From the NCBI GenBank assembly GCA_964560005.1, contig CAZLKB010000004.1:76112-140111 (forward strand): a stretch of DNA of 64,000 nucleotides. The letters are read 5' to 3'. Positions within the stretch are counted from its first letter, which is position 1. Each line of letters opens with the position of its first letter. Positions 1 through 64,000 of the stretch are shown here, piece after piece. The notes under the pieces are model-generated. The model saw only the letters and a program-made list of their open reading frames with translations. It had not been told where the DNA came from and did no database searches. Position numbers and translations under genes: made by a program. This stretch comes from an uncultured Gammaproteobacteria bacterium. Its GTDB lineage: Bacteria > Patescibacteriota > Patescibacteriia > Patescibacteriales > GWC2-42-12.

Positions 1-140
1 ATATGATTTGTCGTTGCGAGCGGAAAGCCCTCCTTCTAAAGGAGGGGTAGGGGAGGTTAAATTGTAATGGAATTAATTTAACCCCCTTAATCCCCCTTTT
101 GAAGGGGGACAAAATAAAATCGCTCCCCGCAATGACAAAA
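1..140. repeat. GC-rich composite hairpin element at window edge (possibly partial)
   Basis: Imperfect inverted termini GTCGTTGCGAGCG (10-22) and CGCTCCCCGCAATGAC (121-136) enclose CCCTCC/GGAGGG and CCCCC/GGGGG mini-hairpins. The same building blocks recur elsewhere in the window. Confidence 0.6.
24..63 (+). repeat. 39-bp element AAAGCCCTCCTTCTAAAGGAGGGGTAGGGGAGGTTAAAT, copy 1
   Basis: Its reverse complement recurs at 21807-21845 with one mismatch. Confidence 0.85.
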
Positions 141-163
141 GGTTTTCTTACAATAAATAATAT

Positions 164-1255
164 ATGGAGGATCTAAAATATTGGCTGGCTCTAAGCCAAT
201 TTTATAAATTCGGCCCGGTTAAATTTAAGAAAATAAAAAAATACTTTCCGAATATGGAAACCGCTTTCCGCGCGCCGTTTCAGGAGTATGTCCGAGCCGG
301 GATTGATGAAAAGACGGCCGAAGAATTCACAATTTTTAAGCATCAAATTGAACCAGATCGGCTCTTGGAAAATTTAAACAAGGAAAAAATCAAAACTTTA
401 ACCATTGACGATTCGGCCTATCCAAAACTCCTAAAGCAAATCTACGACCCTCCCCTATTAATTTACTATCGCGGCGAATTGGAAGCTTTTACTGATTTCA
501 TGCTAGCCGTTGTGGGCACCAGAAAATTTACTGCTTACGGACAGCAGGTTACGGAAAAAATAGTTAGGGAGCTGGTGGCCAATCAGTTAACTATCGTCAG
601 TGGCTTGGCCTTAGGCATAGACACGCTGGCGCATCTGGCGGCTGTGGACGCGGGCGGCAAAACCATCGCGGTACTGGGATCCGGACTGGATCAGCAAAGT
701 ATTTTCCCCTCGCAAAACCGCTATCTGGCCGATAAAATAGAAGCTCACGGCGGCCTGGTTTTAACCGAATACGCTCTTGGCACACCGCCATTAAGCCACC
801 ACTTTCCCAGAAGAAACCGCTTAATTTCCGGGCTGTCTCTCGGCACCCTGGTGATTGAAGCCGGAGATAAGTCAGGCGCGGTTATTACCGCTATGCACGC
901 TCTGGATCAAAATCGGGAGGTTTTCGCCATCCCCGGCAATATCTACTCGCCTTACTCGGCCGGCACCAACAGCCTAATCAAAATGGGAGCCAAGCTGATA
1001 GCCGGCGCCAAAGATATCATTGAATCTCTTAATTTAACCGAAGCGGTCGCTTTTACCGAGAATAAAAAAATTATTCCCGAATCGGCTGAGGAAGAATTGA
1101 TTTTGGCCAGTTTAAATTACGAACCGGTTCATGTTGACGAGCTGGTTCGCTTGACAAAGCTTGACACCTCGGTTATAAATAGTACACTTACTATCATGGA
1201 AATGAAAGGAATGATAAAAAATTTGGGCAGTATGCAATATGTACTGGCTAGATAA
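164..1255 (+). CDS. dprA: DNA-processing protein DprA/Smf
   Basis: 363-aa ORF with the DprA core 'VVGTRKFTAYGQQ...IVSGLALGIDTLAHLAAVDAGGKTIAVLGSGLD...RNRLISGLS'. It sits directly upstream of topA, a common arrangement. Confidence 0.85.
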   Translation: MEDLKYWLALSQFYKFGPVKFKKIKKYFPNMETAFRAPFQEYVRAGIDEKTAEEFTIFKHQIEPDRLLENLNKEKIKTLTIDDSAYPKLLKQIYDPPLLIYYRGELEAFTDFMLAVVGTRKFTAYGQQVTEKIVRELVANQLTIVSGLALGIDTLAHLAAVDAGGKTIAVLGSGLDQQSIFPSQNRYLADKIEAHGGLVLTEYALGTPPLSHHFPRRNRLISGLSLGTLVIEAGDKSGAVITAMHALDQNREVFAIPGNIYSPYSAGTNSLIKMGAKLIAGAKDIIESLNLTEAVAFTENKKIIPESAEEELILASLNYEPVHVDELVRLTKLDTSVINSTLTIMEMKGMIKNLGSMQYVLAR

Positions 1256-1268
1256 TCTGGCAAGAACT

Positions 1269-1396
1269 AAATTTAAAATGTAAAAATCAAAATGAAAAAT
1301 GACAGTTTAAAATTTAAAATTATTAATCATTTGGGTAATTAGACATTTTGCATTTTACATTGTCATTTTACATTTTCAGATTTTAACTTTACATTA
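1269..1396. repeat. AT-rich palindromic intergenic module, family A (AAAATGACA / TGTCATTTT arms)
   Basis: The left arm ...TGTAAAAATCAAAATGAAAAATGACAGT... is mirrored by ...CATTGTCATTTTACATTTTCAGATTTTAACTTTACATT. It ends 4 nt before the topA ATG. Confidence 0.85.
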
Positions 1397-1399
1397 TTT

Positions 1400-3625
1400 A
1401 TGAAGCTAGTCATCGTTGAATCTCCAACTAAAGCCAAAACCATTACTAAATTTTTAGGTTCGGATTTTACCGTTGAATCTTCTTTCGGGCATGTCCGCGA
1501 TTTGCCTTTAAGCACTATGGGTATTGAAATTGATAATAATTTTGAACCTAAGTATGTGGTGCCGGCTAAGGCTAAAAAGAATTTAAAAAATCTTCAATTA
1601 TTAGCCAAAAAATCAGATAAAATTATACTGGCAACCGACGAAGACCGAGAGGGCGAGGCTATCGCTTGGCATTTGGCCCAGGCGCTAAAAATCAACGAGG
1701 CCCAAACCGATCGCATAGTTTTTCATGAAATTACCAAACCGGCCATAGAACAGGCCTTAGAGAAGCCCAGAAAAATTGATATGAAACTGGTTGATGCCCA
1801 GCAGGCCAGAAGGATTCTTGACCGCTTGGTCGGCTATGAGCTGTCCCCTTTTTTATGGAAGAAAGTCGCCAAAGGCTTATCCGCCGGCCGCGTGCAATCG
1901 GTCGCGGTGCGCTTAGTGGTTGAACGGGAACGGGAAATTAAAAAATTTAAGACGGATGAATTTTGGACGGTGGAGGCAAGTTTGCAAAACGAGCAGAAGC
2001 TGCCGTTCTCAGCCAGGCTGAATAAAATCGCGGACAAGACGATTGATAAGCTGGAAATAAAAAACCAAGAACAGGCGGAAAAAATATTAGAAGCGCTTAA
2101 CGGGGCAAAATATCTGGTGGCCGACCTGGAAAAAAAACAAACCAAAAAACAGCCGCCTAAGCCATTTACCACCTCCAGCTTACAGCAAACCGCCAATCGC
2201 TGGCTCGGTTTTTCCGCCAAGCAAACCATGATGATAGCGCAGCAGCTTTACGAAATGGGCTTTATTACTTACATGAGAACCGATTCGCTGAATCTGGCTG
2301 ATAAATTTTTAACCGAAACGGCACAATATTTAAAAACTAATTTGGGTGAAAAATACAGTTTAGCCTCGCCGCGCCGCTTTAAAACCAAAGCTAAGGGCGC
2401 TCAAGAAGCCCACGAAGCCATTAGGCCGAGCGAAGCCTCCCGCGCTCCCGAGTCAGTCAGTTCTGATTTAAATCCAAATCAAAATAAATTATATAAATTA
2501 ATCTGGCAGAGAGCCATCGGCTCGCAGATGCCCGAAGCGATTGTTGATACCACTACGGTTGATATTGACGCCCTAGAAACGCCCTATCAATTCAGAGCCA
2601 ACGGCCAAATTGTAAAATTTGACGGCTATCTAAAAATTTATCCCGAGGCAAGCCAGGAAATAGTGCTCCCGGAGATGAAAACAAAAGAAGAGTTGGAGCT
2701 TCTGGATTTAAAAAAGGAGCAGCATTTTACCAAGCCGCCGGCGAGATTCTCGGACGCCGGCTTGGTCAAAGAATTGGAAAAACACGGCATCGGCCGGCCC
2801 TCAACCTACGCGCCGACTATTAACACCATTATTGAACGGAATTATGTTCAGCGCGACGAGAATAAGCGTCTGGCTCCGACCGACATCGCTTTCGTGGTGA
2901 TTGATTTATTGGTTGAGCATTTTCCTAAAATTGCAGACTACGAGTTTACCGCTAAAATGGAAAATGATTTGGATATGATCGCCGAGGGCGAGGTTAAATG
3001 GCAGCCGATTATTAAAGAATTCTATGAACCATTTCACGCCAATCTGGAAAGTAAATATGAAACCATAAACAAAAATGATATTGTCCCGGAAGAGAAATCT
3101 ACCGAAATCTGCGATAAGTGCGGCGCTCCCATGATCGTTAAAACCGGCCGCTACGGAAAATTCCTGGCTTGCAGCGCTTTTCCGGGATGTAAAAATATAA
3201 AATCCATGCCCGGAACCGATCGAGATAAAAACGGCCGAGCTGACAGTAAGGAGATTGACGAACTTAAAGATAAATATAAGACGGAAGTTTGTGATAAATG
3301 CGGCGCGCCTATGGCGGTCAAAGTAGGAAAATTCGGCCCCTTTCTCGCCTGCTCCGCCTACCCTAAGTGTAAAAACATTAAAAGCATCAACGGCGCAGGC
3401 CAGGGAACCGGCGCAACCTGCCCGGTTTGCAAAAAGGGCGAGGTCGTGCAAAAACGCAGCCGCCGCGGCATCTTCTACGCCTGCAACCAATATCCTGCCT
3501 GCAAAACCACCTTCTGGAGCAAACCCACGGGCGAAAAATGCCCGGATTGCTCGAGCCTCTTGATTGAAGACGCGAAAAAAGGCGAAATAAAATGCTCCAA
3601 TAAGGATTGCGGGTATATTAAATAA
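1400..3625 (+). CDS. topA: DNA topoisomerase I with C-terminal zinc-ribbon repeats
   Basis: 741 aa. N-terminal TOPRIM 'LVIVESPTKAKTI...ATDEDREGEAIAWH', the active-site region 'GFITYMRTDS', and four CxxC...CxxC ribbons ('CDKCGAPM...CSAFPGC'). Confidence 0.95.
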   Translation: MKLVIVESPTKAKTITKFLGSDFTVESSFGHVRDLPLSTMGIEIDNNFEPKYVVPAKAKKNLKNLQLLAKKSDKIILATDEDREGEAIAWHLAQALKINEAQTDRIVFHEITKPAIEQALEKPRKIDMKLVDAQQARRILDRLVGYELSPFLWKKVAKGLSAGRVQSVAVRLVVEREREIKKFKTDEFWTVEASLQNEQKLPFSARLNKIADKTIDKLEIKNQEQAEKILEALNGAKYLVADLEKKQTKKQPPKPFTTSSLQQTANRWLGFSAKQTMMIAQQLYEMGFITYMRTDSLNLADKFLTETAQYLKTNLGEKYSLASPRRFKTKAKGAQEAHEAIRPSEASRAPESVSSDLNPNQNKLYKLIWQRAIGSQMPEAIVDTTTVDIDALETPYQFRANGQIVKFDGYLKIYPEASQEIVLPEMKTKEELELLDLKKEQHFTKPPARFSDAGLVKELEKHGIGRPSTYAPTINTIIERNYVQRDENKRLAPTDIAFVVIDLLVEHFPKIADYEFTAKMENDLDMIAEGEVKWQPIIKEFYEPFHANLESKYETINKNDIVPEEKSTEICDKCGAPMIVKTGRYGKFLACSAFPGCKNIKSMPGTDRDKNGRADSKEIDELKDKYKTEVCDKCGAPMAVKVGKFGPFLACSAYPKCKNIKSINGAGQGTGATCPVCKKGEVVQKRSRRGIFYACNQYPACKTTFWSKPTGEKCPDCSSLLIEDAKKGEIKCSNKDCGYIK

Positions 3626-3660
3626 AAAGAGCCGCCAACTTATTTAAAGCGGCGGCGACC
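3626..3660. terminator. Hairpin GCCGCC-N14-GGCGGC after topA; on the minus strand it is followed by a T-run
   Basis: Stem 3631-3636 / 3651-3656. The minus-strand reading is GCCGCCGCTTTAAATAAGTTGGCGGCTCTTTTT. Confidence 0.6.
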
Positions 3661-3878
3661 TCCGGTTTTTAGCCGAAGCGGGCAAATGCTTATAGAATTT
3701 CAAAGAACTCTACCCCCACCTTTCATTGCCTCCTGGCGGGAAAATGGACTAAAAGACCACACCGTACACCTAGTTATTATTATTATTGATCACATTCATA
3801 AGTTTAGCGCCGATTTATGCGCCTAGTGTTTAGGTTCACCCTATCTGACCATCGCGCCAGGGGGTTTGTCGTAAATAA
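3627..3878 (-). ncRNA. Candidate ~250-nt small RNA of unknown class
   Basis: On the minus strand it is bounded by a TTGACA-N16-18-TATATA/TATATT promoter (3880-3908) and by the hairpin plus T-run at 3626-3660. It is more GC-rich than other spacers. A long-range pairing CCCCCTGGCG / CGCCAGGAGG is possible. There is no credible ORF and no match to tmRNA, SRP or RNase P signatures. Confidence 0.35.
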
Positions 3879-3879
3879 A

Positions 3880-3908
3880 ATATATAATATGAGCAATAAG
3901 CTTGTCAA
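3880..3908 (-). promoter_or_regulatory. Sigma70-like promoter (TTGACA, then TATATA/TATATT at 16-18 nt)
   Basis: The minus-strand reading is TCTTGACAAGCTTATTGCTCATATTATATATTTT. The -35 is the complement of 3903-3908. Confidence 0.5.
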
Positions 3909-3911
3909 GAT

Positions 3912-3952
3912 AAAAAAAGCGGAAACGCCACGAAGCGCGTTTCCGCTTTTTT
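3912..3952. terminator. Bidirectional intrinsic terminator
   Basis: A perfect 10-bp stem GCGGAAACGC (3919-3928) / GCGTTTCCGC (3937-3946), flanked by an A7 run on one side and a T6 run on the other. Confidence 0.85.
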
Positions 3953-3965
3953 CGTATCTTCATTT

Positions 3966-4051
3966 TTATTCCTCTTTTTTCGCCCTCCGGCCGCCGTCTT
4001 TCTTTTTTTCCGTCAGACCCCTCACAACTTCCACCAATTTTTTTATGCCTT
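3966..4051 (-). pseudogene. Orphan duplicate of the last 28 codons plus stop of the 104-aa gene at 5227-5541
   Basis: 85 of 86 bp are identical to 5227-5312, with one C/T difference. It begins exactly at the stop codon and lacks the rest of the gene. Confidence 0.7.
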
Positions 4052-4075
4052 AGCCTAAAATTTTAAGTGGAAAAA

Positions 4076-5119
4076 TTATCGCTCTGGCGTATTTAACGCG
4101 AAACGCCCACTCTGCCAAGTGATTTGACGATGATTAAGAACTTCATAAAAAATATTTTCTTGTATATGATTGGGTAATTTATTATATCTCTCCCCTAGTG
4201 CTTTACGTTTTTTCTCTAATTCAGCAGCTTCTGCCGGTACAAGGTTAGATCTTTTATTTCTCCATTTCACATACTCTCCACTAAGCTCAATGTATTCTTC
4301 TCGTTCAGTGTTCTTGCTTAAAATCAAATCAATGGTTTGCTTTTCCTTGCCACTAAAAAAACCGAGTGATTTTTTTAATTCTTCAAATTCTTTAAAAATA
4401 TTACTAATTTTACTTCCTTCATCCCATTTTCTAATATCATTTCGAAACCTTCTTAAAAGAGCAGCCACTTCCTGTCGCTTTTTCCCTTTTCCTTCCTCGA
4501 GCTTTGTAAAAGCTGCATCAATAACCTCTATAAATTTCTCATATGCTGTTCTAAATTTATTTTCAATTTCACGTATTTTATTATCAATCTCTCTGCTTTT
4601 CAGAATTAACGCCTTTGCCTCATCAGCTAACAGCTCCACTTCTTTTCTAAAATCCTCCTTAAGCTTTTCCGTCTCCCGCTTCTCTTCAGCTTCTTGCCTC
4701 TTCTTTTCGTCTTCGGCTTGTATTATATCTGAAACGCCGGGAAAAGCTTCTAGGGAGGCAATTTTTTTGCTTATCTTGTCTTGCTGTTGATGCACGCCCT
4801 CTAAAAAAACTTCCGCCGCTTCCACCTGCTTTAAAAAATCAGGGTCTTTGCCAACGCCTTCTTGTTGCTTAAGTAACTCAAATTCTTTTAGTGACTCTTG
4901 GGTTTCTGATTCTAACTGATTTAGTTTTTCCGCTTCTTCTAAAAGGGCTTTTCTTTCATGAAACTTTTCATTAACAGTTTCTGCTCTTTCCCGTTTTGCT
5001 TGTTCTGCTTTTTGTTTTAAAATGGCAACGTTTTGTTTTATAGTCTCAAGACTATCTATCGGCTGTAACTCCGTCTTTTTCGGTTGAGGAGGATTTTCTC
5101 CGATCCTATTCTCGTTCAT
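4076..5119 (-). CDS. Hypothetical E/K-rich coiled-coil protein
   Basis: 347-aa ORF with strongly charged, heptad-like composition. No motif I recognise. It is bracketed by the 86-bp direct repeat. Confidence 0.6.
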   Translation of the reverse strand: MNENRIGENPPQPKKTELQPIDSLETIKQNVAILKQKAEQAKRERAETVNEKFHERKALLEEAEKLNQLESETQESLKEFELLKQQEGVGKDPDFLKQVEAAEVFLEGVHQQQDKISKKIASLEAFPGVSDIIQAEDEKKRQEAEEKRETEKLKEDFRKEVELLADEAKALILKSREIDNKIREIENKFRTAYEKFIEVIDAAFTKLEEGKGKKRQEVAALLRRFRNDIRKWDEGSKISNIFKEFEELKKSLGFFSGKEKQTIDLILSKNTEREEYIELSGEYVKWRNKRSNLVPAEAAELEKKRKALGERYNKLPNHIQENIFYEVLNHRQITWQSGRFALNTPER

Positions 5120-5226
5120 ATTTTTGGGGGGTTATCTATTATAATAATTTTCTCAATATTATTATATTATAATAGAAGAAACTTCATATTATAAATTTAT
5201 ATTATATAAAAAAATAAAATAATTGC

Positions 5227-5312
5227 TTATTCCTCTTTTTTCGCCCTCCGGCCGCCGTCTTTCTTTTTTTCCGTCAGACCCCTCATAACTTCCACCAATT
5301 TTTTTATGCCTT
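5227..5312 (-). repeat. 86-bp direct repeat, copy B (the genuine 3' end of the 104-aa gene)
   Basis: Matches 3966-4051 with a single mismatch. The two copies are 1261 bp apart. Confidence 0.9.
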
Positions 5313-5541
5313 CGCCAATCAAGAACAAATAAGACGCGCTATGCTCGATTTTTTCTTTTAGAGAATCAATAATTGTGTCGACCTTATGCAGCCGGTCGCG
5401 CATCTCCTTGATAATCTGGGAAGATTGCTTTAATATCATGGCCAGATAAAAAATCGCCCAGCAGGTAAAAATAGCTAGACCTAAAATTGAAATAGAGATG
5501 ACGATGTATAATAGGTCTTGGCTGTTGTTGAGTAGAGACAT
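5227..5541 (-). CDS. Small membrane protein (one N-terminal TM helix, charged C-terminal helix)
   Basis: 104 aa. 'LLYIVISISILGLAIFTCWAIFYLAMIL' followed by an amphipathic tail. Confidence 0.55.
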   Translation of the reverse strand: MSLLNNSQDLLYIVISISILGLAIFTCWAIFYLAMILKQSSQIIKEMRDRLHKVDTIIDSLKEKIEHSASYLFLIGEGIKKLVEVMRGLTEKKKDGGRRAKKEE

Positions 5542-5717
5542 AGAATTAAATTTAAAGTTTAAAAATCAAAATGCAAAATGCTAGCTCCGCTAGCACCCCG
5601 CAGATGCGGGGTCATTGCAGAGCAATGACAATGCAAAATTTAAAATTATTTATATTTAGACATTTTGCATTTTTAATTGTCATTTTAAACTTTGATATTT
5701 ACATTTTGCATTAATAA
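5542..5717. repeat. Family A palindromic module with GC mini-hairpins nested at its centre
   Basis: The AT-rich arms AAAATCAAAATGCAAAATG / ATTGTCATTTTAAACTTTGATATTTACATTTTGCATT flank CCCCGC-AGAT-GCGGGG and GTCATTGC-AGA-GCAATGAC (5596-5629). Confidence 0.85.
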
Positions 5718-6059
5718 CTAATTTGATTTTAACTTTTTGCTTTTTTCACCCATATCCTCAACCTCCACCTTAACCCCGCCCGCTTTTGCCGCAAACCAAT
5801 TATATATTCCCGCCATCATATAACCTAAACCCCAGCCCAATAAAGCGGTTAAGAGCGCGGTTAATACCCCTATTAATATTCCTTCGCCGAGGTTAAATAA
5901 AACTACCAGAACAGCCGAACCCAGAAAATCCTGACGCAGGATAATGTTGACTATAGTGTAAACCGCCACTATCATGGCCATAACGAAGCCGACCAAACCG
6001 TAAAGCAAAGCCGTTATTCTGGCAAACGAATTTTTGTTAATTTTTATTATTTCTTTCAT
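5718..6059 (-). CDS. Small integral membrane protein
   Basis: 113 aa with three predicted hydrophobic helices and a lysine-rich tail. Confidence 0.55.
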   Translation of the reverse strand: MKEIIKINKNSFARITALLYGLVGFVMAMIVAVYTIVNIILRQDFLGSAVLVVLFNLGEGILIGVLTALLTALLGWGLGYMMAGIYNWFAAKAGGVKVEVEDMGEKSKKLKSN

Positions 6060-6064
6060 AGAAA

Positions 6065-6141
6065 ACGAATTTAATGCGAATTAAAAGCGAATAATTTTAT
6101 CTTAGCTCAAATTATATTCGTATTAATTCGATTTAATTCGT
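6065..6141. repeat. AT-rich palindromic module (AATTCG / CGAATT words)
   Basis: ACGAATTTAATGCGAATTAAAAGCGAATA is mirrored by TATTCGTATTAATTCGATTTAATTCGT. Confidence 0.8.
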
Positions 6142-6170
6142 GCCTTGGTTCGCTATTTATTATATCACTT

Positions 6171-7061
6171 TTATCTAAAAACCGTAAATAATTTTAACCA
6201 ATCCTCAACCGATAATTCCTGGGCTCTAATTTTTCCGTTAAAACCGGCATTCTCGATGATACTTTGCGCTTCAGACTGCTCCATTTTCAACCCGGCGGCT
6301 AAATTATTTTTTAACATTTTCCGCCTTGAGCTAAAACCAAACTTTACCAGCCTAAAAAAATCTTTCTCTCTATTCTTTCCCCCTTGATACCCGCCCGACT
6401 GAACAGTCGTTCGGGCGGGAAGGGGGTGAGGGGGATTAATTTTTATCTTCACAATCGCCGAATCCACTTCTGGCTGCGGCCAGAAATATTCTTTTGGCAC
6501 CAACCGGACAATTTCTGCCTTGGCGTAAAACTGCACTGACACCGAAAGCAAACTCATCTTCCCGGGCTTGGCAGTAATCCTTTCCGCCACTTCTTTTTGC
6601 AGCATCAGCACCATTAACTCGGGTTTATTTTCTGCTTCCAAAAACTTCCTCAAAAAAATTGAAGTAATATTATAGGGTAAGTTTGCAACAATTTTAAAAT
6701 TGGATAATTGAAAATTGTTTGAAAATTGATAATTGAAAATTGAAAATTTCAATATATCTTCATTCACCACCTCCACATTTTTTATACTCTTTGCTGTTAA
6801 GCCGATCTGCAGAACTTCCGCCAATCTGTCATCCAACTCTACAGCCACTACCCGCCCGGCGTGAACCGCCAGTTTGGCGGTCATGAAACCCAGGCCGGGC
6901 CCGACCTCCAAAACCGTATCACTAGGCTTTAAATCCGCCGCCGCCACTATCTGGTCATAGATTTCTTCCCTAATTAAAAAATTCTGCCCTTTTGAACGGG
7001 CAGGCTTGATGTTATAAAGGCGGCAGAGTTCCTTGGTTTTTTCCAATAGGTCTGTATGCAT
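6171..7061 (-). CDS. rsmA: 16S rRNA (adenine1518/1519-N6)-dimethyltransferase with two repeat-derived inserts
   Basis: 'KGQNFL', the SAM site 'VLEVGPGLGFMT', 'ANLPYNI' and 'FSSRRKML'. Extra segments are 'SIFNYQFSNNFQLSNF' (nt 6690-6755) and 'PPHPLPARTTVQSGGYQGGK' (nt 6379-6434). Confidence 0.85.
   Translation of the reverse strand: MHTDLLEKTKELCRLYNIKPARSKGQNFLIREEIYDQIVAAADLKPSDTVLEVGPGLGFMTAKLAVHAGRVVAVELDDRLAEVLQIGLTAKSIKNVEVVNEDILKFSIFNYQFSNNFQLSNFKIVANLPYNITSIFLRKFLEAENKPELMVLMLQKEVAERITAKPGKMSLLSVSVQFYAKAEIVRLVPKEYFWPQPEVDSAIVKIKINPPHPLPARTTVQSGGYQGGKNREKDFFRLVKFGFSSRRKMLKNNLAAGLKMEQSEAQSIIENAGFNGKIRAQELSVEDWLKLFTVFR
6379..6434. repeat. GC-rich hairpin element in frame inside rsmA
   Basis: CCCCC...CCCGCCCGAC-TGAACAGTCG-TTCGGGCGGG...GGGGGTGAGGGGG. 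The architecture matches the intergenic G/C-run hairpins. Confidence 0.7.
6690..6755. repeat. Family B (TGAAAATT) word repeat in frame inside rsmA
   Basis: ATTGGATAATTGAAAATTGTTTGAAAATTGATAATTGAAAATTGAAAATTTC, the same words as the intergenic family B modules. Confidence 0.75.
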
Positions 7062-7080
7062 TTTTTTTACTTCTTAATTC

Positions 7081-7605
7081 TTACTTCTGACTTTTTCTAA
7101 ATCCTGCTATAATAAATTTATCAAGCTTTTCCAGCCAGGCATAAATTTTATTGGTAATCCCCGGTCCAACCGCGCAAGCCGAGCCATAACAGCCTCCGAC
7201 AGAGGCTAAAGAAGCGTCCGGAGAAATATACATTGAATTTGTCGTTCCGCCGTAAATCAGCTGACCGCCCGACGATAAACCAGTCTGGCTTGCCGCTATG
7301 ATAGACAATAATAAAGGCGGCTGGCCGGTACCACCGGCCGACGATCCATTAACATCTTCATACAAACTGCAATCTGCCGAGTCAACTAAATTGCAAAGAG
7401 TTCCTCCGGTGCAAGTATAACCGCTGGTGGTGCAGGGCGTAACTATCACATTAGTTAAACCAACCTGGAAAGGCATGCCGCCGGCCGCGCCGGCGAAATT
7501 ATTCCAGCGCCAAGACACCACCGATTTATGCATTATCAATCCGCCCATTACGAACACTAACAGCATGATGACAGAACCGATAGTTATTTTTTTTAGCATT
7601 TTCAT
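7081..7605 (-). CDS. Secreted or membrane-anchored G/S/T/C-rich hypothetical protein
   Basis: The ORF is 7081-7632. The likely start is M10 'MKMLKKITIGSVIMLLVFVMGGL', a signal/anchor sequence. It has several Cys residues. Confidence 0.5.
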   Translation of the reverse strand: MKMLKKITIGSVIMLLVFVMGGLIMHKSVVSWRWNNFAGAAGGMPFQVGLTNVIVTPCTTSGYTCTGGTLCNLVDSADCSLYEDVNGSSAGGTGQPPLLLSIIAASQTGLSSGGQLIYGGTTNSMYISPDASLASVGGCYGSACAVGPGITNKIYAWLEKLDKFIIAGFRKSQK

Positions 7606-7632
7606 AGCTTCTATTATTATAACATAATTCAA

Positions 7633-8625
7633 ATGAAGTCAAAAATACTTATTACCTCCATAATAGGATTAAGCGCTTCGGCCCTGCTCGGCACCAGTGC
7701 TTTGCCGGCAACAGCGCAAGGTAGTTTAGCGCAAAAATTATCCGGCCGGATCTTACTGCAGGTTGAAGCCAAGGGCGAAGCCTGGTACATTAACCCGACC
7801 GACCAAAAAAGGTATTTTTTAGGCCGGCCGGCTGATGCCTTTACTCTAATGCAACGGCTGGCTTTGGGCGTCAATAACGCCAATTTAAGTAAAATCGCCG
7901 TGGGCCTATTGGATTATTCGGGCGCGGACGACGATGGCGATGGCTTGCCTAATAATTTAGAACAGGCCATCGGCACCGACCCGGCTAAAACCGATTCCGA
8001 CAATGACGGGCACGAAGATAAGACCGAAATTATAAATAATTACAGCCCGTTGGGTACGGAGCGAGTTGCTATTGACCAGAGTTTAATAAAACAGCTGCGC
8101 GGAAAAATTTTATTGCAAGTTGAAAGCCTTGGCGCCGGTTGGTATTTAAACCCGGCCGACAATAAAAAATATTATTTAGGCAGACCCGATGATGCCTTCG
8201 CGATTATGCGCCATTTGGCATTAGGCATCACTAATAATAATTTAAATCAAATAACCATCGGTCAACCGCCTATTACGCCTCCCCCCGACCTACCTCCGGC
8301 GATTCCGCCGGAAGACCCGCCCGTTAACCGGGATTCCGTGCTTGATCAGGCCGCCGCGAGCATCAGAAGCGGCAACTCTACCGAAGTTCAATCATTCTTT
8401 ATTGAATCAATGCGCAAATCAATTGAATATGCGGTTGAACATTTAAGCGCGGAAAGCCGGCTCCTGTTAGCTAACCTTTTATCCGGCGCTAAATTATCCG
8501 GTTCAAGTGAGACGGAAAAAATATATTCAAATAAAGCTTATTTCTCCTTAAGAGGCACCGAGGTCTCGCTTAATTTCCGAGTGGTCAAACAGTCCGACGG
8601 CAGTTGGTTAATAGCGAATTTATAA
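7633..8625 (+). CDS. Secreted protein with a duplicated ~55-aa module and thrombospondin-type-3-like Asp-rich repeats
   Basis: Signal peptide. The module 'GRILLQVEAKGEAWYINPTDQKRYFLGRPADAF..' (nt 7729-7896) repeats as 'GKILLQVESLGAGWYLNPADNKKYYLGRPDDAF..' (nt 8086-8253). Also 'DDDGDGLPNNLEQAIGTDPAKTDSDNDG'. Confidence 0.6.
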   Translation: MKSKILITSIIGLSASALLGTSALPATAQGSLAQKLSGRILLQVEAKGEAWYINPTDQKRYFLGRPADAFTLMQRLALGVNNANLSKIAVGLLDYSGADDDGDGLPNNLEQAIGTDPAKTDSDNDGHEDKTEIINNYSPLGTERVAIDQSLIKQLRGKILLQVESLGAGWYLNPADNKKYYLGRPDDAFAIMRHLALGITNNNLNQITIGQPPITPPPDLPPAIPPEDPPVNRDSVLDQAAASIRSGNSTEVQSFFIESMRKSIEYAVEHLSAESRLLLANLLSGAKLSGSSETEKIYSNKAYFSLRGTEVSLNFRVVKQSDGSWLIANL

Positions 8626-8705
8626 AAATTGCATTTGCATTTTAACTGCGAGCATAGAAAAAGTTAGGAAAAACTAAAAAAATATATTTAGAATCACCAA
8701 GGGGG

Positions 8706-8819
8706 TTTGGGGGTCTGAGCTGAGCGCCGAGACGCGTGGAACGAAAGTTACAGAATTAATAGCGAATTGAAGACCCCCAAAACTTCTTTGGTTACTTTCT
8801 TGGTTACAAGAAAGTAACC
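8706..8819. repeat. GC-rich hairpin cluster
   Basis: TTTGGGGGTCT (8706-8716) pairs with AGACCCCCAAA (8771-8781). A perfect 13-bp hairpin GGTTACTTTCTTG-GTTA-CAAGAAAGTAACC lies at 8790-8819. Confidence 0.75.
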
Positions 8820-8903
8820 CCAAGCGGAGCGAAGCGAACAGTTCTGCTGGCAAAGAGACAAAAAACACGCCTTAATGTTTAATTAAAGTGTGTTTTTTAA
8901 TAT

Positions 8904-11900
8904 TTACTTTACTACAATATTCACCAACCTCCCCTTCACAAAAATCACTTTCTTTACTTCTTTGCCTTCAAGCCACTTCTTTATTTTTTCACTTTCTAAA
9001 GCAATTTTTTTAGCGTCTTCTTCGCTAATATTAACACTAACCTTCGCAGTATCTCTGACTTTTCCGTTAACCTGAATAACCAGATTAATCATTTCGTCGT
9101 GTGCTAATTTCGGATCATACTTAGGCCAGGTTTCTTTAAAAATACTTTGTTGATTGCCCAGTTTAACCCACAGTTCTTCCGCCAGATGGGGCGCGAACGG
9201 CGAGAGAACTATTAAAAATTTCTCCGCAGCCGCGCGCGGCATGGAATCTAACTTACCCGCGAAATTCATAAAAATCATCATTTGGGAGATGGCAGTATTA
9301 AATTTCATAGCTTCAATATCCTCGGTAACCTTTTTTATAGTTTTATGAAGTAATTTTGGCATGCCCTCGGGAACATTCTGACTAGGCTTTTTTCCGCTAC
9401 CGCCCGCCTGCCGGCCTACCTGTCCGATAGGCAGGCTAGACAAGCAATCAACAAATTTAACATTTATATAAAATTCAAAAATCTTTTCCAAAAATCTTTT
9501 CGCGCCCGCCAGTCCATCCGTACTCCAAGCGATAGCTTGATCAAACGGCCCCATGAACATTTCATAAACGCGCAAGGCGTCTGCGCCGTACTGTTTAACG
9601 ATATCATCTGGATTAATGACATTACCCTTTGATTTTGACATCTTCACTCCGCCCTCGGCTAAAATCATGCCATGCGAAGTCCGCTTGGCGTAGGGTTCGC
9701 TGGTCGGCACCAGGCCCAGGTCAAACAAAAATTTATGCCAAAAACGAGAGTATAGAAGATGTAAAGTCGTATGTTCCATGCCGCCGTTATACCAATCAAC
9801 CGGGATCCAATATTTAAGCTTTTTAAAATCAGCGAATGCTTTTTTGTTTTTTGGATCAGTGTAGCGCAAATAATACCAGCTTGAACCGGCCCAATTCGGC
9901 ATGGTATCGGTTTCTCGCTTGGCCTCGCCGCCGCAGCGCGGACACTTAACATTGACCCAGTCGGTAATGGCCGCTAGCGGCGATTCGCCCGTGTTGGTCG
10001 GTTGATATTTCTCCACCTTAGGCAATTCAACCGGCAAGTCTTTTTCCGGAATCGGCACATAACCGGTATTTTTCGCGCGCCCTACCCATTCCAACAATTC
10101 CGGAATTTGCTCGCCGAGAAAATGCCCGAAACCGTCCCACACTTCAAAATCCCATTCCTTAGGAATATGATCGTGGGTATAGAGCGGCACTGAATCGTCG
10201 TCTCTAGAAATCACTATTCTGATTTTATCGGCATATTCGGTAACTTTATTTAGGTCTATTTTCTCAAGCCAAAATTTCTGAAGAGCGTCTATATCCGAGC
10301 CTGTCCATTCCTGGCGCATTCTTTCCCAATCTCTGGGCGACAATTCTCCGATCGCCGAACCGATAAGCAATAAATGTCCAATTTTCTTTTTTGCCTTTAA
10401 TAAAAGATGCAAGGCGGCCTTACTGCCTAAACTATGCCCGATCACAATATCATCCGGGCTGAAATCTTTAATCAGAGGCAAAAGTTCTTTCATCCACTTT
10501 TTCAAATCAGGGTGGTCGGCGGTGGTCATGGTCGGTAGCCTAACCTCAAAACCGCGTTTCTCTAATTCATTTTTCAGCCAGGGTTTCCATTCACTGTCGC
10601 CCCGCCCCTCAAAGCCGTGGATTATCAAAACTTTTTGTTTAACCTTTTTACAATTTTCGCAGAATACCACCGGAATAGGCTCGCCCCAATAATGCTGACG
10701 CGAAAAAACCCAGTCGCGTAGTTTATAATTTACTTTTCTCGCCCCAATTTTTTCCTTTTCCAGCCACTCAGCCATTTTTTCACGGGCTTCAGCTGAATTG
10801 AGGCCGTTATAATCGCCAGAATTAAATAAAATACCATCGTTCGTATAAATTTTTCTTTTAATAAACTTATCAAAAAGATACTTGTGCAGTTCATCCGCAA
10901 CTTTTTGTTCCGCCTCTTTTTCGCTTAACCACTCAACCTTAAATTTATTTTGTTCGTTTTTCTCCAATTTTTGCTCAATTTTTTCCTCATCAACCAAGTC
11001 AAAAAGAAAACCCGTTGCTTCAATATTTCGCTGCACATTTTTTGAATGAGCGAAATAGTGATGATGTATTTTCTCGGATTGTTCCACTAATTTCACATTT
11101 TTATAACCCGTCTCTTCTTTGATTTCCCTTAAAGCGCACTTTAAAGCATCTTCTTTACTATTTAAACCGCCGCCAATAAATAAATTTCCGCCCAAATTTG
11201 ATCCCCAATTAATAGAAAGTAATTTTTTGGTTTTAGGATTCCTGACGATTGCGACAATACTCTCTCTGAATTCTTCTTTTTCCCGAGGTTTGCCTGTAAT
11301 CGGCTCAATCGTATAAACAATTTTCAAGCCGTACTTTTTGGCAAAATCAAAATCCCTCTCGTCGTGCGCCGGAACAGCCATGACTGCGCCAGTGCCGTAA
11401 TTGACCAAAACATAATCAGCAATCCAAACCGGAATTTCCTCGCCATTCAACGGATTGATCGCCTTAATTCCTTTTAATTCTACTCCGGTTTTCTCTTTTA
11501 CCTCTGCCGCTCTCTCTAAATCAGACTTCTCTTTCGCAGCTTCCAAATATTTTTTTACCTCTGACCAATTTGTTATTTTAGCCCTTAATTCTTGGGTTAA
11601 CTCATGCTCTGGAGATAAAACCACATAGGTGCATCCAAAAATTGTATCAAGACGAGTCGTAAAAACTTTAATTCGTAATTCGTAATTCTTAATTCTAAAT
11701 TCTATTTCCGCTCCTTCCGACCGCCCGATCCAATTCTGCTGTTGAATTTTTATTTTTTCCAGATACTCCAGCGGCCGCCGGCCCAATATTCTGGGCAGAA
11801 GATTTTCTTGGAGCGCCTGGCGGACTTTTCTATAGCGCACCTCGTCTGGTTGTTCCGATTTATATAAACCGGTTTTAGGATCTTTAATTAACGCTTCGGT

Positions 11901-13046
11901 CGGATAGCCGGGAGTAAAGGAGGGCGCTTCTATATTTTGCAAAATATATTCATAAGGAACGGCCTCAAACGACGCCGTGCCCGAACCGTCGGTGAAGGCC
12001 ATGGCATAATGGAAATTAGCGCGCGATTGCCCTTTTTCCCGGACGAATTTTTTCAAATAGTCAATCACTTCCCTGTCGCTGGCGCGCGGGCTTCGCGGAT
12101 TGGCGTGCTTTCTGATATGCAAGACATAGCCGTTATTTTCCGGCCACTTTTCTATCCAAAAAATATGATCGGTTGAAATGGTCGGCAAGCCGGTTTTTTT
12201 AAAATAAAATTCCGATTTCATCCGGGCGTTTTTAATCGGATCATCGCCCTCAATCAGCCGGCTATCGTCAACCGCGGTCAAGTCGTCTAAAGTAACAAAG
12301 ATTATTGACGGGACATGCGCCAGGCAGTTCTTAATCATTTTTACCTTAGCCGGATTTCGCGTGCCTATTAAAATTTTTTTTGGCTCTTTCCCGCCGCCCA
12401 GGGTCGCGATGGCCATATCCAAATCCCTATCCAACCGGTCGGCGTATTTCGTGATAGCCAGCATCCATTGATCTTTTTCCCGCTTTTCCGCCGGCGTACC
12501 GCATCTTTCGCAGCTGCCATCAACCACCTCTTCGTTGGCCAGGCCGATTTTACACGACGGACACCAATTAATGGACATTTTTTTCTTATACGCCAATCCT
12601 CTCTTTAATAATTGTAAAAATATCCATTGCGTCCATTTATAATATTCCGGGTCGGTAGTATTTATTTCCCGATCCCAATCAAAAGAAAAACCCAGCTCTT
12701 TAAGCTGGCGCCGGAAAGTGTCCGTATTCTTCTTGGTTACGGCTATGGGATGTGTGCCTGTTTTGATAGCGTAATTCTCCGTGGGCAAGCCGAAAGCGTC
12801 CCAGCCAATCGGGTAGAGCACATTATATCCTTCTAAACGGCGCTTGCGGCAGATTATGTCCATGGCCGTATTGGAGCGGATGTGGCCGACATGAAGCCCT
12901 TCCCCTGACGGATAAGGAAATTCAATCAAACCATAAAATTTAGGCTTTTTATCGCCATCAATCGCTTTGGCAAACTGATTTTTCTCCCAATATTTCTGCC
13001 ACTTAGCCTCTATTTTTTTGTGGTCATATTTCTCCATAATACTCAT
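8904..13046 (-). CDS. leuS: Leucyl-tRNA synthetase with three inserted hydrolase-type domains
   Basis: 1380 aa. HIGH region 'PYPSGEGLHVGH', CP1 'VFTTRLDTIFGCTYVVLSPEH..GTGAVMAVPAHDERDF', 'YKLRDWVFSRQHYWGEPIP' and 'KMSKS' are all present. Extra modules lie at aa ~211-426, ~583-735 (Nudix box) and ~800-993 (GHSLG serine hydrolase). Confidence 0.9.
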   Translation of the reverse strand: MSIMEKYDHKKIEAKWQKYWEKNQFAKAIDGDKKPKFYGLIEFPYPSGEGLHVGHIRSNTAMDIICRKRRLEGYNVLYPIGWDAFGLPTENYAIKTGTHPIAVTKKNTDTFRRQLKELGFSFDWDREINTTDPEYYKWTQWIFLQLLKRGLAYKKKMSINWCPSCKIGLANEEVVDGSCERCGTPAEKREKDQWMLAITKYADRLDRDLDMAIATLGGGKEPKKILIGTRNPAKVKMIKNCLAHVPSIIFVTLDDLTAVDDSRLIEGDDPIKNARMKSEFYFKKTGLPTISTDHIFWIEKWPENNGYVLHIRKHANPRSPRASDREVIDYLKKFVREKGQSRANFHYAMAFTDGSGTASFEAVPYEYILQNIEAPSFTPGYPTEALIKDPKTGLYKSEQPDEVRYRKVRQALQENLLPRILGRRPLEYLEKIKIQQQNWIGRSEGAEIEFRIKNYELRIKVFTTRLDTIFGCTYVVLSPEHELTQELRAKITNWSEVKKYLEAAKEKSDLERAAEVKEKTGVELKGIKAINPLNGEEIPVWIADYVLVNYGTGAVMAVPAHDERDFDFAKKYGLKIVYTIEPITGKPREKEEFRESIVAIVRNPKTKKLLSINWGSNLGGNLFIGGGLNSKEDALKCALREIKEETGYKNVKLVEQSEKIHHHYFAHSKNVQRNIEATGFLFDLVDEEKIEQKLEKNEQNKFKVEWLSEKEAEQKVADELHKYLFDKFIKRKIYTNDGILFNSGDYNGLNSAEAREKMAEWLEKEKIGARKVNYKLRDWVFSRQHYWGEPIPVVFCENCKKVKQKVLIIHGFEGRGDSEWKPWLKNELEKRGFEVRLPTMTTADHPDLKKWMKELLPLIKDFSPDDIVIGHSLGSKAALHLLLKAKKKIGHLLLIGSAIGELSPRDWERMRQEWTGSDIDALQKFWLEKIDLNKVTEYADKIRIVISRDDDSVPLYTHDHIPKEWDFEVWDGFGHFLGEQIPELLEWVGRAKNTGYVPIPEKDLPVELPKVEKYQPTNTGESPLAAITDWVNVKCPRCGGEAKRETDTMPNWAGSSWYYLRYTDPKNKKAFADFKKLKYWIPVDWYNGGMEHTTLHLLYSRFWHKFLFDLGLVPTSEPYAKRTSHGMILAEGGVKMSKSKGNVINPDDIVKQYGADALRVYEMFMGPFDQAIAWSTDGLAGAKRFLEKIFEFYINVKFVDCLSSLPIGQVGRQAGGSGKKPSQNVPEGMPKLLHKTIKKVTEDIEAMKFNTAISQMMIFMNFAGKLDSMPRAAAEKFLIVLSPFAPHLAEELWVKLGNQQSIFKETWPKYDPKLAHDEMINLVIQVNGKVRDTAKVSVNISEEDAKKIALESEKIKKWLEGKEVKKVIFVKGRLVNIVVK
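9406..9436. repeat. GCCTGCC...GGCAGGC hairpin in frame inside leuS
   Basis: It encodes 'LPIGQVGRQAGG'. The same CCTGCCTACCGGCAGGCAGG-type hairpin is intergenic near 32860 and 51420. Confidence 0.65.
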
Positions 13047-13121
13047 ATTTTATCCTAAAATTGGCGAAAAGGCAAGGTTAATTAAAAAATTATTCATTCC
13101 ACCTAACGGCGCTTGAATTTT

Positions 13122-13889
13122 TTAGGTTTTTACTTCTATGCCAACTGGACAATGATCCGAACCCATGATTTTATCCATGATAAAAGCGTCTTTCACTGTC
13201 TTACTTATGCCTTTTGAAACGCAAAAATAATCTATGCGCCAGCCGATGTTTCTGGCTCGTAAATTAAAACGATAACCCCACCAGGAATATTGAACTTTAT
13301 TTTTATTAACCTGCCTGTAGGTATCGGTAAAACCTGAGCTTAAAAATTTTGTCATCCAAGCGCGTTCTTCATCCGTAAAACCCGGATTGCCGATATTATC
13401 TTTCGGCCTGGCCAAATCAATCTCCTCGTGCGCCACATTAAAATCTCCGCACAAGATAACCGGTTTAGCCTTTTCCAATTTCTTAATATATTTCAAAACC
13501 TTATCGTTAAATGCCAATTTATAATCAAGCCGGGATAATTCATGATTGGCATTGGGAAAATATGTATTAACCAAGTAAAATTTTTCAAACTCCACGGTCT
13601 GCGCCCGCCCTTCGCGGTCAAAAACCATCTCACCCAAGCCATTTTTCACCGAGAGCGCCGGCAAACCGTTCTTTATTAATATTGCCGTACCGCTATAGCC
13701 AGGCCTTTCGGCCGGATGCCAAAATTCTTGATATCCTTGAAAATCAAACTGCTCCTTGGCTCTGGCCGCATCATCAATTTTAATTTCCTGCAAACATAAA
13801 ATATCCGGCTTTTCCTTTCGTAAAAAACCGGAAAAATCTTTTTTTACCGCCGCTCTGATGCCATTGACATTCCAGGAAATAAATTTCAT
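13122..13889 (-). CDS. xth: Exodeoxyribonuclease III
   Basis: 'MKFISWNVNGIR', 'DILCLQE', 'GDFNVAH' and 'SDHCPV'. The ORF extends to 13910, but M8 fits the usual family N-terminus. Confidence 0.85.
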   Translation of the reverse strand: MKFISWNVNGIRAAVKKDFSGFLRKEKPDILCLQEIKIDDAARAKEQFDFQGYQEFWHPAERPGYSGTAILIKNGLPALSVKNGLGEMVFDREGRAQTVEFEKFYLVNTYFPNANHELSRLDYKLAFNDKVLKYIKKLEKAKPVILCGDFNVAHEEIDLARPKDNIGNPGFTDEERAWMTKFLSSGFTDTYRQVNKNKVQYSWWGYRFNLRARNIGWRIDYFCVSKGISKTVKDAFIMDKIMGSDHCPVGIEVKT

Positions 13890-13962
13890 AGATATAAATC
13901 GGTAAAACAATAGGCCTAATCCTTGGAAAGAACTAAGCCCATCTTATCGTACTGAAAATTAT

Positions 13963-14604
13963 CTATACTTTGCAGGCCGGACCGCGAGATTTATCTTCAC
14001 TATTTTTATTCTGCATCTCATCTTGAATAATCGGCGCTATGACATCTTTGTGCATGCTATATTCGCAAAAAACCGCCACAGCAATAACCGTGGTCCAAAG
14101 ACCGTCCTTATTACCTTCGGCCGATTGACAGATGTTACAAGTATTGATGATGTTGCCGCTGGCCTTATAAATCTGCTCTCTCTCCTCCCAGGCCTTGGCT
14201 GAATCAAACTCAATGCCTAGGGTGGTAGCTAACATCGTAGCCGCCAAGTCTTCGGCATACTCGCCGCTTTTTTTTGCTACTTCGCCGAAAGCGTGATGTT
14301 CGGACAAATAGCCGTAATTATTGTGGTCGCTCGGCCTGGCCAAGCCGATGGCCGCGGAGATCAACCGATTGGGCTCGTTGGTTTCGCTTCTGGCTAAAAC
14401 GCAAAAGACTATTTGACCGGGGTAGAGCATCTTCTCGCCTTTTTCCTTTGAAGTGATGTGACAATTAGGCGGCATAATACTGGAAACGGTCACTAAATTA
14501 TGTTTTTCAATACCAGCATCCCTAAGAGCCAGCTCGAATGAGGCTAAGCGGTCTTTATGAACGCCGACTCCTTTGGTTAAAAACATTTTCTTAGGTGTGA
14601 ACAT
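13963..14604 (-). CDS. pdaD: Pyruvoyl-dependent arginine decarboxylase
   Basis: '[27 protein letters not shown]' contains the self-cleavage Ser-Ser motif of PdaD proenzymes. Confidence 0.8.
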
Positions 14605-14728
14605 ACTTTTTTTGATTTTCTCTTGATTAAAAATTAATTAAATATATTTTCTAGCGCCTTAAGGCGTAATCTAATTATACAGCTTTGTGATTATTTTGCA
14701 ATGAATATATTTAAAAAATAACCACAAG

Positions 14729-14875
14729 CTACTTCCGCGACGAGCTCAAGATAATTTTTTGCAACTGCTTAAGACCGGCGCCGCTGACTTTCATCCGTTT
14801 CCTTTTTCTTTTATCAAGCTTTTTAAGCCGTTTGGCCGTGCTTAAGTCTAAATCGTCCAAATTTTGTTTATTCAT
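14729..14875 (-). CDS. Possible 48-aa basic small protein, below the ORF-track cutoff
   Basis: An ATG..TAG ORF reading 'MNKQNLDDLDLSTAKRLKKLDKRKRKRMKVSGAGLKQLQKIILSSSRK'. It fills an otherwise empty 330-bp gap. I recognise no homology. Confidence 0.25.
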   Translation of the reverse strand: MNKQNLDDLDLSTAKRLKKLDKRKRKRMKVSGAGLKQLQKIILSSSRK

Positions 14876-14932
14876 AAATAAATGGTATAATTAATACACT
14901 ATTTATAATAAAACTAATTTTTATAAATATCA

Positions 14933-15610
14933 ATGGAACATTCAATTATGCCTTGGTATAAAAAATGGTGGGGAGTTATAATAATTATCTTTTTAGCCAT
15001 AATCCTATTTTTTTTGGCGGCCAGCGCCTTTTATTTTGTCGGCGAGATAAAAAATGCCAGCCTTAAGCTAAATCAGCCCAGCCAGCCGTTAAGCGGGCAA
15101 AAATATGAAGCCGCCGGACGGGATAATTATTGGCTAGGCTCGCCAACCGCTAAAATAACTATTGTTGAATTCGGCGATTTCGCTTGTTCTAACTGCGAAA
15201 AAGCCTTTTCTACCACCGGACAAATCCGCCAGAACTATAAAAATAATGTTAAATTTATCTGGCGGGACTACCCGGTAGTTGCCGAGGATTCAGCCAGCCT
15301 GGCTATGGCCGGGCGATGCGCCGGCGAACAGGGGTTATTTTGGCTGATGCATGACAAGTTATTTCAAAACCAGGGTATTAATAAAGTTGACCAGCTAGTC
15401 GCCATAGCCAACCAAATCGGCGCCGATACCGTAAAATTCCAAAATTGCCTAAATCAGCAAAAATATTTAAAACAGATTCAAGAAGACCTATCCGATGGGC
15501 AAAATTTCGGCATCACCGGCACCCCGACATATTTTATTAACGGCTACAAAATAGAAGGCGATGTTCCGTACGAGACATTTGTTAAAATTATTGAAGAGCT
15601 TAAAAAATAA
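14933..15610 (+). CDS. DsbA-family thiol:disulfide oxidoreductase, membrane-anchored
   Basis: N-terminal TM helix, a thioredoxin fold with 'FGDFACSNCEKA' (CxxC), and 'GITGTPTYFINGY'. Confidence 0.75.
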   Translation: MEHSIMPWYKKWWGVIIIIFLAIILFFLAASAFYFVGEIKNASLKLNQPSQPLSGQKYEAAGRDNYWLGSPTAKITIVEFGDFACSNCEKAFSTTGQIRQNYKNNVKFIWRDYPVVAEDSASLAMAGRCAGEQGLFWLMHDKLFQNQGINKVDQLVAIANQIGADTVKFQNCLNQQKYLKQIQEDLSDGQNFGITGTPTYFINGYKIEGDVPYETFVKIIEELKK

Positions 15611-15619
15611 TTCTTTATT

Positions 15620-15710
15620 GTCATTGCGGGCTTGACCCGCAATCCAGAAACTTTTTTCAAACACTAGAATCTGGATTCCGGCTCGCCTTCGGCTTTAAGG
15701 CCGGAATGAC
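15620..15710. repeat. GTCATT...AATGAC-bounded GC-rich composite hairpin element
   Basis: GTCATTGCGGG-CTTGA-CCCGCAAT, TCCAGA..TCTGGA and ATTCCGGC..GCCGGAAT hairpins. The terminal AATGAC supplies a spurious ATG for porG. Confidence 0.8.
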
Positions 15711-15720
15711 AAATAACCAT

Positions 15721-16260
15721 ATGATTGAAATACGAATTCACGGCCGGGGCGGCCAGGGCGCGGTTACCGCCGCCGAACTAATTGCTATTGCCGCTTTTAA
15801 GGATGGATTGCAGGCTCAAGCTTTTCCTTCTTTCGGCGTGGAAAGAACCGGCGCTCCGGTAGAGTCGTTCGCTAGGATTGATGATCGGCCGATTTTAACC
15901 AGAGAGCAAATTTATGCGCCGAATGTTTTAATTGTTCAAGACTACACCCTGCTTTCTACTGTGGACATCACCAGAGGAGCCGATAAAAAAACTATTATGA
16001 TAATTAATACGGCTAAAGCTAAAGACGAATTGAAAATAAATTTACCGGAAAATAATATTTACACGATTGACGCGACTAAAATCGCTTTGGAAATAATCGG
16101 TAAAAATATAGTTAACACCGTGATTCTCGGAGCTTTTGCCAAAGCCACAGGACTGGTTAGCTTAAAATCGCTCTTGGAGGCTGTAGAGGAAAAATTCGCC
16201 GGTAATGAAAATTTAATTGCTAAAAACATTGAAGCCATCAAACGGGCTTATGAATTATAA
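15721..16260 (+). CDS. porG: Pyruvate:ferredoxin oxidoreductase gamma subunit
   Basis: 'MIEIRIHGRGGQGAVTAAELIA'. The ORF-track start at 15706 lies inside the repeat element. Confidence 0.85.
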   Translation: MIEIRIHGRGGQGAVTAAELIAIAAFKDGLQAQAFPSFGVERTGAPVESFARIDDRPILTREQIYAPNVLIVQDYTLLSTVDITRGADKKTIMIINTAKAKDELKINLPENNIYTIDATKIALEIIGKNIVNTVILGAFAKATGLVSLKSLLEAVEEKFAGNENLIAKNIEAIKRAYEL

Positions 16261-16262
16261 CT

Positions 16263-16535
16263 ATGAAAATACCAATTAATGTACGGCCAAATACAACTTT
16301 AGCTAATAAAACCGGGGCTTGGCGCACGCTCAAACCGAAATTCCTGCATGATAAGTGCGCCGCCTGCGGCGTCTGCGCCAGAGTCTGCCCCGAAGGTATT
16401 ATTTATCAGACCGACGAGGCCAACGGCAGCGGTAAAAAATATTTTGAATGTGATTTATCTTATTGTAAAGGCTGCGGCTTATGCGCTATTGAATGCCCGT
16501 TTAAGGCGATCGTAATGGAGCTAGACCAGAAATAA
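16263..16535 (+). CDS. porD: Pyruvate:ferredoxin oxidoreductase delta subunit (2x[4Fe-4S])
   Basis: Two ferredoxin motifs, 'CAACGVCARVCP' and 'CKGCGLCAIECP'. It starts 2 nt after porG. Confidence 0.85.
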   Translation: MKIPINVRPNTTLANKTGAWRTLKPKFLHDKCAACGVCARVCPEGIIYQTDEANGSGKKYFECDLSYCKGCGLCAIECPFKAIVMELDQK

Positions 16536-16689
16536 AATTTTCAATTTTCAAGTACCAATTTTCAATGAATTTTCAATTTACAATTTACAATTTACAATGA
16601 AAACTTTTTCTTTGTTTGAAAATTAATTCATTGGAACTTCATTGAAAATTGGGATTTGAAAATTTATTGATATTTAACTTTACATTTTT
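16536..16689. repeat. AT-rich palindromic module, family B (AATTTTCA / TGAAAATT words)
   Basis: AATTTTCAATTTTCAAGTACCAATTTTCAATGAATTTTCAATTTACAATTT... is mirrored by ...TTCATTGAAAATTGGGATTTGAAAATTT. It ends in TTTAACTTTACATTTTT directly before the porA ATG. Confidence 0.85.
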
Positions 16690-17931
16690 ATGAATAAACC
16701 CCAGATGCTAGAGGGCTCACGCGCCATCGCCCTGACTATCAACAATATTAAACCCACGGTTATTTCCGCTTATCCGATCACGCCGCAAACGCATATCGTC
16801 GAAGACCTGGCTAAATTTAAAGCCGACGGCCAAGTTGAATACGAGTATGTTAGGGCTGAATCGGAATTTGCCGCCGCTTCAATCGTGGCCGGCGCCTCGG
16901 CGGCCGGGGTCAGGACTTATAGCGCCACCAGTTCGCAAGGGCTTCTCCTAATGGCTGAAGTGATTTTTAATATCGCCGGCATGCGCTTGCCCGTGGTGAT
17001 GACTTGCGCCAATCGCGCGGTTTCCGCGCCGATTAATATTTGGAACGATCAGCAGGATGTGATGGCTATTAGAGACGCGGGCTGGATTTTACTTTTTGCC
17101 GAAAATCACCAGGAAGCGGTTAATCAGCATATTATGGCTTTTAAAATCGCCGAGCAGCTTAAAATACCGGTAATGGTCAATGTAGACGGGTATATTATGA
17201 CCCATACTTATGAACCGGTGATCATTCCTACGGCCGAACAGATAAAAAAGTATTTGCCTGATTATAAACCAGCGGCCGGACAATTTTTAGACACGAAAAA
17301 CCCGGCAACCTTAGGCGCCCTGGCCACGCCGGCTCATTATCTGGAAATTCGCCAGGAACTGCACGACGACCTAATCGCCAGCCTTAAAACCATTAAACAA
17401 GAATATGACAGTTTTAATAAAATCATTCCTTCATTAAAAATTAAAAATTACAAAATTAAAAATTTTAGTAAAACTTCAATAATAGTTGATACTGGGTTGT
17501 TTGAATATACCGGTCCTAAATCTCCACGAACAGTGCTGGTTGCCATGGGTTCGGTCGTCGGCACTATTAAAGACACTGTCAGCAACTTCCCCCCTGACAA
17601 GGGGGGCAAGGGGGGTTTTTCCTCTGGCGGAAAAGATGAGAGCAAGGTTGGCATTTTAAAAATCAAAGCTTTTAGGCCTTTTCCGGCAGATCAAATCCTT
17701 AAAATAATTAAACCGGCCAAAAATATTGCCGTGATAGATAAATCCATCTCCTTAGGTCATATCGGAACGCTAGCCTCAGACATTAAAGCCGTAGCTCAAG
17801 GAAAAATCAATGCTAATATTTCCAGTTTCGTCGTCGGCCTGGGGGGGCGCGATATTACTAAAGAGATAATTAAAAAAATTATTAAATTAGCCAATAGAAA
17901 AAGCGACGGAGCGCAATTTATTGGAAAATAA
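16690..17931 (+). CDS. porA: Pyruvate:ferredoxin oxidoreductase alpha subunit with repeat-derived inserts
   Basis: 'EGSRAIALTI...AYPITPQT.IVE', typical of PorA. Extra segments are 'SLKIKNYKIKNFS' (nt ~17434-17466) and 'FPPDKGGKGGFSSGG' (nt 17589-17615). Confidence 0.9.
   Translation: MNKPQMLEGSRAIALTINNIKPTVISAYPITPQTHIVEDLAKFKADGQVEYEYVRAESEFAAASIVAGASAAGVRTYSATSSQGLLLMAEVIFNIAGMRLPVVMTCANRAVSAPINIWNDQQDVMAIRDAGWILLFAENHQEAVNQHIMAFKIAEQLKIPVMVNVDGYIMTHTYEPVIIPTAEQIKKYLPDYKPAAGQFLDTKNPATLGALATPAHYLEIRQELHDDLIASLKTIKQEYDSFNKIIPSLKIKNYKIKNFSKTSIIVDTGLFEYTGPKSPRTVLVAMGSVVGTIKDTVSNFPPDKGGKGGFSSGGKDESKVGILKIKAFRPFPADQILKIIKPAKNIAVIDKSISLGHIGTLASDIKAVAQGKINANISSFVVGLGGRDITKEIIKKIIKLANRKSDGAQFIGK
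17589..17615. repeat. CCCCCC/GGGGGG mini-hairpin in frame inside porA
   Basis: CCCCCCTGACAAGGGGGGCAAGGGGGG. Confidence 0.7.
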
Positions 17932-18067
17932 ATTAATTTTCAATTTACAATTTTCAATGAATCTACAATTAATTAATTTTCAAACAAATTTTTTGTAGCT
18001 GTTTGAAAATTTAAACATTAAATCATTGAACATTGTTAGAAAATTGAAAATTGAAAATTGAAAATTT
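17932..18067. repeat. Family B palindromic module
   Basis: AATTTTCAATTTACAATTTTCAATGAA... is mirrored by ...GAAAATTGAAAATTGAAAATTGAAAATTT. It forms the left border of the block inserted in the por operon. Confidence 0.85.
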
Positions 18068-18661
18068 ATGCTTAAGTCTTTCCCCAAAATATTAATTATC
18101 GCCTTTCTCTCAATTTTTATTATCCAATCATTCTGTTTAATTTTATTGTTAACTTTACCCCTGGCTAGCCAGGCAGCCGAAATTAAATTCATACCGCAAG
18201 TCGGCATTCCTAATTCTGAATTTGACGCGGGTAAAGGTTACACTTTTGTTAAAGATGACTCTACCGCGCCGATTGCTAAATATATTAAAGCCATTTATCA
18301 ATACGGTATCGGCATTGTCGGCATCTTGGCCGCCGTGGTCTTAATGTACGGCGGCGTGCTCTGGATCGTGGCCGGCGGCAACGCCTCGCAAGTCGGCGAA
18401 GCTAAAGCCTGGATCGGCGCCGCCCTGACCGGCCTGATTTTAGCCCTGACTTCTTATATGATTTTAAATACAATTAACCCCGCGCTGGTGAATTTGCAGA
18501 CTACGCCGGTACCGGGGGTGAAAGAAGCGCCTGCTACTGATAAGGGCTGTTGTATAACGCCAGATGCTACAAACGAAAATAACACCGAGGACGAATGTAA
18601 GTCAAAGGCTGGCGCTACCCAGGATTATGACTGGAGTGAAATAATGTGCCCTATAACATAA
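18068..18661 (+). CDS. VirB2/TrbC-like (CPR 'T4SS pilin'-like) membrane protein with a Cys-rich C-terminal tail
   Basis: 197 aa. Signal peptide, then 'YIKAIYQYGIGIVGILAAVVLMYGGVLWIVAGGNASQVGEAKAWIGAALTGLILALTSYMILNTI', which is two hydrophobic helices joined by a short polar loop. The tail is 'CCITPDA..ECKS..IMC'. Confidence 0.55.
   Translation: MLKSFPKILIIAFLSIFIIQSFCLILLLTLPLASQAAEIKFIPQVGIPNSEFDAGKGYTFVKDDSTAPIAKYIKAIYQYGIGIVGILAAVVLMYGGVLWIVAGGNASQVGEAKAWIGAALTGLILALTSYMILNTINPALVNLQTTPVPGVKEAPATDKGCCITPDATNENNTEDECKSKAGATQDYDWSEIMCPIT
18281..18504 (+). repeat. 224-bp segment 100% identical to 19187-19410
   Basis: Read base by base, from TATATTAAAGCCATTTATCAATACGG to AATTTGCAGACTAC. The flanks are unrelated. 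Confidence 0.95.
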
Positions 18662-18844
18662 CAATCTTATTAATTTATAATAAAATATTAATTACTTACT
18701 TTTCCAATCACGCCGAGAATAATTTTACATTCTAAAAAACATAAAATAAGTTTTTATAAAAACCGGTTGGAGTGGCTATAGCTATGCCGAAAAAATTTGG
18801 TAGAAAAACCGGACTCATAACTATACCCACCAATAATAAAATTT

Positions 18845-19744
18845 ATGTTTAAATTAATTTCCAAAATTGTTGTTATAATTTTTCTTTCAATCTTATTTTT
18901 TCAAATCAATACAACATATGCCGCAAATGAATGCGTCTGGGCGTATAAAATTAACGGCCTATGCAGTGCACAGGGTCTAGGTTATGATGTAGCTGATAAC
19001 AGTTGCTCTAATGTCAGTAAACCCCTGGGTTGCGCGGGTGGTGCCAATTTTTCTTGTAAATGTTGCTGTACAACAAAGTCCGAGTCATCATCCGCTTCAA
19101 AAACTGGAATTAACTTTAAGCCTCAAGTTGAGGGGCTGACTTATAATTTTAACAATTCCGATACTACTACCGGCAATATCGCCAACTATATTAAAGCCAT
19201 TTATCAATACGGTATCGGCATTGTCGGCATCTTGGCCGCCGTGGTCTTAATGTACGGCGGCGTGCTCTGGATCGTGGCCGGCGGCAACGCCTCGCAAGTC
19301 GGCGAAGCTAAAGCCTGGATCGGCGCCGCCCTGACCGGCCTGATTTTAGCCCTGACTTCTTATATGATTTTAAATACAATTAACCCCGCGCTGGTGAATT
19401 TGCAGACTACCAGTGTGCCGGGGGTGACAGAAATGGCAACTGGTAGTTGCACTACTCCTGCAGATTTGGATACAGGAAACGTTACCTGTACAGATAACGT
19501 TTTAAAAGAAAATTGTAAATATAACTTCGCAAAAGGTGAAACGTGTCCTCAGGCGTGCTGTCTTTGGGGAAAATTTGGAACAAGAGATCTTTGGAATGGT
19601 TGCTTTGCTTCAAAAAATTTAATTGAAAGTGATTGCAAAAGAACTGGTGGGTCTGATGCATTATATATACCTAACGCTGCAAATATCGCGTGTCAAATTG
19701 ATAAATTGAATAGCAGTATATATACTGGATGTACAAAAAAATAA
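18845..19744 (+). CDS. VirB2/TrbC-like pilin paralog with Cys-rich N- and C-terminal ectodomains
   Basis: 299 aa with the same hairpin core as 18068-18661. The N-terminal part is 'ECVWAYKINGLCSAQ..CSNVSKPLGCAGGANFSCKCCC' and the C-terminal domain carries about 11 Cys. Confidence 0.55.
   Translation: MFKLISKIVVIIFLSILFFQINTTYAANECVWAYKINGLCSAQGLGYDVADNSCSNVSKPLGCAGGANFSCKCCCTTKSESSSASKTGINFKPQVEGLTYNFNNSDTTTGNIANYIKAIYQYGIGIVGILAAVVLMYGGVLWIVAGGNASQVGEAKAWIGAALTGLILALTSYMILNTINPALVNLQTTSVPGVTEMATGSCTTPADLDTGNVTCTDNVLKENCKYNFAKGETCPQACCLWGKFGTRDLWNGCFASKNLIESDCKRTGGSDALYIPNAANIACQIDKLNSSIYTGCTKK
19187..19410 (+). repeat. 224-bp segment 100% identical to 18281-18504
   Basis: See the paired feature at 18281-18504. 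Confidence 0.95.
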
Positions 19745-19745
19745 T

Positions 19746-19861
19746 TATGCTATACTTTACTAAATACGCTGACCCGCCTACACTAAAGCTACCGCGGGTA
19801 AAAAATAAATTTATCTTGAATATAACTTATAATTTATGCTCTACTTTACTAAATACGCTGA
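19746..19861 (+). repeat. 27-bp direct duplication of the start of the next gene, flanking a GC hairpin
   Basis: TATGCTATACTTTACTAAATACGCTGA (19746-19772) against TATGCTCTACTTTACTAAATACGCTGA (19835-19861). Between them lies ACCCGC-N16-GCGGGT. Confidence 0.85.
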
Positions 19862-20051
19862 AAATAAATTTGATATCCTAAACAAGCATAAAGTTTTTTT
19901 TACGCGAGAACAGGTTGAAGACGCTGTGGCCACGCCGGACAAACCGGGCAGAAAAGCCGGATTTCTAACAATTAAAAAGGATAATATTAAAGTTATTTAT
20001 AAAAAAGAGGCTGGAGTGATTAAAATAATCACTTTTTATCCAGTTAAATAA
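19836..20051 (+). CDS. DUF4258-like small protein (putative toxin component)
   Basis: 71 aa. The pattern 'F.KYA..K...... ...V..A...PD...... ...IKVIYKKEAGVIKIITFYP' resembles the DUF4258 family. Confidence 0.5.
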   Translation: MLYFTKYAENKFDILNKHKVFFTREQVEDAVATPDKPGRKAGFLTIKKDNIKVIYKKEAGVIKIITFYPVK

Positions 20052-20167
20052 TCCGAATACTACAATTGATAAGCGAATACTACGAATAAAATGTTTAAGG
20101 TAAAAATTAGGTGAATAGTTTTTGTAGTATTTGGATATCATTTGTAGTATTCGGATTATAATATTAT
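20052..20167. repeat. AT-rich palindromic module (GAATACTAC words)
   Basis: AATCCGAATACTACAA ... TTGTAGTATTCGGATT is a perfect 16-bp inverted repeat, with further inner word copies. Confidence 0.85.
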
Positions 20168-20377
20168 ATGCAATACGACGCTGAAACCAATATTTTAAGC
20201 TGGGAAATAACCAAAGATCCAATTGACCGCTGTTTGGAGCTCGGCAATTTTATTATCCACTTGTCAAAAGGAAAAAAACCGGTTTTAATTGAAGTACTAA
20301 ACGCCTCAAAGTTCGTGGGGCAGATGGACAAAATAAAACTTGAGAGTATAAAAAAACAGATGATGGAAACGAACTAA
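20168..20377 (+). CDS. DUF2283-like small protein (putative antitoxin component)
   Basis: 69 aa. 'MQYDAETNILSWEI...PVLIEVLNASKF' matches the DUF2283 pattern (YD.E.D.L.. .....IEIL.AS). Confidence 0.55.
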   Translation: MQYDAETNILSWEITKDPIDRCLELGNFIIHLSKGKKPVLIEVLNASKFVGQMDKIKLESIKKQMMETN

Positions 20378-20546
20378 CTAATTTTCAATTTTCAATTTCT
20401 AAACAATTTCCAATGTTAAAATTATTCAATTTTTTAAACAGTCGCAATATATTAGTTTGAAAATTAGAGCATTAAGTCATTAAAAATTGTTTGAAAATTG
20501 AAAATTGGGATTTGAAAATTAATAAATTTGGATAAAAAAGTAAAGT
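20378..20546. repeat. Family B palindromic module
   Basis: AATTTTCAATTTTCAATTTC... is mirrored by ...TTGTTTGAAAATTGAAAATTGGGATTTGAAAATT. It shares GAAAATTGGGATTTGAAAATT with 16536-16689 and forms the right border of the block inserted in the por operon. Confidence 0.85.
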
Positions 20547-21497
20547 ATGAATAATATAATAACAGTCAAAAAATCATCTGATTCTAAAAAAACCCTCCTC
20601 TCCCCCGGCCATAGGGGTTGCGCCGGCTGCGGCCAGATGATCGCGGCTCGGCTGGTAGTCGACGCGCTCGGACCCAATACTATTATTGCCAACGCCACCG
20701 GTTGTTTGGAAGTCGTCACTACGGCTTATCCGGAAAGCTCCTGGGGCATGCCCTGGGTGCATTCGCTTTTTGAAAATGCCTCCGCCGTGGCCAGCGGAAT
20801 TAGAGCGGCATTGGATTATAAGGAAAAAAAATCTCCCCAAACCACTCTTGCTAAGGGGGGCGTTAAAGTAGTTGCGCAGGGCGGTGATGGCGGCACTTTT
20901 GATATCGGCTTCGGCTTAATTAGCGGCATGTGGGAACGGGGCGAAAATATTTTATATGTTTGCTACGATAACGAAGGTTATATGAACACCGGGGCTCAAG
21001 CGTCTGCCTCTACTCCTTGGGCGGCCAATACCACCACTACTCCAGCCGGCAGTTCACCTGAATTAGCCGGCATGGGCTCGCATTTTATGAAAAAAAATAT
21101 GCTGGCGATCGCTTTAGCTCATGGCTTAAAATATGTGGCCCAAACCACAGTCGCCTACCCTCTGGATATAGTAAAAAAAGTAAAAAAAGCCATTGCTACA
21201 CCGGGTCCGTCATACCTGCAGATTCTAGTGCCCTGCATCCCGGGCTGGAAGACTGAACCAAAAGACACTATTCAATTAGCTAAATTAGCCGCTCTAACCG
21301 GAATCTACCCGGTTGTGGAATATATTAATGGCCAGCTGTCCGAAGTCGTAAAAAGGCCGGCTGATTATCCTCGAGTTGAAGAATATCTAAAGCCCCAGGG
21401 CCGATTTAAGCATTTATTTCGCGATGAACGCGGTAAAGAGCAAATCGCCTATATCCAAAAATTGGCGGATCAGAATACGAAAAAATATAATTTGTAA
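20547..21497 (+). CDS. porB: Pyruvate:ferredoxin oxidoreductase beta subunit (TPP-binding)
   Basis: 'GHRGCAGCG', 'GGDGGTFDIGF' and 'CYDNEGYMNTG'. An extra 'KKSPQTTLAKGGVK' comes from a CCCC..GGGGGG hairpin at 20835-20860. Confidence 0.9.
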   Translation: MNNIITVKKSSDSKKTLLSPGHRGCAGCGQMIAARLVVDALGPNTIIANATGCLEVVTTAYPESSWGMPWVHSLFENASAVASGIRAALDYKEKKSPQTTLAKGGVKVVAQGGDGGTFDIGFGLISGMWERGENILYVCYDNEGYMNTGAQASASTPWAANTTTTPAGSSPELAGMGSHFMKKNMLAIALAHGLKYVAQTTVAYPLDIVKKVKKAIATPGPSYLQILVPCIPGWKTEPKDTIQLAKLAALTGIYPVVEYINGQLSEVVKRPADYPRVEEYLKPQGRFKHLFRDERGKEQIAYIQKLADQNTKKYNL

Positions 21498-21525
21498 ACC
21501 CTGATTATCATAAAAAAATCCAAAC

Positions 21526-21568
21526 AAAAAAGGCATCGGGCTTAGCCGCAATGCCTTTTTTGTTTTTT
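21526..21568 (+). terminator. Intrinsic terminator after porB
   Basis: AGGCAT-CGGGCTTAGCCGCA-ATGCCT followed by TTTTTTGTTTTTT. Confidence 0.8.
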
Positions 21569-21806
21569 ATCTATAAAGAACAAGTAAATATATTTAAACT
21601 GTCTGGCAAAGATATTATTTTTGAGCGGCTCCTCGGTGCTTGCCTCTGAGCCAAAACGGCCAACCAGAAAGAAATTGTAGCTATTTTTTATAAAAAATCT
21701 ACATTAATTAGCAATGAAAAAAGATTTTTTATAAAAAATGCCCAAATTTCATCTTAAGCGAAAAAGTAGTATTCCACTCGGCAGCCGTTCCGCTAAAATG
21801 ACTAAT

Positions 21807-21845
21807 ATTTAACCTCCCCTACCCCTCCTTTAAAAGGAGGGCTTT
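21807..21845 (-). repeat. 39-bp element, copy 2 (inverted relative to 24-63)
   Basis: ATTTAACCTCCCCTACCCCTCCTTTAAAAGGAGGGCTTT. It lies immediately 3' of the rpoC stop codon. Confidence 0.85.
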
Positions 21846-24800
21846 TTACTCTTTCACCCGATACCCCGTCCCGGCCGGAATCGGCCGACCAATGATGACA
21901 TTCTCCTTCAGGCCTTCAAGGTGATCAATCTTGCCGGTTACGGCCGCGTCAATTAGAACTCTGGCGGTTTCCTGAAACGACGCCGCCGACAGAAAACTAT
22001 TAGTGGTCAAAGACGATTTGGTGATGCCCAATAATAGCTCCTCGCCCCGAGCTTCTTTTTGACCGGCCGCCCGCGTCTCGTCGTTAGTCTGATCAAAGAT
22101 GGCTTTTTCAACGATTTCTCCGGGCAATAAGACAGTATCTCCCGCGTCGTTAACATAAACCCGAGAAAACATCTGACGCGCGATAATTTCAATATGCTTA
22201 TCGTTCAGGGGCTGGCCTTGGGACGAATAAACATATTGAATTTCTTTAATAATATATTTTTGCGCCGCCAGCTTGTCTCTTAGCTTGTACAGCTGGTGCA
22301 AATCCAGCGAGCCGTCGGTCAACTGATCGCCGATTTTTACTTTCTCGCCGTCTTTAACCCAAATGCCAAAGCCTTTTGGCACAATATATTCCTTGACTTT
22401 TTCCGCTTGACTAACCACTTTTAGGCTTTTATCTTCTAATCTTACTATACCGGCTTTCTTAGCATTAAATACTTTTTTACCGATAGAAAATAATTCGCTA
22501 TTTTTTTCAACCGAAGCGCCGTCTTTAACCAATATTTTCACGGCCTGCTTTTTATTATTTTTATTCTCCAACACCGCTTCTTTCGCCGACTCGTTAAAAT
22601 GATATTTATCTGTTTCCTGCCCCTCATAATATATCTTCAAAATTTTTGATTGCGGATTGGAAATAATCATCTCTCCGCCCTCATTAGCAATGGTTCTTTG
22701 GGCGGTTTCAATCTCAACGGTGCCGGCTACATCAGCGATAAAAGCTTTCTTCTTCGGCGGCCGGCCTTCAAAAATTTCTTCCACCCGGGGAAGCCCCTGG
22801 GTAATATCTTCCTGACCGGCCACGCCTCCGGTGTGGAAAGTTCTCATAGTCAGCTGAGTACCCGGCTCGCCGATTGACTGGGCGGCGATAATCCCAACGG
22901 CTGTGCCGATAGCTACCGGTTTATTATAAGCCAAATCGTAGCCATAGCATTTTGAACAGACGCCGCGATGGACTTTACAGGTTAAAATTGATTTAATTTT
23001 GGCTTGGGTAATATCTTCCTTGGCAATTTTTTCCGCAATCTCTTCAGTAACCAATTCACCGGCTTTGAGCAAAGTTTTACCGGCTTTATTCTTTAAGTCA
23101 GCTGCCAGGTATCTCCCGGTCAAACGCCTCATCATGGTCTCGCCCATGGCTTCGCTTTCTTCTTTAATTATGAGTAGTCCTTCTTTATCGCCGCAGTCGT
23201 CCTTAACTATGATAATATCCTGGGAGACATCAACTAAGCGCCTGGTCAAATAACCAGCGTTGGAGGTTCTAAGAGCAGTATCGGACAAGCCTTTTCTGAC
23301 GCCGTGGGTGGAGATAAAATATTCCAAAACGCTAAAGCCTTTCTTAAAATTCCCTTTAACCGGCAATTCAATAATATCGCCTCCCGGAGAGGTTACTAAG
23401 CCCTTCATGCCTAAAACCTGGGTTAACTGCGCCCAGCTCCCCCGAGCACCAGATTCAATCATGGAATAAACCGGACCGTTTTTAGGCAGATGATTGCGGC
23501 AAATTTCCGTAACTTTTTCTTTTACCGTAGTCCAAAGTTCAATAATTTTACTATAGCGCTCGCTATCGGTTAATAAGCCGTCGCGGTATTGTTCGGCGAT
23601 TTCTTCGGCTTGCTTGGTAGCATTGACAATCATTTGATCTTTCTCGTATAGATGAGGAATATCGTCCATACCCCAAGATAGGCCGCTCTTGGTAATATAT
23701 CGGAAGCTCGTATTCTTAATTTGATCCAATAACTCTATGGTTGTCTGCTCGCCAAAATGCCTTAAACATTCCTTAATCAAATTTTTAAGTTTGCCCTTGC
23801 CTACTGTCTCGTTGACATACCTAAGCTTGACCGGCAAGGCTTCGTTAAAGACTACTCTGCCGACCGAGGTAATAACGGGCTTGCCGTTGATTATGACCCT
23901 GATTTTTTGCTGTAATTTTATATTTTTCAGGTCATAGGATAAAATCGCGTCCTGGGGCGAATAAAAATTCTTTAATTTGGTTTCATCCGCGGTTAAATAA
24001 TCCTGGCCGACATTGGTAATATAAAAAGCTCCCCAGACAATATCTTGATTCGGCGTTACTACCGGGTCGCCGGTGGCCGGCTTTAATAAATTGTGGCTAC
24101 TAAGCATAATGTCGCGGGCTTCGGCAATCGCTTCCTCGGTTAAAGGAACGTGAACGGCCATTTGGTCGCCATCAAAGTCAGCATTAAATGCCGTGCAGAC
24201 CAGGGGGTGAATTTGTAAAGCCAAGCCTTCAATTAAAATCGGCCTGAAAGCCTGAATACCTAAACGATGTAAAGTTGGCGCTCGATTTAAAAAGACATAA
24301 GCGCCCTTGACAATATCTTCTAAAATATCCCAAACCTCCTCTTTGCCGGAGTCAATAAAACGAGAAGCGCTTCTAACATTATGAACGATTTCTTTATTAA
24401 TCAGCTTGGAAATAATAAAAGGCTTAAACAATTCCAAGGCCATGCGCTTAGGCAAGCCGCATTGGTCCAGTTTTAAATTAGGATTAACCACAATAACGCT
24501 CCGGCCGGAATAATCTACTCTCTTGCCGAGTAAGTTCTGCCTAAACCGGCCTTGCTTGCCTTTCAAGGAATCGGCCAACGACTTTAGCATTCTTTTTTGT
24601 CCGGTTGAAGCCACCACGGTCTTGCCGTGCCTGATAGAATTATCAACCAAGGCGTCAACCGCTTCCTGGAGCATTCTTTTTTCATTGCGGCAGATTACTT
24701 CAGGCGCGTTTAAATCAATCAGCTGTTTCAAACGGTTATTGCGATTAATGATACGGCGGTACAAATCGTTTAAATCAGAGGTGGCAAACCGGCCGCCGTC

Positions 24801-25787
24801 CAGCGGTACCATAGGCCTAAGATCCGGCGGTATCACCGGTACGACGGTTAGAATCATCCATTCCGGCCTTAAATGATTAGCTTTTAGGCTCTTTAACAAC
24901 TTTAAACGCCTAATCAATTTATCTTTTTTAGAATCAATCGCCGAGGTCAGATCTTTTTCCAGCTGGGGAATTAATTTGTCATAATCAATCTTTTCCAGTA
25001 ACTTCCTAACGGCGTCAGCGCCGATATCGGCCGTAAAAATGTGGCCGTATTTTAAGCTTAAATTTTGATAAACGCTTTCGGATATAACGGTTAATGGCTT
25101 CAGGTCTTTTAATTCTTTCTGTGCCTGATCAAAGGCTTGCTCTAAGTTGTGCAGTTTATCGTTTTTTATTTTTTCCAAAGCTTCTATTTCCGCGCTCAAT
25201 ACGCTTTCAATTTCAAATTCACTCTTGCCTTGCGTTAATAATTTGCCTTTCTTATTCCTAATTTCTCCGACCTGCCTTTGCCAATCCGCTTCAATAGACT
25301 TTCTTTTATTCTTATATTCTTGCTTGATTTGCTCAATCGTCTGGAGGCGCAAATCTTCATTGACATCGGAAATTATAAAACTGGCGAAATAAACCACTTT
25401 CTCAAGAGCTTGCATGGATAAATCCATAATTAAACCGATTTTTGAAGAGGTGCCTCGTAAAAACCAAATATGAGTAACCGGCGCTTCCAGCTTAATATGA
25501 CCCATCCGTTCGCGGCGCACCAGGCTTCTGGTCACTTCCACTCCGCATTTATCGCAGATTATGCCCTTATAGCGGATCTTTTTATATTTACCGCAATAGC
25601 ACTCCCAATCTTTGGATGGACCGAAAATGCGCTCGCAAAATAAGCCGTCTTTTTCCGGCTTTTGCGTTCGGTAATTAATAGTTTCCGGCCTGATCACTTC
25701 GCCATGCGACCAGCTTAAAATAACTTCCGGTGAAGCTAATTTTAATTTAATGGCGTCAAAATCGGTGGTCTTTATAGGATTTAACAT
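21846..25787 (-). CDS. rpoC: DNA-directed RNA polymerase subunit beta'
   Basis: 1313 aa. Zinc motif 'CYCGKYKKIRYKGIICDKCGV', the catalytic 'NADFDGDQM', and the bridge-helix and trigger-loop regions. Confidence 0.97.
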   Translation of the reverse strand: MLNPIKTTDFDAIKLKLASPEVILSWSHGEVIRPETINYRTQKPEKDGLFCERIFGPSKDWECYCGKYKKIRYKGIICDKCGVEVTRSLVRRERMGHIKLEAPVTHIWFLRGTSSKIGLIMDLSMQALEKVVYFASFIISDVNEDLRLQTIEQIKQEYKNKRKSIEADWQRQVGEIRNKKGKLLTQGKSEFEIESVLSAEIEALEKIKNDKLHNLEQAFDQAQKELKDLKPLTVISESVYQNLSLKYGHIFTADIGADAVRKLLEKIDYDKLIPQLEKDLTSAIDSKKDKLIRRLKLLKSLKANHLRPEWMILTVVPVIPPDLRPMVPLDGGRFATSDLNDLYRRIINRNNRLKQLIDLNAPEVICRNEKRMLQEAVDALVDNSIRHGKTVVASTGQKRMLKSLADSLKGKQGRFRQNLLGKRVDYSGRSVIVVNPNLKLDQCGLPKRMALELFKPFIISKLINKEIVHNVRSASRFIDSGKEEVWDILEDIVKGAYVFLNRAPTLHRLGIQAFRPILIEGLALQIHPLVCTAFNADFDGDQMAVHVPLTEEAIAEARDIMLSSHNLLKPATGDPVVTPNQDIVWGAFYITNVGQDYLTADETKLKNFYSPQDAILSYDLKNIKLQQKIRVIINGKPVITSVGRVVFNEALPVKLRYVNETVGKGKLKNLIKECLRHFGEQTTIELLDQIKNTSFRYITKSGLSWGMDDIPHLYEKDQMIVNATKQAEEIAEQYRDGLLTDSERYSKIIELWTTVKEKVTEICRNHLPKNGPVYSMIESGARGSWAQLTQVLGMKGLVTSPGGDIIELPVKGNFKKGFSVLEYFISTHGVRKGLSDTALRTSNAGYLTRRLVDVSQDIIIVKDDCGDKEGLLIIKEESEAMGETMMRRLTGRYLAADLKNKAGKTLLKAGELVTEEIAEKIAKEDITQAKIKSILTCKVHRGVCSKCYGYDLAYNKPVAIGTAVGIIAAQSIGEPGTQLTMRTFHTGGVAGQEDITQGLPRVEEIFEGRPPKKKAFIADVAGTVEIETAQRTIANEGGEMIISNPQSKILKIYYEGQETDKYHFNESAKEAVLENKNNKKQAVKILVKDGASVEKNSELFSIGKKVFNAKKAGIVRLEDKSLKVVSQAEKVKEYIVPKGFGIWVKDGEKVKIGDQLTDGSLDLHQLYKLRDKLAAQKYIIKEIQYVYSSQGQPLNDKHIEIIARQMFSRVYVNDAGDTVLLPGEIVEKAIFDQTNDETRAAGQKEARGEELLLGITKSSLTTNSFLSAASFQETARVLIDAAVTGKIDHLEGLKENVIIGRPIPAGTGYRVKE

Positions 25788-25864
25788 ACTGGTATAATAT
25801 TTAAAATATATTTTAATAAATAAATTAATCTATTTTCCCATCATGTGCTGATTACCTAATTACA

Positions 25865-26004
25865 AATTTTCAATTCTCAATTTCCAATTTTCAAACAATG
25901 ACCAATGAATCAATGACTAAATTTTCAAAAAAAATGCTGTTGAATTAATTGAAAATTATAAAATTGAAAATTCATTGAAAATTGATAATTGAAAATTGAA
26001 AATT
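25865..26004. repeat. 140-bp family B palindromic element, dispersed copy 1 (between rpoB and rpoC)
   Basis: Roughly nine-tenths identical by eye to 48465-48604. Shared core: TTTTCAAACAATGACCAATGAATCAATGACTAAATT...TTAATTGAAAATTAT...ATTGAAAATTCATTGAAAATTG. Confidence 0.9.
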
Positions 26005-26012
26005 ATTCTTCC

Positions 26013-29000
26013 CTATTCTTTCCTCTCCACTTCCGGCTTAATTTCAATCGCCCGGCCATACTTTTCTTCCGCCGGCTTATCATCCCCCTGGCGTTCCAAA
26101 TTAATCACTTGATTGCCTTGCATAAGCTCAACATCCAAACACAGCCCCTTTAATTCTCTGACCAAAACATTGAATGATTCGGGAACATTTATTTTTCTAA
26201 TCGGTTCTCCTTTAATGATAGACTCATAGGCTTTACTGCGGCCCGGAACATCGTCTGATTTAATGGTTAAAATCTCCTGCAAACAATGAGCCGCGCCATA
26301 AGCTTCCAGCGCCCAAACTTCCATTTCGCCGAAGCGTTGGCCACCGAATTGAGCTTTGCCGCCTAACGGCTGCTGGGTAATCAAAGAATACGGGCCGATA
26401 GAGCGCTGGTGCATTTTGTCTTCCACCATATGATTCAGCTTCAACATATATTGATAGCCAACCACTATTCTGTTGTCATAGCTTTCTCCGGTCTTGCCGT
26501 CGTACAGCGTGGCCTTGCCGTCGGTCGACAAGCCGGCTTTTTTAAGCTCCTCCTTAATCTGCTCTTCGCTGATGCCGTTTAACGACGGCACCGCGACTTT
26601 GTAATTTAATTTTTTGGCGGCCGAACCTAAGTGGGTCTCTAAAAGCTGTCCCAAGTTCATTCTGGAAATTACTCCCAAGGCTGATAAAATTATATCAATC
26701 GGCGTGCCATCGGCTTGATAAGGCATATTCTCCACCGGCACAATCTTAGAAATAACGCCCTTATTGCCGTGGCGGCCGGCCATTTTATCGCCGATCTGAA
26801 TTTTTCTCAAATTGGCTACCGTTACCTGAATTGACTGGATAACTCCGGCGGACAGCTTATCGCCGTCTTCTCGGGAAAAAATCTTGATATCAACCACTTT
26901 GCCATGTTCGCCATGTTCTAAATAAAGAGATGAATCCCTGACATCTTTAGCTTTCTCGCCGAAAATCGCTCTTAAAAGTTTTTCTTCGGCCGATAATTCG
27001 GTTTCGCCCTTGGGCGTGATTTTTCCGACTAAAATATCGCCCGAAGATACTTCGGCGCCGATACGGACGATGCCGCGTTCATCCAAGTCTTTTAACTTTT
27101 CTTCGCTGATATTGGGTATGTCGTTAGTGATCAGCTCCGGGCCGAGCTTGGTATCTCGGACATCAATCGTATAATGCTCTATATGAATGGAAGAGTAAGT
27201 ATCTTCTTTAATTAACCGTTCGGAAATAATTATGGCGTCTTCGTAGTTAAAGCCTTCCCAGCTCATAAAGGCGACTAAGATATTCCGCCCGAGCGACAAC
27301 TCGCCGTGATCTATCGCCGAACTATCGGTTAAAACATCGCCGGCCTTTACCAGATCGCCACGATTGACAATCGGGCGCTGGTTTATACAGGTTGAGGCGT
27401 TGGAGCGCAAAAATTTATTTAAAACATATTTGCTGATTTTTCCGGTTTTGTCTTTTAATTCAATTGAACCGCCGTCAACTTTAACCACTTCGGCTTCGGC
27501 TTCGGCTAAAATAACATGGCCCGAATCGATGCCGGCCCGCGCTTCCACGCCGGTGCCGACGATCGGCGCTTCGGCCGTAATTAAAGGTACGGCCTGCCGC
27601 TGCATGTTGGTTCCCATTAAAGCCCTAATGCCGTCGTTATGCTCCAAAAATGGAATCAAAGAAGTAGCCACGGAAACAATCTGGTTAGGCGCTACGCCGA
27701 TTAAATCTATATTTTCCACTAACTCCATGGCCGGCTGACCGTATTTCCTGGCTTCGGCTTTCTCCACCGTAAAATGGCCGGCCTGATCAATCGGCGTGGT
27801 TGAGGAAGTGGTGATATATTTTTCTTCTTCAAAAGCGTCAAGATAAATAATTTTATCGGTCACAACCGGTACGATCGGTATGGTGACATGACCCATCTTT
27901 TCTTTAAGTTCGCGAGCCGTCTTTTTATCTATTACTTCACCGGCTTTAATGATTAATTTGCCTTTGCTGAGCGACCCGCCCTGAGCAGAGCCGAAGGGAG
28001 TCGAAGCGCCGGTTTTTTGGCCGGATGAAGAATCTTTCTCTACCGGCTCCCCTTTGACGCTTAATTTAAAATCAAGGGGGTCAGCCGACGCCTTGCTATG
28101 AATTTCATAAATATCTTGGCGGGCGGTTTTTCCTTCGGTAATTTCAACTTTATTATCAACATCATGCAAAACCACCTGGTACGGCGCTTCAATAAAACCG
28201 TAGCTGTTAAGCCGAGCGTAGCTGGATAAATGCCCGACCAGGCCGATATTAGGGCCTTCCGGAGTAGCAATCGGACAAATACGGCTATAGTGTGTAGTGT
28301 GGACATCGCGAACCTCAAAGCCCGCCCGTTCGCGCGTCAGCCCGCCCGGACCCATAGCTGAAAGCCTTCTCTTATGCTCCAGCTCGGCCACCGGATTGGT
28401 CTGATCCATGAACTGCGAAAGCTGGCTGGACATAAAAAATTCTTTCACTACGCTGATAACCGGCCGGGCGTTAATCAGCTTATTCGGCGTTAAGCTGTCT
28501 ATCTCCATTATACTCATTCTGTCTCTGATAATTCTTTCCATGCGAGCCAAACCGACTCTGAATTTATTTTGAATTAATTCCCCGACGGCTCTAACCCGGC
28601 GGTTGCCTAAGTGATCAATATCGTCTTCTTTCTCCTGAGTAATGGTCAATCTGATTACTTCTTTAACGATTAAAACCAAGTCCTCTCTTCTTAAAACTCT
28701 ATTGGCTTTGTTATTGGAAACATCCAAGCCGAATTTTTTATTCATTTTATAACGCCCAACCCGATCAAAGTCATAACGGTCAAAACGAAAAAACATGGAA
28801 TGAATCAGCTGCCTGGCATTATCGGTCGTAGCCAAATCTCCCGGCCTGATTCTTTTATAAACTTCTTTTAAGCCTTCGGCCTCATTTTTGGCCGCATCTT
28901 TAGCTAAAGTAGCCTCAATAAAACTAAGTATATTTTCATTGCCGTTGGCGCCTAAAATTTCCTCGCCCTTGCCCGACTCGGAAAAAAGCTGCTTAATCTC

Positions 29001-29603
29001 TTCGTCCGTGGAATAGCCGAAAGCGCGGAATAAAGAAGTGATAGCGACTTTTCTTTTGCGGTCTATCCTAACCCAAATAACATTATTCATGTCGGTTTCA
29101 ATCTCCAGCCAAGCGCCGCGGTTGGGTATGACTTTAGCGCCGTAATATTTTTTCCCCTTGATGAATTCCGAGGTAAAAATTACGCCGGCGCTTCTGATTA
29201 ATTGCGAAACCACGACTCTTTCAATGCCATTAACAATAAAAGTTCCATTGTTGGTCATTAAAGGAAAATCGCCTAAAAATACTTCTTGAACCACCGTCTG
29301 GCCGGTTTTTTTATTGGCCAGCCTGGCTTTAACTCTTAAGGAAGCTTCATAGGTAATATTTTTCGCCTTGCTTTCGCTTTCGTTAAATTTCGGCTCGTCT
29401 AAATAATAATCTTCCAAATATAACTCAAGATCCCGGCCGATAAAATCGGTAATCGGCGAAATTTCTTGAAATAGGTCGGCCAAGCCTTCGCGTAAAAACC
29501 AATTATAAGAGTCTTTCTGGATTTCAATTAAATCCGGCAAATCAATCGCCGCCATGGTTTCGTTAAAAAATTTCCGCGCCGATGATTTTATTCTCATGGT
29601 CAT
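26013..29603 (-). CDS. rpoB: DNA-directed RNA polymerase subunit beta
   Basis: 1196 aa. 'GRHGNKGV', 'NMQRQAVP' and 'SRMNLGQ'. A lineage-specific insert of ~95 aa follows 'GFIEAPYQVV' and includes the low-complexity stretch 'KDSSSGQKTGASTPFGSAQGGSLSKGK'. Confidence 0.97.
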   Translation of the reverse strand: MTMRIKSSARKFFNETMAAIDLPDLIEIQKDSYNWFLREGLADLFQEISPITDFIGRDLELYLEDYYLDEPKFNESESKAKNITYEASLRVKARLANKKTGQTVVQEVFLGDFPLMTNNGTFIVNGIERVVVSQLIRSAGVIFTSEFIKGKKYYGAKVIPNRGAWLEIETDMNNVIWVRIDRKRKVAITSLFRAFGYSTDEEIKQLFSESGKGEEILGANGNENILSFIEATLAKDAAKNEAEGLKEVYKRIRPGDLATTDNARQLIHSMFFRFDRYDFDRVGRYKMNKKFGLDVSNNKANRVLRREDLVLIVKEVIRLTITQEKEDDIDHLGNRRVRAVGELIQNKFRVGLARMERIIRDRMSIMEIDSLTPNKLINARPVISVVKEFFMSSQLSQFMDQTNPVAELEHKRRLSAMGPGGLTRERAGFEVRDVHTTHYSRICPIATPEGPNIGLVGHLSSYARLNSYGFIEAPYQVVLHDVDNKVEITEGKTARQDIYEIHSKASADPLDFKLSVKGEPVEKDSSSGQKTGASTPFGSAQGGSLSKGKLIIKAGEVIDKKTARELKEKMGHVTIPIVPVVTDKIIYLDAFEEEKYITTSSTTPIDQAGHFTVEKAEARKYGQPAMELVENIDLIGVAPNQIVSVATSLIPFLEHNDGIRALMGTNMQRQAVPLITAEAPIVGTGVEARAGIDSGHVILAEAEAEVVKVDGGSIELKDKTGKISKYVLNKFLRSNASTCINQRPIVNRGDLVKAGDVLTDSSAIDHGELSLGRNILVAFMSWEGFNYEDAIIISERLIKEDTYSSIHIEHYTIDVRDTKLGPELITNDIPNISEEKLKDLDERGIVRIGAEVSSGDILVGKITPKGETELSAEEKLLRAIFGEKAKDVRDSSLYLEHGEHGKVVDIKIFSREDGDKLSAGVIQSIQVTVANLRKIQIGDKMAGRHGNKGVISKIVPVENMPYQADGTPIDIILSALGVISRMNLGQLLETHLGSAAKKLNYKVAVPSLNGISEEQIKEELKKAGLSTDGKATLYDGKTGESYDNRIVVGYQYMLKLNHMVEDKMHQRSIGPYSLITQQPLGGKAQFGGQRFGEMEVWALEAYGAAHCLQEILTIKSDDVPGRSKAYESIIKGEPIRKINVPESFNVLVRELKGLCLDVELMQGNQVINLERQGDDKPAEEKYGRAIEIKPEVERKE

Positions 29604-29611
29604 ATTATTAA

Positions 29612-29706
29612 AGGGATACGAATTACAAATTTAATACAAATTTACAAATATTTTATAAACTCTATTTAAAGTATTTGTAAATTCGTAACAGATTTGTAAT
29701 TCATAT
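29612..29706. repeat. AT-rich palindromic module, family D (TACAAAT / ATTTGTA words)
   Basis: ACGAATTACAAATTTAATACAAATTTACAAATA is mirrored by TATTTGTAAATTCGTAACAGATTTGTAATTC. It lies directly upstream of the rpoB start. Confidence 0.8.
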
Positions 29707-30213
29707 ATTTTAAAAAGACAAAAAAACTTCAAACTATCGGTTTAATTTGATTTTATAAAAATATTTAATTGATGAGATAAGTTTTCACTTATTTTAGATT
29801 TAAAAGATATGACAATTTAGAAGCATGGGGGTTTGGCATCTTCGCATTTTTGATAACAAAAAAACGGCTAAACATAAGTTTCCTTTCCCGCTGGAAGTCT
29901 TTCGTGGCGGAGCCGTCTTGTATTTTTATCCGCCGGAGCTTTAGGCATAGGCGGATTATTTGGTATAGATTTTATTTAAATAACATCTGGAGGAAAAAAA
30001 TCCAAATGTTAGTCGGATAAAAACTTATTAAATACTAACAACAATTATCCGACTTGTCAAGTATTTTTATGGCAATTTAATAAAAATATTCAAGAGCAAT
30101 TTATTTTATTTAACTTTAGCTATAATCTCTACTTTAACAATAATCTTGTCTTTGATTATAAATAATTATCCACAGGCCAAAGTTTCGTATCCCATAACTC
30201 CTTTAGTCCGGCA

Positions 30214-31665
30214 TTATGAGTTACCCGTCTCGCCAAGGCGAAGCCGAGGCGGACGAGTTATGAGACTTAATTCCTCCCTCACTACCACCCTATCGTCCCA
30301 GGGAATTTTCATTCCTCTTGCCACGCAAATCGCCTGCTCCGAGCCCTTGCCGGTGATTAGCACTATATCATTATCTCGAGCCGAGGCTAGAGCTTTTCTG
30401 ATAGCCTCGCGCCGATCTTCTATTTTAAATAAATTTTCATTTAGAACTTTACCCGAGTCCAAAGCTCCGGCCACCACTTGATCAATAATCAACTTTGGGT
30501 CATCGTCATAAGGATCTTCATTTGTGACTATAACCAAATCGGCGTTCTGCCCGGCTAAACGGCCGAGCTTGGGACGGCGAGCCGCGTCTCGGCCGCCTCC
30601 GGCTGAACCCAAAACATGAATAATTTTATTATGATCTAATTTTAAAATCGTCTGATATATTTTTTTTAAAGCTTCGGGCTCAAAAGCGTAATCAATTATT
30701 ACGGTAAAAGCCGGATTCGCGTTTTTTATTAATTCCATGCGTCCGGGAATTATTCCGACTTTCTCCAAACCCTCTTTTAATGCTGACAATTTTATTCCCT
30801 GGCTAAGCCCGAGACAAACCGCGTTCATAGCGTTGGCAGCGTTGTACTCGCCCAATAAATTCAACTTTATTTCAGACTCGCCCACCTTAAAACCAACCCC
30901 CTGATTATCGCTTTTTATATTTTCATATTCCACGATGTTAACTTGAGATTTTTTATCTTGACTTTGAACTTTTAACTTTGAACTTTTAACTTCATACCCC
31001 CATTTCTCTTCCGCCCAAAAGTCTAAAAAATAATTAGCATATTGGTCGTCGGCATTAACAATTACAGTCTTTTTAACCCGATTAGCTTCCAGCTTTTTAA
31101 AGCCATTGTCAGCTTTAACCACCCTCTTTTTATCATCAGCATATTTGGTTCGGCATTGCTTAAGGTGGGCGAATAACTTGCCTTTGGCTTTTTTGTAATT
31201 CTCAAAGCCGCCATGCGCTTCAATATGCTCGGGGTATAGGCCGGTAAAAATTAAGACATCGTAATTGATGAATTTATGGCGAAACTGATCTATGCCTTGC
31301 GAAGTAGTCTCTATGATAGCATATTGGCATTTATTTTTTACCATTCTTTTTATTATTTTTTGAGTGTAGAATCTCCCCGCCATGGTCATTTTTTTGTCGT
31401 TTAACCATTCGTTTTGACCATCGTTAAACCCGGCGGTTGAAGTAAAACCGGCCTTAAATCCCGCCGAAGCTAGCATTTTCGCGATTAAATATATGCTCGT
31501 GGTCTTGCCTGTGGTGCCGGTAATCCCGATAACGATTAATTTATTGGACGGCCCGCCGTACCAAATAGCCGCCAAGGCGCTTAATAAAAAATGATAAGCC
31601 GGCTGCAACCGCTTAAACAGTTTTACGGGAATGTATTTTTTTATTATATGAAGAAATTTATCCAT
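30214..31665 (-). CDS. Mur ligase family protein, MurE-like
   Basis: 'VIGITGTTGKTTSIYL' P-loop, Mur ligase middle and C-terminal domains ('DYAFEPEAL', 'VLGSAGGGRD', 'TNEDP'). The AT-word insert 'KSSKLKVQSQDKKSQ' is present, and the C-terminal 'RPPRLRLGETGNS' is encoded by a GC hairpin. Confidence 0.7.
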   Translation of the reverse strand: MDKFLHIIKKYIPVKLFKRLQPAYHFLLSALAAIWYGGPSNKLIVIGITGTTGKTTSIYLIAKMLASAGFKAGFTSTAGFNDGQNEWLNDKKMTMAGRFYTQKIIKRMVKNKCQYAIIETTSQGIDQFRHKFINYDVLIFTGLYPEHIEAHGGFENYKKAKGKLFAHLKQCRTKYADDKKRVVKADNGFKKLEANRVKKTVIVNADDQYANYFLDFWAEEKWGYEVKSSKLKVQSQDKKSQVNIVEYENIKSDNQGVGFKVGESEIKLNLLGEYNAANAMNAVCLGLSQGIKLSALKEGLEKVGIIPGRMELIKNANPAFTVIIDYAFEPEALKKIYQTILKLDHNKIIHVLGSAGGGRDAARRPKLGRLAGQNADLVIVTNEDPYDDDPKLIIDQVVAGALDSGKVLNENLFKIEDRREAIRKALASARDNDIVLITGKGSEQAICVARGMKIPWDDRVVVREELSLITRPPRLRLGETGNS

Positions 31666-31787
31666 GACTAATAATGTAAAATTTAAAAATCAAAATGGAA
31701 AATGACAATTAAAAATGAAAAATGTCTGAATTTATTATTTTAAATTTTACATTGTCATTTTACACTTTGAGATTTACATTTTTAATT
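31666..31787. repeat. Family A palindromic module
   Basis: ATGTAAAATTTAAAAATCAAAATGGAAAATGACAAT... is mirrored by ...ACATTGTCATTTTACACTTTGAGATTTACATTTTT. Confidence 0.85.
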
Positions 31788-32780
31788 TTAAAACGTTCTC
31801 CTCACCTTCCTGACCATCTTGTAAATATTATACCAGCCCGGGTCGTAGATTAAATCAAAAGTGCCGGGATAGTTCACCTCGTTGCCGCCAAAACCCATTT
31901 TAAATCTGGTTACTCCGGGCCACTTGGCTTCGTTAATGCCGTGAAAATCATAATATTTTTGTCCGCTGGCTTTGGCTAGCTTAATAGCGTGCCATTGCAA
32001 GAGATATGGCGCCATAACATTTCGATCTTCGTTGGCTGATCCGCCGTGAATATAGGTAGCCGTATCGCTAAAAAAGCAAACCAACGCCGTGGCGATCGGC
32101 TTACCCTTATATTCGGCAAAAAATAATTTTACCGGATTATCGGCATAAGGCTCTACCATAGCCTGATAATAACTCCGGCCATGCGGCCTGAATTTATCCC
32201 GGCCGCTGGTCTGGTCTAAAAGACTCCAAAAATCTTCAAACCTGCTTTCGCTTGATTCAACTATCTTAACCCCCTTTTTCTTCGCTAAATTTATATTATA
32301 TCTGGTTTTTTGCTGCATGGCGCCGAGAAGCTCGGCTTCCGACTTGGTTAAATCCAAAATTAAAGTCTTAGCCGGCTGGACATCCAGGGTTTGAACTAAA
32401 GTTTCATCGCCTTTAATTTTATAATCGTCGTCTTTCGGCTTATCAATCGGGTCAAAACGCAAAAACATTGCGCCAACCTCTCCGGCAAGCCTGGCAATTT
32501 CGCCAAACATTAATCTGGTAACTTCTTTTTTATCCTTGCCCTTGGCGATAACCGGCCCGCGCGCGCAATATAAATATTTCTTGCCGATCGGCAGGTCTTT
32601 GGCGTTTATCTCCGCGCTGGCCGCTAATTTACCGTCGGCCAGAACGCCGATTCGCCAAACCTGGCTGCTCACTTTCGCATGAAATTCTCCCCATTGCCAA
32701 GACTGCAAAAATTGGCTCATCTTCTGTGAGCCGACAAAATCGTTTAATTGTTTTTTGTCCTTAATTTCAATTATTTGCAT
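31788..32780 (-). CDS. FemAB-family peptidoglycan interpeptide-bridge aminoacyltransferase
   Basis: 330 aa. 'FLQSWQWGEF', 'KTRYNINLAKKKGV' and 'YYDFHGI', typical of the FemX/FemAB family. It is adjacent to the Mur ligase. Confidence 0.75.
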   Translation of the reverse strand: MQIIEIKDKKQLNDFVGSQKMSQFLQSWQWGEFHAKVSSQVWRIGVLADGKLAASAEINAKDLPIGKKYLYCARGPVIAKGKDKKEVTRLMFGEIARLAGEVGAMFLRFDPIDKPKDDDYKIKGDETLVQTLDVQPAKTLILDLTKSEAELLGAMQQKTRYNINLAKKKGVKIVESSESRFEDFWSLLDQTSGRDKFRPHGRSYYQAMVEPYADNPVKLFFAEYKGKPIATALVCFFSDTATYIHGGSANEDRNVMAPYLLQWHAIKLAKASGQKYYDFHGINEAKWPGVTRFKMGFGGNEVNYPGTFDLIYDPGWYNIYKMVRKVRRTF

Positions 32781-32792
32781 AGAATTAATATT

Positions 32793-32872
32793 GTCATTCC
32801 GGCCTCCGCCAGCTCGCCTCGCTGGAGCTTTAGCGAAGCGGGCTGGCGGAGAGCCTGCCTACCGGCAGGCAG
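32793..32872. repeat. GTCATTCC-type GC-rich composite hairpin element
   Basis: GTCATTCCGGCCTCCGCCAGC...GCTGGCGGAG and GCCTGCCTACCGGCAGGCAGG hairpins. Confidence 0.75.
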
Positions 32873-32880
32873 GTAAATTA

Positions 32881-32947
32881 GAACAATTAGACATTTTACA
32901 TTTTAAACTTTCATTTTCCATTTTGATATTTTAATTTTAAACTTCCC
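32881..32947. repeat. Family A half-module
   Basis: TTAGACATTTTACATTTTAAACTTTCATTTTCCATTTTGATATTTTAATTTT. Confidence 0.7.
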
Positions 32948-33523
32948 CTACTTTCCCATCTTCTTAAGCGCCTGCCTAATTCTTTCGGAGCTGTCTTTTA
33001 CTTTCGCGTCCACTCCTTTTAAAGCCTCTCTGGCCTGGGGCAAAGAATAGCCCAGCGCCATTAAAGCATCGATTTCGTCGCTCGAGCCTAAATTGCTCCG
33101 AAGCTGGCTATCGCCTATATTAAGCTTGCCAACCTTGTCTTTAAGCTCTAAAACCACCCTCTCGGCGGTTTTTCTGCCGATGCCGGATACTTTAGTTAAA
33201 AGCGCCGAATCGCCTCTGGCGATCGACTCTTTAATATCTTCCGCGACGGCAATAGACATAATACCTAAGGCTGATTTCGGTCCAATGCCGGTAATGCTTA
33301 TTAACATCTCAAATAATTCCAACTCCGATAAAATCCTAAAACCATATAGATTGATGGCGTCTTCGCGCACATACTGATGAATATAAAATTCAAACTCTTG
33401 GCCGGCCTTTATATCAGCATAAAGCGGCGGGGTGATAAAAATCTTGTAGCCGATATTATTTACTTCTACAATCGCGGAACCATTGCTTTTGTTTCTGATT
33501 CTGCCTTTTAAATATGAGATCAT
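32948..33523 (-). CDS. ruvA: Holliday junction DNA helicase subunit RuvA
   Basis: 'MISYLKGRI', the OB fold, and two HhH motifs 'LISITGIGPKSAL' and 'LTKVSGIGRKTAERV'. Confidence 0.9.
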   Translation of the reverse strand: MISYLKGRIRNKSNGSAIVEVNNIGYKIFITPPLYADIKAGQEFEFYIHQYVREDAINLYGFRILSELELFEMLISITGIGPKSALGIMSIAVAEDIKESIARGDSALLTKVSGIGRKTAERVVLELKDKVGKLNIGDSQLRSNLGSSDEIDALMALGYSLPQAREALKGVDAKVKDSSERIRQALKKMGK

Positions 33524-33531
33524 AATATTTA

Positions 33532-33610
33532 CCCCACAAATCTACAAATCGACAACAAATAATACAAATACTATTCGTGATATTCGTAGCGAATTTGTAG
33601 CTTTGTGGGG
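33532..33610. repeat. Family D palindromic module
   Basis: CCCCACAAATCTACAAATCG ... CGAATTTGTAGCTTTGTGGGG. Confidence 0.8.
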
Positions 33611-33644
33611 TGATTACGATTAACCGGCTAAAACTATTATTTTA

Positions 33645-36600
33645 CTATTTACTTTGAATCGCTTGTATTTGCATTTTTAAATCATCAATTTGCTTTTGCT
33701 GTTCCAGGTTTTGCCTCTCTAAAGCCTGAATCCTTTCGTCGTGGACTAGGAACTTCTTAAACAAATCTTCAACCTTGGCCGCTAGATTGCTTAAAGCGGC
33801 GGCCAATTCTTTAATCGCTTCAACTATAAAAGCTTCAATACCCTGCTTTTCCAGCGATTTATAGCCGTTTTGATCGGTTTTAACCCATTCGGGAAAAACT
33901 TTTTCCACATCTTGGGCGATAAAGCCGCGCTGCAAGCCCTCTCCCCGGCTTTTATCTTTCCAATAGAAACTGACGCCCTGTAAGCTGGTTATTTTATCAA
34001 GAGAGCCCTCCAGCGGCTGAATCATTTCCTTCAGTCTGGCGTCAGAGATCACTGCCCAGACTCCTGTGGTATTGGCGGCACTGCCGTCTTTAGTAAAAAT
34101 TATCTGGTCATCAAGATTCCAAAATCTTAATTCGTCGGTCTCATCGTCTTGATAAATCCCCCAATAGGGGCTATCGGCGCTCTGGATTTCAATTTCTGCG
34201 TTGCCGCTGGCGGTTTTTAGATGCACTAATTTATTCGGCGCCGCCGTGCCTATGCCTAAAAAGCCGGAAGCGTTGAAAACCGCCTGAACCGCGTTAGAGC
34301 TGTTTTTTATCTCCATTATATTGGCCGTTTGGCCTCCTGAATAACCATAGAGCGCTAGGGCCGGGACATTTACGCTCAAATTATTGATGCCGGCGATAAC
34401 CATAAGCGAAGCGGCGTCGCAGACGCTTTCCTGGCATGCGATCGCTGAAGGATTAGCTGCCGTATGCCTATTGCCGAGCACCTCGATACCATAATAATTG
34501 AACATTCTGATGCCATAATTAGAAATTGTCTGTATTCCAGACTGCTCATTCACCCAAAAAGACGGCATCACCACCTTGCCGGCATTCGTAAAATCGGTCT
34601 GATAAAACTTCCTGCCGGAATCGCCGAAGAATAAATAGCTATTTCCGGCGGCGTTAGTTCCCGCGATATGCAAGTCGTTATAGTTTGTATTAAGCCCTTT
34701 AACGGCATATATCTGCGCCTGCTGTGTCGGAAAATCCGGGCTGGAAAGAAGAAGCTTGGCATTTACCTTGTCGTATTGAAAAGTAGTGCCGATACCCACA
34801 TCGCCGCCGGCATAATTTATTCCTCCGGCAACATCAGCCCACTGGCTGGTGGCGGCCGGCCAGCTGGTTCTGGTCACTCCTCCCAAACGGATGCCGCCCG
34901 AACTCATGTCTAGAGCGGCTTGCGGATTAGTCGTGCCTATGCCCACATTGCCGCTTGCATTGATAAAAACCTTAGGCGTATCGGCTGATTCAACGGTATT
35001 ATCAGGAAAAAAAGCAATACCGCCGTTATTAGCGCCAATCCGAAGCCAATTACCGTTAACTTTGGCCACCAACGATAGATCATTGTTCCTGCCTAAACCC
35101 ATAAACCCTTTAAGCGCTGTCCCGTCATTCGTATAGAAATTAACATCATTATTATTCCAAAGACCGATACTGCCGTTATTTACGCTTAATTTCTGGGCTG
35201 GCGCCGCTGTGCCGATGCCCACATTGCCGTTTTTAAGCACGGTCAGGGCGTTAGACGGACTGCCGGCGGCCGTCCCGTTGCCTACGATAAACAACGGATC
35301 GGTCGCTACCCAGCTATCCACGGTCCCGCTAATAACATTATATTGCCCAAATACCGCCGAAGCGTAGGCTTGAGCCGTGGTATGAGCGCCGAAGGCGGCT
35401 GAATAGTTGCCGCTAGCGCCGTTATCAAATCCGCCGCCGACAAAAGAATATTGTCCTTGCGCAATATTTAACTTTCCTCCACTAACTGCGGCCGAAAGGC
35501 CTATCGCTTGGTTTCCCTGCCCGCCACTGATTGTAGAATAATCGCCTTGAGCGATACTCTGCCGAGTAGGTATAACATCTGTTGCCGGTCCGCCTCCGGA
35601 TACTACGGAATAACCGCCTAAAGCGTGGTTGTCTCTCCCGCCGCCGACAAAAGAATGAGCGCCGTCGCTACTGTTATTGCTGCCGCCGCCAACGAAGCTG
35701 ATAGACCCGCCGGCAAAATTATTTTGCCCCGCTGCAAAACTGTTATCTCCGCTGGCATTGTTGTTTTGCCCGAAAGCAACGGAATAGTTACCGATATTAT
35801 CATTATTCCATTGTGCTCCGTTAACATAGCCTGCTCTAAACGCGGCTTTCCTGGGATACCAAAAAAGCCTTGTGCCCGCGCTTAGATTAACTTCTGTCCA
35901 GCCTTGGCCGAACTCGCCTACGGCCAAAATATCCCCTCCTGAAACGATTTCAATCGCCGTCCTTGGTTCCGTAGTACCAATGCCAATACTGCCGTTGCGG
36001 GCTATGGCAAACTTGTATTCAAAAGCAGGATCGATTTGAGAATCGTGCAAACCGAAATTTTGTGAATTTTGAAAATACCAATTGCCTGTTGATTTACTAA
36101 AACCTATGCGACCGGTATAACCGTCATTCAAAACTTTATTTGTATTTAATAAACTATCCCAATAGGAATTAGCGTATAAAATAAAATTACCACTCTTAGC
36201 GTCAGCGAGAGTCATTCTACCGTCAACGTGAAGAGTATTCTTTGGAGTTGATGTGCCGATGCCGACCTTTCCCGAATTATAATAAATATCACTTTCGGAA
36301 GTTGTCCATTGGCTATTACCAAACAAAATACCATTTTTACGTAAATTACCAGTAAAATTAATATCACCGGCAACGGCTAATTTATAGCCCGGACTCGTCG
36401 TCCCGATGCCGACATTACCGGTTGTATTTTGTAAAACTATTTTTCCGGAGTTATCATCAATAAACCAAAGGCTGCCAGCAACGTTAGCCACCTCATAATC
36501 CTCAGATCCAGCCGATAAATTAACACCAGCACTTCCTCCGCTTGACGAAATATTTAAATATCTGGTTATAGAAGAGGGTGAAAAAGGATTATTCGTTCCA

Positions 36601-37889
36601 ATCCCGACATTGCCGGTATTGTAATATATGCTACTACCAAAATTATGCCATTGGCTGCCACCTCCATTAGGAAGTGATGCGACATTTAATTCTTGTTTAC
36701 CAGAAGTCATAACTCGGTTAATACTATTACCGGGCACGGCCACGAATAAACCATTGCCGTAAGTTACGGATTGCCAGCTATTAGCTTCGGCGGCTGTTCT
36801 AGCGGTCCAGTTGGCGCCGTCAGGAGAAGTCATAACACGATTAGCGCCATCAGACGCCACGGCCACGAATAAACCATTGCCGTAAGTTACGGATTTCCAT
36901 TGATTAGCTTGAGCGGCTGTTCTGGCGGTCCAGCTGATGCCGTTAGGAGAAGTCATGACTCGATTAGTACCATTAGTAGACACAGCTACAAACAAGCCAT
37001 TACCATAGGTCACGGATTTCCATTGATTAGCCTCTATGGCCGTTCTGGGAGTCCAAATTGCGCCGTCGGGAGAAGTCATGACTAGATTTAAACCATTATC
37101 AGTACCCACAGCCACGAATATGCCATTACCGTAGGTCACAGAAGTCCAATTAGTGGCTATAGAAGCTGTTACAGGGGTCCAAATAGCGCCATCAGGAGAA
37201 GTCATAACGCGACGGCCGCCATCACCAGCCACGGCTACATATATACCATTACCGTAGGTTACGGAATGCCAGGCATTAGCTTCAGGGATTATTGCACCAG
37301 TCCAGGTGATGCCATCAGGAGAAGTCATGACGCGGTAAGAACCTCCTGCTGACACGGCATCAGCCACGGCCACGAATAGCCCGTTGCCGTAGGCCACGGA
37401 AACCCAACTACTATTATCGGCGGCTGTTCTGGCGGTCCAGTTGATGCCGTCGGAAGAAGTCATAACTTGACCAAAAGCAGCATAATCAGACACGGCCACG
37501 AATATACCATTGCCATAAGCCACAGAAGTCCAAACATTAGTTACGGGAGTTGATCTGGCGGTCCAAGATGTTCCCTTAGAAATAATATCTCCGACGACTT
37601 CCAGCGCCGCGCCCGGTGTGATTGTCCCGATGCCGACCTTGCCATAAACCGCCAAACCGGTAGCCAGAATATCATCCATATTAACCTTTAAAGATCCATA
37701 TTTAATCTGCGGCAATGAACCCATATTAATCGGCGCATCGCAACCCGGATTACCGGTCGCACAAGTCGGCGGACTCGCTAAAGGCGCTGTCCAGGCGGCT
37801 AAAAGTGATTGAAAAGAGATTAATAAACCTAAAGTTAAAAAAACTGTTATTAATAAATAGCTAAAAATTTGTAAATTTCTCTTGGTCAT
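33645..37889 (-). CDS. Giant surface fibre/adhesin: 7-blade propeller, tail-fibre-like 'GNVGIGT' repeats, YadA-head-like beta-roll, C-terminal S74 intramolecular-chaperone domain
   Basis: 1414 aa with an N-terminal anchor. Seven ~41-45-aa repeats of the form 'W.SV.YGNG.FVAV....RVMTSPDG..WT.RT' (nt ~36690-37577). 'SVAFGQNNNASGDNSFAAGQNNFAGGSISFVGGGSNN'. C-terminal 'ISDARLKEMIQPL...GVSFYWKD...GFIAQDVEKVFPEWV' (nt 33648-34046) followed by a coiled coil. Confidence 0.85.
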   Translation of the reverse strand: MTKRNLQIFSYLLITVFLTLGLLISFQSLLAAWTAPLASPPTCATGNPGCDAPINMGSLPQIKYGSLKVNMDDILATGLAVYGKVGIGTITPGAALEVVGDIISKGTSWTARSTPVTNVWTSVAYGNGIFVAVSDYAAFGQVMTSSDGINWTARTAADNSSWVSVAYGNGLFVAVADAVSAGGSYRVMTSPDGITWTGAIIPEANAWHSVTYGNGIYVAVAGDGGRRVMTSPDGAIWTPVTASIATNWTSVTYGNGIFVAVGTDNGLNLVMTSPDGAIWTPRTAIEANQWKSVTYGNGLFVAVSTNGTNRVMTSPNGISWTARTAAQANQWKSVTYGNGLFVAVASDGANRVMTSPDGANWTARTAAEANSWQSVTYGNGLFVAVPGNSINRVMTSGKQELNVASLPNGGGSQWHNFGSSIYYNTGNVGIGTNNPFSPSSITRYLNISSSGGSAGVNLSAGSEDYEVANVAGSLWFIDDNSGKIVLQNTTGNVGIGTTSPGYKLAVAGDINFTGNLRKNGILFGNSQWTTSESDIYYNSGKVGIGTSTPKNTLHVDGRMTLADAKSGNFILYANSYWDSLLNTNKVLNDGYTGRIGFSKSTGNWYFQNSQNFGLHDSQIDPAFEYKFAIARNGSIGIGTTEPRTAIEIVSGGDILAVGEFGQGWTEVNLSAGTRLFWYPRKAAFRAGYVNGAQWNNDNIGNYSVAFGQNNNASGDNSFAAGQNNFAGGSISFVGGGSNNSSDGAHSFVGGGRDNHALGGYSVVSGGGPATDVIPTRQSIAQGDYSTISGGQGNQAIGLSAAVSGGKLNIAQGQYSFVGGGFDNGASGNYSAAFGAHTTAQAYASAVFGQYNVISGTVDSWVATDPLFIVGNGTAAGSPSNALTVLKNGNVGIGTAAPAQKLSVNNGSIGLWNNNDVNFYTNDGTALKGFMGLGRNNDLSLVAKVNGNWLRIGANNGGIAFFPDNTVESADTPKVFINASGNVGIGTTNPQAALDMSSGGIRLGGVTRTSWPAATSQWADVAGGINYAGGDVGIGTTFQYDKVNAKLLLSSPDFPTQQAQIYAVKGLNTNYNDLHIAGTNAAGNSYLFFGDSGRKFYQTDFTNAGKVVMPSFWVNEQSGIQTISNYGIRMFNYYGIEVLGNRHTAANPSAIACQESVCDAASLMVIAGINNLSVNVPALALYGYSGGQTANIMEIKNSSNAVQAVFNASGFLGIGTAAPNKLVHLKTASGNAEIEIQSADSPYWGIYQDDETDELRFWNLDDQIIFTKDGSAANTTGVWAVISDARLKEMIQPLEGSLDKITSLQGVSFYWKDKSRGEGLQRGFIAQDVEKVFPEWVKTDQNGYKSLEKQGIEAFIVEAIKELAAALSNLAAKVEDLFKKFLVHDERIQALERQNLEQQKQIDDLKMQIQAIQSK

Positions 37890-37941
37890 ACTTTTAAATT
37901 TTTAGTTGGATAAAAATAATTTACTATTTATTTTATTGCTG

Positions 37942-38343
37942 TTATTTTACCTGCAAGGTTTCTTGCTGTAATATTTTCTCCAGTTCAGCTTTTCTTTGTT
38001 GGTCTGCCTTTAATTGCTCTGGGGTTTTAAGTTGTAATTTTTCCATAAGTTCTCGAGTTTCCACTTCAATTATTTTATTTCCGGCATCTACAGTAATGCC
38101 GCCGGTGGCCGTCTTGCCCTGTTCAACTATTTGCTCAACCTGCTGGCGGGTATTATCTTCAATTATTTTTATTTTCTGTTCAACCGGAGATAATTCTCCC
38201 TGACTTGCCGTACTGGCTGGAGTATTGTCGCTATTACCGACTGGCCGGTCGGCCGCCATTTTATTTATATATAATAAAACAAACGCCGCCACTACTATGA
38301 AAAATAGAATCAATACGATAATTAAAGCTTTCTTAGGCGTCAT
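37942..38343 (-). CDS. Hypothetical membrane-anchored protein
   Basis: 133 aa with one N-terminal TM helix and a Q/E-rich helical ectodomain. Confidence 0.5.
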   Translation of the reverse strand: MTPKKALIIVLILFFIVVAAFVLLYINKMAADRPVGNSDNTPASTASQGELSPVEQKIKIIEDNTRQQVEQIVEQGKTATGGITVDAGNKIIEVETRELMEKLQLKTPEQLKADQQRKAELEKILQQETLQVK

Positions 38344-38421
38344 ATAATACAGTTATAAAGTTGAAAGTTTATAAAGTTATTTGTTTATTGACTTTATAAC
38401 TTTACAAACTTTATAAACTTT
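38344..38421. repeat. AT-rich palindromic module, family C (ATAAAGTT / AACTTTAT words)
   Basis: GTTATAAAGTTGAAAGTTTATAAAGT is mirrored by ACTTTATAACTTTACAAACTTTATAAAC. Confidence 0.85.
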
Positions 38422-39402
38422 CTACTTAATCATATTATTCACCATTCTAACCAGCTTGCTCGCCCCCCTGCTTTTATTCAATTCAAGAAACAGCGATGTC
38501 CAGGCGGTGATCTGAAAAACCGACAAAGCCGCGCCGCCGGCGATGACGATGAATAAAAAGCCGGCAAAAGCCAAAACCGCGATCAGCCAAGAGCCGGCCG
38601 CGGAAAATGAGTAATAGAAGATTAAGCCCAAAAACATAAACGGCACGGCCAGAGTTAAGATGGTTAAAACGATGGCCAGACCGGCTAAGAGATTAATGAA
38701 AAAAAGAATTATGGACATTTCAACGCTAATAAGCCAATTGCTTATAAATAACCGCCAGCTCTGCTTTAAAGCCGAACCGACCTTATGCTTATTAACCACT
38801 ACATAGGCCACGGCATACTTAGAGATAAAAGACAAAATTACCGCTAACGGCACGGCGATAATTAAAGCCGCAACATAAAAAATCTTAACTCCCGAACTGG
38901 CCGGCAAAAAAACCGCCGGCAAGCTGACGGCTAATAATATCAAATAGACTACGGCTTTAATTAAAATATTTATCAATAAAACCGGCCAAAAATTCAACAT
39001 GCCGGCCTCCCAGCCGTTTCTTAAAGAGTTTTTTTTCTGGCTTAAGAGTGCGGCCGAATTGTTGACTATAGCCGCTTGCGAAACCACCACCAGCCAAACC
39101 AAGAATATTAAAAACGCCAAAGCAATTAAAGCGATGATAAAGACAATAATTAGATTTAGAGTATTATCTCTCAGTAAATTTCCTATATTGGCGAAAGTCT
39201 TCGCGCTTAGCACCCCGGTTGAAAAAATGCTTTGCCAAGAAGAAAATAAGGCCTGGCCGGGATTATTGCCGGTATTATTCAATAAAATATCCAATTCCCC
39301 GCTATTGCCTAAGAGGGCGGCGAAAATTCCCAGCCACCAAAGATATTTGTTGCGCCAAGTTAATCTCCAGGCTTGTTTTAGAATATTCCGATAAAATGGC
39401 AT
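38422..39402 (-). CDS. Polytopic membrane protein of unknown function
   Basis: 326 aa with about 6-7 hydrophobic helices. N-terminal 'ILKQAWRLTWRNKYLWWLGIF'. Confidence 0.6.
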   Translation of the reverse strand: MPFYRNILKQAWRLTWRNKYLWWLGIFAALLGNSGELDILLNNTGNNPGQALFSSWQSIFSTGVLSAKTFANIGNLLRDNTLNLIIVFIIALIALAFLIFLVWLVVVSQAAIVNNSAALLSQKKNSLRNGWEAGMLNFWPVLLINILIKAVVYLILLAVSLPAVFLPASSGVKIFYVAALIIAVPLAVILSFISKYAVAYVVVNKHKVGSALKQSWRLFISNWLISVEMSIILFFINLLAGLAIVLTILTLAVPFMFLGLIFYYSFSAAGSWLIAVLAFAGFLFIVIAGGAALSVFQITAWTSLFLELNKSRGASKLVRMVNNMIK

Positions 39403-39524
39403 AGGGGTTCCTCCTAAATCGCTTTAATTATATTAGCGAAGGTTAAATTATTAGCGGATATAATCGTAAAGTCTTGGCTAAAATCATTAACTCACATAAT
39501 CCAGATATATTATACCACAAAAAT

Positions 39525-41402
39525 TTATTTTGTTGTAATTTCTTCGCCGCCTTCTTTTGGGCCGACAATTTTCTCAAATTCCTCTTTTTCCAAAGTTTCT
39601 TTTTCCATAAGAGCCGCTACGGTCTTTTCCAAAAAATCATGCTTAGCCTTAATAATGCCTTTGGCTTTTAAAACCGCCAGATCGATAAAATTAGAAATTT
39701 CTTTGTCAATCTGCTCGGCAACCTTTTCGCTATAATCCCTCTGCTCGTGGATTTCTCTGCCCAAGAAAATCATTTCTTCTTTATCCCCGTAAGTCCTGGG
39801 GCCTAAAGCGTCGCTCATGCCGTAATCGGTAATTAATTTTCTGGCCAAGCCGGTCGCGCGCCTTAAGTCGGAAGTGGCGCCGGTGGTTACTTCGCCGAAA
39901 ACTTCTTTTTCCGTAACATAACCGGCCAAGAGAACCGCGATTTCCTCCACATATTCAGTTCGGGAATACATGTGCTTGTCTTCCAGCGGCAGTTTTAAAG
40001 TATAGCCGCCGGCCTGGCCGCGGGCAATAATGGAAATTTTTTGCACCGGGTCGGTCAGCGGAGAAAAATGAGCCACGATGGCGTGGCCGGCTTCGTGATA
40101 GGCGGTGATCTTTTTTTCTTTGTCGGATAAAATTCTTGATTTTCTCTCCGGCCCCATCATAACTTTTTCAATGGATTTGAAAATATCTTCCAGGCTGATT
40201 ATTTTTTTATTCTTCATGGCGGCTACGATCGCGGCTTCATTTAAAAGATTGGCTAAATCCGCGCCGGTAAATCCCGGCGTTCTTTCGGCTACTCTCTTTA
40301 AGCTGACTTCTTTGCTTAATGGCTTCTTTTTGACATGCACCTTTAAAATTGCTTCGCGATCGGCTAAATCAGGCTCATCTAAAATAACACGGCGGTCAAA
40401 ACGCCCGGGCCTAAGTAGCGCCGGATCTAAAACGTCCGGCCGATTGGTGGCGGCGATGACTATCACATTAGTGTTGGGATCAAAGCCGTCCATCTCCACT
40501 AATATTTGGTTTAGAGTCTGTTCGCGCTCGTCGTGCGAGCCGCCGAGTCCGGAGCCGCGCTTGCGTCCGACCGCGTCAATTTCGTCTATAAAAATTATGC
40601 AAGGAGCGCTCTTTTTGGCTTTTCTAAATAAATCCCGGACGCGGGAGGCGCCCACGCCGACGAACATCTCAACGAATTCCGAGCCGGACAAGCTGAAAAA
40701 AGGCACATTGGCTTCGCCGGCTACCGCCCGGGCTAAGAGCGTTTTGCCCGTTCCCGGACTGCCTAAGAGCAAGACTCCGCGCGGCGTACGCGCGCCCAGC
40801 TCGGAAAATTTCTGCGGGCTTTTTAAAAATTCAACCACCTCTTTTAATTCTTCCTTAGCTTCTTTAACTCCGGCCACTTCTTTAAAGGTCACCTTGTCCT
40901 TAAATTCCCGGCCGATTTCTTTGGCCTGGGACTGGCCGAACATCATGGCTTTTGAATTCGCGCCCTGGACCGAACGGAGCATGAAATAAATAAAAACGCC
41001 AATCAATAAAAAGGGAATTAAAAACGGCAAAATCGCGCCCAGCCAATAATTCAGGCCCTCATCGTCTTTAACTTCAATCTTTATGGCCGCCACTTTAGCC
41101 TGATCAAGATTAAAATTTTTAACGATTTGCGAAAAGGTCTCGCCGGCTTCTTTTTTTACCACCTCGCTCTTCCCCGCCTGTTCGGCCTGCCCGCCGGTAG
41201 GCAGATCCGATTTTAAAGTCACCTGCATTTCACTGCCGGCGATTACTATTTTTTCAACTTCCTGGTTATTAATTTGCGCCACTAAAGTATCAATGCCCAC
41301 TACCTCGGTCTTGCCGCCACCGCCGCTGATAATGCTAAAAACCGCGGCGATCAGCAAAAAAGTCGTAAAAAATATCAAAAAATTTTTAATTAAATTTTTC
41401 AT
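39525..41402 (-). CDS. ftsH: ATP-dependent zinc metalloprotease FtsH
   Basis: Walker A 'GSPGTGKT', SRH '[20 protein letters not shown]', and the zinc site 'HEAGH'. Confidence 0.95.
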
Positions 41403-41420
41403 TGGTTTAAATTATGGTTC

Positions 41421-41470
41421 ACCCGTTAAATCCCGATCAAGCTTGGGACGCAGAGCGTATTTAACGGGGT
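41421..41470 (-). promoter_or_regulatory. ~50-nt three-way hairpin element in the ftsH 5' leader (copy 1)
   Basis: Sense reading ACCCCGTTAAATACGCTCTGCGTCCCAAGCTTGATCGGGATTTAACGGGT. The outer stem encloses ACGC-N3-GCGT and a CCCAAG.../...GGG hairpin. It starts about 7 nt after the predicted TSS. Confidence 0.55.
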
Positions 41471-41483
41471 AAATTATGTTAAA

Positions 41484-41512
41484 ATTATATAATATTAATC
41501 AATTATTGGCAA
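41484..41512 (-). promoter_or_regulatory. Near-consensus sigma70-type promoter, TTGCCA-N17-TATAAT
   Basis: Minus strand TTGCCAATAATTGATTAATATTATATAAT. The -35 is the complement of 41507-41512 and the -10 is the complement of 41484-41489. Confidence 0.65.
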
Positions 41513-41602
41513 CATTTAAAAAAACCGGTCATGCATGGCATAACCGGTTAGTACGATTTTCCCCGATTATTTCGGGGTATTGCTTCCTTATTCCGGAAAC
41601 GC

Positions 41603-43198
41603 CTAGTACGGCGATCGGAGCCGGTAGAAACGAACGGGATAATTCGTCCACTGGCTATCGCTGAAATAGGCCGAGCCTCCGGCCAGGGTATTGGTTTTTA
41701 CCGCCAGCCAAACCGGATTGGCCGCGTTCGTCGCGGCCTCCACCACCACGACCTGGCCGCTGGTTCCGGCGATAAAAAACCCGAACTGATTCGTTCGCAC
41801 GCCGACGCCGGCGATGCTGGGCCGCTCCGGCGCCGGCGGCCACCATAACGCGGTCGGAAAACCGGCGAAGGTTGACTTCCAACCCGTGGTTCCGGCTCGA
41901 TAATAAACGGTCGCACCGCTAACGAAAGCAAAGGTGGACGAATCTACGCTCGGGGCATTGCCTAGGAAGTAAATTCTTTTCAGTTTGGAGCAGAAAAAAA
42001 ACGCTTCGTGGCCGATGTGGGTAACGCTCTTCGGAATAATTATACTAACTAAGCTCTCGCACATATAGAATGCGCCATCACCGATAAAAGCAATAGGCGC
42101 GAGAATGACGAGATTGGTCAGTTTATCGCAATATGAAAAGGCGTCACCAAAGCTAACGACACTGGCTGGAATAGTAATACCCTGAAGGCCGCTTAGGGCA
42201 AAGGCCTTATCACCAATTCTGACGACACCCTCAGGGATGGTGAGGTTTGTTAAACTTGGACATTTATAGAATGCCAGATACCCAATATGTAAGAGGTTCG
42301 CCGGCATAACGACAGTGGCCAATTTTAAACAAGAATAGAACGCATAATCACCAATATTAGTGACGCTATGGCCGATGATGACACTCTTTAGGCTGGGGCA
42401 AGTGCTAAACATACGGTCCCCGATGCTCACAACTCCTTTGCCGATGATGACGTTGGTCAAATTAGGACAAGTGCTGAATGCCTGTGCCCCGATGCTTAAA
42501 ACGCTGTCCGGGATAGTAACACCGGTCAGGCTGGGGCAGGAGTTAAACGCGTAATTGCCGATGCTTATAACGCTCTCCGGAATCGTGTAGTTGCCTTCGG
42601 CCTTGCCCCAGGGGTAATGAATGAGCGCGGTCCGATTTTTATCAAACAACACGCCGTCCAGACTGGAGTAGAAGGCATTAGAAGCGGCCACATTTATCGC
42701 GCTTAGACTGCCACAGCCGTAAAACGCCCAGTCGCCGATCCGGTCAACGCTCTCCGGGATAGTGATGCTCTCCAGGCTGGTACAGCTGTCAAACGCCCCG
42801 TCGCCGACACGGCCGACGCCGTTGTTGATGGTGACGCTGGTCAGGCCGGTGCAGAGGTGGAAAGCGCCGTTGCCGATCCGGGTAACGCTACCCGGAATGG
42901 TGACGCTGGTCAGGCCGGAACAGGAATCGAACGTCGAGTAGCCGATGTTGGTGACGCTTAAGGGAATGGTGACGCTGGTCAGACTATAACACCCCTCAAA
43001 CGCCTGATCTCCGATACTGACGACCGGCAGGCCGCTCATCGCGTTAGGAATGGCCACGTCGCCGCCGGAACCGATGTACTTAACGATGGTGATTGCGCCG
43101 TTATCGATGGTGTAATTGAACGGGAACTGCTCATCAGCGCAAGCGCTGAAGACGAATAGAGCCAGGCTTAAATAGATCTCTTTGCTAACACTTTTCAT
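41603..43198 (-). CDS. BspA-type leucine-rich-repeat (LRR_5-like) secreted protein, compositionally GC-rich
   Basis: About 12 repeats of the form 'IPxSVTxIGxxAFxxCxxLTSVTI'. The signal peptide starts at M32, 'MKSVSKEIYLSLALFVFSACA'. The C-terminus is '...VRFYRLRSPY'. GC content is visibly higher than its neighbours; one 60-nt line I counted (41761-41820) is 36/60 G+C. Confidence 0.8.
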   Translation of the reverse strand: MKSVSKEIYLSLALFVFSACADEQFPFNYTIDNGAITIVKYIGSGGDVAIPNAMSGLPVVSIGDQAFEGCYSLTSVTIPLSVTNIGYSTFDSCSGLTSVTIPGSVTRIGNGAFHLCTGLTSVTINNGVGRVGDGAFDSCTSLESITIPESVDRIGDWAFYGCGSLSAINVAASNAFYSSLDGVLFDKNRTALIHYPWGKAEGNYTIPESVISIGNYAFNSCPSLTGVTIPDSVLSIGAQAFSTCPNLTNVIIGKGVVSIGDRMFSTCPSLKSVIIGHSVTNIGDYAFYSCLKLATVVMPANLLHIGYLAFYKCPSLTNLTIPEGVVRIGDKAFALSGLQGITIPASVVSFGDAFSYCDKLTNLVILAPIAFIGDGAFYMCESLVSIIIPKSVTHIGHEAFFFCSKLKRIYFLGNAPSVDSSTFAFVSGATVYYRAGTTGWKSTFAGFPTALWWPPAPERPSIAGVGVRTNQFGFFIAGTSGQVVVVEAATNAANPVWLAVKTNTLAGGSAYFSDSQWTNYPVRFYRLRSPY

Positions 43199-43334
43199 AC
43201 TTTTATTTCTTTCGTGCTTTTCTTTCGGAAAATTTACCCGGCAACGCCCGGGTTTTGCGTCCGCCTTTGGCGGAGTTATTTTAAAGGACAAAAGTAATTA
43301 TTTTTTACCATTCATTTTAATTTTTGTCAAATCC

Positions 43335-43366
43335 AAAAAACACCCTGGAATAACCCAGGATGTTTT
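43335..43366 (-). terminator. Intrinsic terminator downstream of rpsA
   Basis: Minus strand CATCCTGGG-TTATT-CCAGGGTG followed by TTTTTTGG. Confidence 0.75.
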
Positions 43367-43417
43367 ATTGAATTTTATTGTTTATTTTTCCGATCCAAGA
43401 CCGGACGAGCAGGCGTC

Positions 43418-44797
43418 TTAGGCGGATTTCTTCTTTTCAGTCTTGGCCTTTTTTTCCGCGGCCGGTTCGGTTTTTTCCTTATTAACCTTTTTAGCCTTGG
43501 GCTTCTTTTCGACCGAGGTTTTTTCCGGCCCGGGCTTTTTAGCCTTTTTATCTTTTTCGGCCTGGACTGAACCTGTTGAAGCGCCATCTACTTTTGCCTC
43601 GACTTTTTCCTTAGCCATGGTTTTTTCTGCTTTTGCTTGGCCGGTTGCCTGATCTTTCGTGGGCAGGGAAACCGCCAAACCTAAACGATGGTCTCTGGGT
43701 TCAATAGAAACCACGCTGAATTCCTTTTTATCGCCGGCCTTATAAACCTCATTAATTTTCTGTCCGGGCTTAAGCCCTAATTGGCTGATATGCGATAAGC
43801 CGTGGATATCTTTGTCCAGCTCGACGAACAAACCGAAAGGATTAACCTTAAGTATCGTGCCGGCGACGGTCTGCCCGACCTTATATTTTTTCTCCACATT
43901 ATGCCAAGGATCCTGCAGTAATTTTTTGGCGGATAAAAATATCTTTGATCCTTCAATGGAAATAATTTCCGCCTTAATCTTATCGCCGACCTTAAATAGG
44001 TCCGAAGGATCGTCTATTCTTTGCCAAGCCAATTCACTGATATGAATTAAGCCTTCCAAATTTTCGCCAAAACTTAAGAAAACGCCGAAATCGGTTAAAG
44101 CGGCTACGGTGCCTTCAACCAGGCTGCCGACTTTATATTTAGAGATGATATCTTTTTGCTTTTCTTGCCAGGCTTCTTTTTCGCTGACCACCAGTTTTTC
44201 GTCTTTTTCATCTAAAGTCATAACTTTGACTTCAAAATCGGTGCCGACAAAAGATTTTAGCTTGTCCAGAATCTTGCCTTTATCGCCACCGTTGACGCGG
44301 GGGTAATTTTCCGGCGCCAATTGCGAAACCGGTAAAAATCCCTGAATTTGAGCATAGCTGACTAAGAGCCCGCCCTTGTTGGCGTCGTTCACTCTGACTT
44401 TTAAAATTCCCCGGTTATCAAAAGCGTCGATCAAAGTGCTCCAGGCCTTTTGCTGGCCGGCGCTTCTGAATGATAATTCAAGTTCGCCGTTTTCGTTTTC
44501 TTCCTCAATGATGGTAGCCTCAACTTCGTCGCCCGGCTTTAAGTGGGCGTATTCATCAGCCTCGAAATAAAGCTCTCGGCCGCGGACCACTCCGGTAGTT
44601 ATGCCGTCAATATCCAGCTTTACCTCGGCTTTTGAGGCGGATAAGACCGTGCCTTTGACAATGTCGCCGGCTACGGGAATTTTTACATTCTCTTTATCTA
44701 ATAACTTTTGAAACTGCTCGCCGCTGGCTTCGTCGAATTTTATGTCGCCCGGCGCAACCGGTTTATACTTGCTATTGTTTTTTGTTTCTTCTGCCAT
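43418..44797 (-). CDS. rpsA: 30S ribosomal protein S1 (four S1 domains) with a lysine-rich C-terminal tail
   Basis: Repeated S1 motifs 'G.IV.G.V......G..V......G..H.S'. The tail is 'KKAKKPGPEKTSVEKKPKAKKVNKEKTEPAAEKKAKTEKKK'. Confidence 0.85.
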   Translation of the reverse strand: MAEETKNNSKYKPVAPGDIKFDEASGEQFQKLLDKENVKIPVAGDIVKGTVLSASKAEVKLDIDGITTGVVRGRELYFEADEYAHLKPGDEVEATIIEEENENGELELSFRSAGQQKAWSTLIDAFDNRGILKVRVNDANKGGLLVSYAQIQGFLPVSQLAPENYPRVNGGDKGKILDKLKSFVGTDFEVKVMTLDEKDEKLVVSEKEAWQEKQKDIISKYKVGSLVEGTVAALTDFGVFLSFGENLEGLIHISELAWQRIDDPSDLFKVGDKIKAEIISIEGSKIFLSAKKLLQDPWHNVEKKYKVGQTVAGTILKVNPFGLFVELDKDIHGLSHISQLGLKPGQKINEVYKAGDKKEFSVVSIEPRDHRLGLAVSLPTKDQATGQAKAEKTMAKEKVEAKVDGASTGSVQAEKDKKAKKPGPEKTSVEKKPKAKKVNKEKTEPAAEKKAKTEKKKSA

Positions 44798-44815
44798 AGA
44801 ATTAATTGTTAATTA

Positions 44816-45541
44816 TTATTTGTCGTCTTCAAGCACCTCATCCTTCGGTAAAATTCCTTGTTTAGTATAAGGATGTATTTTTCTAATCTCTTGCAACGCT
44901 ATCTTTACAGGCAACTCGCTTGGTTGCGCGGGATAGAACACGCTCGTTGCCGCAGTAAATTTGTCCTGATGTTTTATTAAATACCGCTTAATCCGGGGCC
45001 AATGCTCAAAATCAGAAACTATCACAACTTTATTATCTTTAGAAATTAAACTTTTCGGGAAATCTTCAAACTGGTGATCGGTATGTTCAATATCCCGGGA
45101 TTCGGTTATCTGGATTTTGCTTCCGGGAAATCCATAGTTTTTCATAAGTTCCCCGTTTTTTATGAATTCCTTAAAATAGTCGTTTTGGGCGGCTGATCCG
45201 TTCCAGTAAACCACTGGGCCTTGTTTTTCTATGTCTTCAGGAGTCACCTCGGCTATTTTCTTTCCGCAACGGCGGGCGGTAACGGAGCGGGCCACCTGCA
45301 AGGCAGTTTCAAATCTCCTCTTGGTCATGTTATAATGGACGGCTTTATGACTTTCTTTCGGGCGGGGCGGGGCATTTTCTTCCAATGTCGTCTCCGGTCC
45401 GCTCAATGCCCAAATAACACTCCAATCTTGTTCAGGAATAGGAAGTTTTTGCTTAGCTAGCTCACGGTATTCTTCCACTACTTTGTGACGAGAATCAGTA
45501 TATTCTTGATTAAAATAACCGCTCTCTTGTTCTGGCTTCAT
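44816..45541 (-). CDS. Hypothetical protein, weakly DUF218/YdcF-like
   Basis: 241 aa, ending 18 nt upstream of rpsA, so probably co-transcribed. 'VVIVSDFEHWPRIKRYL' faintly resembles the DUF218 C-terminal motif. Confidence 0.5.
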   Translation of the reverse strand: MKPEQESGYFNQEYTDSRHKVVEEYRELAKQKLPIPEQDWSVIWALSGPETTLEENAPPRPKESHKAVHYNMTKRRFETALQVARSVTARRCGKKIAEVTPEDIEKQGPVVYWNGSAAQNDYFKEFIKNGELMKNYGFPGSKIQITESRDIEHTDHQFEDFPKSLISKDNKVVIVSDFEHWPRIKRYLIKHQDKFTAATSVFYPAQPSELPVKIALQEIRKIHPYTKQGILPKDEVLEDDK

Positions 45542-45637
45542 AATAAAAAAACGCGTCTAACCTCTTGCCGCCGACAGGCGAAAAAAGAAGTCCTTTAGCC
45601 ACCTTATGCTAAAGGTTGAATTATAGGTGTTTTTTTT

Positions 45638-45688
45638 ACCCCGTTAAATCCCAATCAAGATTGGGACGCAAAGCGTATTTAACGGGGT
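45638..45688 (-). promoter_or_regulatory. ~50-nt three-way hairpin element in the leader of the 241-aa-gene/rpsA operon (copy 2)
   Basis: Sense reading ACCCCGTTAAATACGCTTTGCGTCCCAATCTTGATTGGGATTTAACGGGGT. It starts about 8 nt after the predicted TSS. A CCTTTAGC-N8-GCTAAAGG hairpin plus a T-run lies further downstream in the leader. Confidence 0.55.
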
Positions 45689-45702
45689 GAATTTGTTTTA
45701 TT

Positions 45703-45730
45703 ATTATACATTATACCTAAAAAATTGCAA
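45703..45730 (-). promoter_or_regulatory. Sigma70-type promoter, TTGCAA-N16-TATAAT
   Basis: Minus strand TTGCAATTTTTTAGGTATAATGTATAAT. Confidence 0.6.
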
Positions 45731-45757
45731 GTTATCGCGGTTTCCGGCCCCTCTGAA

Positions 45758-45795
45758 ATAAAAACGGCTGGCAATAATGCCAAACCGTTTTTATT
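45758..45795 (-). terminator. Intrinsic terminator after the thioredoxin-like lipoprotein gene
   Basis: Interrupted stem AAACGG..TTGGCA-TTAT-TGCCAG..CCGTTT followed by TTTTAT on the minus strand. Confidence 0.6.
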
Positions 45796-45821
45796 TATAT
45801 TATTGGTTCTAATTTTTATTT

Positions 45822-46793
45822 TTACTGTCCGCAATCGGCCGCCGCCGAGCCGGAGTTGTCCGAGCCGGCGCCAAAACCGGCGGATGGGGAAGCGCTGGAT
45901 AGCTGTTTAGCGCATTCAGACGGCGGCGTATTGAAAGCCGCGCAGATGCCGACTAAATAGCTGGCCGCGTCCCGGCCGGCGTTAGACTGTACCCCGTTAA
46001 TCACTAAGGTCGGACTGCCGGAAACTCCGTAACCGTTGCTAAGATCGGAATCGGTTTTATAATAACCCTTGGCTTTAGCGGCCACGCAGCTGGTCAATTT
46101 CGCCTGGTTAACCCCGGCTTGAGTAACGCATTTGGCGCTATCGCCTTCAATAATAAAGCATTTCAAATAACCGTTATACTTATCCGCCTGCTCTTCTCTG
46201 ATACAAACTTGATTATAGGTTTCCTGCTCTTCTTTGTCCCCGTGCATAAAATAATGGACGAATCTGATTTTAGCGTCAATCTTATTGCCTAGCGCTTCGT
46301 AAGCGGGGATAATCCCCTTTTCCGCTTGAAGCCCATAAGGACAATAAGTCATAACGAATAATTCAACTTTCGGCTTATCGGTTTTAGGCACCGTGGTATT
46401 TTGATTTTGCGTGTCGGCGGAGGCTTCATTATCGGCCGCGGCTTTGGCGTCAGCGGTCTCTTGGGCGAACTTCACCATATCAATGCCGCTTTGAAAAAAT
46501 TTCTCGCCGTCTTTGGTCATATACGAAGTGTATTCCTGGCCGTTAACCTCTAAATTGATGTTATAAACATCGCCCTCTAAAGTAGCGCTCTTAATCGTAG
46601 CCGTAACGCCGGTTGACAATAAATTATCGTTAATAAATTTTTCCGATACCGCCTTAGCCTCTTCCGGGCTAAGAATCTTCTTGGCATTATCATCAAGCTT
46701 AACCAGCGGAATAGAACAGCCGCTAACCAGCAGGGCTAACAGCAAGCTTAGGATAATTATTTTATTTTTCCCGTTAGATCTTGTATTCGTCAT
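45822..46793 (-). CDS. Thioredoxin/glutaredoxin-fold lipoprotein
   Basis: Lipobox 'LLVSGCS'. 'VELFVMTYCPYGLQAE' (CPYG redox motif) and 'GVSGSPTLVINGV'. Confidence 0.65.
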   Translation of the reverse strand: MTNTRSNGKNKIIILSLLLALLVSGCSIPLVKLDDNAKKILSPEEAKAVSEKFINDNLLSTGVTATIKSATLEGDVYNINLEVNGQEYTSYMTKDGEKFFQSGIDMVKFAQETADAKAAADNEASADTQNQNTTVPKTDKPKVELFVMTYCPYGLQAEKGIIPAYEALGNKIDAKIRFVHYFMHGDKEEQETYNQVCIREEQADKYNGYLKCFIIEGDSAKCVTQAGVNQAKLTSCVAAKAKGYYKTDSDLSNGYGVSGSPTLVINGVQSNAGRDAASYLVGICAAFNTPPSECAKQLSSASPSAGFGAGSDNSGSAAADCGQ

Positions 46794-46965
46794 ATTTTTG
46801 TCTAACCCCGCGGATAAGAATATCTGGCGGGATTCGTGTTTGAGTAAGTTAATTATTATTTATATAGACTATCAGATTTTTTTTAACAAGTCAAAAATAA
46901 TCTTTCATTTTCAGGCGTTCTGAATTATTTATATAATTATTGCGCACTTTTTTAACCCGTACTTG

Positions 46966-47364
46966 CTATTTATTCAAATTAGTAATGGTTAATTGCAGAA
47001 TAGTGGCGAACGCCACCCATAAAAAATATGGAATATTGGCGTAAACTACCCGACGAGCGTGCGGCCAAACCGCCGCCAAAGCCCAAATAAGCGTTGCCAG
47101 CACCAGCACTATATCAATCGCCGCCAAAATATTGCTTCTAAGCCCGAATTGCAAAGGTGTAAAAATAAAATTAAAAATCAGGTTTAAGGCGAATGGCAGA
47201 GCGACAATCCAGGGCAATTTTCCGGTAAACGCCTTATAGAACACGGTGCCGTAACTCACGAAGATTAAAATATACAGGATTGTCCAAACCGGACCGAAAA
47301 GCCAGCTGGGCGGCGCCCAGGAAGGCTTAATCAGGCTTTGATACCAATCGTAAGCGTTGTTCAT
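46966..47364 (-). CDS. tspO: TspO/MBR family tryptophan-rich sensory protein (short form)
   Basis: 'WYQSLIKPSWAPPSWLFGPVWTILYILI'. 132 aa with four hydrophobic helices. Confidence 0.75.
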   Translation of the reverse strand: MNNAYDWYQSLIKPSWAPPSWLFGPVWTILYILIFVSYGTVFYKAFTGKLPWIVALPFALNLIFNFIFTPLQFGLRSNILAAIDIVLVLATLIWALAAVWPHARRVVYANIPYFLWVAFATILQLTITNLNK

Positions 47365-47396
47365 AATTATATTTAATTATGCTAATTAATTATAGT

Positions 47397-47521
47397 AGTC
47401 TTGGTAAAATTTATTTATTTTTGAAGCGAGGCTTCGTCGTGAGCTCAGCCGAACGGATTGACCGGCTGGCACATAATGAATTTGATCCGCAGCGAAAAAA
47501 TAAATAAATTTTACCAAGACT
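47397..47521. repeat. 125-bp MITE-like element with perfect 26-bp terminal inverted repeats
   Basis: AGTCTTGGTAAAATTTATTTATTTTT (47397-47422) pairs with AAAAATAAATAAATTTTACCAAGACT (47496-47521). Together they enclose a 73-bp GC-richer core. Confidence 0.85.
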
Positions 47522-47585
47522 TAACGGCTAACCAGCACAATCCATATTTAATTATTAATATAACTAAATATCATTAAGGCTCGAA

Positions 47586-48386
47586 TTACTCGGCGCTGAA
47601 CCTTGAAAGCTGGCCGTTTTTTAAATTTCGCCGATAAATCATGATTAGAAAAATATACATCGCCGCCAGATAAAGCATAGCCAGGACGGCGCCAATAATT
47701 AGATTGGCTAAGAGACCGGGGTCGTGGACGCCGCCGCTTAAAGCGCGCAGACTGTCAAAAACATAAGTGGCCGGGAGAATTTTAGAGACGACTTGAAGCG
47801 GCGCCGGCAAGGTATCCACCGGATAAAACACGCCGACGAAAACCGACATGGCGAAAGGAATAGGCCAGCCCAGCCATTCGGCCGACGGGCCGAAGCGTAA
47901 AATTATGGCCGTCATAAATATTCCCATGGCTACGGCAAAAATAAAAAGTATCATCAAAAAGAGTATGATCAGCAAGCCGATTGTAAAAACATTATAACCA
48001 AAGGCCAGACCGGCCAAGAGAACCATGGCTAAGAAGCCGACCAAGCCGGTAGCCAGGCTGGTTGCCACCAGGCCGGCGACATACTCTTTAACCTCTAGGG
48101 GCGAGGTAAAAAAATTAATAAAATTCTGGGTCCAGATATCTTCTAAAAATGCGGTCATCACACCCTGCATGATCCGGCCTAAAAAATCCCATAAAATAAT
48201 CGCGCCCAAAACCACATTAACGAAGCTGAAAGTCGCGGCGCCGAAAGTGCTTAAGTACTTGCTGATAAAGCCCCAAAGGATGATATCTAGAAACATCCAT
48301 AAAAAAACCGCGATCAAGCGCACCGGGTTGCCCTTTAATAAAAATATCTGGCGGATAAAAATGGCGTAAATTCTGGTTAAGCTCAT
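47586..48386 (-). CDS. ABC-2 type transporter permease
   Basis: 266 aa with six TM helices and typical ABC-2 topology. It pairs with the ATPase gene upstream. Confidence 0.75.
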   Translation of the reverse strand: MSLTRIYAIFIRQIFLLKGNPVRLIAVFLWMFLDIILWGFISKYLSTFGAATFSFVNVVLGAIILWDFLGRIMQGVMTAFLEDIWTQNFINFFTSPLEVKEYVAGLVATSLATGLVGFLAMVLLAGLAFGYNVFTIGLLIILFLMILFIFAVAMGIFMTAIILRFGPSAEWLGWPIPFAMSVFVGVFYPVDTLPAPLQVVSKILPATYVFDSLRALSGGVHDPGLLANLIIGAVLAMLYLAAMYIFLIMIYRRNLKNGQLSRFSAE

Positions 48387-48464
48387 ATATAAGGTTATTT
48401 AATAATTTTTTGTACCAAGATAACGTCTAAAATTTAACCGATCATTAATGTTAAAACTAATTCT

Positions 48465-48604
48465 AATTTTCAATTCTCAATTTTCAATTTTCAAACAATG
48501 ACCAATGAATCAATGACTAAATTCTCAAACAGAAATGCTATTTATTAATTGAAAATTATGACATTGAAAATTCATTGAAAATTGGTACTTGAAAATTGAA
48601 AATT
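48465..48604. repeat. 140-bp family B palindromic element, dispersed copy 2 (between the ABC ATPase and permease genes)
   Basis: See 25865-26004. Confidence 0.9.
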
Positions 48605-48659
48605 CTGCTTTTTCGATAGGTAATATATTCAATCTTAATCTATCGCTTTATAAAAATGA

Positions 48660-49406
48660 TTATTTGTTAAAGGTTAACGGCTCCCGCGCCACGGCGATGA
48701 ACAATTCTTCCAAATCCTTTTTACCGTGCTCGGCCGGCAAGGTTTTAGGATCGCCCGATAATAAAATTTTACCATGCGACATAAATAGCACCCGATGACA
48801 GACATCCGTAATCTCCGCCATATTATGCGAAGTCCAAAGTACGGCTGAACCGGTCTCCCGAGCGTAATTTTTTATTTTCTGCCTGACCAGCTGGGCAATA
48901 CTCGGATCTAATGAAGCGGTTGGTTCGTCCAATAGCAATAAATAGGGCTGATTAATCACGGCTTTGGCTAAATTAAGGCGGCTGGTTTCGCCGGAAGATA
49001 AAAGTCCGACCTTGGTTTTGGCAAATTTTTCCAGCTCAAAATCATGTAATAGAACATTGATTCTCTTTTTCAAATCTTTAACGCCGTAGAGCAGGCCGAA
49101 GACATAGAGATTTTGCCTGACTGTTAAGTTGCCGGGCAGATGCGCGTAGACCGCGGCGAAATTGGTCCGCCGGCTCGCCTCGCAATGTTTAGTTTTAATA
49201 TTATTGCACAGAATTTCAATTAATCCGGCGCTGGGCTCCAGGATTCCCAAAACCATATTAATGGTCGTGGTTTTGCCCGCGCCGTTAGGCCCTAAGAGGC
49301 CGACGATTTCTCCGGCTTTGACCGAAAATGAAATATTATTAACGGCTTTTACATCCTTGTATTGCTTTGACAGGTTGCTGATTTTTAAAACTATTTCTTC
49401 GGACAT
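48660..49406 (-). CDS. ABC transporter ATP-binding protein
   Basis: Walker A 'GPNGAGKTT', signature 'LSSGETSRL', Walker B 'LLLLDEPT'. Confidence 0.9.
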   Translation of the reverse strand: MSEEIVLKISNLSKQYKDVKAVNNISFSVKAGEIVGLLGPNGAGKTTTINMVLGILEPSAGLIEILCNNIKTKHCEASRRTNFAAVYAHLPGNLTVRQNLYVFGLLYGVKDLKKRINVLLHDFELEKFAKTKVGLLSSGETSRLNLAKAVINQPYLLLLDEPTASLDPSIAQLVRQKIKNYARETGSAVLWTSHNMAEITDVCHRVLFMSHGKILLSGDPKTLPAEHGKKDLEELFIAVAREPLTFNK

Positions 49407-49411
49407 AACTT

Positions 49412-49915
49412 TTATCTTTGAAGCAAATTGTTATTATTCTCGCTATCAACGCACAGTGGCACCATCTCTCTTGGCATGCCGTATTTGTCGGTAGCTGCGC
49501 AAGGAATAATGCCATTGCCGTCAAAAGCTAATTCCCATCCTTGTTCCGTTTTGGCGGCAAACCACAACCCGCCGGCCGTTGCTTCAGCAAATCTAACCGA
49601 ACCGCTGGCAAAATCGGCAATTTCTTTTTCAACCTTAACCGTAACGGTTTGTGCATATTTAGGATATTTGATCGCAAATAATTTTTGAATCGCTTGGCTG
49701 GTTGATTCTTCGTTGTTATTAATTTCTTCAACAAAGGTTTGCCCGTTCGCCCGGCACTGGCGCGGATAGCTTTCCATCACCGGGTTGCCTAGGGCGGCGC
49801 ATTCCGTGAAATTAGATACTTGCTTTGGCGCCGGCTTAAAATACTTCTGCCATAATATATCGCCGGCTAAAAAAACAATAACGATGATAATAACGCCGAT
49901 TAATGTTTTTTTCAT
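49412..49915 (-). CDS. Hypothetical secreted or anchored protein
   Basis: 167 aa with an N-terminal TM/signal sequence. It ends 5 nt upstream of the ABC ATPase start. Confidence 0.5.
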   Translation of the reverse strand: MKKTLIGVIIIVIVFLAGDILWQKYFKPAPKQVSNFTECAALGNPVMESYPRQCRANGQTFVEEINNNEESTSQAIQKLFAIKYPKYAQTVTVKVEKEIADFASGSVRFAEATAGGLWFAAKTEQGWELAFDGNGIIPCAATDKYGMPREMVPLCVDSENNNNLLQR

Positions 49916-50035
49916 AAAATTGTCTGTTAGATAGCTTAATATTACTCAAATTCTACCATAAATTAAATATGAAATCAACTTTAAATAGCCGTAACTTTAA
50001 GCCACGCCTGCTCGGACAAAAAATGCCAATTTCTT

Positions 50036-50064
50036 TTGACACTTTAGTGATATTCCTCTAATAT
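50036..50064 (+). promoter_or_regulatory. Consensus-like promoter TTGACA-N17-TAATAT ending 8 nt before the proS ATG
   Basis: TTGACA at 50036-50041, TAATAT at 50059-50064, ATG at 50073. There is no Shine-Dalgarno sequence. This implies a leaderless or near-leaderless mRNA. Confidence 0.65.
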
Positions 50065-50072
50065 TAAGTTAT

Positions 50073-51302
50073 ATGAAACAATCTCAACTTTTTACCAAAA
50101 CCGAACGCTTCGCTCCTAAAGACGAGGAGACCATCAATGCCCGGCTATTAACCAGAGCCGGCTTTATAGAGAAACTCATGGCTGGCGTCTATAATTACCT
50201 GCCCTTAGGCCTCTTAACCTTGAGAAAAATTGAGCAGGTGGTCAGAGAGGAAATGGACAATATCGGCGGACAGGAAATTCTCATGCCCATGTTGCATCCT
50301 AAAGAGAACTGGGAAACTACCGGGGGCTGGAATAGTATTGAGGTGCTGTTTAAAATCAAGAGCCGAACCGAAAAAGAATACGCCCTGGGTCAAAGCGAAG
50401 AAGAAGTAGTTACGCCTCTGGTTATGCGCCGGGTGCGAAACGAAAAAGACCTGCCGCTCTCGGTCTACCAAATTCATTGGAAATTCCGCGACGAATTAAG
50501 GGCTAAATCAGGACTTTTGCGCGGACGGGAATTTTTCATGAAAGATATGTATAGTTTTCACGCCGACCAGGCGGATTTTGACAGATTTTACGAAATTGCC
50601 AAACAGGCCTACTTAAAAATTTTTGAGCGTCTCGGCTTGACCGCAAAAGTGACCGAGGCTTCGGGCGGAAGTTTCAGTAAAAAAATATCTTATGAATTCA
50701 TGGTGCTTACGGACGCTGGCGAAGACGATATTTTATACTGCGACAAGTGCGTTTTTTGCGTTAATCAGGAAATCGCCGAACAGAAAGAAAACGACGCCTG
50801 TCCTAAATGTAAAAAAGGTAAATTACACCGCGCCAAGGCTTCCGAGGTAGGTAATGTTTTTGACTTGGGTCAAAAATACGGTAAAGATTTTAACCTAGGA
50901 TTTAAAGATAAGGACGGAACTAAAAAATATCCAGTCATGGGCTGCTACGGCATCGGCATCTCCCGCCTGATGGGCGTGATCGTGGAAAAGATGCACGACG
51001 AAAAGGGCATCATCTGGCCGGAGACGATCGCGCCATTTAAGGTTCATCTTCTATCATTAAACCAAGATGCGACAGCGGAAAAAATTTATAATGATTTAAT
51101 AAAAAACAACATTGAAGTACTATACGACGACCGCGACATTCGTCCGGGGGAAAAATTCGCGGACGCGGATTTAATCGGCCTGCCTCTCCGCTTAGTGGTC
51201 AGCGAAAAGTCTTTGCGTGCCGGCGGGGTGGAGTTAAAAAAGAGAAATGAGAGTAAGAGTGAGATTGTGAAAGAAGAGGAGGTTGTGAAGAGATTGAAAT
51301 AA
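50073..51302 (+). CDS. proS: Prolyl-tRNA synthetase, short form lacking the INS editing domain
   Basis: 'RLLTRAGFIEKLMAGVYNYLPLGL', class II motifs 'FRDELRAKSGLLRGREF' and 'GCYGIGISR', and an anticodon-binding C-terminus. A Cys-rich segment 'CDKCVFC...CPKCKKG' sits where INS would be. Confidence 0.85.
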   Translation: MKQSQLFTKTERFAPKDEETINARLLTRAGFIEKLMAGVYNYLPLGLLTLRKIEQVVREEMDNIGGQEILMPMLHPKENWETTGGWNSIEVLFKIKSRTEKEYALGQSEEEVVTPLVMRRVRNEKDLPLSVYQIHWKFRDELRAKSGLLRGREFFMKDMYSFHADQADFDRFYEIAKQAYLKIFERLGLTAKVTEASGGSFSKKISYEFMVLTDAGEDDILYCDKCVFCVNQEIAEQKENDACPKCKKGKLHRAKASEVGNVFDLGQKYGKDFNLGFKDKDGTKKYPVMGCYGIGISRLMGVIVEKMHDEKGIIWPETIAPFKVHLLSLNQDATAEKIYNDLIKNNIEVLYDDRDIRPGEKFADADLIGLPLRLVVSEKSLRAGGVELKKRNESKSEIVKEEEVVKRLK

Positions 51303-51315
51303 ATTTAGATTCCAT

Positions 51316-51348
51316 AAAAAGACGAGGCCTTAAAGCCTCGTCTTTTTT
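51316..51348 (+). terminator. Intrinsic terminator after proS
   Basis: GACGAGGC-CTTAAA-GCCTCGTC followed by TTTTTT. Confidence 0.85.
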
Positions 51349-51354
51349 GATATT

Positions 51355-51454
51355 GTCATTCCCGCGTAGGCGGGAATCCATAATTGTGACCCGAGTTATA
51401 TTTCTGGATTCTCTGGTTTCCTGCCTACCGGTAGGCAGGAAACCAGAGAATGAC
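51355..51454. repeat. GTCATTCC...GAATGAC GC-rich composite hairpin element
   Basis: GTCATTCCCGC-GTAG-GCGGGAAT and CTCTGGTTTCCTGCCTACCGGTAGGCAGGAAACCAGAG hairpins. Confidence 0.8.
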
Positions 51455-51515
51455 AACAAATAGATTATATTTTATTGACAAAACCTAGTTGTTGGCGGTA
51501 AGGTTAATATAGAAA

Positions 51516-51634
51516 AACCTTGACTATACCGTTAGATGCGAGCCCTTTCAGGGTGGTTGCATGACGGCGCAAGGTTTAACAAAACAACCAAAGACCCGGA
51601 TGCGTGCTTATAGCGGTCGCGTGGGTCGAAGGAG
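51516..51634 (+). promoter_or_regulatory. Structured 5' leader plus canonical Shine-Dalgarno site of the orphan gene
   Basis: Nested hairpin AACCTTG..CCGT..ATGC..CCCT-TTC-AGGG..GCAT..ACGG..CAAGGTT (51516-51576). A second stem GACCC(51593)...GGGTC(51627) abuts GAAGGAG (51628-51634). Confidence 0.4.
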
Positions 51635-51639
51635 ACATA

Positions 51640-52395
51640 ATGAATCATATACAGTTCACGGATCTGCCCCATAAGGTGGGCAATGATAACATCCTCTTAT
51701 TCCAGCCGGAAACAACGGTTAAAGCTGGAATATACTCTTGTCCCGGACGAGAGTGCATGGAGAGAGCGTTTACCGATACGGTAAAATTAACTGGCCTAAT
51801 CCACGTTTGCTCGGTAAGTTGTTCTAGCGCGAATGATGAGATTGGAGGGCCATACGGGCTGGATAAATGCGGTGGGAATTTAATTCTCAAACCCGTTCGT
51901 TCAGTTAAATTACTACGGCGATGCAAGCCTGAAACCGAAATTGCACTGACATGTTCAAACCCAAAGTGCAATATGGCTGTCACCTCTTCGGACTATCCCT
52001 CCAAACCAGATCTTTCAAATCTACTACTGCATCTGGCGTTCAAGCAGATGGTACCAGGCCTGCCCATTGCGAACTACTTCGATTGCAGCAAAAAAATGAA
52101 CGATCATCGTCTGCGGCTAGGTCTTGGAGATGCAATCCGAGCACTCGGATTAATCGCCTTTGCTTCAGAAACTCTCTGGGGATTCGTGGACAACGAATTT
52201 TTCGGCCGTCACTTAGTCACCCAACGTTTTGGCCTCGGATTTATGTTTGCTCCTGACATGCAAACCGCTGACGAATGCGGAGGTTACGACGCCTGGCTTA
52301 AATTCCTCGTTGAAAAAAAATTTGAGAGCCTGAAAGCCGCGCACCGGTGGTTCGCGCCTTTCTTGCTCGGACCTAAGCCGTTCCAAAGAAAATAG
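51640..52395 (+). CDS. Orphan Cys-containing hypothetical protein, compositionally atypical
   Basis: The ATG at 51640 follows GAAGGAGACATA. The ORF-track start at 51604 is a GTG upstream of the SD site. It has 252 aa with 'CPGRECM', 'CSVSC' and 'CSNPKC', and is GC-richer than its surroundings. Confidence 0.55.
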   Translation: MNHIQFTDLPHKVGNDNILLFQPETTVKAGIYSCPGRECMERAFTDTVKLTGLIHVCSVSCSSANDEIGGPYGLDKCGGNLILKPVRSVKLLRRCKPETEIALTCSNPKCNMAVTSSDYPSKPDLSNLLLHLAFKQMVPGLPIANYFDCSKKMNDHRLRLGLGDAIRALGLIAFASETLWGFVDNEFFGRHLVTQRFGLGFMFAPDMQTADECGGYDAWLKFLVEKKFESLKAAHRWFAPFLLGPKPFQRK

Positions 52396-52416
52396 GAGAT
52401 TAGTAAAACGAATTAC

Positions 52417-52451
52417 CAGACTCTACGCATTTCATAGCAGAGTCTTTTTTT
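52417..52451 (+). terminator. Intrinsic terminator after the orphan gene
   Basis: AGACTCT-N14-AGAGTCT followed by TTTTTTT. Confidence 0.8.
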
Positions 52452-52454
52452 ATT

Positions 52455-53993
52455 TCACTTAAACACCTGCGCCATAAACACCTGAATCTCCGTATCCTTA
52501 TCTTTATAGCAACTGGGCGCGAGCCCGGCCTTCTGCCAGCAAAGCTGGGCTAAAAATTCTTCCAGGCTCCAGCCGGTTTCGGTCGCGACTTGAGGCAGAA
52601 ACACTCCCCGATTTCCGCCTTGCCCGAGGATAACGCCATGCTTGCCCAATTCAATCTTTCGCCAATCATCAATCGGCTCAGGCGTTGATAGGACGCTGAC
52701 TTCATATTCCAGTCCGTCCAACTCCTCGGCGCTAACCGGATTAAACCGGTCGTCTTCGCTACATGCGGCCACGGCCATTTCGCGCACCACCTGCCAAAGT
52801 GGCAAATCTGACGGCACAATCTGGCCGATACAGCCGCGCAGTTGACCATTTTTATTTAAAGTCACGAAGGCGCCTTGTTTTTTATTTAATCCTTGATCAA
52901 CCACATTAAATCCCGGTATTTTCCCGGTTTTCACATAACTTTCCACCGTCTCTTTGGCAATCTTTAATAACATCTTCTGTTGTTCATTATTTAATTCCCC
53001 GTTTACCCCGGATTTAGCTGAGATCGCATTGGCATTTTCCTTCTCATTTCTAACTTCTAACTTCTTACTTCCAAACGCGATCGCTCCATACCCCACTACC
53101 TGGCTTTTATCGCCGATCCCCGGCGCATCGCCGCTATTGGCATATTTTAAAATCTCAACTTCATCCCAGCCGGCCAAATTAGCCAGTTCCATTACGGTTT
53201 TCACCGCGTCAACGCCGCAAAGCACGGTTTGTTCGTTAGCGTAATTAGCGCTCTCAACGGTTGCCACATAATTTTCCAGTTCTGCTATGTCTCCAGTCTT
53301 TATTTTTTCCAAAGCGCCTTGATCAATCTTGTTAGCGTCCTCATACTTAGGGTAATGCGACATATCTGTAGAAATTACCACCAAATCATTCTCGCCCAGA
53401 TTGTCATAAAGCGCCTGCGCCAACTTTTTATATGTTCCATCATCTTTATTGCCGAATTCAATGGCTACAATTTTAAAGCCCGGCTCCAGAACTGTCTGCA
53501 AAAACGGCAGCTGGACTTCCAGGTTATGGTCGGTTTGGTGCGGCGCGCCGTCGAATTTTATGGACGTATCAGAATTTACCAACTGCCCTGCCAATTCCTT
53601 ATCAACCGCCACCTGGCCTAAAGGCGTTTGCCAAGCGTCGCTATCATCAACGGCCGCGCCATCAAAATAGGCCTGGTGTGAATTACTGATAATTACTGCT
53701 GTCCCAATTTTTTTGCCGGCCAGTTGCTTATAGCCGTAAGCCGCCACTGCTCCGCTATAGTCGTAACCGGCGTGCGGCACGATTATGGCTTTAATCTGTC
53801 CGAAAATTTTTTGCTCCGGCGTCTGCTTTAAAAATCTTTGAATTTTATCGGAAATAGCGCCTTTTTCAAAAGGGTAAAACTGCCCGGCCACCGCCGGCTC
53901 ACGAATTTTTTTTGGCATATCATTAGTAGCCTGATTATTTACACAGGCGGTTAAAAATAACAATGCTATAAACAATAACACTATTCTTTTCAT
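52455..53993 (-). CDS. Memo-like / AMMECR1 fusion protein with a lipoprotein signal peptide
   Basis: Lipobox 'LLFLTAC'. Memo region 'AGQFYPFEK...IIVPHAGYDYSG...STDMSHY'. AMMECR1 hallmark 'GAFVTLNKNGQLRGCIG'. The linker 'KKLEVRNEKENA' is encoded by an AT-word repeat. Confidence 0.8.
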   Translation of the reverse strand: MKRIVLLFIALLFLTACVNNQATNDMPKKIREPAVAGQFYPFEKGAISDKIQRFLKQTPEQKIFGQIKAIIVPHAGYDYSGAVAAYGYKQLAGKKIGTAVIISNSHQAYFDGAAVDDSDAWQTPLGQVAVDKELAGQLVNSDTSIKFDGAPHQTDHNLEVQLPFLQTVLEPGFKIVAIEFGNKDDGTYKKLAQALYDNLGENDLVVISTDMSHYPKYEDANKIDQGALEKIKTGDIAELENYVATVESANYANEQTVLCGVDAVKTVMELANLAGWDEVEILKYANSGDAPGIGDKSQVVGYGAIAFGSKKLEVRNEKENANAISAKSGVNGELNNEQQKMLLKIAKETVESYVKTGKIPGFNVVDQGLNKKQGAFVTLNKNGQLRGCIGQIVPSDLPLWQVVREMAVAACSEDDRFNPVSAEELDGLEYEVSVLSTPEPIDDWRKIELGKHGVILGQGGNRGVFLPQVATETGWSLEEFLAQLCWQKAGLAPSCYKDKDTEIQVFMAQVFK

Positions 53994-54117
53994 GACAATA
54001 ATGTAAAGTTTAAATCTTAAAGTGTAAAATGACAGTTTAAAATTAAAAATGTCTAATTATTATAATTTTACATTTTGCATTGTCATTTTACATTTTGAGA
54101 TTTACATTTTAAATTTT
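53994..54117. repeat. Family A palindromic module
   Basis: AATGTAAAGTTTAAATCTTAAAGTGTAAAATGACAGT is mirrored by GCATTGTCATTTTACATTTTGAGATTTACATTTTAAAT. Confidence 0.85.
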
Positions 54118-54894
54118 TTATTTCCCGTTCACCGCCTTTAATATCTGCGTGTGCACCTTGCCGTTAGAGGCCGCGATATTAGGTTCGCCTAAACGCCAAT
54201 CACGGCCCTTAAAATCCGTCACCTTGCCGCCGGCTTCCCGGACTAATAATACCCCGGCCGCCACATCCCAGTCGTTGGTGCCGGGCGCGACGAAAGATTC
54301 CACCCGGCCGGTAGCTACATAGGCGAGTTCAATCGCGGCCGAGCCCATTTGCCGGCAATCCAATTCGTTCAATTTTTGCTTGCGCCAATAGGCCAGGGCT
54401 TTTTTAATATAAACATCTTTGGTGCCATGGCAAAAAGTATTTAAAACCTTGCCTTGGCTGATACTGGAAACATGAATTTTCCTGCCGTTCAATTCCGCGC
54501 CCTGCCCGGTTTCGGCTGAGTAAGTTTCCTCCAGCATCGGCGCGTAAATCAGGCCGAAAATTAATTCGCCTTGCTTGGCTAAGGCCATAGAAATTGACCA
54601 GAGAGGGTTATGCATGGAGAAATTAGTAGTGCCGTCAATCGGGTCAATATACCAGGTATATTCGGCAGTATTTTTCTCCCTTGGCCTCTCTTCGGAAACA
54701 ATGCCATGGCCGGGAAAATATTTTTTGATCTCACTAATAATTATTTCCTGGGAAAGTAAATCAGCCTTGGTTAAAATTTCATGATGCGATTTAAGCATGA
54801 CATCAAGACGATTAAATCTGGCGTATTCTTTTTTTAGCATCCGCCCCGACAGTTCAACCGCGCTTAAAGCGATTTTTTTTATTTGATCAGACAT
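54118..54894 (-). CDS. Inositol monophosphatase family protein
   Basis: 'WYIDPIDGTTNF' and 'WDVAAG'. The likely start is M12, 'MSDQIKK'; the upstream part of the ORF is repeat sequence. Confidence 0.85.
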   Translation of the reverse strand: MSDQIKKIALSAVELSGRMLKKEYARFNRLDVMLKSHHEILTKADLLSQEIIISEIKKYFPGHGIVSEERPREKNTAEYTWYIDPIDGTTNFSMHNPLWSISMALAKQGELIFGLIYAPMLEETYSAETGQGAELNGRKIHVSSISQGKVLNTFCHGTKDVYIKKALAYWRKQKLNELDCRQMGSAAIELAYVATGRVESFVAPGTNDWDVAAGVLLVREAGGKVTDFKGRDWRLGEPNIAASNGKVHTQILKAVNGK

Positions 54895-55000
54895 AGGATT
54901 AATTTTCAATTTACAATTTTCAAACAAAGTCGCTATTTATCTCATTGATAATTTAGTCATTGAAAATTCATTGAAAATAAAAATTTGAAAATTTAAAATT
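54895..55000. repeat. Family B palindromic module
   Basis: AATTTTCAATTTACAATTTTCAAACAA... is mirrored by ...GTCATTGAAAATTCATTGAAAATAAAAATTTGAAAATTT. Confidence 0.85.
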
Positions 55001-55531
55001 TTATAATAATTCCAACATCTTTAGTTCCAGCTTCCCATTTTCGCTATCCCAAACCGCGAAGGTGGCTTTGGTAAAAACCCCGCCTAAAGTTCCCGGATTA
55101 ACGGTTGTTACGGAGTCTTTTTCCCCTATCCAGGGCTCATGAGTATGGCCGTAAAATACTATTTCACATTTTTTTAAATTTAAAACGCTTTTTATATACC
55201 AAGGTTCGTGGCATAAACCAATGGTTTTACCGTCTATTTCCGTAACGCCAAAACGACCCAAATAATTTATATTTTTATATCTCTTAACTTCTGCTTCATC
55301 ATATATTTCTAAATTACCGCGCACTAAATACATGGTTTTAAAATTTTTCGCCAGATAGGCCAGGGTCTCGCTGTTAACCACATCGCCGCAGCAAATCGCC
55401 CGATTAATAGACTGGTTCTTGCCCCAATTTATGCATTTTTCCAGATTTACTAAATTGTCATGGATGTCGGAGATAATTAAATATTTTCCGCCAGAGGCGG
55501 ATCCGCCTTGGGCGGACATATTATTCATCAT
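55001..55531 (-). CDS. YfcE/MJ0936-type metallophosphoesterase
   Basis: 'LIISDIHDN', 'CCGDV' and 'GHTHEP'. The start is uncertain (M1 at 55585, M19 at 55531, M23 at 55519). 'SAQGGSASGG' is encoded by a GC hairpin. Confidence 0.75.
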   Translation of the reverse strand: MMNNMSAQGGSASGGKYLIISDIHDNLVNLEKCINWGKNQSINRAICCGDVVNSETLAYLAKNFKTMYLVRGNLEIYDEAEVKRYKNINYLGRFGVTEIDGKTIGLCHEPWYIKSVLNLKKCEIVFYGHTHEPWIGEKDSVTTVNPGTLGGVFTKATFAVWDSENGKLELKMLELL

Positions 55532-55566
55532 AATTACTTTAATAAATTTATTCTTACAATTTACTT

Positions 55567-56703
55567 TTAATTCGCGATACTCCATATTTCATATATCATT
55601 CCCAAAATAAATAGACACGATAAAAAATAGGCCATGGGTTTGGTTAATTTATTTTTCACCGCCGAAACCTTCTCCGGCTTGGCTTTTATTATAATTACCA
55701 GCCAAATTAATATAAGGCCGGACAACCCGCCGGTAACGGCGCCGGTAAAACTGATAACCTTGGTTAAGTCGGCCAGGCCTAATAAAAATAAAAAATAAGG
55801 CACGAAGCCGGCTAAAAACCAGGCTAATTTATTATTCAATTTAAAATCCCATTCAAAAATTTCTTCAGTGGCCTGGGCGGTCAGGATGTATGAAGTGATA
55901 ATCGCCAACAAGCCGAAAACCAAAGCGAAAGTCACCACCCCGTCCTGTAAAACTTGGCTTAGACCGAATAAAGTGTCGGGCGAAGTTTTAGCGCCGGTTA
56001 TGCCCAGCACCAGCAAAACAAAAAATAGCATCAAGCCGGCGGAAATAAAAGTCCCCCAGGCAATCGCGCTCTTGATTTTATTTTTTTCATTGGCTAAAAG
56101 GCGGCAAACTTCCGGAATGGCCATCATGCCGCCAACGGAAAAAAATATCGGGCCGTAAGGCAAAAAAATATTATTCCAGTCAACTAAATGATAATTAGCC
56201 ATTGCTACATAGCCGAAGCCTCGCCAAGCGATCAAACCGATGATAAGAATCAAAATACCGGTTAAAATTAATTCTGTTCCGGAGATTAATTTTATATCAA
56301 AAAAGGTTATTGCTGTAACGAAGATAAACAGGCAGCTGGAATAAATCAAAACGCTGCCGCCGAAATAGGGACCTAATAATTGGTTTAAAAAAAGCCCGCC
56401 CACGATGATATAGGCTAAAATTGAACCATAAGCGCCAATGATTTCAACCGCGAAGGTGGCTGCTTGACTCTTTTCCCCGGCATATTTCTCCGCAAAACCG
56501 GGCAGACGGTGCTTATCTTTGGTTGACAAAACCACCTCGGCGAAAAGCAGATGTAAAAAATATTGGATAGCCGCCAACCCTATCATAAAAACGAATAACG
56601 GTATAATCCCGGCCTGGTTAATAGCGAAAGGTATGGCGAAAACGCCAACGCCGATAATCGCTCCCATTAATGTGGTTACGGCTAATAAATAATTTTTAGA
56701 CAT
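55567..56703 (-). CDS. Amino-acid permease-like transporter (Aa_trans / aromatic amino-acid permease-like)
   Basis: 378 aa with about 11 TM helices. N-terminal 'AVTTLMGAIIGVGVFAIPFAINQAGI'. Confidence 0.65.
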   Translation of the reverse strand: MSKNYLLAVTTLMGAIIGVGVFAIPFAINQAGIIPLFVFMIGLAAIQYFLHLLFAEVVLSTKDKHRLPGFAEKYAGEKSQAATFAVEIIGAYGSILAYIIVGGLFLNQLLGPYFGGSVLIYSSCLFIFVTAITFFDIKLISGTELILTGILILIIGLIAWRGFGYVAMANYHLVDWNNIFLPYGPIFFSVGGMMAIPEVCRLLANEKNKIKSAIAWGTFISAGLMLFFVLLVLGITGAKTSPDTLFGLSQVLQDGVVTFALVFGLLAIITSYILTAQATEEIFEWDFKLNNKLAWFLAGFVPYFLFLLGLADLTKVISFTGAVTGGLSGLILIWLVIIIKAKPEKVSAVKNKLTKPMAYFLSCLFILGMIYEIWSIAN

Positions 56704-56711
56704 AACTATTC

Positions 56712-56772
56712 GTCATGCCGGCCTCCCCGCCTAGACTCGTTAGGCGAGGCTGGCGAGCCGGCATCTGTCATT
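56712..56772. repeat. GC-rich hairpin element abutting the permease start
   Basis: GTCATGCCGGC...GCCGGCATCTGTCATT with an inner CGCCTA..TAGGCG stem. Confidence 0.7.
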
Positions 56773-56881
56773 TAATTAATAATCCATTTCCTCTTCTTTA
56801 ATTATAACCCAAACATCTGCTAATTACCAAATAAAAAAAAAGCGCGCCACTTTAAGTGACACGCTGCGCGTTAAATTCCTC

Positions 56882-57388
56882 CTACTTAACCCCAATTATC
56901 TCATCAATTTCATCAAAAAAACCTTGAAACAAAGTTTCCAATGACATTGGCGGCGTATCGCTGGAACCGGGACTCAGGTTTTCGTGTTTACCGCCGAGAT
57001 ACCACTCCCGTCGTTTTCGCCAGGCTGCTTGGATTAGCTCTTGATCATCATAAATATATTGCTCCCGATGATACCGCTGGGCAAACTTGGTATGCCATAC
57101 GGTTATGGGGTCCGTGTCCCACTTCACTAACTTGGCTCCGTGTTTTTCACAGATGGTAAAAGTCAATTTGGTGACACGCCGAATCCACCAACGTCTTCTG
57201 CCTTTAGAACTGCGATAAGACCTTGCTTCATCGGGCGGAAGCAGTATTTTAGAAATGCGTTTGGTTGTTCGACCGCAGCCTTCATGAGTGCAACGGCGTC
57301 CGATTCGCTTATAAACACGATGAAGATACATGCAGAAGGCTATTATGGCCACAGTTATTATCGCTCCGACAATATGATAGACATTCAT
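56882..57388 (-). CDS. Orphan membrane-anchored basic protein
   Basis: 168 aa with an N-terminal TM helix. 'CTHEGCG' and 'CEKHG'. An AAAGGA SD-like site lies upstream. It is GC-richer than its neighbours. Confidence 0.45.
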   Translation of the reverse strand: MNVYHIVGAIITVAIIAFCMYLHRVYKRIGRRCTHEGCGRTTKRISKILLPPDEARSYRSSKGRRRWWIRRVTKLTFTICEKHGAKLVKWDTDPITVWHTKFAQRYHREQYIYDDQELIQAAWRKRREWYLGGKHENLSPGSSDTPPMSLETLFQGFFDEIDEIIGVK

Positions 57389-57552
57389 GACTATTTTTTC
57401 CTTTCGTTACTAAACTTTTTGGCAAATTTTATTGAGATTACTTTCGCTGGATTCTTCATCCTAGCTAATAATAATCCCGGTTTTAAAGAACGTTTATGGC
57501 ATTTAAATCATTTAAACATTATCATATAGCCAAATTTTTATCAATGACCAAA

Positions 57553-57588
57553 TAAAAAAGAAAGGCAAATTTTGCCTCTCAATTTTTT
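57553..57588 (-). terminator. Intrinsic terminator after the translin-like gene
   Basis: Minus strand GAGAGGCAAAATTTGCCTTTC followed by TTTTTTATTT. Confidence 0.75.
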
Positions 57589-57599
57589 ATAATACTGCT

Positions 57600-58169
57600 T
57601 TATTTTCTCAAATTTATCTCGTAATTTATCTGCTCAATCTTTCTTAAATGCCCCTTGGCTTGATCATACTTTGTCCTTAAATAGCTTCTCATGTCAAACT
57701 CCACCAGTTCGGCCATTAAACAATCGGCGATTTTATGAATTTTTTTCACTTCATTATATTTTTTCTCGGTAGCCATTTTTATCGCCAGCCTGACCAACTC
57801 GCCGATTAAATCGCTTAACCCGCCGAGATAGCTTTCATAATTCAGGGTTACTTCCTTAATTTTATCTATTTTCTCGCCCGCCAGCACTAAGAAAAACATT
57901 TTTGCTTCAACATATTCTTCCACCGCCGCCTTATACGAACCCTCTTCCTGGAGCCTATCGTAACTGAATTTATTTTCCAAATTCTTTAAAATATCTTCAA
58001 CTTCCTTAAGCGTTTGTCCGGCGCTTTTAATATCGCCACGGTGCAAGGAAAAAATCGCTTTTTTAGCGTCATGCAAAACCGCGTTAGCCAGACTGATAAT
58101 CTGCCGGCATTCTCCCGCATGAATATCAAACTCCTTTTTTAATTGCTGAATGAATTTTTTATTAATCAT
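57600..58169 (-). CDS. Translin-family (COG2178-like) predicted nucleic-acid-binding protein
   Basis: 189 aa, all-helical. 'YVEAKMFF' and 'YLGGLSDLIGELVR' resemble prokaryotic translin-like proteins. Confidence 0.55.
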   Translation of the reverse strand: MINKKFIQQLKKEFDIHAGECRQIISLANAVLHDAKKAIFSLHRGDIKSAGQTLKEVEDILKNLENKFSYDRLQEEGSYKAAVEEYVEAKMFFLVLAGEKIDKIKEVTLNYESYLGGLSDLIGELVRLAIKMATEKKYNEVKKIHKIADCLMAELVEFDMRSYLRTKYDQAKGHLRKIEQINYEINLRK

Positions 58170-58261
58170 AATTAAGTTATAAAGATAAAAAGTTCATAAA
58201 GTTATAAAGTTGCTTTTTAAACTTTCAACTTTATAACTTTACAAACTTTATAACTGATAAT
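58170..58261. repeat. Family C palindromic module
   Basis: GTTATAAAGATAAAAAGTTCATAAAGTTATAAAGTT is mirrored by AACTTTATAACTTTACAAACTTTATAAC. It shares ACTTTATAACTTTACAAACTTTATAA with 38344-38421. Confidence 0.85.
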
Positions 58262-59965
58262 TTATTCCGAAACTCTAAAGACCTCTTCTACGCTAGTGAT
58301 ACCGTCCAAAGCTTTTAACAGCCCGTCCTGCACCATGGTAATCATGCCGTTTTTCTTGGCATTATTGCGCAAATCATATTCGCTGGCCGTACCGGTTAAT
58401 ATTATTTTTTCCATTTCTTCATTCATAACCATCACTTCGTAAATGCCGATTCTGCCTTTATAGCCGATGCCCTGGCAGGACTCGCAGCCATCGCCTTGAT
58501 AGAATTTTAAATTATTTAAGTCAAACTTTTTCTTTTCCTCCTCCCCAAGCTCGCCTAAAATCCCTTTAACCCGCTCTAAAATGCCGCTATCCAGCTTTAC
58601 TTCTTTTTTGCACTTTTCACAATTTTTTCTAACCAGTCTCTGCCCGATCATGACATTTAAAGCCGGCGCCAAGAGATAAGGCTTGGCTCCCATGGATAAA
58701 AATCTGGGCACCGTTCCGGCGGCATCATTGGTATGAATTGTGGATAGAACCAAGTGCCCTGTTAAGGCCGCTTGAATGGCGATTTCCGCTGTTTCTAAAT
58801 CGCGAATTTCGCCTACCATGATTATATCCGGATCTTGCCGGACAATCGAGCGCAAGCCTTGGGCAAAAGTATAATTTTTACTGGCCTGCGATTGATTAAC
58901 GCCGCTCAGTTGATATTCAATCGGGTCTTCAATGGTGATAATTTTTGTTGTCGGAATATTCAGCTTTTTTAAAACCGCGTAAAGAGTGGTGGTTTTACCG
59001 GAACCGGTCGGCCCGGTAGTGATAATCATGCCGTTGGGGCGCTCAACCTCCCTCTTCAGCTGGTCAAAGGCTTGCCCGCGAATGCCTAGATAACCGAATT
59101 CCAATCCCACCGCGCTTGATCTTAATAATCTCATCACCACGCTCTCGCCGAAATTAGTCGGTAAAAAAGACGCCCTGATATCAATCCTGTCTGTTTTCAT
59201 AAAGATTGACAGGCGGCCGTCTTGCGGCTTGTCGGTAATGTTGATTTTCACCCCGGCCAGATATTTCATGCGTGAAATTATTTTTCCCCAGGCCGATTTA
59301 TCAATCGTAGCCGCGTCGTGCAAAACGCCGTCAATTCTGAACCTTACCTTTATAATCCCTTCCTCGCCCTCTATATGGATATCGGAAGAATTTGATTTTA
59401 TGGCCGCGGCCATAATCATTGTCACGATTTCCGTAGTTTGCGCCCCGCTTATTCCCGTTTGTAAATCTCGGAAGCTGGAAAATTTTTCACCATACTTATT
59501 CAGATCTTCTTCGGTAATTTTGACGCCGCGGACGATTTCTCTGACTTTAGGTATGGTTTTAAACATGTCCAGGCCGTAATTAAAGCTGTTTTCGGTGACT
59601 AAATAGACTTTTGTTTCGGCAAAATATTTTTCCGCCAGCTGGCGAGCCTTATTCTGCACTTCTGGATTACCGGGGTTTAGACTGGCCAAACGGATATTCT
59701 GCCCGTTATAAAAAAAACACAAAGTGTTTAGCTCCTTGGTTTCGTTTTCATCAATTAAAACCAAAGCTTCCGGACTGATGGGAAAGCCGACTAAATCAAC
59801 ATAAGGCAAGCCTAGACTTTCGGCCTTTTGCTTGGTAATCCGTTCCAGTTCTTTAATCCTTAGTTGTTTTTGCTTAACCGCGAATTTCGCCGTGGCGCTT
59901 TCGTCGTCGCCCGCTTGACCGGCCGCATCGCTAAACAAATCGGAGATTGATTGATTAGTTGGCAT
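58262..59965 (-). CDS. pilB: GspE/PilB-family type II/IV secretion (type IV pilus assembly) ATPase
   Basis: Walker A 'GPTGSGKTTTLY', the Asp box, Walker B 'IMVGEIRD', the His box 'GHLVLSTIHTN', and the tetracysteine motif 'CEKCK...CESCQG'. Confidence 0.9.
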   Translation of the reverse strand: MPTNQSISDLFSDAAGQAGDDESATAKFAVKQKQLRIKELERITKQKAESLGLPYVDLVGFPISPEALVLIDENETKELNTLCFFYNGQNIRLASLNPGNPEVQNKARQLAEKYFAETKVYLVTENSFNYGLDMFKTIPKVREIVRGVKITEEDLNKYGEKFSSFRDLQTGISGAQTTEIVTMIMAAAIKSNSSDIHIEGEEGIIKVRFRIDGVLHDAATIDKSAWGKIISRMKYLAGVKINITDKPQDGRLSIFMKTDRIDIRASFLPTNFGESVVMRLLRSSAVGLEFGYLGIRGQAFDQLKREVERPNGMIITTGPTGSGKTTTLYAVLKKLNIPTTKIITIEDPIEYQLSGVNQSQASKNYTFAQGLRSIVRQDPDIIMVGEIRDLETAEIAIQAALTGHLVLSTIHTNDAAGTVPRFLSMGAKPYLLAPALNVMIGQRLVRKNCEKCKKEVKLDSGILERVKGILGELGEEEKKKFDLNNLKFYQGDGCESCQGIGYKGRIGIYEVMVMNEEMEKIILTGTASEYDLRNNAKKNGMITMVQDGLLKALDGITSVEEVFRVSE

Positions 59966-60160
59966 AAAAAAATTGAAAGTGAAAATATCAAAATTAAAAA
60001 TGAAAATGCAAAATGTAAAATTATAATTCCCAAAATCTAACTAAACTAATTTCTAATTAATGTTATATTCTTAATGATCAAAAAAAATTAAATAACTAAA
60101 CATTTTGCATTTTAAACTGTCATTTTTCATTTTGATATTTACATTTTACATTATTCTAAG
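59966..60160. repeat. Family A palindromic module (long spacer)
   Basis: GAAAGTGAAAATATCAAAATTAAAAATGAAAATGCAAAATGTAAAAT is mirrored by CATTTTGCATTTTAAACTGTCATTTTTCATTTTGATATTTACATTTTACATT. Confidence 0.8.
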
Positions 60161-60229
60161 TGTATTATACTTCATTTTATTAATAAAAAAAAGTGTGAGT
60201 CAGATAACTGCACCAAACCTAAAACATAA

Positions 60230-61174
60230 TTATTTTACCCTCTTCACTCTTATCAACCCCGAAGTAGCAATTACTTCTACTCCGTTCTTTTCAACTTCAT
60301 CCAAAAATAAATTTAAGCCCAATGAATCCGAGGCCATATGGCCGGCGATGACCACATTAACATGATTTTTTTCCGCTTCTTTCCGATGCTCTTCGCCCAT
60401 ATGCATGCCGATAACCGTACCAATGCCGGCCTGGGACATTTTTTCGTAAATTTCCTTGGAGCCCGAAGTGCCGCCGGTAAACTCGGTTACCACTACCCGG
60501 CCGCAGCTGTTATCCGGCGCTCCGGCAAAAATCTTCGGCCCGGCGTTGAATTGAGTCGCCGCTTTAAATTCAGGAATTTCTTTCAGCATCTCAACTACCT
60601 CGCCTATATTTTCAGGATTATTTTTCTTTATTATTTTAACTAAAAAATTAGCGCCTAGATTGTCAGCCGGCGTATGCACGCAGATAAAATCCAAACCTAA
60701 AATCCTGGCCATATCCACCGCGCGGTTATGATTAATGGGCGAAATGCCCCGGGCTACTTCGGCGATTCTCGGCTTGATTACCGACTCGGCCACATTTATC
60801 GGCACGCCGTAATCAGCCAAGACTTGCGCTTGTAAATCCATGACGCTATGAAGATCGGCTAAGGCCTTGCCTTCCGGATGATGAGCGATCACCAAATCAA
60901 CGCCAAGCTTTTCCGCCATCAGCAATTCCGCGCCTTCCATATCTATTCCAACCATGACTTTTTTAATATTTTTTTTCTTTACCTCTACTAAAATTCTGGA
61001 ATCGCTATAAGGATTGGACAATTTTTCCAAGTCAAATTCGCCCTTTTCTTGGGTGCTCATTTTTTCATACTTTTGCTTAGCGCGAGCCAAATATTTCTTC
61101 ACCTTTTCCGGCCCCCTTAGATCGGCCTTCATTCCCATCTTAATGGCTAAATCGTAAATTTGTTTTGTAGTCAT
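60230..61174 (-). CDS. NIF3-family dinuclear-metal-centre protein
   Basis: 'DLVIAHHPEG' and 'VVIAGHMASD'. Confidence 0.75.
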   Translation of the reverse strand: MTTKQIYDLAIKMGMKADLRGPEKVKKYLARAKQKYEKMSTQEKGEFDLEKLSNPYSDSRILVEVKKKNIKKVMVGIDMEGAELLMAEKLGVDLVIAHHPEGKALADLHSVMDLQAQVLADYGVPINVAESVIKPRIAEVARGISPINHNRAVDMARILGLDFICVHTPADNLGANFLVKIIKKNNPENIGEVVEMLKEIPEFKAATQFNAGPKIFAGAPDNSCGRVVVTEFTGGTSGSKEIYEKMSQAGIGTVIGMHMGEEHRKEAEKNHVNVVIAGHMASDSLGLNLFLDEVEKNGVEVIATSGLIRVKRVK

Positions 61175-61253
61175 AATAATATTAAGTTATAAAGTTTTAA
61201 AGTTGAAAGTCAAAACAATGAACTTTATAACTTTATAAACTTTTTACTTTTAA
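61175..61253. repeat. Family C palindromic module
   Basis: AAGTTATAAAGTTTTAAAGTTGAAAGT is mirrored by GAACTTTATAACTTTATAAACTTT. Confidence 0.85.
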
Positions 61254-62171
61254 CTAATTTCTCTCCATTCCCCTTAACGCCGCGATCCTCTCCTCTATCG
61301 GCGGGTGGGTCATAAAGAGCTTGGTGAAAAAACCTATTTTATGCTCTTCGTTTTCTTTAAATGGCGAAGCGATATATAAATGCGCAGTAGCTCGGTTAGC
61401 CACTTCTAAAGGCTCTTGATCGGCCGAGATTTTTTGGAGCGCCCTGGCTAAACCCTCGGGATGGCGCGTCAGCATGGCGCCATCGGCATCAGCTAAAAAT
61501 TCTCGTTTGCGGGAAATCGCAAATTGCATTAAATAAGCGAAAATTGGCGCTAAAATTGACAAAATAATGGCCGCAATCATTAATATTAAACCTAGCTGGC
61601 CGCCGCCTTTATCGTTACTTCTCCTATGGCCGCCGAAAAAAGACCACCTTCTAAACCAGTCGGCCAGTAGCACGATCATGCCCACCATCACGGTTACTAG
61701 AGTGGCCAATAAAATATCGCGATTACCGACATGAGACAGCTCATGGGCAATTACGCCTTCCAGCTCTGACTTTTCTAGCTTAGAGAGTAAACCGACAGTA
61801 ACTGCGATCACTGCGTGCTCCGGATCTCGGCCGGTGGCGAAAGCGTTGGGCGCCGTATCGTTAATAATATAAATTTTCGGCAGAGGCAAACCGGCGGTGA
61901 TGCAAAGATTTTCTACGATATGGTATAGCTCGCGGTTTGAATCGTGGTCAATTTCCTTGGCGCTGGACATGGCTAAAACGATTTTATCGCTCCACCAATA
62001 ACTGATAAAACTGGTAACAACACTAAAAATAACGGCGAAGTAAAGAATGGCGCTATCATTCATGGCATAACTAAAAACATAGCCGATTAATATGATCGCC
62101 ACGAAGAAAACGGAAAACAACAGCCAGGTTTTTCTTTTATTGGAATCTATTTGAGTGTAAATTGTCGGCAT
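61254..62171 (-). CDS. htpX: Zinc metalloprotease HtpX (M48)
   Basis: 'HELSHVGNRD' and TM helices. C-terminal 'THPPIEERI'. Confidence 0.9.
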   Translation of the reverse strand: MPTIYTQIDSNKRKTWLLFSVFFVAIILIGYVFSYAMNDSAILYFAVIFSVVTSFISYWWSDKIVLAMSSAKEIDHDSNRELYHIVENLCITAGLPLPKIYIINDTAPNAFATGRDPEHAVIAVTVGLLSKLEKSELEGVIAHELSHVGNRDILLATLVTVMVGMIVLLADWFRRWSFFGGHRRSNDKGGGQLGLILMIAAIILSILAPIFAYLMQFAISRKREFLADADGAMLTRHPEGLARALQKISADQEPLEVANRATAHLYIASPFKENEEHKIGFFTKLFMTHPPIEERIAALRGMERN

Positions 62172-62285
62172 AATAAATTTTGAAGAACGAATTTTGAATT
62201 TTGAATCAATTTTGAATGAAATAATTATTAAACATTCAAAATTAAAAATTCAATCAAAATTCTAAATTCAAAATTAAAAATTTTC
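62172..62285. repeat. AT-rich palindromic module (GAATTTTGA / TCAAAATTC words)
   Basis: GAATTTTGAATTTTGAATCAATTTTGAATG is mirrored by CATTCAAAATTAAAAATTCAATCAAAATTCTAAATTCAAAATT. Confidence 0.85.
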
Positions 62286-62852
62286 TTAGAATTTCACATT
62301 CACCACTTCCTTTTCCTTAGCGTCTTCAATGCCAAAAAACTCTCTGGCCTTAAAGCCTAGCAAGCCGGCCATAAAGTTAGTCGGAAAAACCTGCAGTTTG
62401 GTATTAAAGTCGCGGACATTGCCGTTATAAAATCTTCTGGAAGCTTGCACTTTGTCTTCAGTATCGGTTAATTCTCTCTGTAATTCCAAAAAATTCTGGT
62501 TGGCCTTTAAGTCGGGATAGGCCTCCGATAAGGCAAACAGGGATTTCAAAGTCCCGGTCAGCATGTTTTCCGCTTCAGCCAATGCTTTGCTGTCGCCGCC
62601 GGCCTGCGCCTGCATAGCGGCATTCCTGGCCTTTGTCACTTTATCAAAAGTAGCCTGTTCGTGCGCCGCATAACCCTTAACGGTTTCCACTAAATTAGGA
62701 ATTAAATCATGGCGCCTCTTTAATTGAACATCAATATCCGACCAGGCTTCGTCAACGCGAACCTTCAAGCGGATTAAACTGTTGTACATGGCAATAATCG
62801 CAAAGATAATAATCGCGATAATCGCCAGAATGATCCAAAGAAATGTGTTCAT
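62286..62852 (-). CDS. lemA: LemA family protein
   Basis: 'MYNSLIRLKVRVDEAWSDIDVQLKRRHDLIPNLV'. The likely start is M15; the first 14 codons of the ORF lie in a repeat element. Confidence 0.85.
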   Translation of the reverse strand: MNTFLWIILAIIAIIIFAIIAMYNSLIRLKVRVDEAWSDIDVQLKRRHDLIPNLVETVKGYAAHEQATFDKVTKARNAAMQAQAGGDSKALAEAENMLTGTLKSLFALSEAYPDLKANQNFLELQRELTDTEDKVQASRRFYNGNVRDFNTKLQVFPTNFMAGLLGFKAREFFGIEDAKEKEVVNVKF

Positions 62853-62889
62853 AGATTTTGTCTGCCATCGCGTGCGACCACCTCTTTCC

Positions 62890-62955
62890 GTCATTCCCGC
62901 GAAGGCGGGAATCCAGACAAAATTCTTTTTGGATCCCTGCTTTCGCAGGGATGAC
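62890..62955. repeat. GTCATTCC...GGGATGAC GC-rich composite hairpin element
   Basis: GTCATTCCCGC-GAAG-GCGGGAAT and CCCTGC-TTTC-GCAGGG hairpins. Confidence 0.8.
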
Positions 62956-62993
62956 GAACCGAAGGCACTCCTCGCAATAACAGTTATTATTTT

Positions 62994-64000
62994 TTACTTC
63001 TTAGTTTTTACTTCTACTTTAACTTTTTTCCCCCTGACTTTAGCCGCGTAATACCCGGTCAGTATCGCCGCTACGCTCAAAATTTCCTCTTCACTTTTTT
63101 CCTCGCCCAACTTTAGCTCGCTCATTTTTAATTCCGTCTGCACATTTATTTCTTTGCTTTCATTTTTGATTCTTACTTTTGACTTCTTACTTCTTACTAA
63201 GCTCGTCGGTCCGGCTTCATCGCCCAAATCAATTAAAGTATCTCCGGCTTTAGCCAGCTTCTCCAGTTTTTGATTCTCTTTTTCATTCCTGCCGATCACC
63301 AATAACACTTTTCTCTCCGCTTCGGCATGCAGCCAAAAAATTCTACCGTATTTTAACAACTCTATATCGCTGCCCCGGCACTCGGACCAATATTCCAGCA
63401 TCTGCATCAGTTTCTCGCTAAAAACCCGATCGGTTAAAAGGCAGCCGCCGCTCGGATTCTCATATTCTTTTATATCATATTTCTTTAATAATTCAAATTG
63501 CGGTTTTCGCGACCGGCCGCTAATATCTAATAGCCGGCTCCGGTCAACCTTGCCTTCTCTTTCCGGATCAGATTCGTCTAATAATTTTGCCGAGAGCGGC
63601 CTGACTAATCTGCCCTTTAGGCCCGCGGCTTTTTCCACTATCTTCAAAGCTTCTAAATTCTGCGACATCGGCCGTTCGCCCAAGACTTCTCCGGTGGCGA
63701 TGAAATCAAAATCGTATATACCCCCTTTAGCAAAGGGGGGTTGGGGGGATTTAATGCCCCCCTTCAAAGGGGGGGGGAGGGGAGTTAAATATTCCGCCGC
63801 CTTTTTCAACATCATGGCGTGGCAGTCAATGCAGGGATTCATGTTTTTACCATAACCGTATTTAGGATTCTTTACCATTTTTAAATGTTCATCGGAAAAA
63901 TCTATTTCTATAAATTTCACGCCCAGTTGCTCGGCCGCTCTTCGCGCCTTATCTGTATCAAAAAAATAACTTTTAAAACTTACCCCGGTTACTTCAATCC
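62994..64000 (-). CDS. PP-loop/AANH-superfamily ATPase-like protein (thiouridylase-like), 5'-truncated by the window edge
   Basis: The frame stays open upstream of the GTG at 63920 ('IEVTGVSFKSYFFDTDKARRAAEQLG' reads through to nt 64000). 'NPCIDCHAMM' and 'ATGEVLGERPMSQ'. An in-frame insert 'PLPPPLKGGIKSPQPPFAKGG' lies at 63721-63786. Confidence 0.5.
   Translation of the reverse strand, partial: IEVTGVSFKSYFFDTDKARRAAEQLGVKFIEIDFSDEHLKMVKNPKYGYGKNMNPCIDCHAMMLKKAAEYLTPLPPPLKGGIKSPQPPFAKGGIYDFDFIATGEVLGERPMSQNLEALKIVEKAAGLKGRLVRPLSAKLLDESDPEREGKVDRSRLLDISGRSRKPQFELLKKYDIKEYENPSGGCLLTDRVFSEKLMQMLEYWSECRGSDIELLKYGRIFWLHAEAERKVLLVIGRNEKENQKLEKLAKAGDTLIDLGDEAGPTSLVRSKKSKVRIKNESKEINVQTELKMSELKLGEEKSEEEILSVAAILTGYYAAKVRGKKVKVEVKTKK
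63721..63786. repeat. CCCCC/GGGGG mini-hairpin pair in frame inside the PP-loop ATPase gene
   Basis: CCCCCTTTAGCAAAGGGGGG and CCCCCCTTCAAAGGGGGGGG, the same type as at 80-110 (CCCCCTTTTGAAGGGGG). Confidence 0.75.

Follow-up and report, generated by a model that had tools for sequence, protein, structure and literature searches.

In Proteobacteria, REP elements (repetitive extragenic palindromes) and REPINs, which are REP doublets that form hairpins, are mobilized by RAYT, a Y1 HUH transposase whose gene usually has REPs on its flanks. Bacterial MITEs, for example RUP, Correia, Nezha and ERIC, are non-autonomous, intergenic and 100-150 bp long. Cyanobacteria carry heptamer repeats of the STRR (short tandemly repeated repetitive) type. 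The TAACTGA repeats of Beggiatoaceae, cyanobacteria and Bacteroidetes are intergenic, often end ∼1 nt ahead of a start codon, and occupy spacers that are shorter and repeat-free in close relatives (PMC4679880). In Nostoc 7120, (TTTTGAA)3 and eight units of GAC(C/T)AAT adjoin start codons (bioRxiv 10.1101/2022.06.06.494920). TIGR arrays, found with Tas/Nop proteins in CPR and phages, have a unit of ∼36 nt in which two repeats of 8-12 nt alternate and are set apart by 9-nt spacers; 5-15 such units stand beside a Nop-domain gene (PMC12045711). Our literature searches found no account in CPR of elements like those described here.

The window analyzed, meaning the whole stretch of 64 kb, comes from a Falkowbacteria-like Patescibacterium. 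Its closest RpoB matches were MAGs labelled Patescibacteria or Candidatus Falkowbacteria, with best-segment identities of 88% for L002, 85% for L003 and L031, and 84% for L047. A sequence-only reading of the window had pointed to two 140-bp copies of an imperfect palindrome, one between rpoB and rpoC and the other between an ABC transporter ATPase gene and its permease gene, differing at about a dozen positions. Both were found where it had placed them (E4 and E5, Table 1), and its count agrees with our global alignment: 130 of 141 columns (92%) were identical, the others being 9 mismatches and 2 gap columns. Weaker similarity extended past the element for ∼25 nt toward lower coordinates (3′ on the gene-sense strand). 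Both copies are indeed imperfect palindromes; their arms, 42-43 nt long, show 79-81% complementarity. Folded as gene-sense RNA, E4 and E5 reached minimum free energies of -36.5 and -37.3 kcal/mol (z-scores against dinucleotide shuffles, -4.95 and -4.10), compared with -31.8 and -28.4 kcal/mol for the antisense strands. The two spacers measured 225 nt (25788-26012) and 273 nt (48387-48659), as had been reported, and Pfam identified the flanking genes.

A match of this kind is not due to chance, since the 16-mer TTGAAAATTGAAAATT, with at most two mismatches, found 35 matches where 0.61 were expected. Nor is it an assembly artefact; the genes at both junctions are adjacent to each other in all relatives. 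Exact-protein look-up with the ATPase returned one 2.9-kb Logan contig only, and look-ups with the permease and with rpoC matched no record. The Logan contig stops 31 nt inside E5, as expected at a repeat. We term family A the dispersed, non-coding repeat, palindromic over its whole length, of which E4 and E5 are recent paralogous copies.

The sequence-only reading had counted two copies; there are at least six to seven in the window. We located these by searching with TTGAAAATTGAAAATT, by reading the matched places, and by profile searches. Besides at least six members, we found in the window a variant built on AATTTTG and a half-copy inside ksgA (Table 1); the six to seven copies are 100-141 nt long and contain no ORF. 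They separate porD from porA, porA from the next gene, a small ORF from porB, rpoB from rpoC, and the ABC ATPase from its permease, pairs that without them would be closely linked. Among the junctions hit are that of rpoB and rpoC, a universally linked pair, and those between subunit genes of pyruvate:ferredoxin oxidoreductase. Identity to E4 and E5 is 70-77% for the other members, and the 5′ arm of E1 is identical to that of E5 over 42 nt, with variant heptads in matching order.

Arms of family A are tandem arrays of 7-nt units: AATTTTC and variants on the 5′ side, GAAAATT on the 3′ side, and CAATGAC or CAATGAA nearer the center. Identity at a lag of 7 was 0.45-0.55 in the six family-A members and 0.58 in the A7 variant, compared with about 0.25-0.30 at most other lags. 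Over family A and the family B described below, it was 0.45-0.58 at a lag of 7 and 0.22-0.35 at most other lags, and AT-rich control spacers gave flat profiles. This periodic build of the palindrome had not been part of the sequence-only reading.

Table 1. Family-A and related elements of the window, with the tails and flanking genes of E4 and E5.
Feature	Position	Strand	Context or basis
Half-array, one A-type arm	6684..6748	-	In frame within ksgA/RrnaAD ORF, peptide KFSIFNYQFSNNFQLSNF
Family-A copy E1	16536..16667	+	Directly after porD (ferredoxin subunit) stop; porA start 22 nt on
Family-A copy E2	17935..18066	+	3 nt after porA stop; next ATG 1 nt on
Family-A copy E3	20380..20520	+	Between small conserved ORF and porB
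rpoC, downstream flank of E4	21846..25787	-	Pfam
E4 3′ tail, non-palindromic, partly common with E5 (TGTAATTAGGTAATCAG...)	25840..25864	-	Extended alignment; partly kept in L002 spacer
Family-A heptad palindrome copy E4	25865..26004	-	8 nt after rpoB stop; rpoC start 77 nt further
rpoB, upstream flank of E4	26013..29603	-	Pfam
ABC-2 permease (ABC2_membrane), downstream flank of E5	47586..48386	-	Pfam
E5 3′ tail, homologous to E4 tail	48440..48464	-	Alignment
Family-A heptad palindrome copy E5	48465..48604	-	55 nt after ABC ATPase stop; permease start 78 nt further
ABC transporter ATPase (ABC_tran), upstream flank of E5	48660..49406	-	Pfam
Family-A copy E6, shorter	54901..55000	-	Directly after metallophosphoesterase stop; junction with inositol monophosphatase
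Variant A7, AATTTTG / TTTTGAA heptads	62175..62283	-	Fills LemA-M48 peptidase gap: 2 nt after stop, start 3 nt on

At least three families of periodic palindromes besides A occupy other spacers of the window. Family B, of AAAATGN heptads, has five copies and a half-copy; family C, of ATAAAGTT octads, has three copies; and further palindromes have an 11-nt period. Altogether a periodic palindrome was present in 18 of the 40 co-directional spacers and in none of the 7 convergent or divergent ones. In most elements the hairpin base lies 0-14 nt past the upstream stop codon and 0-13 nt ahead of the downstream start codon. Although CPR genomes are considered streamlined, these palindromes make up ∼2.07 kb of the ∼8.0 kb of intergenic DNA in the window, about a quarter, which bears on how operons, spacers and assembly breaks are read in CPR MAGs. 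Rfam and tRNA scans of the window gave no matches.

Corresponding junctions were compared in relatives. The rpoB-rpoC spacer, 225 nt in the window, is 41 nt in L003, 28 nt in L031, and 20-60 nt (about 35) in most of ∼70 relatives. At the ATPase-permease junction the 273 nt of the window correspond to 14 nt in the MAG that gave L002, the closest relative, and to 20, 62 and 70 nt elsewhere (14-20 nt at L109 and L110); these orthologous spacers of 14-70 nt lack the element. The porD-porA spacer (154 nt) and the spacer between porA and the next gene (136 nt) are 4 and 1 nt in L003, and the FemAB-Mur ligase spacer (122 nt) is 3 and 18 nt in relatives. The rpoB-rpoC spacer of L003 aligns to the final ∼43 nt of the window spacer. 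Window spacers carry extra non-element sequence, and so filled and empty sites align uncleanly. The sequence-only reading had proposed that mobility should show itself as empty sites in relatives, and vertical conservation as orthologous spacers just as long and alignable around two copies only; we found empty sites, with 28-41 nt at rpoB-rpoC and 14 nt at ATPase-permease in the closest relative, several further copies, and short orthologous spacers. These genome comparisons show that family-A members were inserted at stop-start junctions whose length in relatives is only 1-40 nt.

Insertions differ in age. L002 has at rpoB-rpoC a truncated ortholog of E4, consisting of both element ends and the common tail, so E4 is older than the split between the window and L002; the E5 site is empty in the MAG that gave L002, so E5 is younger than E4. 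Elsewhere a junction has been colonized independently, by an unrelated element. Different heptad or octad palindromes were found between rpoB and rpoC in L047, L006, L036, L025, L011 and L030, and the FemAB-Mur ligase junction carries family B in the window and family A in L008. At the E3 site, L047 has an orthologous A-type element, and L002 and L003 have palindromes of other heptads. Alignment of E3 with its L047 ortholog left 38 of 143 columns gapped, mostly through indels of several to 14 nt; these fall within and between the heptad arrays. A heptad palindrome was found upstream of porB in every relative, with heptads differing from one to another; L031 has just two direct AATTTCT units there. 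The porB-upstream series could equally reflect turnover in situ as repeated insertion. Some relatives, such as L004, have pure direct heptamer arrays. Structured spacers are thus gained, lost and replaced fast between close relatives.

Family-A sequence is conserved beyond what neutral sites show. E4 and an element of L008, a distant relative, at a non-orthologous site agree at 92 of 100 aligned nucleotides and in the order of their variant heptads. By comparison, identity at 4-fold sites of rpoB was 0.41 between the window and L008, which is saturated, and 0.53 with the closest relative. Family-A sequence has thus persisted between genomes in which neutral sites are saturated, and it is either constrained or exchanged between lineages.

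Family-A elements resemble REP and REPIN elements in several respects. They too are short, non-coding, extragenic and palindromic, with many copies between co-directional genes and within transcription units; different species have conserved the family sequence, the element itself encloses no transposase, and the whole forms a hairpin of ∼100-140 nt from two inverted arms, as in REPINs. The arms differ in being tandem heptads, where a REP is a single sequence of ∼25-35 nt. GTAG or CTAC is not conserved at the element ends, whose termini are AATTTTC...GAAAATT, in contrast to the GTAG-type 5′ motif of REPs, and no RAYT was seen among the 48 ORFs of the 64-kb window. The host differs as well, being a Patescibacterium of the ∼1-Mb class in which several unrelated families coexist.

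The sequence-only reading had spoken of a MITE-like mobile hairpin, and this held in part. The elements are multi-copy, non-coding hairpins, and both focal copies are inserted relative to relatives; like MITEs they are non-autonomous, 100-150 bp long and intergenic, fold as a hairpin over the whole element, are insertion-polymorphic with respect to relatives, and coincide with assembly breaks. The usual hallmarks of MITEs, however, were not recovered. No target-site duplication was recognized at the flanks of E4 and E5, where AT-richness makes short duplications uninformative; a "TA" on both sides of E2 is possible, but chance alone would give it in DNA so rich in AT. The inverted repeat takes up the entire element, with no terminal inverted repeat separate from the whole-length palindrome and none matching a known IS, no parent IS is visible in the window, and the internal 7-nt periodicity of family A is not a MITE feature. 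The remark that the window shows no transposase proved correct, the 48 ORFs including no transposase, integrase, HUH nuclease, Cas or Nop/Tas protein. With no GTAG motif, RAYT or target-site duplication found, we do not claim membership in either the REP/REPIN or the MITE class.

STRR-type and other heptamer repeats share a different set of features with family A: tandem 7-nt units, an intergenic position often few nt from a start codon, high variability between close relatives, and short repeat-free spacers that are common in relatives. CAATGAC of the family-A inner arm is a cyclic permutation of the Nostoc heptamer GACCAAT, and TTTTGAA of A7 is Nostoc Hept_L. The main unit, AATTTTC, was not among the described heptamers that we verified. 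What sets family A apart is the pairing of two inverted complementary arms into one long hairpin, the dispersed copies of defined families with variant heptads in a fixed order, and the host phylum. The heptamer repeats of Beggiatoa are nearly all direct (inverted in 1 of 170), whereas family A consists of inverted pairs. Even so, the elements tie CPR to the unexplained STRR-type heptamer repeats of cyanobacteria, Beggiatoaceae and Bacteroidetes. TIGR arrays resemble them as short-period repeat arrays in Patescibacteria, some variants having palindromic stems, and differ from these lone hairpins scattered among housekeeping genes; the 7-nt period, the lack of spacers, and the lack of a Nop/Tas protein among the 48 ORFs rule out a TIGR array. 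A CRISPR-like array was considered and rejected.

We also scanned metagenomes with a 22-mer core. Exact matches were all in high-GC contigs, in which CAATGAC arrays face TTGGTCATTGGGATTTGG arrays, and the scan returned no further copies from the organism of the window. A scan of viral contigs with a 19-mer arm gave only chance matches within coding sequence.

We think it probable that these are dispersed, DNA-level, REP- or MITE-like palindromic repeats with STRR-like heptad arms, copied into stop-start junctions, reshaped there by 7-nt slippage, and tolerated in operons through fold-back. The elements would spread as DNA, through recombination or a copy-and-insert process. We infer the mobilizing step in its entirety, since the 48 ORFs include no transposase, integrase or HUH nuclease, and its machinery would lie outside the window; the mobilizer may act in trans, as RAYT does for REP and REPIN elements, or may be a host replication or repair activity on hairpins. 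Once in place, arms would gain and lose 7-nt units by slippage, and hairpin-templated correction would hold the two arms complementary. Operons such as rpoBC and porGDAB would tolerate the elements because the transcript of a copy folds back and includes no terminator. Effects on mRNA, if any, as an RNase III target, through 3′-end protection or through altered coupling, would be secondary consequences and not the reason for the elements. If a dedicated mobilizing or heptad-templating activity exists, a genome of ∼1 Mb is a favorable place in which to find it.

A different account starts from the RNA: the elements would be selected intercistronic hairpins, with stems of ∼20-60 bp, serving as RNase III sites, as stabilizers of upstream 3′ ends, or in coupling or uncoupling translation, and their dispersal would be secondary. 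REP elements stabilize upstream mRNA in E. coli, and RNase III cuts the early mRNAs of phage T7 at intercistronic hairpins, so there are precedents. The placement of hairpin bases so close to stop and start codons would suit such a role, as would the restriction to co-directional junctions and the conservation of sequence across saturated lineages; E4 and E5 themselves, however, sit 77-78 nt from the downstream start codon. The same operons run in close relatives with spacers of 1-40 nt, which indicates that the hairpin is dispensable. We also considered whether the hairpin might bridge a split Shine-Dalgarno sequence; the GGAG motifs at the ends of upstream genes are fixed by conserved codons and lie too far from the ATG in empty-site relatives.

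E4 and E5 fold more stably as the sense strand, and so do 25 of the 37 periodic hairpins (Wilcoxon p = 0.09), yet G.U was not in excess over A.C on that strand, with counts of 229 vs 225 in all hairpins, 61 vs 54 in periodic hairpins, and 37 vs 28 in the window; none of these asymmetries was significant among symmetrically scored hairpins. Five of six independent family-A members share an orientation relative to transcription, although they lie on both DNA strands, as scored with a profile made from E4 and E5 only. Family B is found in both orientations, and its copy B4 folds far better antisense (-37.3 kcal/mol) than sense (-23.4 kcal/mol), so a general transcription-coupled orientation is not supported. 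Covariation in the family-A alignment, with 21 conserved outer pairs and 1 compensatory pair, is uninformative because the heptads themselves are conserved. There is no robust evidence for strand-specific RNA selection on the elements. The sense-fold bias and the five-of-six orientation of family A leave room for an RNA-level role. As the primary explanation, selected RNA hairpins seem to us unlikely, if worth serious attention.

A bolder proposal goes further. Intergenic heptad palindromes in Patescibacteria, the STRR repeats of cyanobacteria and the arrays of high-GC bacteria, which have identical heptads such as CAATGAC and TTTTGAA, might belong to one cross-phylum class of self-propagating elements, made and homogenized in 7-nt steps and set at stop-start junctions where the hairpin would mediate processing or coupling of cistrons. 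We offer this speculatively and think it unlikely to be right. Were it true, a ∼1-Mb CPR genome, with its few candidate genes, would be the simplest system for a question dating from 1990.

The elements could instead have arisen in place, without transposition. Heptad slippage would begin in short AT-rich spacers, repair templated by the hairpin would make one arm a copy of the other, and gene conversion, or convergence on a few favored heptads, would account for the similarity of copies. Several of the observations given above would fit: the porB-upstream palindromes with their differing heptads and the two direct AATTTCT units of L031, the short "mini" E4 of L002, the predominance of indels between E3 and its L047 ortholog, the pure direct arrays of L004, and the recurrence of CAATGAC and TTTTGAA in unrelated high-GC metagenome contigs and in Nostoc. 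Independent growth does not explain why the 92% identity of E4 and E5 spans a non-repetitive center and a non-palindromic tail, why the variant heptads of E1 and E5 come in one order over 42 nt, or why E4 and the L008 copy share heptad order at non-orthologous sites. The shared center and tail and the shared heptad order require that whole units were copied. An origin wholly in place is accordingly a distinctly doubtful prospect.

The strict 7-nt periodicity might otherwise mark the arrays as multimeric sites, in ssRNA, ssDNA or duplex, for a protein that reads seven nucleotides; candidates would be nucleoid proteins and OB-fold proteins of the cold-shock or S1 type. Such binding has been a speculation for the heptamer repeats of cyanobacteria and Beggiatoa. 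Arrays end few nt from start codons, as do those of Beggiatoaceae (TAACTGA; PMC4679880) and Nostoc (bioRxiv 10.1101/2022.06.06.494920), heptad sequences are conserved across lineages, and the window encodes an S1-domain protein and a Translin-family protein. Heptads vary so much with family and lineage (AATTTTC, AAAATGN, AATTACG, CAAAACN and others), however, that a single specific binder is unlikely; complementary array pairs would be double-stranded, and no protein is linked to the arrays. We would put very little weight on such a binder.

That the elements are the Rho-independent terminators of this genome can be set aside almost completely, for although the hairpins stand directly past stop codons, they have neither a GC-rich stem nor a U-tract, a scan found 0 terminator-like sites in 25600-26200, ordinary terminators with a GC stem and T-run occur elsewhere (e.g., 3917-3948, 41523-41549, 43338-43365, 51318-51345, 56841-56865 and 57560-57580), none lies inside the arms of a heptad palindrome, and the elements come between rpoB and rpoC and between the subunits of pyruvate:ferredoxin oxidoreductase. 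The sole overlap was with a GC-rich hairpin (5572-5602) nested in the family-B copy B2. Nesting of elements was seen at B2 (5545-5707) and again in a composite element of L002.

The heptad palindromes of family A share the window with a second dispersed palindrome family, B, whose unit is the heptad AAAATGN. Relative to its neighbouring genes, the family is found in either orientation; two of its copies (B3 and B4) are 84% identical, and the relative's contig L017 also has a member, at 10839-10964. The three copies of a third family, C, share 70–73% identity. Among the three additional intergenic palindromes, a clear ~11-nt period was seen only in the one at 29616-29706. We also observed hairpins nested within hairpins: the family-B copy B2 (5545-5707) contains a GC-rich hairpin with a T-run at 5572-5602, and a composite element in another relative (L002:7859-8059) has three nested hairpins, one of them CCTGCCTGCCGGCAGGCAGG.

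Repeats, palindromes and intervening ORFs (window positions unless a contig is named)
Feature	Position	Unit, motif or setting
Family-B copies	1270-1395, 5545-5707, 31673-31787, 53997-54117, 59966-60157	AAAATGN heptads
Family-B half copy	32875-32940	
Family-C copies	38353-38416, 58183-58255, 61184-61242	8-nt units ATAAAGTT
Additional intergenic palindromes	29616-29706, 33526-33616, 6065-6141	TACAAATT- or CGAATT-type units
GC-rich hairpin repeats	~51350-51380, 62895-62950, 32790-32860, 56710-56770; L106:3760-4000 (relative)	TGTCATTCC(C/G)G...CGGGAATCC
~50-nt structured sequence, two copies	~41420-41470, ~45640-45690	3' of minus-strand genes
Two T4SS-pilin-like ORFs	18068-19744	between porA and porB

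Heptamer arrays extend to other genomes. In the relative's contig L004, ~15 CGC(A/G)TAA heptamers follow one another without interruption at 1269-1377, so pure direct heptamer arrays occur in the clade too. Six metagenome contigs of GC 0.53–0.62 (L083, L084, L086, L087, L090 and L091), whose hosts are high-GC bacteria, carry CAATGAC/CAATGAA heptads facing TTGGTCATTGGGATTTGG arrays, as hairpins; family A has the same heptads in its inner arm. The L091 hairpin overlaps the 3' end of a 483-aa ORF (7751-9202) and lies directly upstream of a 331-aa ORF (9234-10229), which we take, from reading the sequence, to be putative murF and mraY, respectively.

At window 15706-21497, which holds the genes for pyruvate:ferredoxin oxidoreductase, porG-porD-porA is split from porB by the two pilin-like ORFs and an 802-nt stretch, which contains a small conserved ORF ending C-terminally in KQMMETN (KQIMETN in relatives). 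The interruption of the por genes is also present in relatives.

No tRNA genes were found in the 64-kb window, nor any Rfam family at the gathering threshold. The GC-rich hairpin repeats recur in the window and in spacers of relatives, and recall Neisseria dRS3 (ATTCCC-N8-GGGAAT). The ~50-nt structured sequence, CCCGTTAAATCCC(G/A)ATCAAG(C/A)TTGGGACGCA(G/A)AGCGTATTTAACGGGG, is ~90% identical between its two copies and had no Rfam match. Between the TspO and permease genes lies a perfect 26-nt inverted repeat, AGTCTTGGTAAAATTTATTTATTTTT (47397-47422 / 47496-47521), enclosing a GC-rich segment of 73 nt.

Heptads were also found within coding sequence. The minus-strand ksgA (RrnaAD) ORF at 6171-7061 includes, in frame, a single arm of an A-type heptad array (6684-6748), which encodes KFSIFNYQFSNNFQLSNF within a variable loop directly ahead of the NLPY motif. 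The leucyl-tRNA synthetase (8904-13046, minus strand) is 1380 aa long; its editing domain and the C-terminal synthetase part are separated by NUDIX and serine-hydrolase (alpha/beta) domains. Translin-family proteins in eukaryotes bind single-stranded nucleic-acid repeats; a gene for a protein of this family is at 57600-58169 on the minus strand, and short tandem repeats are abundant in this genome.

What the first reader, a model, noticed from the sequence alone, without database searches (positions are those of the whole stretch)
41421..41512. A ~50-nt three-way hairpin sits the same distance behind near-consensus promoters of ftsH and of the rpsA operon
There are two copies of ACCCCGTTAAATACGCTYTGCGTCCCAAKCTTGATYGGGATTTAACGGGGT, at 41421-41470 and 45638-45688 (sense is the minus strand). 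Each copy has an 11-12-bp outer stem enclosing an ACGC-N3-GCGT hairpin and a CCCAA../..TTGGG hairpin. Each lies 13-14 nt downstream of a strong promoter: TTGCCA-N17-TATAAT at 41484-41512 and TTGCAA-N16-TATAAT at 45703-45730. The element would therefore form the extreme 5' end of the ftsH mRNA and of the mRNA for the 241-aa gene plus rpsA. The differences between the copies fall in loops or keep pairing possible. The conserved position relative to the TSS suggests a functional leader rather than a random repeat. It could be a 5' stabiliser, a protein-binding operator, or a promoter-plus-hairpin mobile unit.
Basis: seen in the sequence. Interest (0 to 1): 0.6.

Follow-up and report, generated by a model that had tools for sequence, protein, structure and literature searches.

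The report
Mobile palindromic hairpin element insertions
The two "leader hairpins" are real, but they are copies of a small palindromic insertion element found across many uncultivated bacterial phyla, often read in frame inside essential genes, and not a conserved regulatory leader of ftsH or rpsA.

Summary
Two about 50-nt three-way hairpins lie 13-14 nt behind near-consensus promoters of ftsH and of the 241-aa/S1 operon.

The interpretation mostly does not hold. Five ftsH relatives (87-91% identical) keep the same promoter and the first leader bases but lack the element. The one comparable ortholog of the 241-aa gene keeps the promoter and a structured leader and also lacks it. Both copies are therefore lineage-specific insertions into existing 5' leaders.

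The outer stem (RTTYACCCCGTTAAAT / ATTTAACGGGGTRAAY) recurs in more than 118 loci from metagenome-assembled genomes (MAGs) labelled Patescibacteria, Omnitrophota, WOR-3, Desulfobacterales and Bacteroidota. Interiors are replaced, usually by two covarying triloop hairpins.

About a third of two-hairpin copies sit inside real genes (PolA, EF-G, UvrB, YchF, ATP synthase gamma). They are read in one frame as [IV][HY]PVKS...FNGV[KN].

I found no constant promoter, no target-site duplication, no neighbouring transposase, no Rfam family and no paper.

Best reading: a nonautonomous, Rickettsia-palindromic-element (RPE)/REP/MITE-like selfish palindrome, mobilised in trans by an unknown enzyme. Here it is co-transcribed as a 5'-terminal hairpin. 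A stabilising side effect is possible but untested.

The parts
41418..41473 (-). Copy 1 of the palindromic element. Core is 41421-41470: 5' arm 41459-41470, hairpin ACGC-TCT-GCGT 41448-41458, hairpin CCCAAG-CTTG-ATCGGG 41432-41447, 3' arm 41421-41431. Flanking TTT/GAA extend the stem. The copy is degraded (one G lost, two mismatches in hairpin 2). Its 3' arm ends 18 nt before the ftsH ATG.
   Evidence: absent from the same site in L123, L124-126, L127/128, L129 and L130
45636..45690 (-). Copy 2 of the palindromic element, intact. Core is 45638-45688: 5' arm 45677-45688, hairpin ACGC-TTT-GCGT 45666-45676, hairpin CCCAAT-CTTG-ATTGGG 45650-45665, 3' arm 45638-45649.
   Evidence: absent from the orthologous leader in L119; reproduced base for base in an independent Logan assembly
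41484..41512 (-). ftsH promoter TTGCCA-N17-TATAAT. It predates the element and is conserved in relatives.
   Evidence: invariant TTGC.A and TATTATATAAT columns
45703..45730 (-). Promoter of the 241-aa/S1 operon, TTGCAA-N16-TATAAT. L119 has the counterpart TTGATT-N17-TATAAT.
39525..41402 (-). ftsH (625 aa), the gene downstream of copy 1.
43418..45541 (-). 241-aa gene with no Pfam hit (44816-45541) followed by the ribosomal protein S1 gene (43418-44797); the operon downstream of copy 2.
45548..45637 (-). Pre-existing structured leader between copy 2 and the 241-aa ORF. It has two hairpins; the first is terminator-like (45615-45592). It is conserved in L119 and is not part of the element.
33529..33613 (.). 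Possibly related 85-nt palindrome with the same termini (TTACCCC...GGGGTGA) but different, AT-rich inner arms. It ends 5 nt before the ruvA ATG.
   Evidence: relationship inferred from the shared 7-nt ends only

Best explanation
Both sites are insertions of a short, nonautonomous palindromic element of the RPE / REP / MITE kind.

Anatomy of the family:
- Conserved 15-16-nt inverted arms, RTTYACCCCGTTAAAT ... ATTTAACGGGGTRAAY.
- A replaceable interior, usually two small triloop hairpins. Either DNA strand, or an RNA copy, can therefore fold into a three-way junction.

How it most likely works:
- Inferred: an enzyme encoded elsewhere recognises the arms and moves the element without a target duplication, as the REP-associated transposase (RAYT) does for REPs.
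- Shown: copies persist where they do no harm. These places are intergenic DNA, the ends of genes, and surface loops of proteins when the interior length is 1 mod 3. In that case the canonical element has only one open frame through both arms, which gives xPVKS...FNGVx.

In this window:
- Shown: two sister copies (about 92% identical) landed in the initially transcribed regions of two pre-existing strong promoters.
- Inferred: they are co-transcribed, so the ftsH mRNA and the 241-aa/S1 mRNA begin with a stable hairpin about 4-8 nt from the 5' end.
- Possible but unshown: a protective effect on the mRNA. It cannot be essential, because close relatives lack the element.
For: Empty sites:
- Five distinct ftsH relatives and L119 keep the promoter and flanks but lack the element.

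A family across loci and labelled phyla:
My rough chance expectation, assuming uniform base composition, is about 14. The unrequested flanks are conserved as RTTYA/TRAAY.

Copies inside real genes, read through in frame:
- PolA (two different positions), EF-G, UvrB, YchF, atpG, a glycosyltransferase, an O-antigen ligase and a PurF-like protein.
- 21 of 68 two-hairpin copies lie in ORFs; 19 of those 21 have interior length 1 mod 3, and so do 46 of all 68.
- The architecture is modular: a 13-nt hairpin plus a hairpin of 9, 15 or 21 nt.

The palindrome is maintained at DNA level:
- In the interior helices 8 of 11 pairs show double changes and 98-100% of cells are paired.
- The arms covary too: CCCTG/CAGGG, TTAGAT/ATCTAA, TTAAGT/ACTTAA.
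- In L040 a synonymous Pro change is compensated by a Gly-to-Arg change.
- Orthologous mltG-locus copies differ by two double compensatory changes.
- Sense and antisense strands fold equally well, and orientation between co-directional genes is 7 versus 7.

No fixed context:
- No promoter peak across the family.
- No recurrent neighbouring gene except pilB.
- No Rfam hit.

Local detail:
- Copy 1 is decaying, which argues against selection on its fold.
Against: - No mobilising enzyme was found: no transposase in the window or near any locus.
- No target-site duplication in the candidate phyla radiation (CPR, Patescibacteria) class.
- No recent, strain-level insertion polymorphism was seen. Mobility is inferred from the scattered loci and the empty sites.
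- Copy number looks low: about 2 exact-pattern copies per Mb in two long contigs. That is unusual for a selfish repeat.
- Arms conserved across phyla, together with long retention of the mltG-locus copy across species, could also reflect a host function.
- Both window copies, L136, L104:2097 and L074 lie 11-16 nt behind strong -10 boxes. This could mean selection for a 5' hairpin.
- All true family members come from MAGs, so some phylum labels may be binning errors.
Confidence: 0.8

Rival explanations
1. A selected 5' leader. The hairpin is kept at the extreme 5' end of these mRNAs because it protects them from 5'-end-dependent RNases or is a processing site. On this view the element has been exapted, as reported for Correia or ERIC elements in UTRs.
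For: - The predicted TSS lies 4-8 nt upstream of a very stable stem, and the AU-rich translation start region stays unpaired.
- Both window copies have the same orientation and the same distance to the -10 box.
- L136, L104:2097 (ahead of an L10 leader) and L074 show the same layout behind consensus promoters.
Against: - The element is absent from the same leaders in five ftsH relatives and in L119.
- Copy 1 has lost pairing on the sense strand.
- Across the family there is no sense-strand folding advantage, no orientation bias between co-directional genes and no promoter-distance peak.
- A third of two-hairpin copies lie inside ORFs.
Confidence: 0.12
2. A DNA operator. The inverted arms are binding sites for a conserved transcription factor that regulates ftsH, rpsA and other genes.
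For: The arm sequence is conserved, and the Y/R at position +-2 does not covary, as expected if each arm is read as sequence. The site overlaps the initially transcribed region.
Against: - Arm spacing varies from 16 to more than 120 bp.
- Copies occur inside unrelated ORFs and at gene ends.
- There is no common regulon among neighbouring genes.
- The element is absent from orthologous promoters.
Confidence: 0.03
3. A site-specific recombination substrate: an integron attC-like folded site, a dif-like site, or a mini-inverton whose interior flips.
For: - GTTAAAT fits GTTRRRY and ATTTAAC fits RYYYAAC (read directly).
- Structure is conserved while interior sequence is not, and the terminal structure is variable, as in attC.
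- Both orientations are open in the same frame (derived from the sequences).
Against: - The order of the boxes relative to the loop is reversed compared with attC.
- There are no extrahelical bases or unpaired central spacer; the stems are perfect.
- There are no cassette arrays, and no integrase or other recombinase turned up as a recurrent neighbour in the clustering.
- Orthologous copies keep one orientation.
- A 16-40-bp interior is too short for synapsis by an invertase (established knowledge of Hin and Fim systems).
Confidence: 0.03
4. Chance hairpins, terminators or assembly artefacts.
For: About a dozen of the 118 scan hits are unrelated hairpins that lack the ACCCC/GGGGT extension: Staphylococcus, Microbulbifer, Williamsia, Methanosarcina, Mucilaginibacter and Neisseriaceae.
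Against: - No shuffle of the window gave a match.
- The unrequested flanks are conserved.
- There is no U-tract after the stem.
- An independent assembly gives the identical sequence.
- In-frame copies come from many independent studies.
Confidence: 0.01

Closest known systems
Rickettsia palindromic elements (RPE; Ogata et al. 2000, as summarised in PMC10969869)
   Same: Short palindromic repeats scattered through a small genome. Many are inserted in frame into unrelated housekeeping genes and add a conserved peptide. No transposase is known.
   Different: This element is 46-90 nt rather than about 100-150 nt, and its sequence is unrelated. It is not restricted to one genus: the same arms occur in several labelled phyla. 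The interior is replaceable and structured as two hairpins. Copy number is low.
REP / REPIN elements mobilised by RAYT (Y1 HUH) transposases (PMC3337134, PMC3733652, PMC6006769; abstracts only)
   Same: Short hairpin-forming repeats without a target duplication. The mobilising gene, if there is one, lies elsewhere. Hairpin structure is preserved by compensatory change. Co-transcribed REPs are hypothesised to stabilise mRNA (PMC3733652 abstract).
   Different: The GTAG or CGTC terminal tag is absent. REPs are extragenic, species-specific and present in hundreds of copies. No RAYT was found here.
Bacterial MITEs that alter transcripts (Correia/CREE in Neisseria, ERIC in enterobacteria; review PMC10969869, and own knowledge for RNase III processing)
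   Same: Terminal inverted repeats, insertion near promoters or in UTRs, co-transcription as a hairpin, and occasional intragenic in-frame copies.
   Different: Those elements have target duplications and identifiable IS relatives, and they are lineage-restricted. None of that is seen here, except 8-bp direct repeats in the WOR-3/Stahlbacteria subclass.
Integron attC sites
   Same: Recognised by fold rather than by sequence, with short conserved boxes (GTTRRRY / RYYYAAC) and a variable terminal structure that can be branched.
   Different: Box order relative to the loop is inverted. There are no extrahelical bases, no cassette arrays and no integrase.
[quoted passage not shown]
   Same: Coding DNA with dyad symmetry, patchy distribution across distant taxa, and presumed horizontal spread.
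   Different: PARCELs are tandem 25-residue repeats in surface proteins of unknown function. They are not single insertions into housekeeping genes and intergenic DNA.
5'-terminal stem-loop mRNA stabilisers (for example the ompA leader; own knowledge)
   Same: A stable hairpin within a few nucleotides of the 5' end of an mRNA.
   Different: Those are gene-specific conserved leaders. This one is missing from orthologous leaders and occurs in many other contexts.

Membership tests
MITE (nonautonomous DDE-type element) | Terminal inverted repeats shared by dispersed copies | tested here: met
   The arms RTTYACCCCGTTAAAT are shared by more than 118 loci.
MITE (nonautonomous DDE-type element) | Target-site duplication flanking the TIRs | tested here: not met
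   No direct-repeat excess at offsets 0-8 for the family. Only the WOR-3/Stahlbacteria subclass shows 8-bp direct repeats.
MITE (nonautonomous DDE-type element) | A parent IS with the same TIRs and a transposase | tested here: inconclusive
   None found in the window or within 2.5 kb of the copies in the 118 genome-scan loci. Long-gap TIR pairs could not be searched in the public collections.
Rickettsia palindromic elements (as a kind: in-frame selfish palindromes) | Palindromic repeat inserted in frame in unrelated protein genes, adding a conserved peptide | tested here: met
   Found in PolA, EF-G, UvrB, YchF, atpG and others. The peptide is [IV][HY]PVKS..FNGV[KN].
Rickettsia palindromic elements (as a sequence family) | Homology to RPE-1..10, in the genus Rickettsia | not tested
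   No RPE sequences were compared. The hosts here are Patescibacteria and other labelled phyla, and element length differs (46-90 nt against about 100-150 nt).
REP / REPIN-RAYT | Conserved GTAG or CGTC tetranucleotide at one end of the hairpin | tested here: not met
   The ends are TTYA/TRAA.
REP / REPIN-RAYT | A RAYT (Y1 transposase) gene flanked by the repeats | tested here: inconclusive
   No recurrent neighbouring gene other than pilB/pilC. Whole genomes could not be scanned.
REP / REPIN-RAYT | Extragenic location and high copy number | tested here: not met
   31% of two-hairpin copies lie inside ORFs. There are about 2 exact copies per Mb in long contigs.
Integron attC | 5'-RYYYAAC ... 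GTTRRRY-3' order, extrahelical bases, unpaired central spacer | tested here: not met
   The order here is GTTAAAT ... ATTTAAC, and the stems are perfect with no bulges.
Integron attC | Arrays of cassettes next to an IntI integrase | tested here: not met
   Copies are isolated. No integrase appeared as a recurrent neighbour in the clustering.
Any Rfam 15 RNA family | Score at or above the family gathering threshold | tested here: not met
   No hit in the window. Nothing on the element in 20 loci. Only chance-level hits at E up to 10.
Intrinsic terminator | GC-rich stem followed by a U-tract | tested here: not met
   The element is not called as a terminator and has no T-run after the stem on the sense strand.
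Conserved cis-regulatory leader of ftsH / rpsA | Presence at the orthologous position in related genomes | tested here: not met
   Absent in L123, L124-126, L127/128, L129, L130 and L119.
5'-terminal mRNA stabiliser (functional class) | Hairpin within a few nt of the mapped 5' end, and an effect on half-life | not testable with these tools
   The TSS is only predicted from the -10 box. No transcript data were available.

The most novel reading that the evidence does not exclude
The arms define a previously undescribed, cross-phylum class of hairpin-mobilised DNA element. A still unknown single-strand- or structure-specific enzyme would recognise the three-way junction. The element would be built to be translation-compatible: one frame open in both orientations, with interior lengths growing in 6-nt steps. 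It would preferentially enter the melted, initially transcribed region of strong promoters, where it becomes a 5'-terminal hairpin that hosts can exploit.
Probability: 0.15. Interest if true: 0.8.

Novelty: new variant of a known kind. Interest (0 to 1): 0.55.

Why it matters
For this window, it removes a tempting false lead. The shared "leader" of ftsH and rpsA is an insertion, not a regulon signal.

More broadly, it shows that the tiny, gene-dense genomes of Patescibacteria, and MAGs labelled as several other uncultivated phyla, carry a common palindromic element. The element can sit inside essential proteins such as DNA polymerase I, EF-G, UvrB and ATP synthase gamma without breaking them.

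That matters in four ways:
- Annotation: spurious RNA motifs, operators or protein insertions may be called at these sites.
- Protein evolution: the element offers ready-made loop insertions.
- Horizontal exchange: the shared arms could trace transfer between co-resident phyla.
- Enzyme discovery: an unknown enzyme that recognises a DNA three-way junction may exist.

Tried and rejected
- Rfam: gathering thresholds on the window and on 20 loci, and E up to 10 on the element. Nothing relevant.
- Literature: searching the arm sequence returned only unrelated papers, not opened. Keyword searches for CPR, palindromic, in-frame, MITE and REP found no description.
- Protein-level search with the encoded peptide: the first query was too short. 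The second returned nothing because of the word index. There is no Pfam or NCBIfam model for the peptide.
- Associated-gene search: clustering 813 neighbouring ORFs gave only housekeeping genes; pilB/pilC occurred in 6 loci.
- Pfam annotation of most of the larger ORFs in the window found no transposase.
- Target-site duplication test: negative for the family.
- Viral contigs: 0 matches.
- attC, dif and inverton readings: rejected on box orientation, perfect stems, lack of arrays or recombinases, and constant orientation at orthologous sites.
- DNA-uptake-sequence idea: rejected. The arms almost never occur singly, density is too low, and conservation across phyla is not expected for uptake sequences.
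- Strand test (G.U against A.C pairs, sense against antisense folding): no asymmetry.
- MAFFT misplaced the gap in the L119 comparison. The promoter alignment there is my manual reading.

Full report
OBSERVATION

On the minus (gene-sense) strand the window carries two copies of a roughly 50-nt element.
- Copy 1 (41470-41421): ACCCCGTTAAAT-ACGCTCTGCGT-CCCAAGCTTGATCGGG-ATTTAACGGGT.
- Copy 2 (45688-45638): ACCCCGTTAAAT-ACGCTTTGCGT-CCCAATCTTGATTGGG-ATTTAACGGGGT.

A search for the two arms alone, with up to 3 mismatches, finds only these two sites; none appeared in 100 shuffles. Copy 2 folds as a perfect three-way junction on either strand, both as RNA (z = -5.7 and -6.2) and as DNA (z = -7.9 and -7.6).

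Copy 1 is degraded. One G of the 3' arm is missing, and on the sense strand two of the six pairs of the second hairpin are broken. Its sense-RNA minimum-energy fold is not the junction (z = -2.3).

Each copy lies 13-14 nt downstream of the best promoter-like site of its region: TTGCCA-17-TATAAT and TTGCAA-16-TATAAT. Each promoter follows the terminator of the preceding gene. The downstream genes are ftsH, and a 241-aa gene without Pfam hits followed by the S1 gene.

THE ELEMENT IS AN INSERTION, NOT A CONSERVED LEADER

FtsH homologues of 87-91% identity were traced to their contigs. Four distinct relatives (L124-126, L127/128, L129, L130) keep the promoter nearly base for base: TTGCAA-N17-atattaTATAAT. 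L124 also keeps the first leader bases, tttaacataatt. The leader then runs straight on to the start codon, and none has the element. L123 has a TTGCAA promoter-like site and no element either.

For the 241-aa gene only one ortholog has a comparable upstream region (L119, 61% identity). It keeps a promoter (TTGATT-N17-TATAAT). It also keeps the downstream leader (aacacctataatt, then two hairpins with compensatory changes). It is 55 nt shorter exactly where the window has the element. MAFFT misplaced this gap; the promoter correspondence is my reading.

Both copies are therefore lineage-specific insertions into existing 5' leaders. They are about 92% identical to each other. Sequence in an independent Logan assembly covering copy 2 is identical to the window base for base over the 520 bases compared.

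A WIDESPREAD FAMILY

My rough chance expectation, assuming uniform base composition, is about 14. About a dozen hits are indeed unrelated hairpins in isolates.

The rest share bases that the pattern did not ask for: R-T-T-Y-A before CCCCG and T-R-A-A-Y after CGGGG. They come from MAGs labelled as follows.
- Patescibacteria lineages: Parcu-, Moran-, Saccharibacteria, Gracili-, Doudna-, Berkel-, Levyi-, Falkow-, Taylor- and Portnoybacteria.
- Other labelled phyla: Omnitrophota, WOR-3, Stahlbacteria, Cloacimonadota, Desulfobacterales, Bacteroidota and Calditrichaceae.

The interior differs from copy to copy.
- In the CPR/Omnitrophota class it is almost always two perfect hairpins with 3-nt loops. 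The architecture is modular: a 13-nt hairpin (CCGSC-GAA-GSCGG) plus a hairpin of 9, 15 or 21 nt.
- In Bacteroidota, WOR-3, Stahlbacteria and Cloacimonadota the interior is unstructured, 16 to more than 120 nt.

On the nine 28-nt interiors, 8 of the 11 interior pairs show changes on both sides and 98-100% of cells are paired. The caveat is that these nine were selected for folding into two hairpins. However, by my reading about 13 of the 17 length-48 hits in the unfiltered list have two hairpins.

The arms covary as well: CCCTG/CAGGG, TTAGAT/ATCTAA and TTAAGT/ACTTAA. The Y/R at position +-2 does not covary. This suggests that each arm is also read as sequence.

No Rfam family matches. The viral contig collection has no copy. 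No paper describing the element was found.

COPIES INSIDE GENES

About a quarter of all hits, and 21 of 68 two-hairpin copies, lie within long ORFs. Pfam shows that these are genuine conserved genes:
- DNA polymerase I, at two different positions in two Moranbacteria;
- EF-G, UvrB, YchF and ATP synthase gamma;
- a GT4 glycosyltransferase, an O-antigen ligase and a PurF-like protein.

Aligning the two PolA proteins shows that the element is extra sequence in variable loops.

Nearly all in-gene copies are read in one frame as [IV][HY]PVKS-(GEAG)-(AKQ)-FNGV[KN]. The reason is mechanical. With canonical flanks, only interior lengths of 1 mod 3 leave a frame open through both arms. Accordingly, 19 of 21 in-ORF copies have such lengths. 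So do 46 of all 68, where about 23 would be expected. The second hairpin also grows in 6-nt steps.

Inside ORFs the orientation with purine-rich loops (Glu or Lys codons) dominates 14 to 3. Between co-directional genes the orientation is 7 to 7, and sense and antisense strands fold equally well. The constraint is therefore a DNA palindrome plus tolerance by the host protein, not an RNA fold on the sense strand.

In L040 a synonymous Pro change in one arm is matched by a Gly-to-Arg change in the other. Pairing is thus kept at the expense of the peptide.

The window's copies have a 27-nt interior (11 + 16 nt). That length is not frame-compatible, which fits their non-coding location. Their closest relatives are an in-frame 11 + 17 copy (L084) and an 11 + 18 copy that forms the last codons and the stop of the gene upstream of mltG. 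The mltG-locus copy is retained across several species with double compensatory changes.

CONTEXT AND MOBILITY

There is no constant promoter upstream. There is no target-site duplication in the family as a whole. No recurrent neighbouring gene appears apart from pilB/pilC in 6 loci. No transposase was found in the window, where most of the larger ORFs were annotated with Pfam.

The element therefore behaves like REPs or RPEs, whose mobilising function, if any, is encoded elsewhere. The enzyme and the mechanism remain inferred.

One trend is unexplained. The two window copies, L136 (TTGACA-17-TAATAT, 14 nt), L104:2097 (TTGACA-16-TATTAT, 11 nt, just ahead of an L10 leader) and L074 (TTGACA-16-TATAAT, 16 nt) all lie just downstream of strong -10 boxes. 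This is roughly 5 of 47 non-ORF two-hairpin copies. My rough estimate for random intergenic placement is about 2, which I did not test statistically. The trend could reflect insertion into melted promoter DNA, or tolerance or usefulness of a 5' hairpin.

WHAT IT DOES HERE

With a TSS about 7 nt after the -10 box, both mRNAs would begin 4-8 nt before a very stable stem. The AU-rich region around the ftsH start codon stays unpaired. A 5'-terminal hairpin can protect mRNA from 5'-end-dependent decay (established for ompA-type leaders; own knowledge). A stabilising side effect is therefore plausible.

Against a selected function: relatives do without the element, copy 1 is decaying, and the family shows no sense-strand bias. 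I put 0.8 on "selfish palindromic insertion, co-transcribed passenger" and about 0.12 on a selected leader function.

COMPARISON AND NOVELTY

The closest known kind is the Rickettsia palindromic element: an in-frame selfish palindrome with no known transposase (review PMC10969869). REP/REPIN-RAYT and UTR-resident MITEs are mechanistic neighbours.

The element fails the defining tests for the following:
- REPs (no GTAG or CGTC tag, not extragenic, low copy number);
- classical MITEs (no target duplication, no parent IS found);
- attC (box order reversed, perfect stems, no arrays);
- every Rfam family.

What differs from all of these:
- the same arms across labelled phyla;
- replaceable but always structured interiors;
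- a frame-preserving modular design;
- low copy number per genome.

I rate it a new variant of a known kind. The main caveats are that all members come from MAGs, so some phylum labels may be binning errors, and that mobility is inferred rather than observed.

Noticed in passing
window 33529-33613: An 85-nt AT-rich palindrome with the same termini as the element (TTACCCC...GGGGTGA) but ACAAAT-type inner arms. It ends 5 nt before the ruvA start codon. It may be a related element family.
   Followed up: partly
window 38-100: Inverted repeat GGGGAGGTTAAATT / AATTTAACCCCC. The inner motif GTTAAAT/ATTTAAC matches the element, but the outer G/C run is swapped.
   Followed up: no
window 45548-45637 (minus): The 241-aa/S1 operon has its own structured leader of two hairpins; the first is terminator-like (45615-45592). 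It is conserved with compensatory changes in the 61%-identical ortholog locus L119. It may be an attenuator or autoregulatory leader. It was included in the E<=10 Rfam scan of 45500-45800, which gave only chance-level hits.
   Followed up: partly
window 1270-1395, 29616-29706, 31673-31787, 38346-38439, 53997-54118, 58175-58255, 62175-62283 and others: Many intergenic regions are large AT-rich inverted repeats built from short repeated words (AAAATGT/ACATTTT, TTGAAAATT, AACTTTATA). These form several dispersed repeat families.
   Followed up: no
window 41603-43291; loci L123-L130: A BspA-type LRR_5 gene with internal 69-nt repeats lies between S1 and ftsH only in this genome. Relatives have S1 directly upstream of ftsH. 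In L124-126 a diversity-generating retroelement (bAvd plus reverse transcriptase) occupies that place.
   Followed up: no
window 33645-37889: A 1414-aa ORF contains at least seven tandem 123-126-nt repeats.
   Followed up: no
L013 about 1900-1975 (PolA codons 633-657): At the PolA loop where L077 carries this element, L013 carries a different palindromic in-frame insert (CCTCGCGTCGACGAattgTCGTCTACGCGAG). In-frame hairpin insertions in CPR genes may therefore come in several families.
   Followed up: partly
L002, L009, L020, L059, L078, L086; window 58262-59965: Type IV pilus genes pilB/pilC lie within 2.5 kb of an element in 6 of 118 loci; two copies flank pilB in L059. In L082 one copy is inserted at the KG|FTLIE prepilin motif of a pilin. 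The window's own pilB has no element nearby.
   Followed up: no
L014, L018, L057, L076, L085, L088, L118: The 59-60-nt copies with unstructured interiors in WOR-3, Stahlbacteria and Cloacimonadota are flanked by 8-bp direct repeats (ATCTGCGT / ACGCAGAT / ATCAGCGT). This suggests either a target duplication or insertion into another repeat.
   Followed up: partly
L136 4756-4880: Downstream of a consensus promoter and a sister copy of the element lies an approximately 110-nt long hairpin with no ORF and no Rfam hit. It may be an unannotated small RNA.
   Followed up: partly
window 51408-51451: A perfect 44-nt palindrome (22-nt arms, no spacer) in an intergenic region.
   Followed up: no
window 3966-4055 / 5227-5316 and 18261-18526 / 19167-19432: Two pairs of near-identical direct repeats: 90 nt at 98% identity and 266 nt at 95%. 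By coordinates, the second pair overlaps two neighbouring ORFs, one of which has a T4SS pilin-like domain.
   Followed up: no

What the first reader, a model, noticed from the sequence alone, without database searches (positions are those of the whole stretch)
52455..53993. Memo-like and AMMECR1 domains fused in one protein behind a lipoprotein signal peptide, with no radical-SAM partner nearby
In the described AmmeMemoRadiSam systems, the AMMECR1 protein (A), the Memo-like protein (B) and a radical SAM enzyme are separate neighbouring genes and are assumed to be cytoplasmic. Here B ('AGQFYPFEK..VPHAGYDYSG..STDMSHY') and A ('GAFVTLNKNGQLRGCIG') are fused in B-A order through a repeat-derived linker. 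The N-terminus, 'MKRIVLLFIALLFLTAC', is a textbook lipobox. No radical SAM gene lies within the window. An exported or tethered version would be hard to reconcile with dependence on an oxygen-sensitive cytoplasmic radical SAM partner. It may point to an independent function.
Basis: partly seen in the sequence, partly recalled or inferred. Interest (0 to 1): 0.55.

Follow-up and report, generated by a model that had tools for sequence, protein, structure and literature searches.

The report
Lipoprotein-anchored Memo–AMMECR1 fusion enzyme
This gene from a tiny candidate-phyla-radiation (CPR) bacterium fuses two enzyme-like domains of unknown function (Memo and AMMECR1) and tethers them to the outside of the cell membrane; that layout is normal for such fusions, and the "missing" radical SAM partner enzyme is most likely just encoded elsewhere in the genome.

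Summary
Window 52455-53993 (minus strand) encodes a 512-aa protein with a lipobox signal peptide (MKRIVLLFIALLFLTAC), a Memo domain, a disordered linker and an AMMECR1 domain. Both catalytic motif sets are intact. No radical SAM (rSAM) gene lies in the 64 kb.

The inference of an rSAM-independent function is not supported.
- Export signals are the rule for Memo-AMMECR1 fusions: about 76-86% of diverse homologues carry a lipobox, Sec signal or TM anchor.
- In 39 of about 82 metagenomic loci, a TIGR04337 rSAM sits next to such a fusion. In 21 of 35 evaluable cases it has a twin-arginine signal of its own.
- CPR bacteria do carry TIGR04337. It is adjacent to membrane-anchored fusions in some and stand-alone in others.
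- One MAG (metagenome-assembled genome) has the same lipoprotein fusion in the same gene order as the window. It carries TIGR04337 on another contig.

The gene is therefore a typical member of a large, apparently extracytoplasmic branch of the AmmeMemoRadiSam system, with an unlinked partner. The open puzzle is how an exported Memo-AMMECR1 works with an rSAM enzyme. A conserved internal Met26 raises a possible second, cytoplasmic isoform.

Interest is moderate. The gene itself is ordinary; the compartment question is not.

The parts
52455..53993 (-). Complete CDS, 512 aa: lipoprotein signal, Memo domain, linker, AMMECR1 domain
   Evidence: An identical protein (P0001) is in public data on a 152,571-bp NCBI contig.
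53943..53993 (-). Lipoprotein signal peptide (residues 1-16, MKRIVLLFIALLFLTA) plus lipobox Cys17
   Evidence: Read directly from the sequence. Conserved in frame in CPR relatives despite nucleotide changes. Other lipobox ORFs occur in the window.
53916..53918 (-). Conserved internal ATG (Met26), at the position of the start codon of signal-less relatives; a candidate alternative start
   Evidence: 80 of 81 signal-bearing close homologues keep a Met 10-19 residues before AGQFYP, whatever the spacer length. Gene callers often start here.
53079..53900 (-). Memo (LigB/PCAD-superfamily) domain, residues 32-305, with H74, H106, D210, H213 and C259 conserved
   Evidence: alignment to MEMO1; Foldseek: MEMO1 TM 0.83.
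52968..53078 (-). Inter-domain linker, residues 306-342. Disordered, variable in length among homologues, and contains a 7-nt tandem repeat at 53040-53071.
   Evidence: pLDDT <50 at 312-330; TRF.
52461..52967 (-). AMMECR1 domain, residues 343-511, with motifs R386-G-C388-I-G390 and D414-x-R416-F417
   Evidence: PH0010 E 5e-34; TM 0.78; invariant columns. Motifs as defined in PMC2034487.
53997..54118 (.). Imperfect palindromic repeat element filling the spacer upstream of the gene. Carries an 11/12 sigma-70-like match (ATGACA-16-TATAAT, minus strand, 54086-54059).
   Evidence: RNA fold z = -3.3. Absent from this spacer in relatives L004 and L005.
54118..56703 (-). Upstream co-oriented genes: IMPase-family (54118-54927), metallophosphoesterase (55001-55585) and Trp/Tyr-permease-family transporter (55567-56703). 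The order permease-phosphoesterase-IMPase-fusion is conserved in CPR relatives.

Best explanation
The gene encodes a Sec/signal-peptidase-II-type lipoprotein. After cleavage, Cys17 would be lipid-modified. That would hold a two-domain enzyme on the outer face of the cytoplasmic membrane of a Falkowbacteria-like CPR bacterium. The two domains are a Memo-type metal site (His/His/Asp/His/Cys) and an AMMECR1 cleft with its catalytic Cys, joined by a ~25-residue flexible linker.

It is a typical member of a large branch of the AmmeMemoRadiSam system in which protein B and protein A are fused and exported. Its TIGR04337 radical SAM partner is most likely still present in the genome but unlinked, as a signal-less cytoplasmic enzyme, as seen in related CPR.

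Shown: domain identity, intact motifs, a conserved export signal, the absence of the partner from the 64 kb, and the presence of the partner next to or in the same assembly as related exported fusions.

Inferred: actual lipidation and export, the presence of the partner in this particular genome, and the way the two compartments are bridged. My preferred bridge is that the activase-like rSAM acts before export. Its target would be either the unfolded pre-protein (as anaerobic sulfatase maturases do) or a membrane-linked substrate that is then finished outside by Memo-AMMECR1.
For: Domains and motifs.

Export signal conserved in frame in ten CPR loci and about 70% of annotated close homologues.

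Export is general among fusions: 114 of 150 representatives of 50%-identity clusters; 61 of 78 loci by automatic count, about 67 of 78 after inspection.

TIGR04337 (325-393 bits, cutoff 220) is adjacent in 39 of about 82 loci.

CPR carry TIGR04337. It abuts TM-anchored fusions in L092 and L096. It is stand-alone in L090, L094 and L098.

GCA_030693295.1 has the same synteny and the same lipobox fusion, plus TIGR04337 on another contig.

After TIGR04337, the rSAM's next-best family matches are protein-directed activases (PflA, NrdG and other glycyl-radical activases).
Against: No rSAM gene lies in the window or within +-10 kb in 8 close relatives, so its presence in this genome is unproven.

In the one same-synteny assembly, the rSAM gene is split just after the CxxxCxxC motif by an unidentified insertion. 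This could mean decay of the partner in this lineage.

That assembly is a MAG, so mis-binning is possible.

No signal-peptide predictor could be run.

Tat signals on rSAMs of other phyla argue that the enzymes meet outside the cytoplasm there, which does not fit a pre-export maturation model.
Confidence: 0.55

Rival explanations
1. rSAM-independent surface enzyme. In this CPR clade the exported Memo-AMMECR1 has been uncoupled from the radical SAM enzyme. It acts alone on an extracellular or scavenged substrate, perhaps together with the co-transcribed permease, phosphoesterase and IMPase genes.
For: No rSAM in 64 kb or in 8 related loci. The synteny permease-Metallophos-IMPase-fusion is conserved down to 59% identity. 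The rSAM gene in GCA_030693295.1 is interrupted. A second Memo domain fused to an extracytoplasmic-type PGA_cap domain lies in L008.
Against: Intact stand-alone TIGR04337 genes are widespread in Patescibacteria. One sits in the same ClpB-linked context as the rSAM of the same-synteny MAG. Exported fusions elsewhere are tightly linked to rSAM. The conserved synteny is seen only within one lineage and may be inherited gene order, not function.
Confidence: 0.17
2. Dual isoforms. Translation starts both at Met1 (lipoprotein) and at the conserved Met26. Met26 initiation would give a cytoplasmic Memo-AMMECR1 that can work directly with the cytoplasmic rSAM, while the long form works at the surface.
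For: 80 of 81 signal-bearing close homologues keep a Met in the spacer, whatever its length (10-19 residues before AGQFYP). Only 36 of 96 diverse fusions do. Met26 aligns with residue 1 of relatives annotated from this Met, including the genuinely signal-less fusion in L097. Independent gene callers, including NCBI's, choose it repeatedly.
Against: No Shine-Dalgarno-like sequence precedes either ATG. Conservation of a Met could simply be inherited from the ancestral start. There is no expression data.
Confidence: 0.2
3. The N-terminal hydrophobic stretch is not translated or is an artefact. The real protein starts at Met26 and is purely cytoplasmic.
For: 37 of 120 homologue annotations start at the internal Met. 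In L003 the upstream frame lacks a canonical start codon because an A-run is 1 nt shorter.
Against: The upstream frame stays open. It keeps K/R, a hydrophobic core and L-[TSA]-[AGS]-C across homologues of 55-79% identity, with many nucleotide substitutions. An untranslated region would not preserve this. Diverse non-CPR fusions independently carry Sec, lipobox or TM N-termini.
Confidence: 0.05

Closest known systems
AmmeMemoRadiSam system (NCBIfam TIGR04335 protein A, TIGR04336 protein B, TIGR04337 radical SAM enzyme)
   Same: Both halves score far above the curated cutoffs for protein B and protein A. Catalytic motifs are intact. Relatives of the fusion sit next to TIGR04337.
   Different: A and B are fused in B-A order behind a lipoprotein signal. 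The rSAM gene is not adjacent and not in the 64-kb window. The predicted location is outside the cytoplasmic membrane.
Human MEMO1 (PDB 3BCZ, 7KQ8 iron-bound, 7L5C copper-bound)
   Same: Same fold (Foldseek TM 0.83). The residues aligned to the PHAGY, SH and SxDxxH segments are conserved. Their equivalence to the MEMO1 metal ligands, and that of C259 (conserved, but outside the alignment) to MEMO1 C244, rests on my own knowledge of MEMO1.
   Different: About 20% identity. MEMO1 is a cytosolic single-domain eukaryotic protein. This one is fused to AMMECR1 and carries an export signal.
Archaeal AMMECR1 homologues PH0010, MM0484, ST0229 (PDB 1VAJ, 1ZQ7, 1WSC)
   Same: E 5e-34 to PH0010 and 41% identity in the structural alignment. 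The RGChG and DxRa motifs, proposed as the active site in PMC2034487, are present.
   Different: Those are free-standing cytoplasmic proteins proposed to modify RNA bases. An extracytoplasmic copy cannot act on cellular RNA.
Anaerobic sulfatase-maturating enzymes acting on Sec-exported sulfatases (analogy from my own knowledge, not tested here)
   Same: A cytoplasmic radical SAM enzyme paired with an exported protein. The nearest non-TIGR04337 matches of the partner are protein-directed activases.
   Different: There is no sequence relationship between the targets. No modification of Memo-AMMECR1 is known. Tat signals on many partner rSAMs in other phyla do not fit this model.

Membership tests
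AmmeMemoRadiSam system | Protein B: match to TIGR04336 above the curated cutoff | tested here: met
   248.8 bits vs cutoff 26, residues 31-307.
AmmeMemoRadiSam system | Protein A: match to TIGR04335 above the curated cutoff | tested here: met
   173 bits vs cutoff 99, residues 341-511.
AmmeMemoRadiSam system | TIGR04337 radical SAM enzyme next to or near A and B | tested here: not met
   None in the 64-kb window or in +-10 kb of 8 close relatives.
AmmeMemoRadiSam system | TIGR04337 radical SAM enzyme encoded somewhere in the same genome | not testable with these tools
   Only the 64-kb window is available; the 152-kb NCBI contig could not be fetched. A same-synteny relative, GCA_030693295.1, has it on another contig, though interrupted.
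Memo / PCAD-Memo superfamily | Conserved metal-site residues (His, His, Asp, His, Cys) | tested here: met
   H74, H106, D210 and H213 are invariant and C259 is invariant or nearly invariant in alignments A1 and A2. Alignment to MEMO1. Fold TM 0.83.
AMMECR1 | RGChG and DxRa motifs (PMC2034487) | tested here: met
   R386-G387-C388-I389-G390 and D414-x-R416-F417 are invariant or nearly invariant.
Bacterial lipoprotein (signal peptidase II substrate) | Positively charged n-region, uncharged h-region, lipobox [LVI][ASTVI][GAS]C within the first 35 residues | tested here: met
   MKR-IVLLFIALLF-LTAC17. Conserved in relatives. A pattern scan picks it out along with 2 other plausible lipoproteins in the window.
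Bacterial lipoprotein (signal peptidase II substrate) | Positive call by a trained predictor (SignalP/LipoP), and Lgt/LspA encoded in the genome | not testable with these tools
   No such predictor is available, and the genome beyond the window is not available.

The most novel reading that the evidence does not exclude
A whole branch of the AmmeMemoRadiSam system works outside the cytoplasm. In many bacteria the radical SAM enzyme is itself Tat-exported, together with a Tat-signal DUF362 protein. There it meets a Sec-exported Memo-AMMECR1 fusion and a polytopic membrane protein with a spermidine-synthase-like domain.

In CPR the system is split across the membrane: a cytoplasmic rSAM and a lipoprotein Memo-AMMECR1. 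The split would be bridged by pre-export modification, by a membrane-crossing substrate, or by a second Met26-initiated isoform.

If true, this branch of the Memo and AMMECR1 families cannot be modifying cellular RNA. It would act on an envelope-linked or lipid-linked molecule.
Probability: 0.3. Interest if true: 0.75.

Novelty: new variant of a known kind. Interest (0 to 1): 0.45.

Why it matters
MEMO1 and AMMECR1 are conserved, disease-linked human proteins whose biochemical reactions are still unknown. Their prokaryotic partnership with a radical SAM enzyme is the main clue to their function.

If the fused bacterial forms are mostly exported, and in CPR lipid-anchored at the cell surface, the range of possible substrates narrows. 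Cellular RNA is excluded for this branch, and an envelope or lipid-linked molecule becomes more likely.

It also raises a sharp enzymological question: how does a SAM-dependent and reductant-dependent iron-sulfur enzyme cooperate with, or even function in, an extracytoplasmic compartment?

For the window's gene specifically, the result is more sobering. It is a typical member of that branch. The lack of a neighbouring partner reflects scattered gene order, not a demonstrably new function.

Tried and rejected
- AF2 on the single sequence gave an unusable model (pLDDT 31.5). It was repeated with alignment A1 (pLDDT 90.4). Coordinates are not exposed and pTM is only 0.60, so whether the two active sites face each other could not be assessed.
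A profile query would have reached further.
- Looking up the window protein returned only a 2.7-kb Logan contig, not the 152-kb NCBI contig. The window could not be extended.
- The key comparative paper (Burroughs et al. 2019, J Biol Chem, PMC6664185) is not held. I could not check whether the export signals or the spermidine-synthase-like neighbour were already described there.
- Literature searches for AMMECR1 with Patescibacteria, or for Tat-exported radical SAM enzymes, found nothing relevant.
- The weak radical-SAM-like 483-aa ORF in L003 is not TIGR04337.
- The LigT/WecG-NUDIX/ClpB genes that flank stand-alone CPR rSAMs have no homologue in the window. Loss versus relocation could therefore not be judged by synteny.
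- An Rfam scan of the insertion that splits the rSAM gene in GCA_030693295.1 found no intron family.
- My first automatic N-terminus classifications mis-scored several signal peptides. The counts are given as automatic and inspected values.

Full report
THE OBSERVATION

The ORF at 52455-53993 lies on the minus strand and encodes 512 aa.
- Pfam places a Memo domain at residues 32-305 (E 6e-59) and an AMMECR1 domain at 343-511 (E 6e-53).
- NCBIfam gives TIGR04336 (AmmeMemoRadiSam protein B) 248.8 bits against a cutoff of 26, and TIGR04335 (protein A) 173 bits against a cutoff of 99.
- PDB sequence and fold searches recover MEMO1 (TM 0.83) and the archaeal AMMECR1 homologue PH0010 (E 5e-34, TM 0.78).
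- In alignments of 46 close and 60 distant homologues, the Memo metal-site residues (H74, H106, D210, H213, C259) are invariant or nearly so. So are the AMMECR1 motifs RGCIG (386-390) and DxRF (414-417). The AMMECR1 motifs are those proposed as the active site in PMC2034487.
- The AF2 model built with an alignment is confident (pLDDT 90.4), except residues 20-23 and the linker at 312-330. The DNA of the linker holds 4.6 copies of a 7-nt unit.

THE SIGNAL PEPTIDE IS REAL

The N-terminus MKR-IVLLFIALLF-LTAC17 fits the lipobox rule.
- 83 of 120 close homologues (55-79% identity; those that carry a name are Falkowbacteria, Parcubacteria or Patescibacteria) are annotated with the same K/R, hydrophobic, L-[TSA]-[AGS]-C N-terminus.
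- The rest start at an internal Met. In all three such cases where I read the DNA (P0055/L005, P0064/L007, P0099/L100), the signal is encoded in frame upstream. The short forms I could check are therefore gene-calling choices.
- One locus, L003, lacks a canonical start because an A-run is one base shorter.
- The window has two other plausible lipobox ORFs.
- No trained predictor could be run.

THE MISSING PARTNER

No ORF of 80 aa or more in the window has a CxxxCxxC motif, apart from a spurious 101-aa one. A profile built from 120 TIGR04337 homologues finds nothing at E<=10 in the six-frame translation of the window or of eight close relatives' loci. Two positive controls score 582-584 bits.

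The neighbourhood is T2SS/T4P ATPase, Translin-like, Trp/Tyr-permease-family, metallophosphoesterase, IMPase-family, then the fusion, then ProRS. The permease-phosphoesterase-IMPase-fusion order is conserved in CPR relatives down to 59% identity.

WHAT RELATIVES SHOW

Export is normal for these fusions.
- Of the 150 best representatives of 50%-identity clusters (38-53% identical to the query), 114 have a lipobox, a Sec-type signal or an N-terminal TM segment.
- Of 78 full-length fusions in metagenome and genome loci, 61 do by automatic count and about 67 after inspection.

Export does not exclude the partner.
- In 39 of about 82 loci, a radical SAM gene lies next to the fusion, usually within a few hundred bases.
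- The five sampled members score 325-393 bits on TIGR04337, cutoff 220.
- Of 35 evaluable copies, 21 carry an N-terminal extension with a twin-arginine motif (for example MISRREFLISAARMGPIAG), 4 carry a Sec/TM-type segment, and 9 have none.
- A polytopic membrane protein with a spermidine-synthase-like domain is a third conserved neighbour, in 26 loci. A Tat-signal DUF362 protein recurs in 7.

CPR bacteria have the partner.
- A search with a low-GC TIGR04337 protein returned many ~338-aa, signal-less homologues named Patescibacteria or Parcubacteria.
- Their contexts vary. The rSAM overlaps or abuts TM-anchored fusions in L092 and L096. It abuts a signal-less fusion in L097. It sits beside unfused Memo and AMMECR1 genes in L099, and beside an unfused Memo gene in L076. 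It is stand-alone in L090, L094 and L098.

The most direct evidence is assembly GCA_030693295.1.
- Contig 16 carries a lipobox fusion 59% identical to ours, in the same synteny as the window.
- Contig 43 carries the C-terminal two-thirds of a TIGR04337 gene next to ClpB, as in the stand-alone loci.
- The N-terminal third is on a third contig. I assign it to the same assembly from its neighbouring protein accession number.
- That gene is interrupted right after CxxxCxxCQNWD by an unidentified insertion. In that MAG the partner may therefore be split, decaying, or merely mis-assembled.

INTERPRETATION

The gene is a typical member of a large exported branch of the AmmeMemoRadiSam system. In its CPR lineage the three-gene cluster has been dispersed. 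I put about 0.55 on the model of a lipoprotein enzyme with an unlinked cytoplasmic rSAM partner.

How a cytoplasmic rSAM and a surface-tethered Memo-AMMECR1 cooperate is not shown. There are three options:
- The rSAM acts before export. Its next-best family matches are protein-directed activases such as PflA and NrdG. The target could be the pre-protein or a membrane-crossing substrate.
- The clade has become truly independent of the rSAM (about 0.17).
- A second, cytoplasmic isoform starts at Met26 (about 0.2). Met26 is kept in 80 of 81 signal-bearing close homologues regardless of spacer length, but in only 36 of 96 diverse fusions. It coincides with the start of signal-less relatives.

A purely cytoplasmic reading is unlikely (0.05), because the signal is conserved at the protein level.

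COMPARISON WITH WHAT IS KNOWN

- The AMMECR1, ring-opening dioxygenase-like and radical SAM neighbourhood, and fusions of the first two, were reported in 2007 with a proposed RNA-base-modification role (PMC2034487).
- Databases already name homologues 'AmmeMemoRadiSam system protein B' or 'B/A'.
- I could not read Burroughs et al. 2019, so I cannot say whether the export signals were described there. From my memory of its abstract, it links Memo to nucleotide-base and isoprenoid modification.
- In the held library, nothing links AMMECR1 to Patescibacteria or describes Tat-signal radical SAM enzymes of this family.

VERDICT

I classify the gene as a variant of a known kind. The gene itself is ordinary within its subfamily. 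The compartment problem it exposes, and the Tat-signal rSAMs found on the way, are the interesting part. Interest 0.45.

Noticed in passing
window ~1268-1397, 5568-5737, 31671-31789, 32886-32924, 53997-54118, 59990-60154: A family of intergenic, imperfectly palindromic elements built from AAAATGTAAAAT-like units: 107 matches at <=2 mismatches against 35.7+-6.1 expected. The copy at 53997-54118 has 54-nt arms that are 80% complementary. It folds better than shuffles (z -3.3) and carries an 11/12 promoter-like match. Over-extended N-termini of some homologues (MKNDNEKCKILNFKFQF...) look like translations of similar elements.
   Followed up: partly
L015, L016, L019, L020, L021, L026, L029, L031, L032, L034, L037, L040, L042, L044, L046, L047, L055, L060, L061, L069, L080 (rSAM genes next to the fusion): 21 of 35 evaluable TIGR04337 radical SAM enzymes next to exported fusions start with a twin-arginine-type signal (S/T-R-R-x-F-L-K plus a hydrophobic stretch). 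This implies Tat export of an iron-sulfur, SAM-dependent enzyme. Four more have Sec/TM-type N-termini.
   Followed up: partly
e.g. L022:11401-13662 (-), and 25 other loci; L031:7660-8697 (+): Two recurrent neighbours of the rSAM-fusion pair outside CPR. One is a ~750-aa polytopic membrane protein with a spermidine-synthase-like domain (26 loci). The other is a DUF362 protein with its own twin-arginine signal (7 loci).
   Followed up: partly
L008:5684-7528 (+) and L008:3191-5680 (+): In a CPR relative, a second Memo domain is fused to a PGA_cap (CapA-like) domain in a 614-aa protein. It lies just upstream of the permease-phosphoesterase-IMPase-fusion block, preceded by an 829-aa DUF3160 protein. 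L006 and L007 have a PGA_cap-only gene at that position.
   Followed up: no
L101:1-180 (GCA_030693295.1 JAUYAT010000043.1) and protein P0396: The TIGR04337 gene of this MAG is split between ...CANCQNWD and DISQAK.... The sequence upstream of the 3' part has stops in all frames and a 21-nt direct repeat (TTCGGTGTCATTTTAGATGAT x2). There is no Rfam match. An independent Logan assembly ends at the same place. Whether this is an intron, a mobile element or an assembly break is unresolved.
   Followed up: partly
L003:~9990-10075: In Falkowbacteria RIFCSPLOWO2_12_FULL_45_13, the signal-peptide coding region is intact but out of register with a GTG start, because an A-run is one base shorter than in relatives. 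This could be a sequencing error or a genuine frameshift that leaves only the Met26-type start.
   Followed up: no
L099:10065-11393 (-) versus window 54118-54927 (-): A myo-inositol-1-phosphate synthase gene lies near the unfused rSAM/Memo/AMMECR1 cluster of one CPR genome. An inositol-monophosphatase-family gene immediately precedes the fusion in the window's clade. This may hint at a link to inositol metabolism, or it may be coincidence.
   Followed up: no
window 51604-52395 (+): A 263-aa Cys-rich ORF with no Pfam match lies between the fusion gene and ProRS. It has no counterpart at this position in any related locus.
   Followed up: no
window 45822-46793 (-) and 41603-43198 (-): Two further ORFs have lipobox-type N-termini (…LLLALLVSGC…, …LALFVFSAC…). 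This suggests the organism uses lipoprotein anchoring more widely.
   Followed up: no
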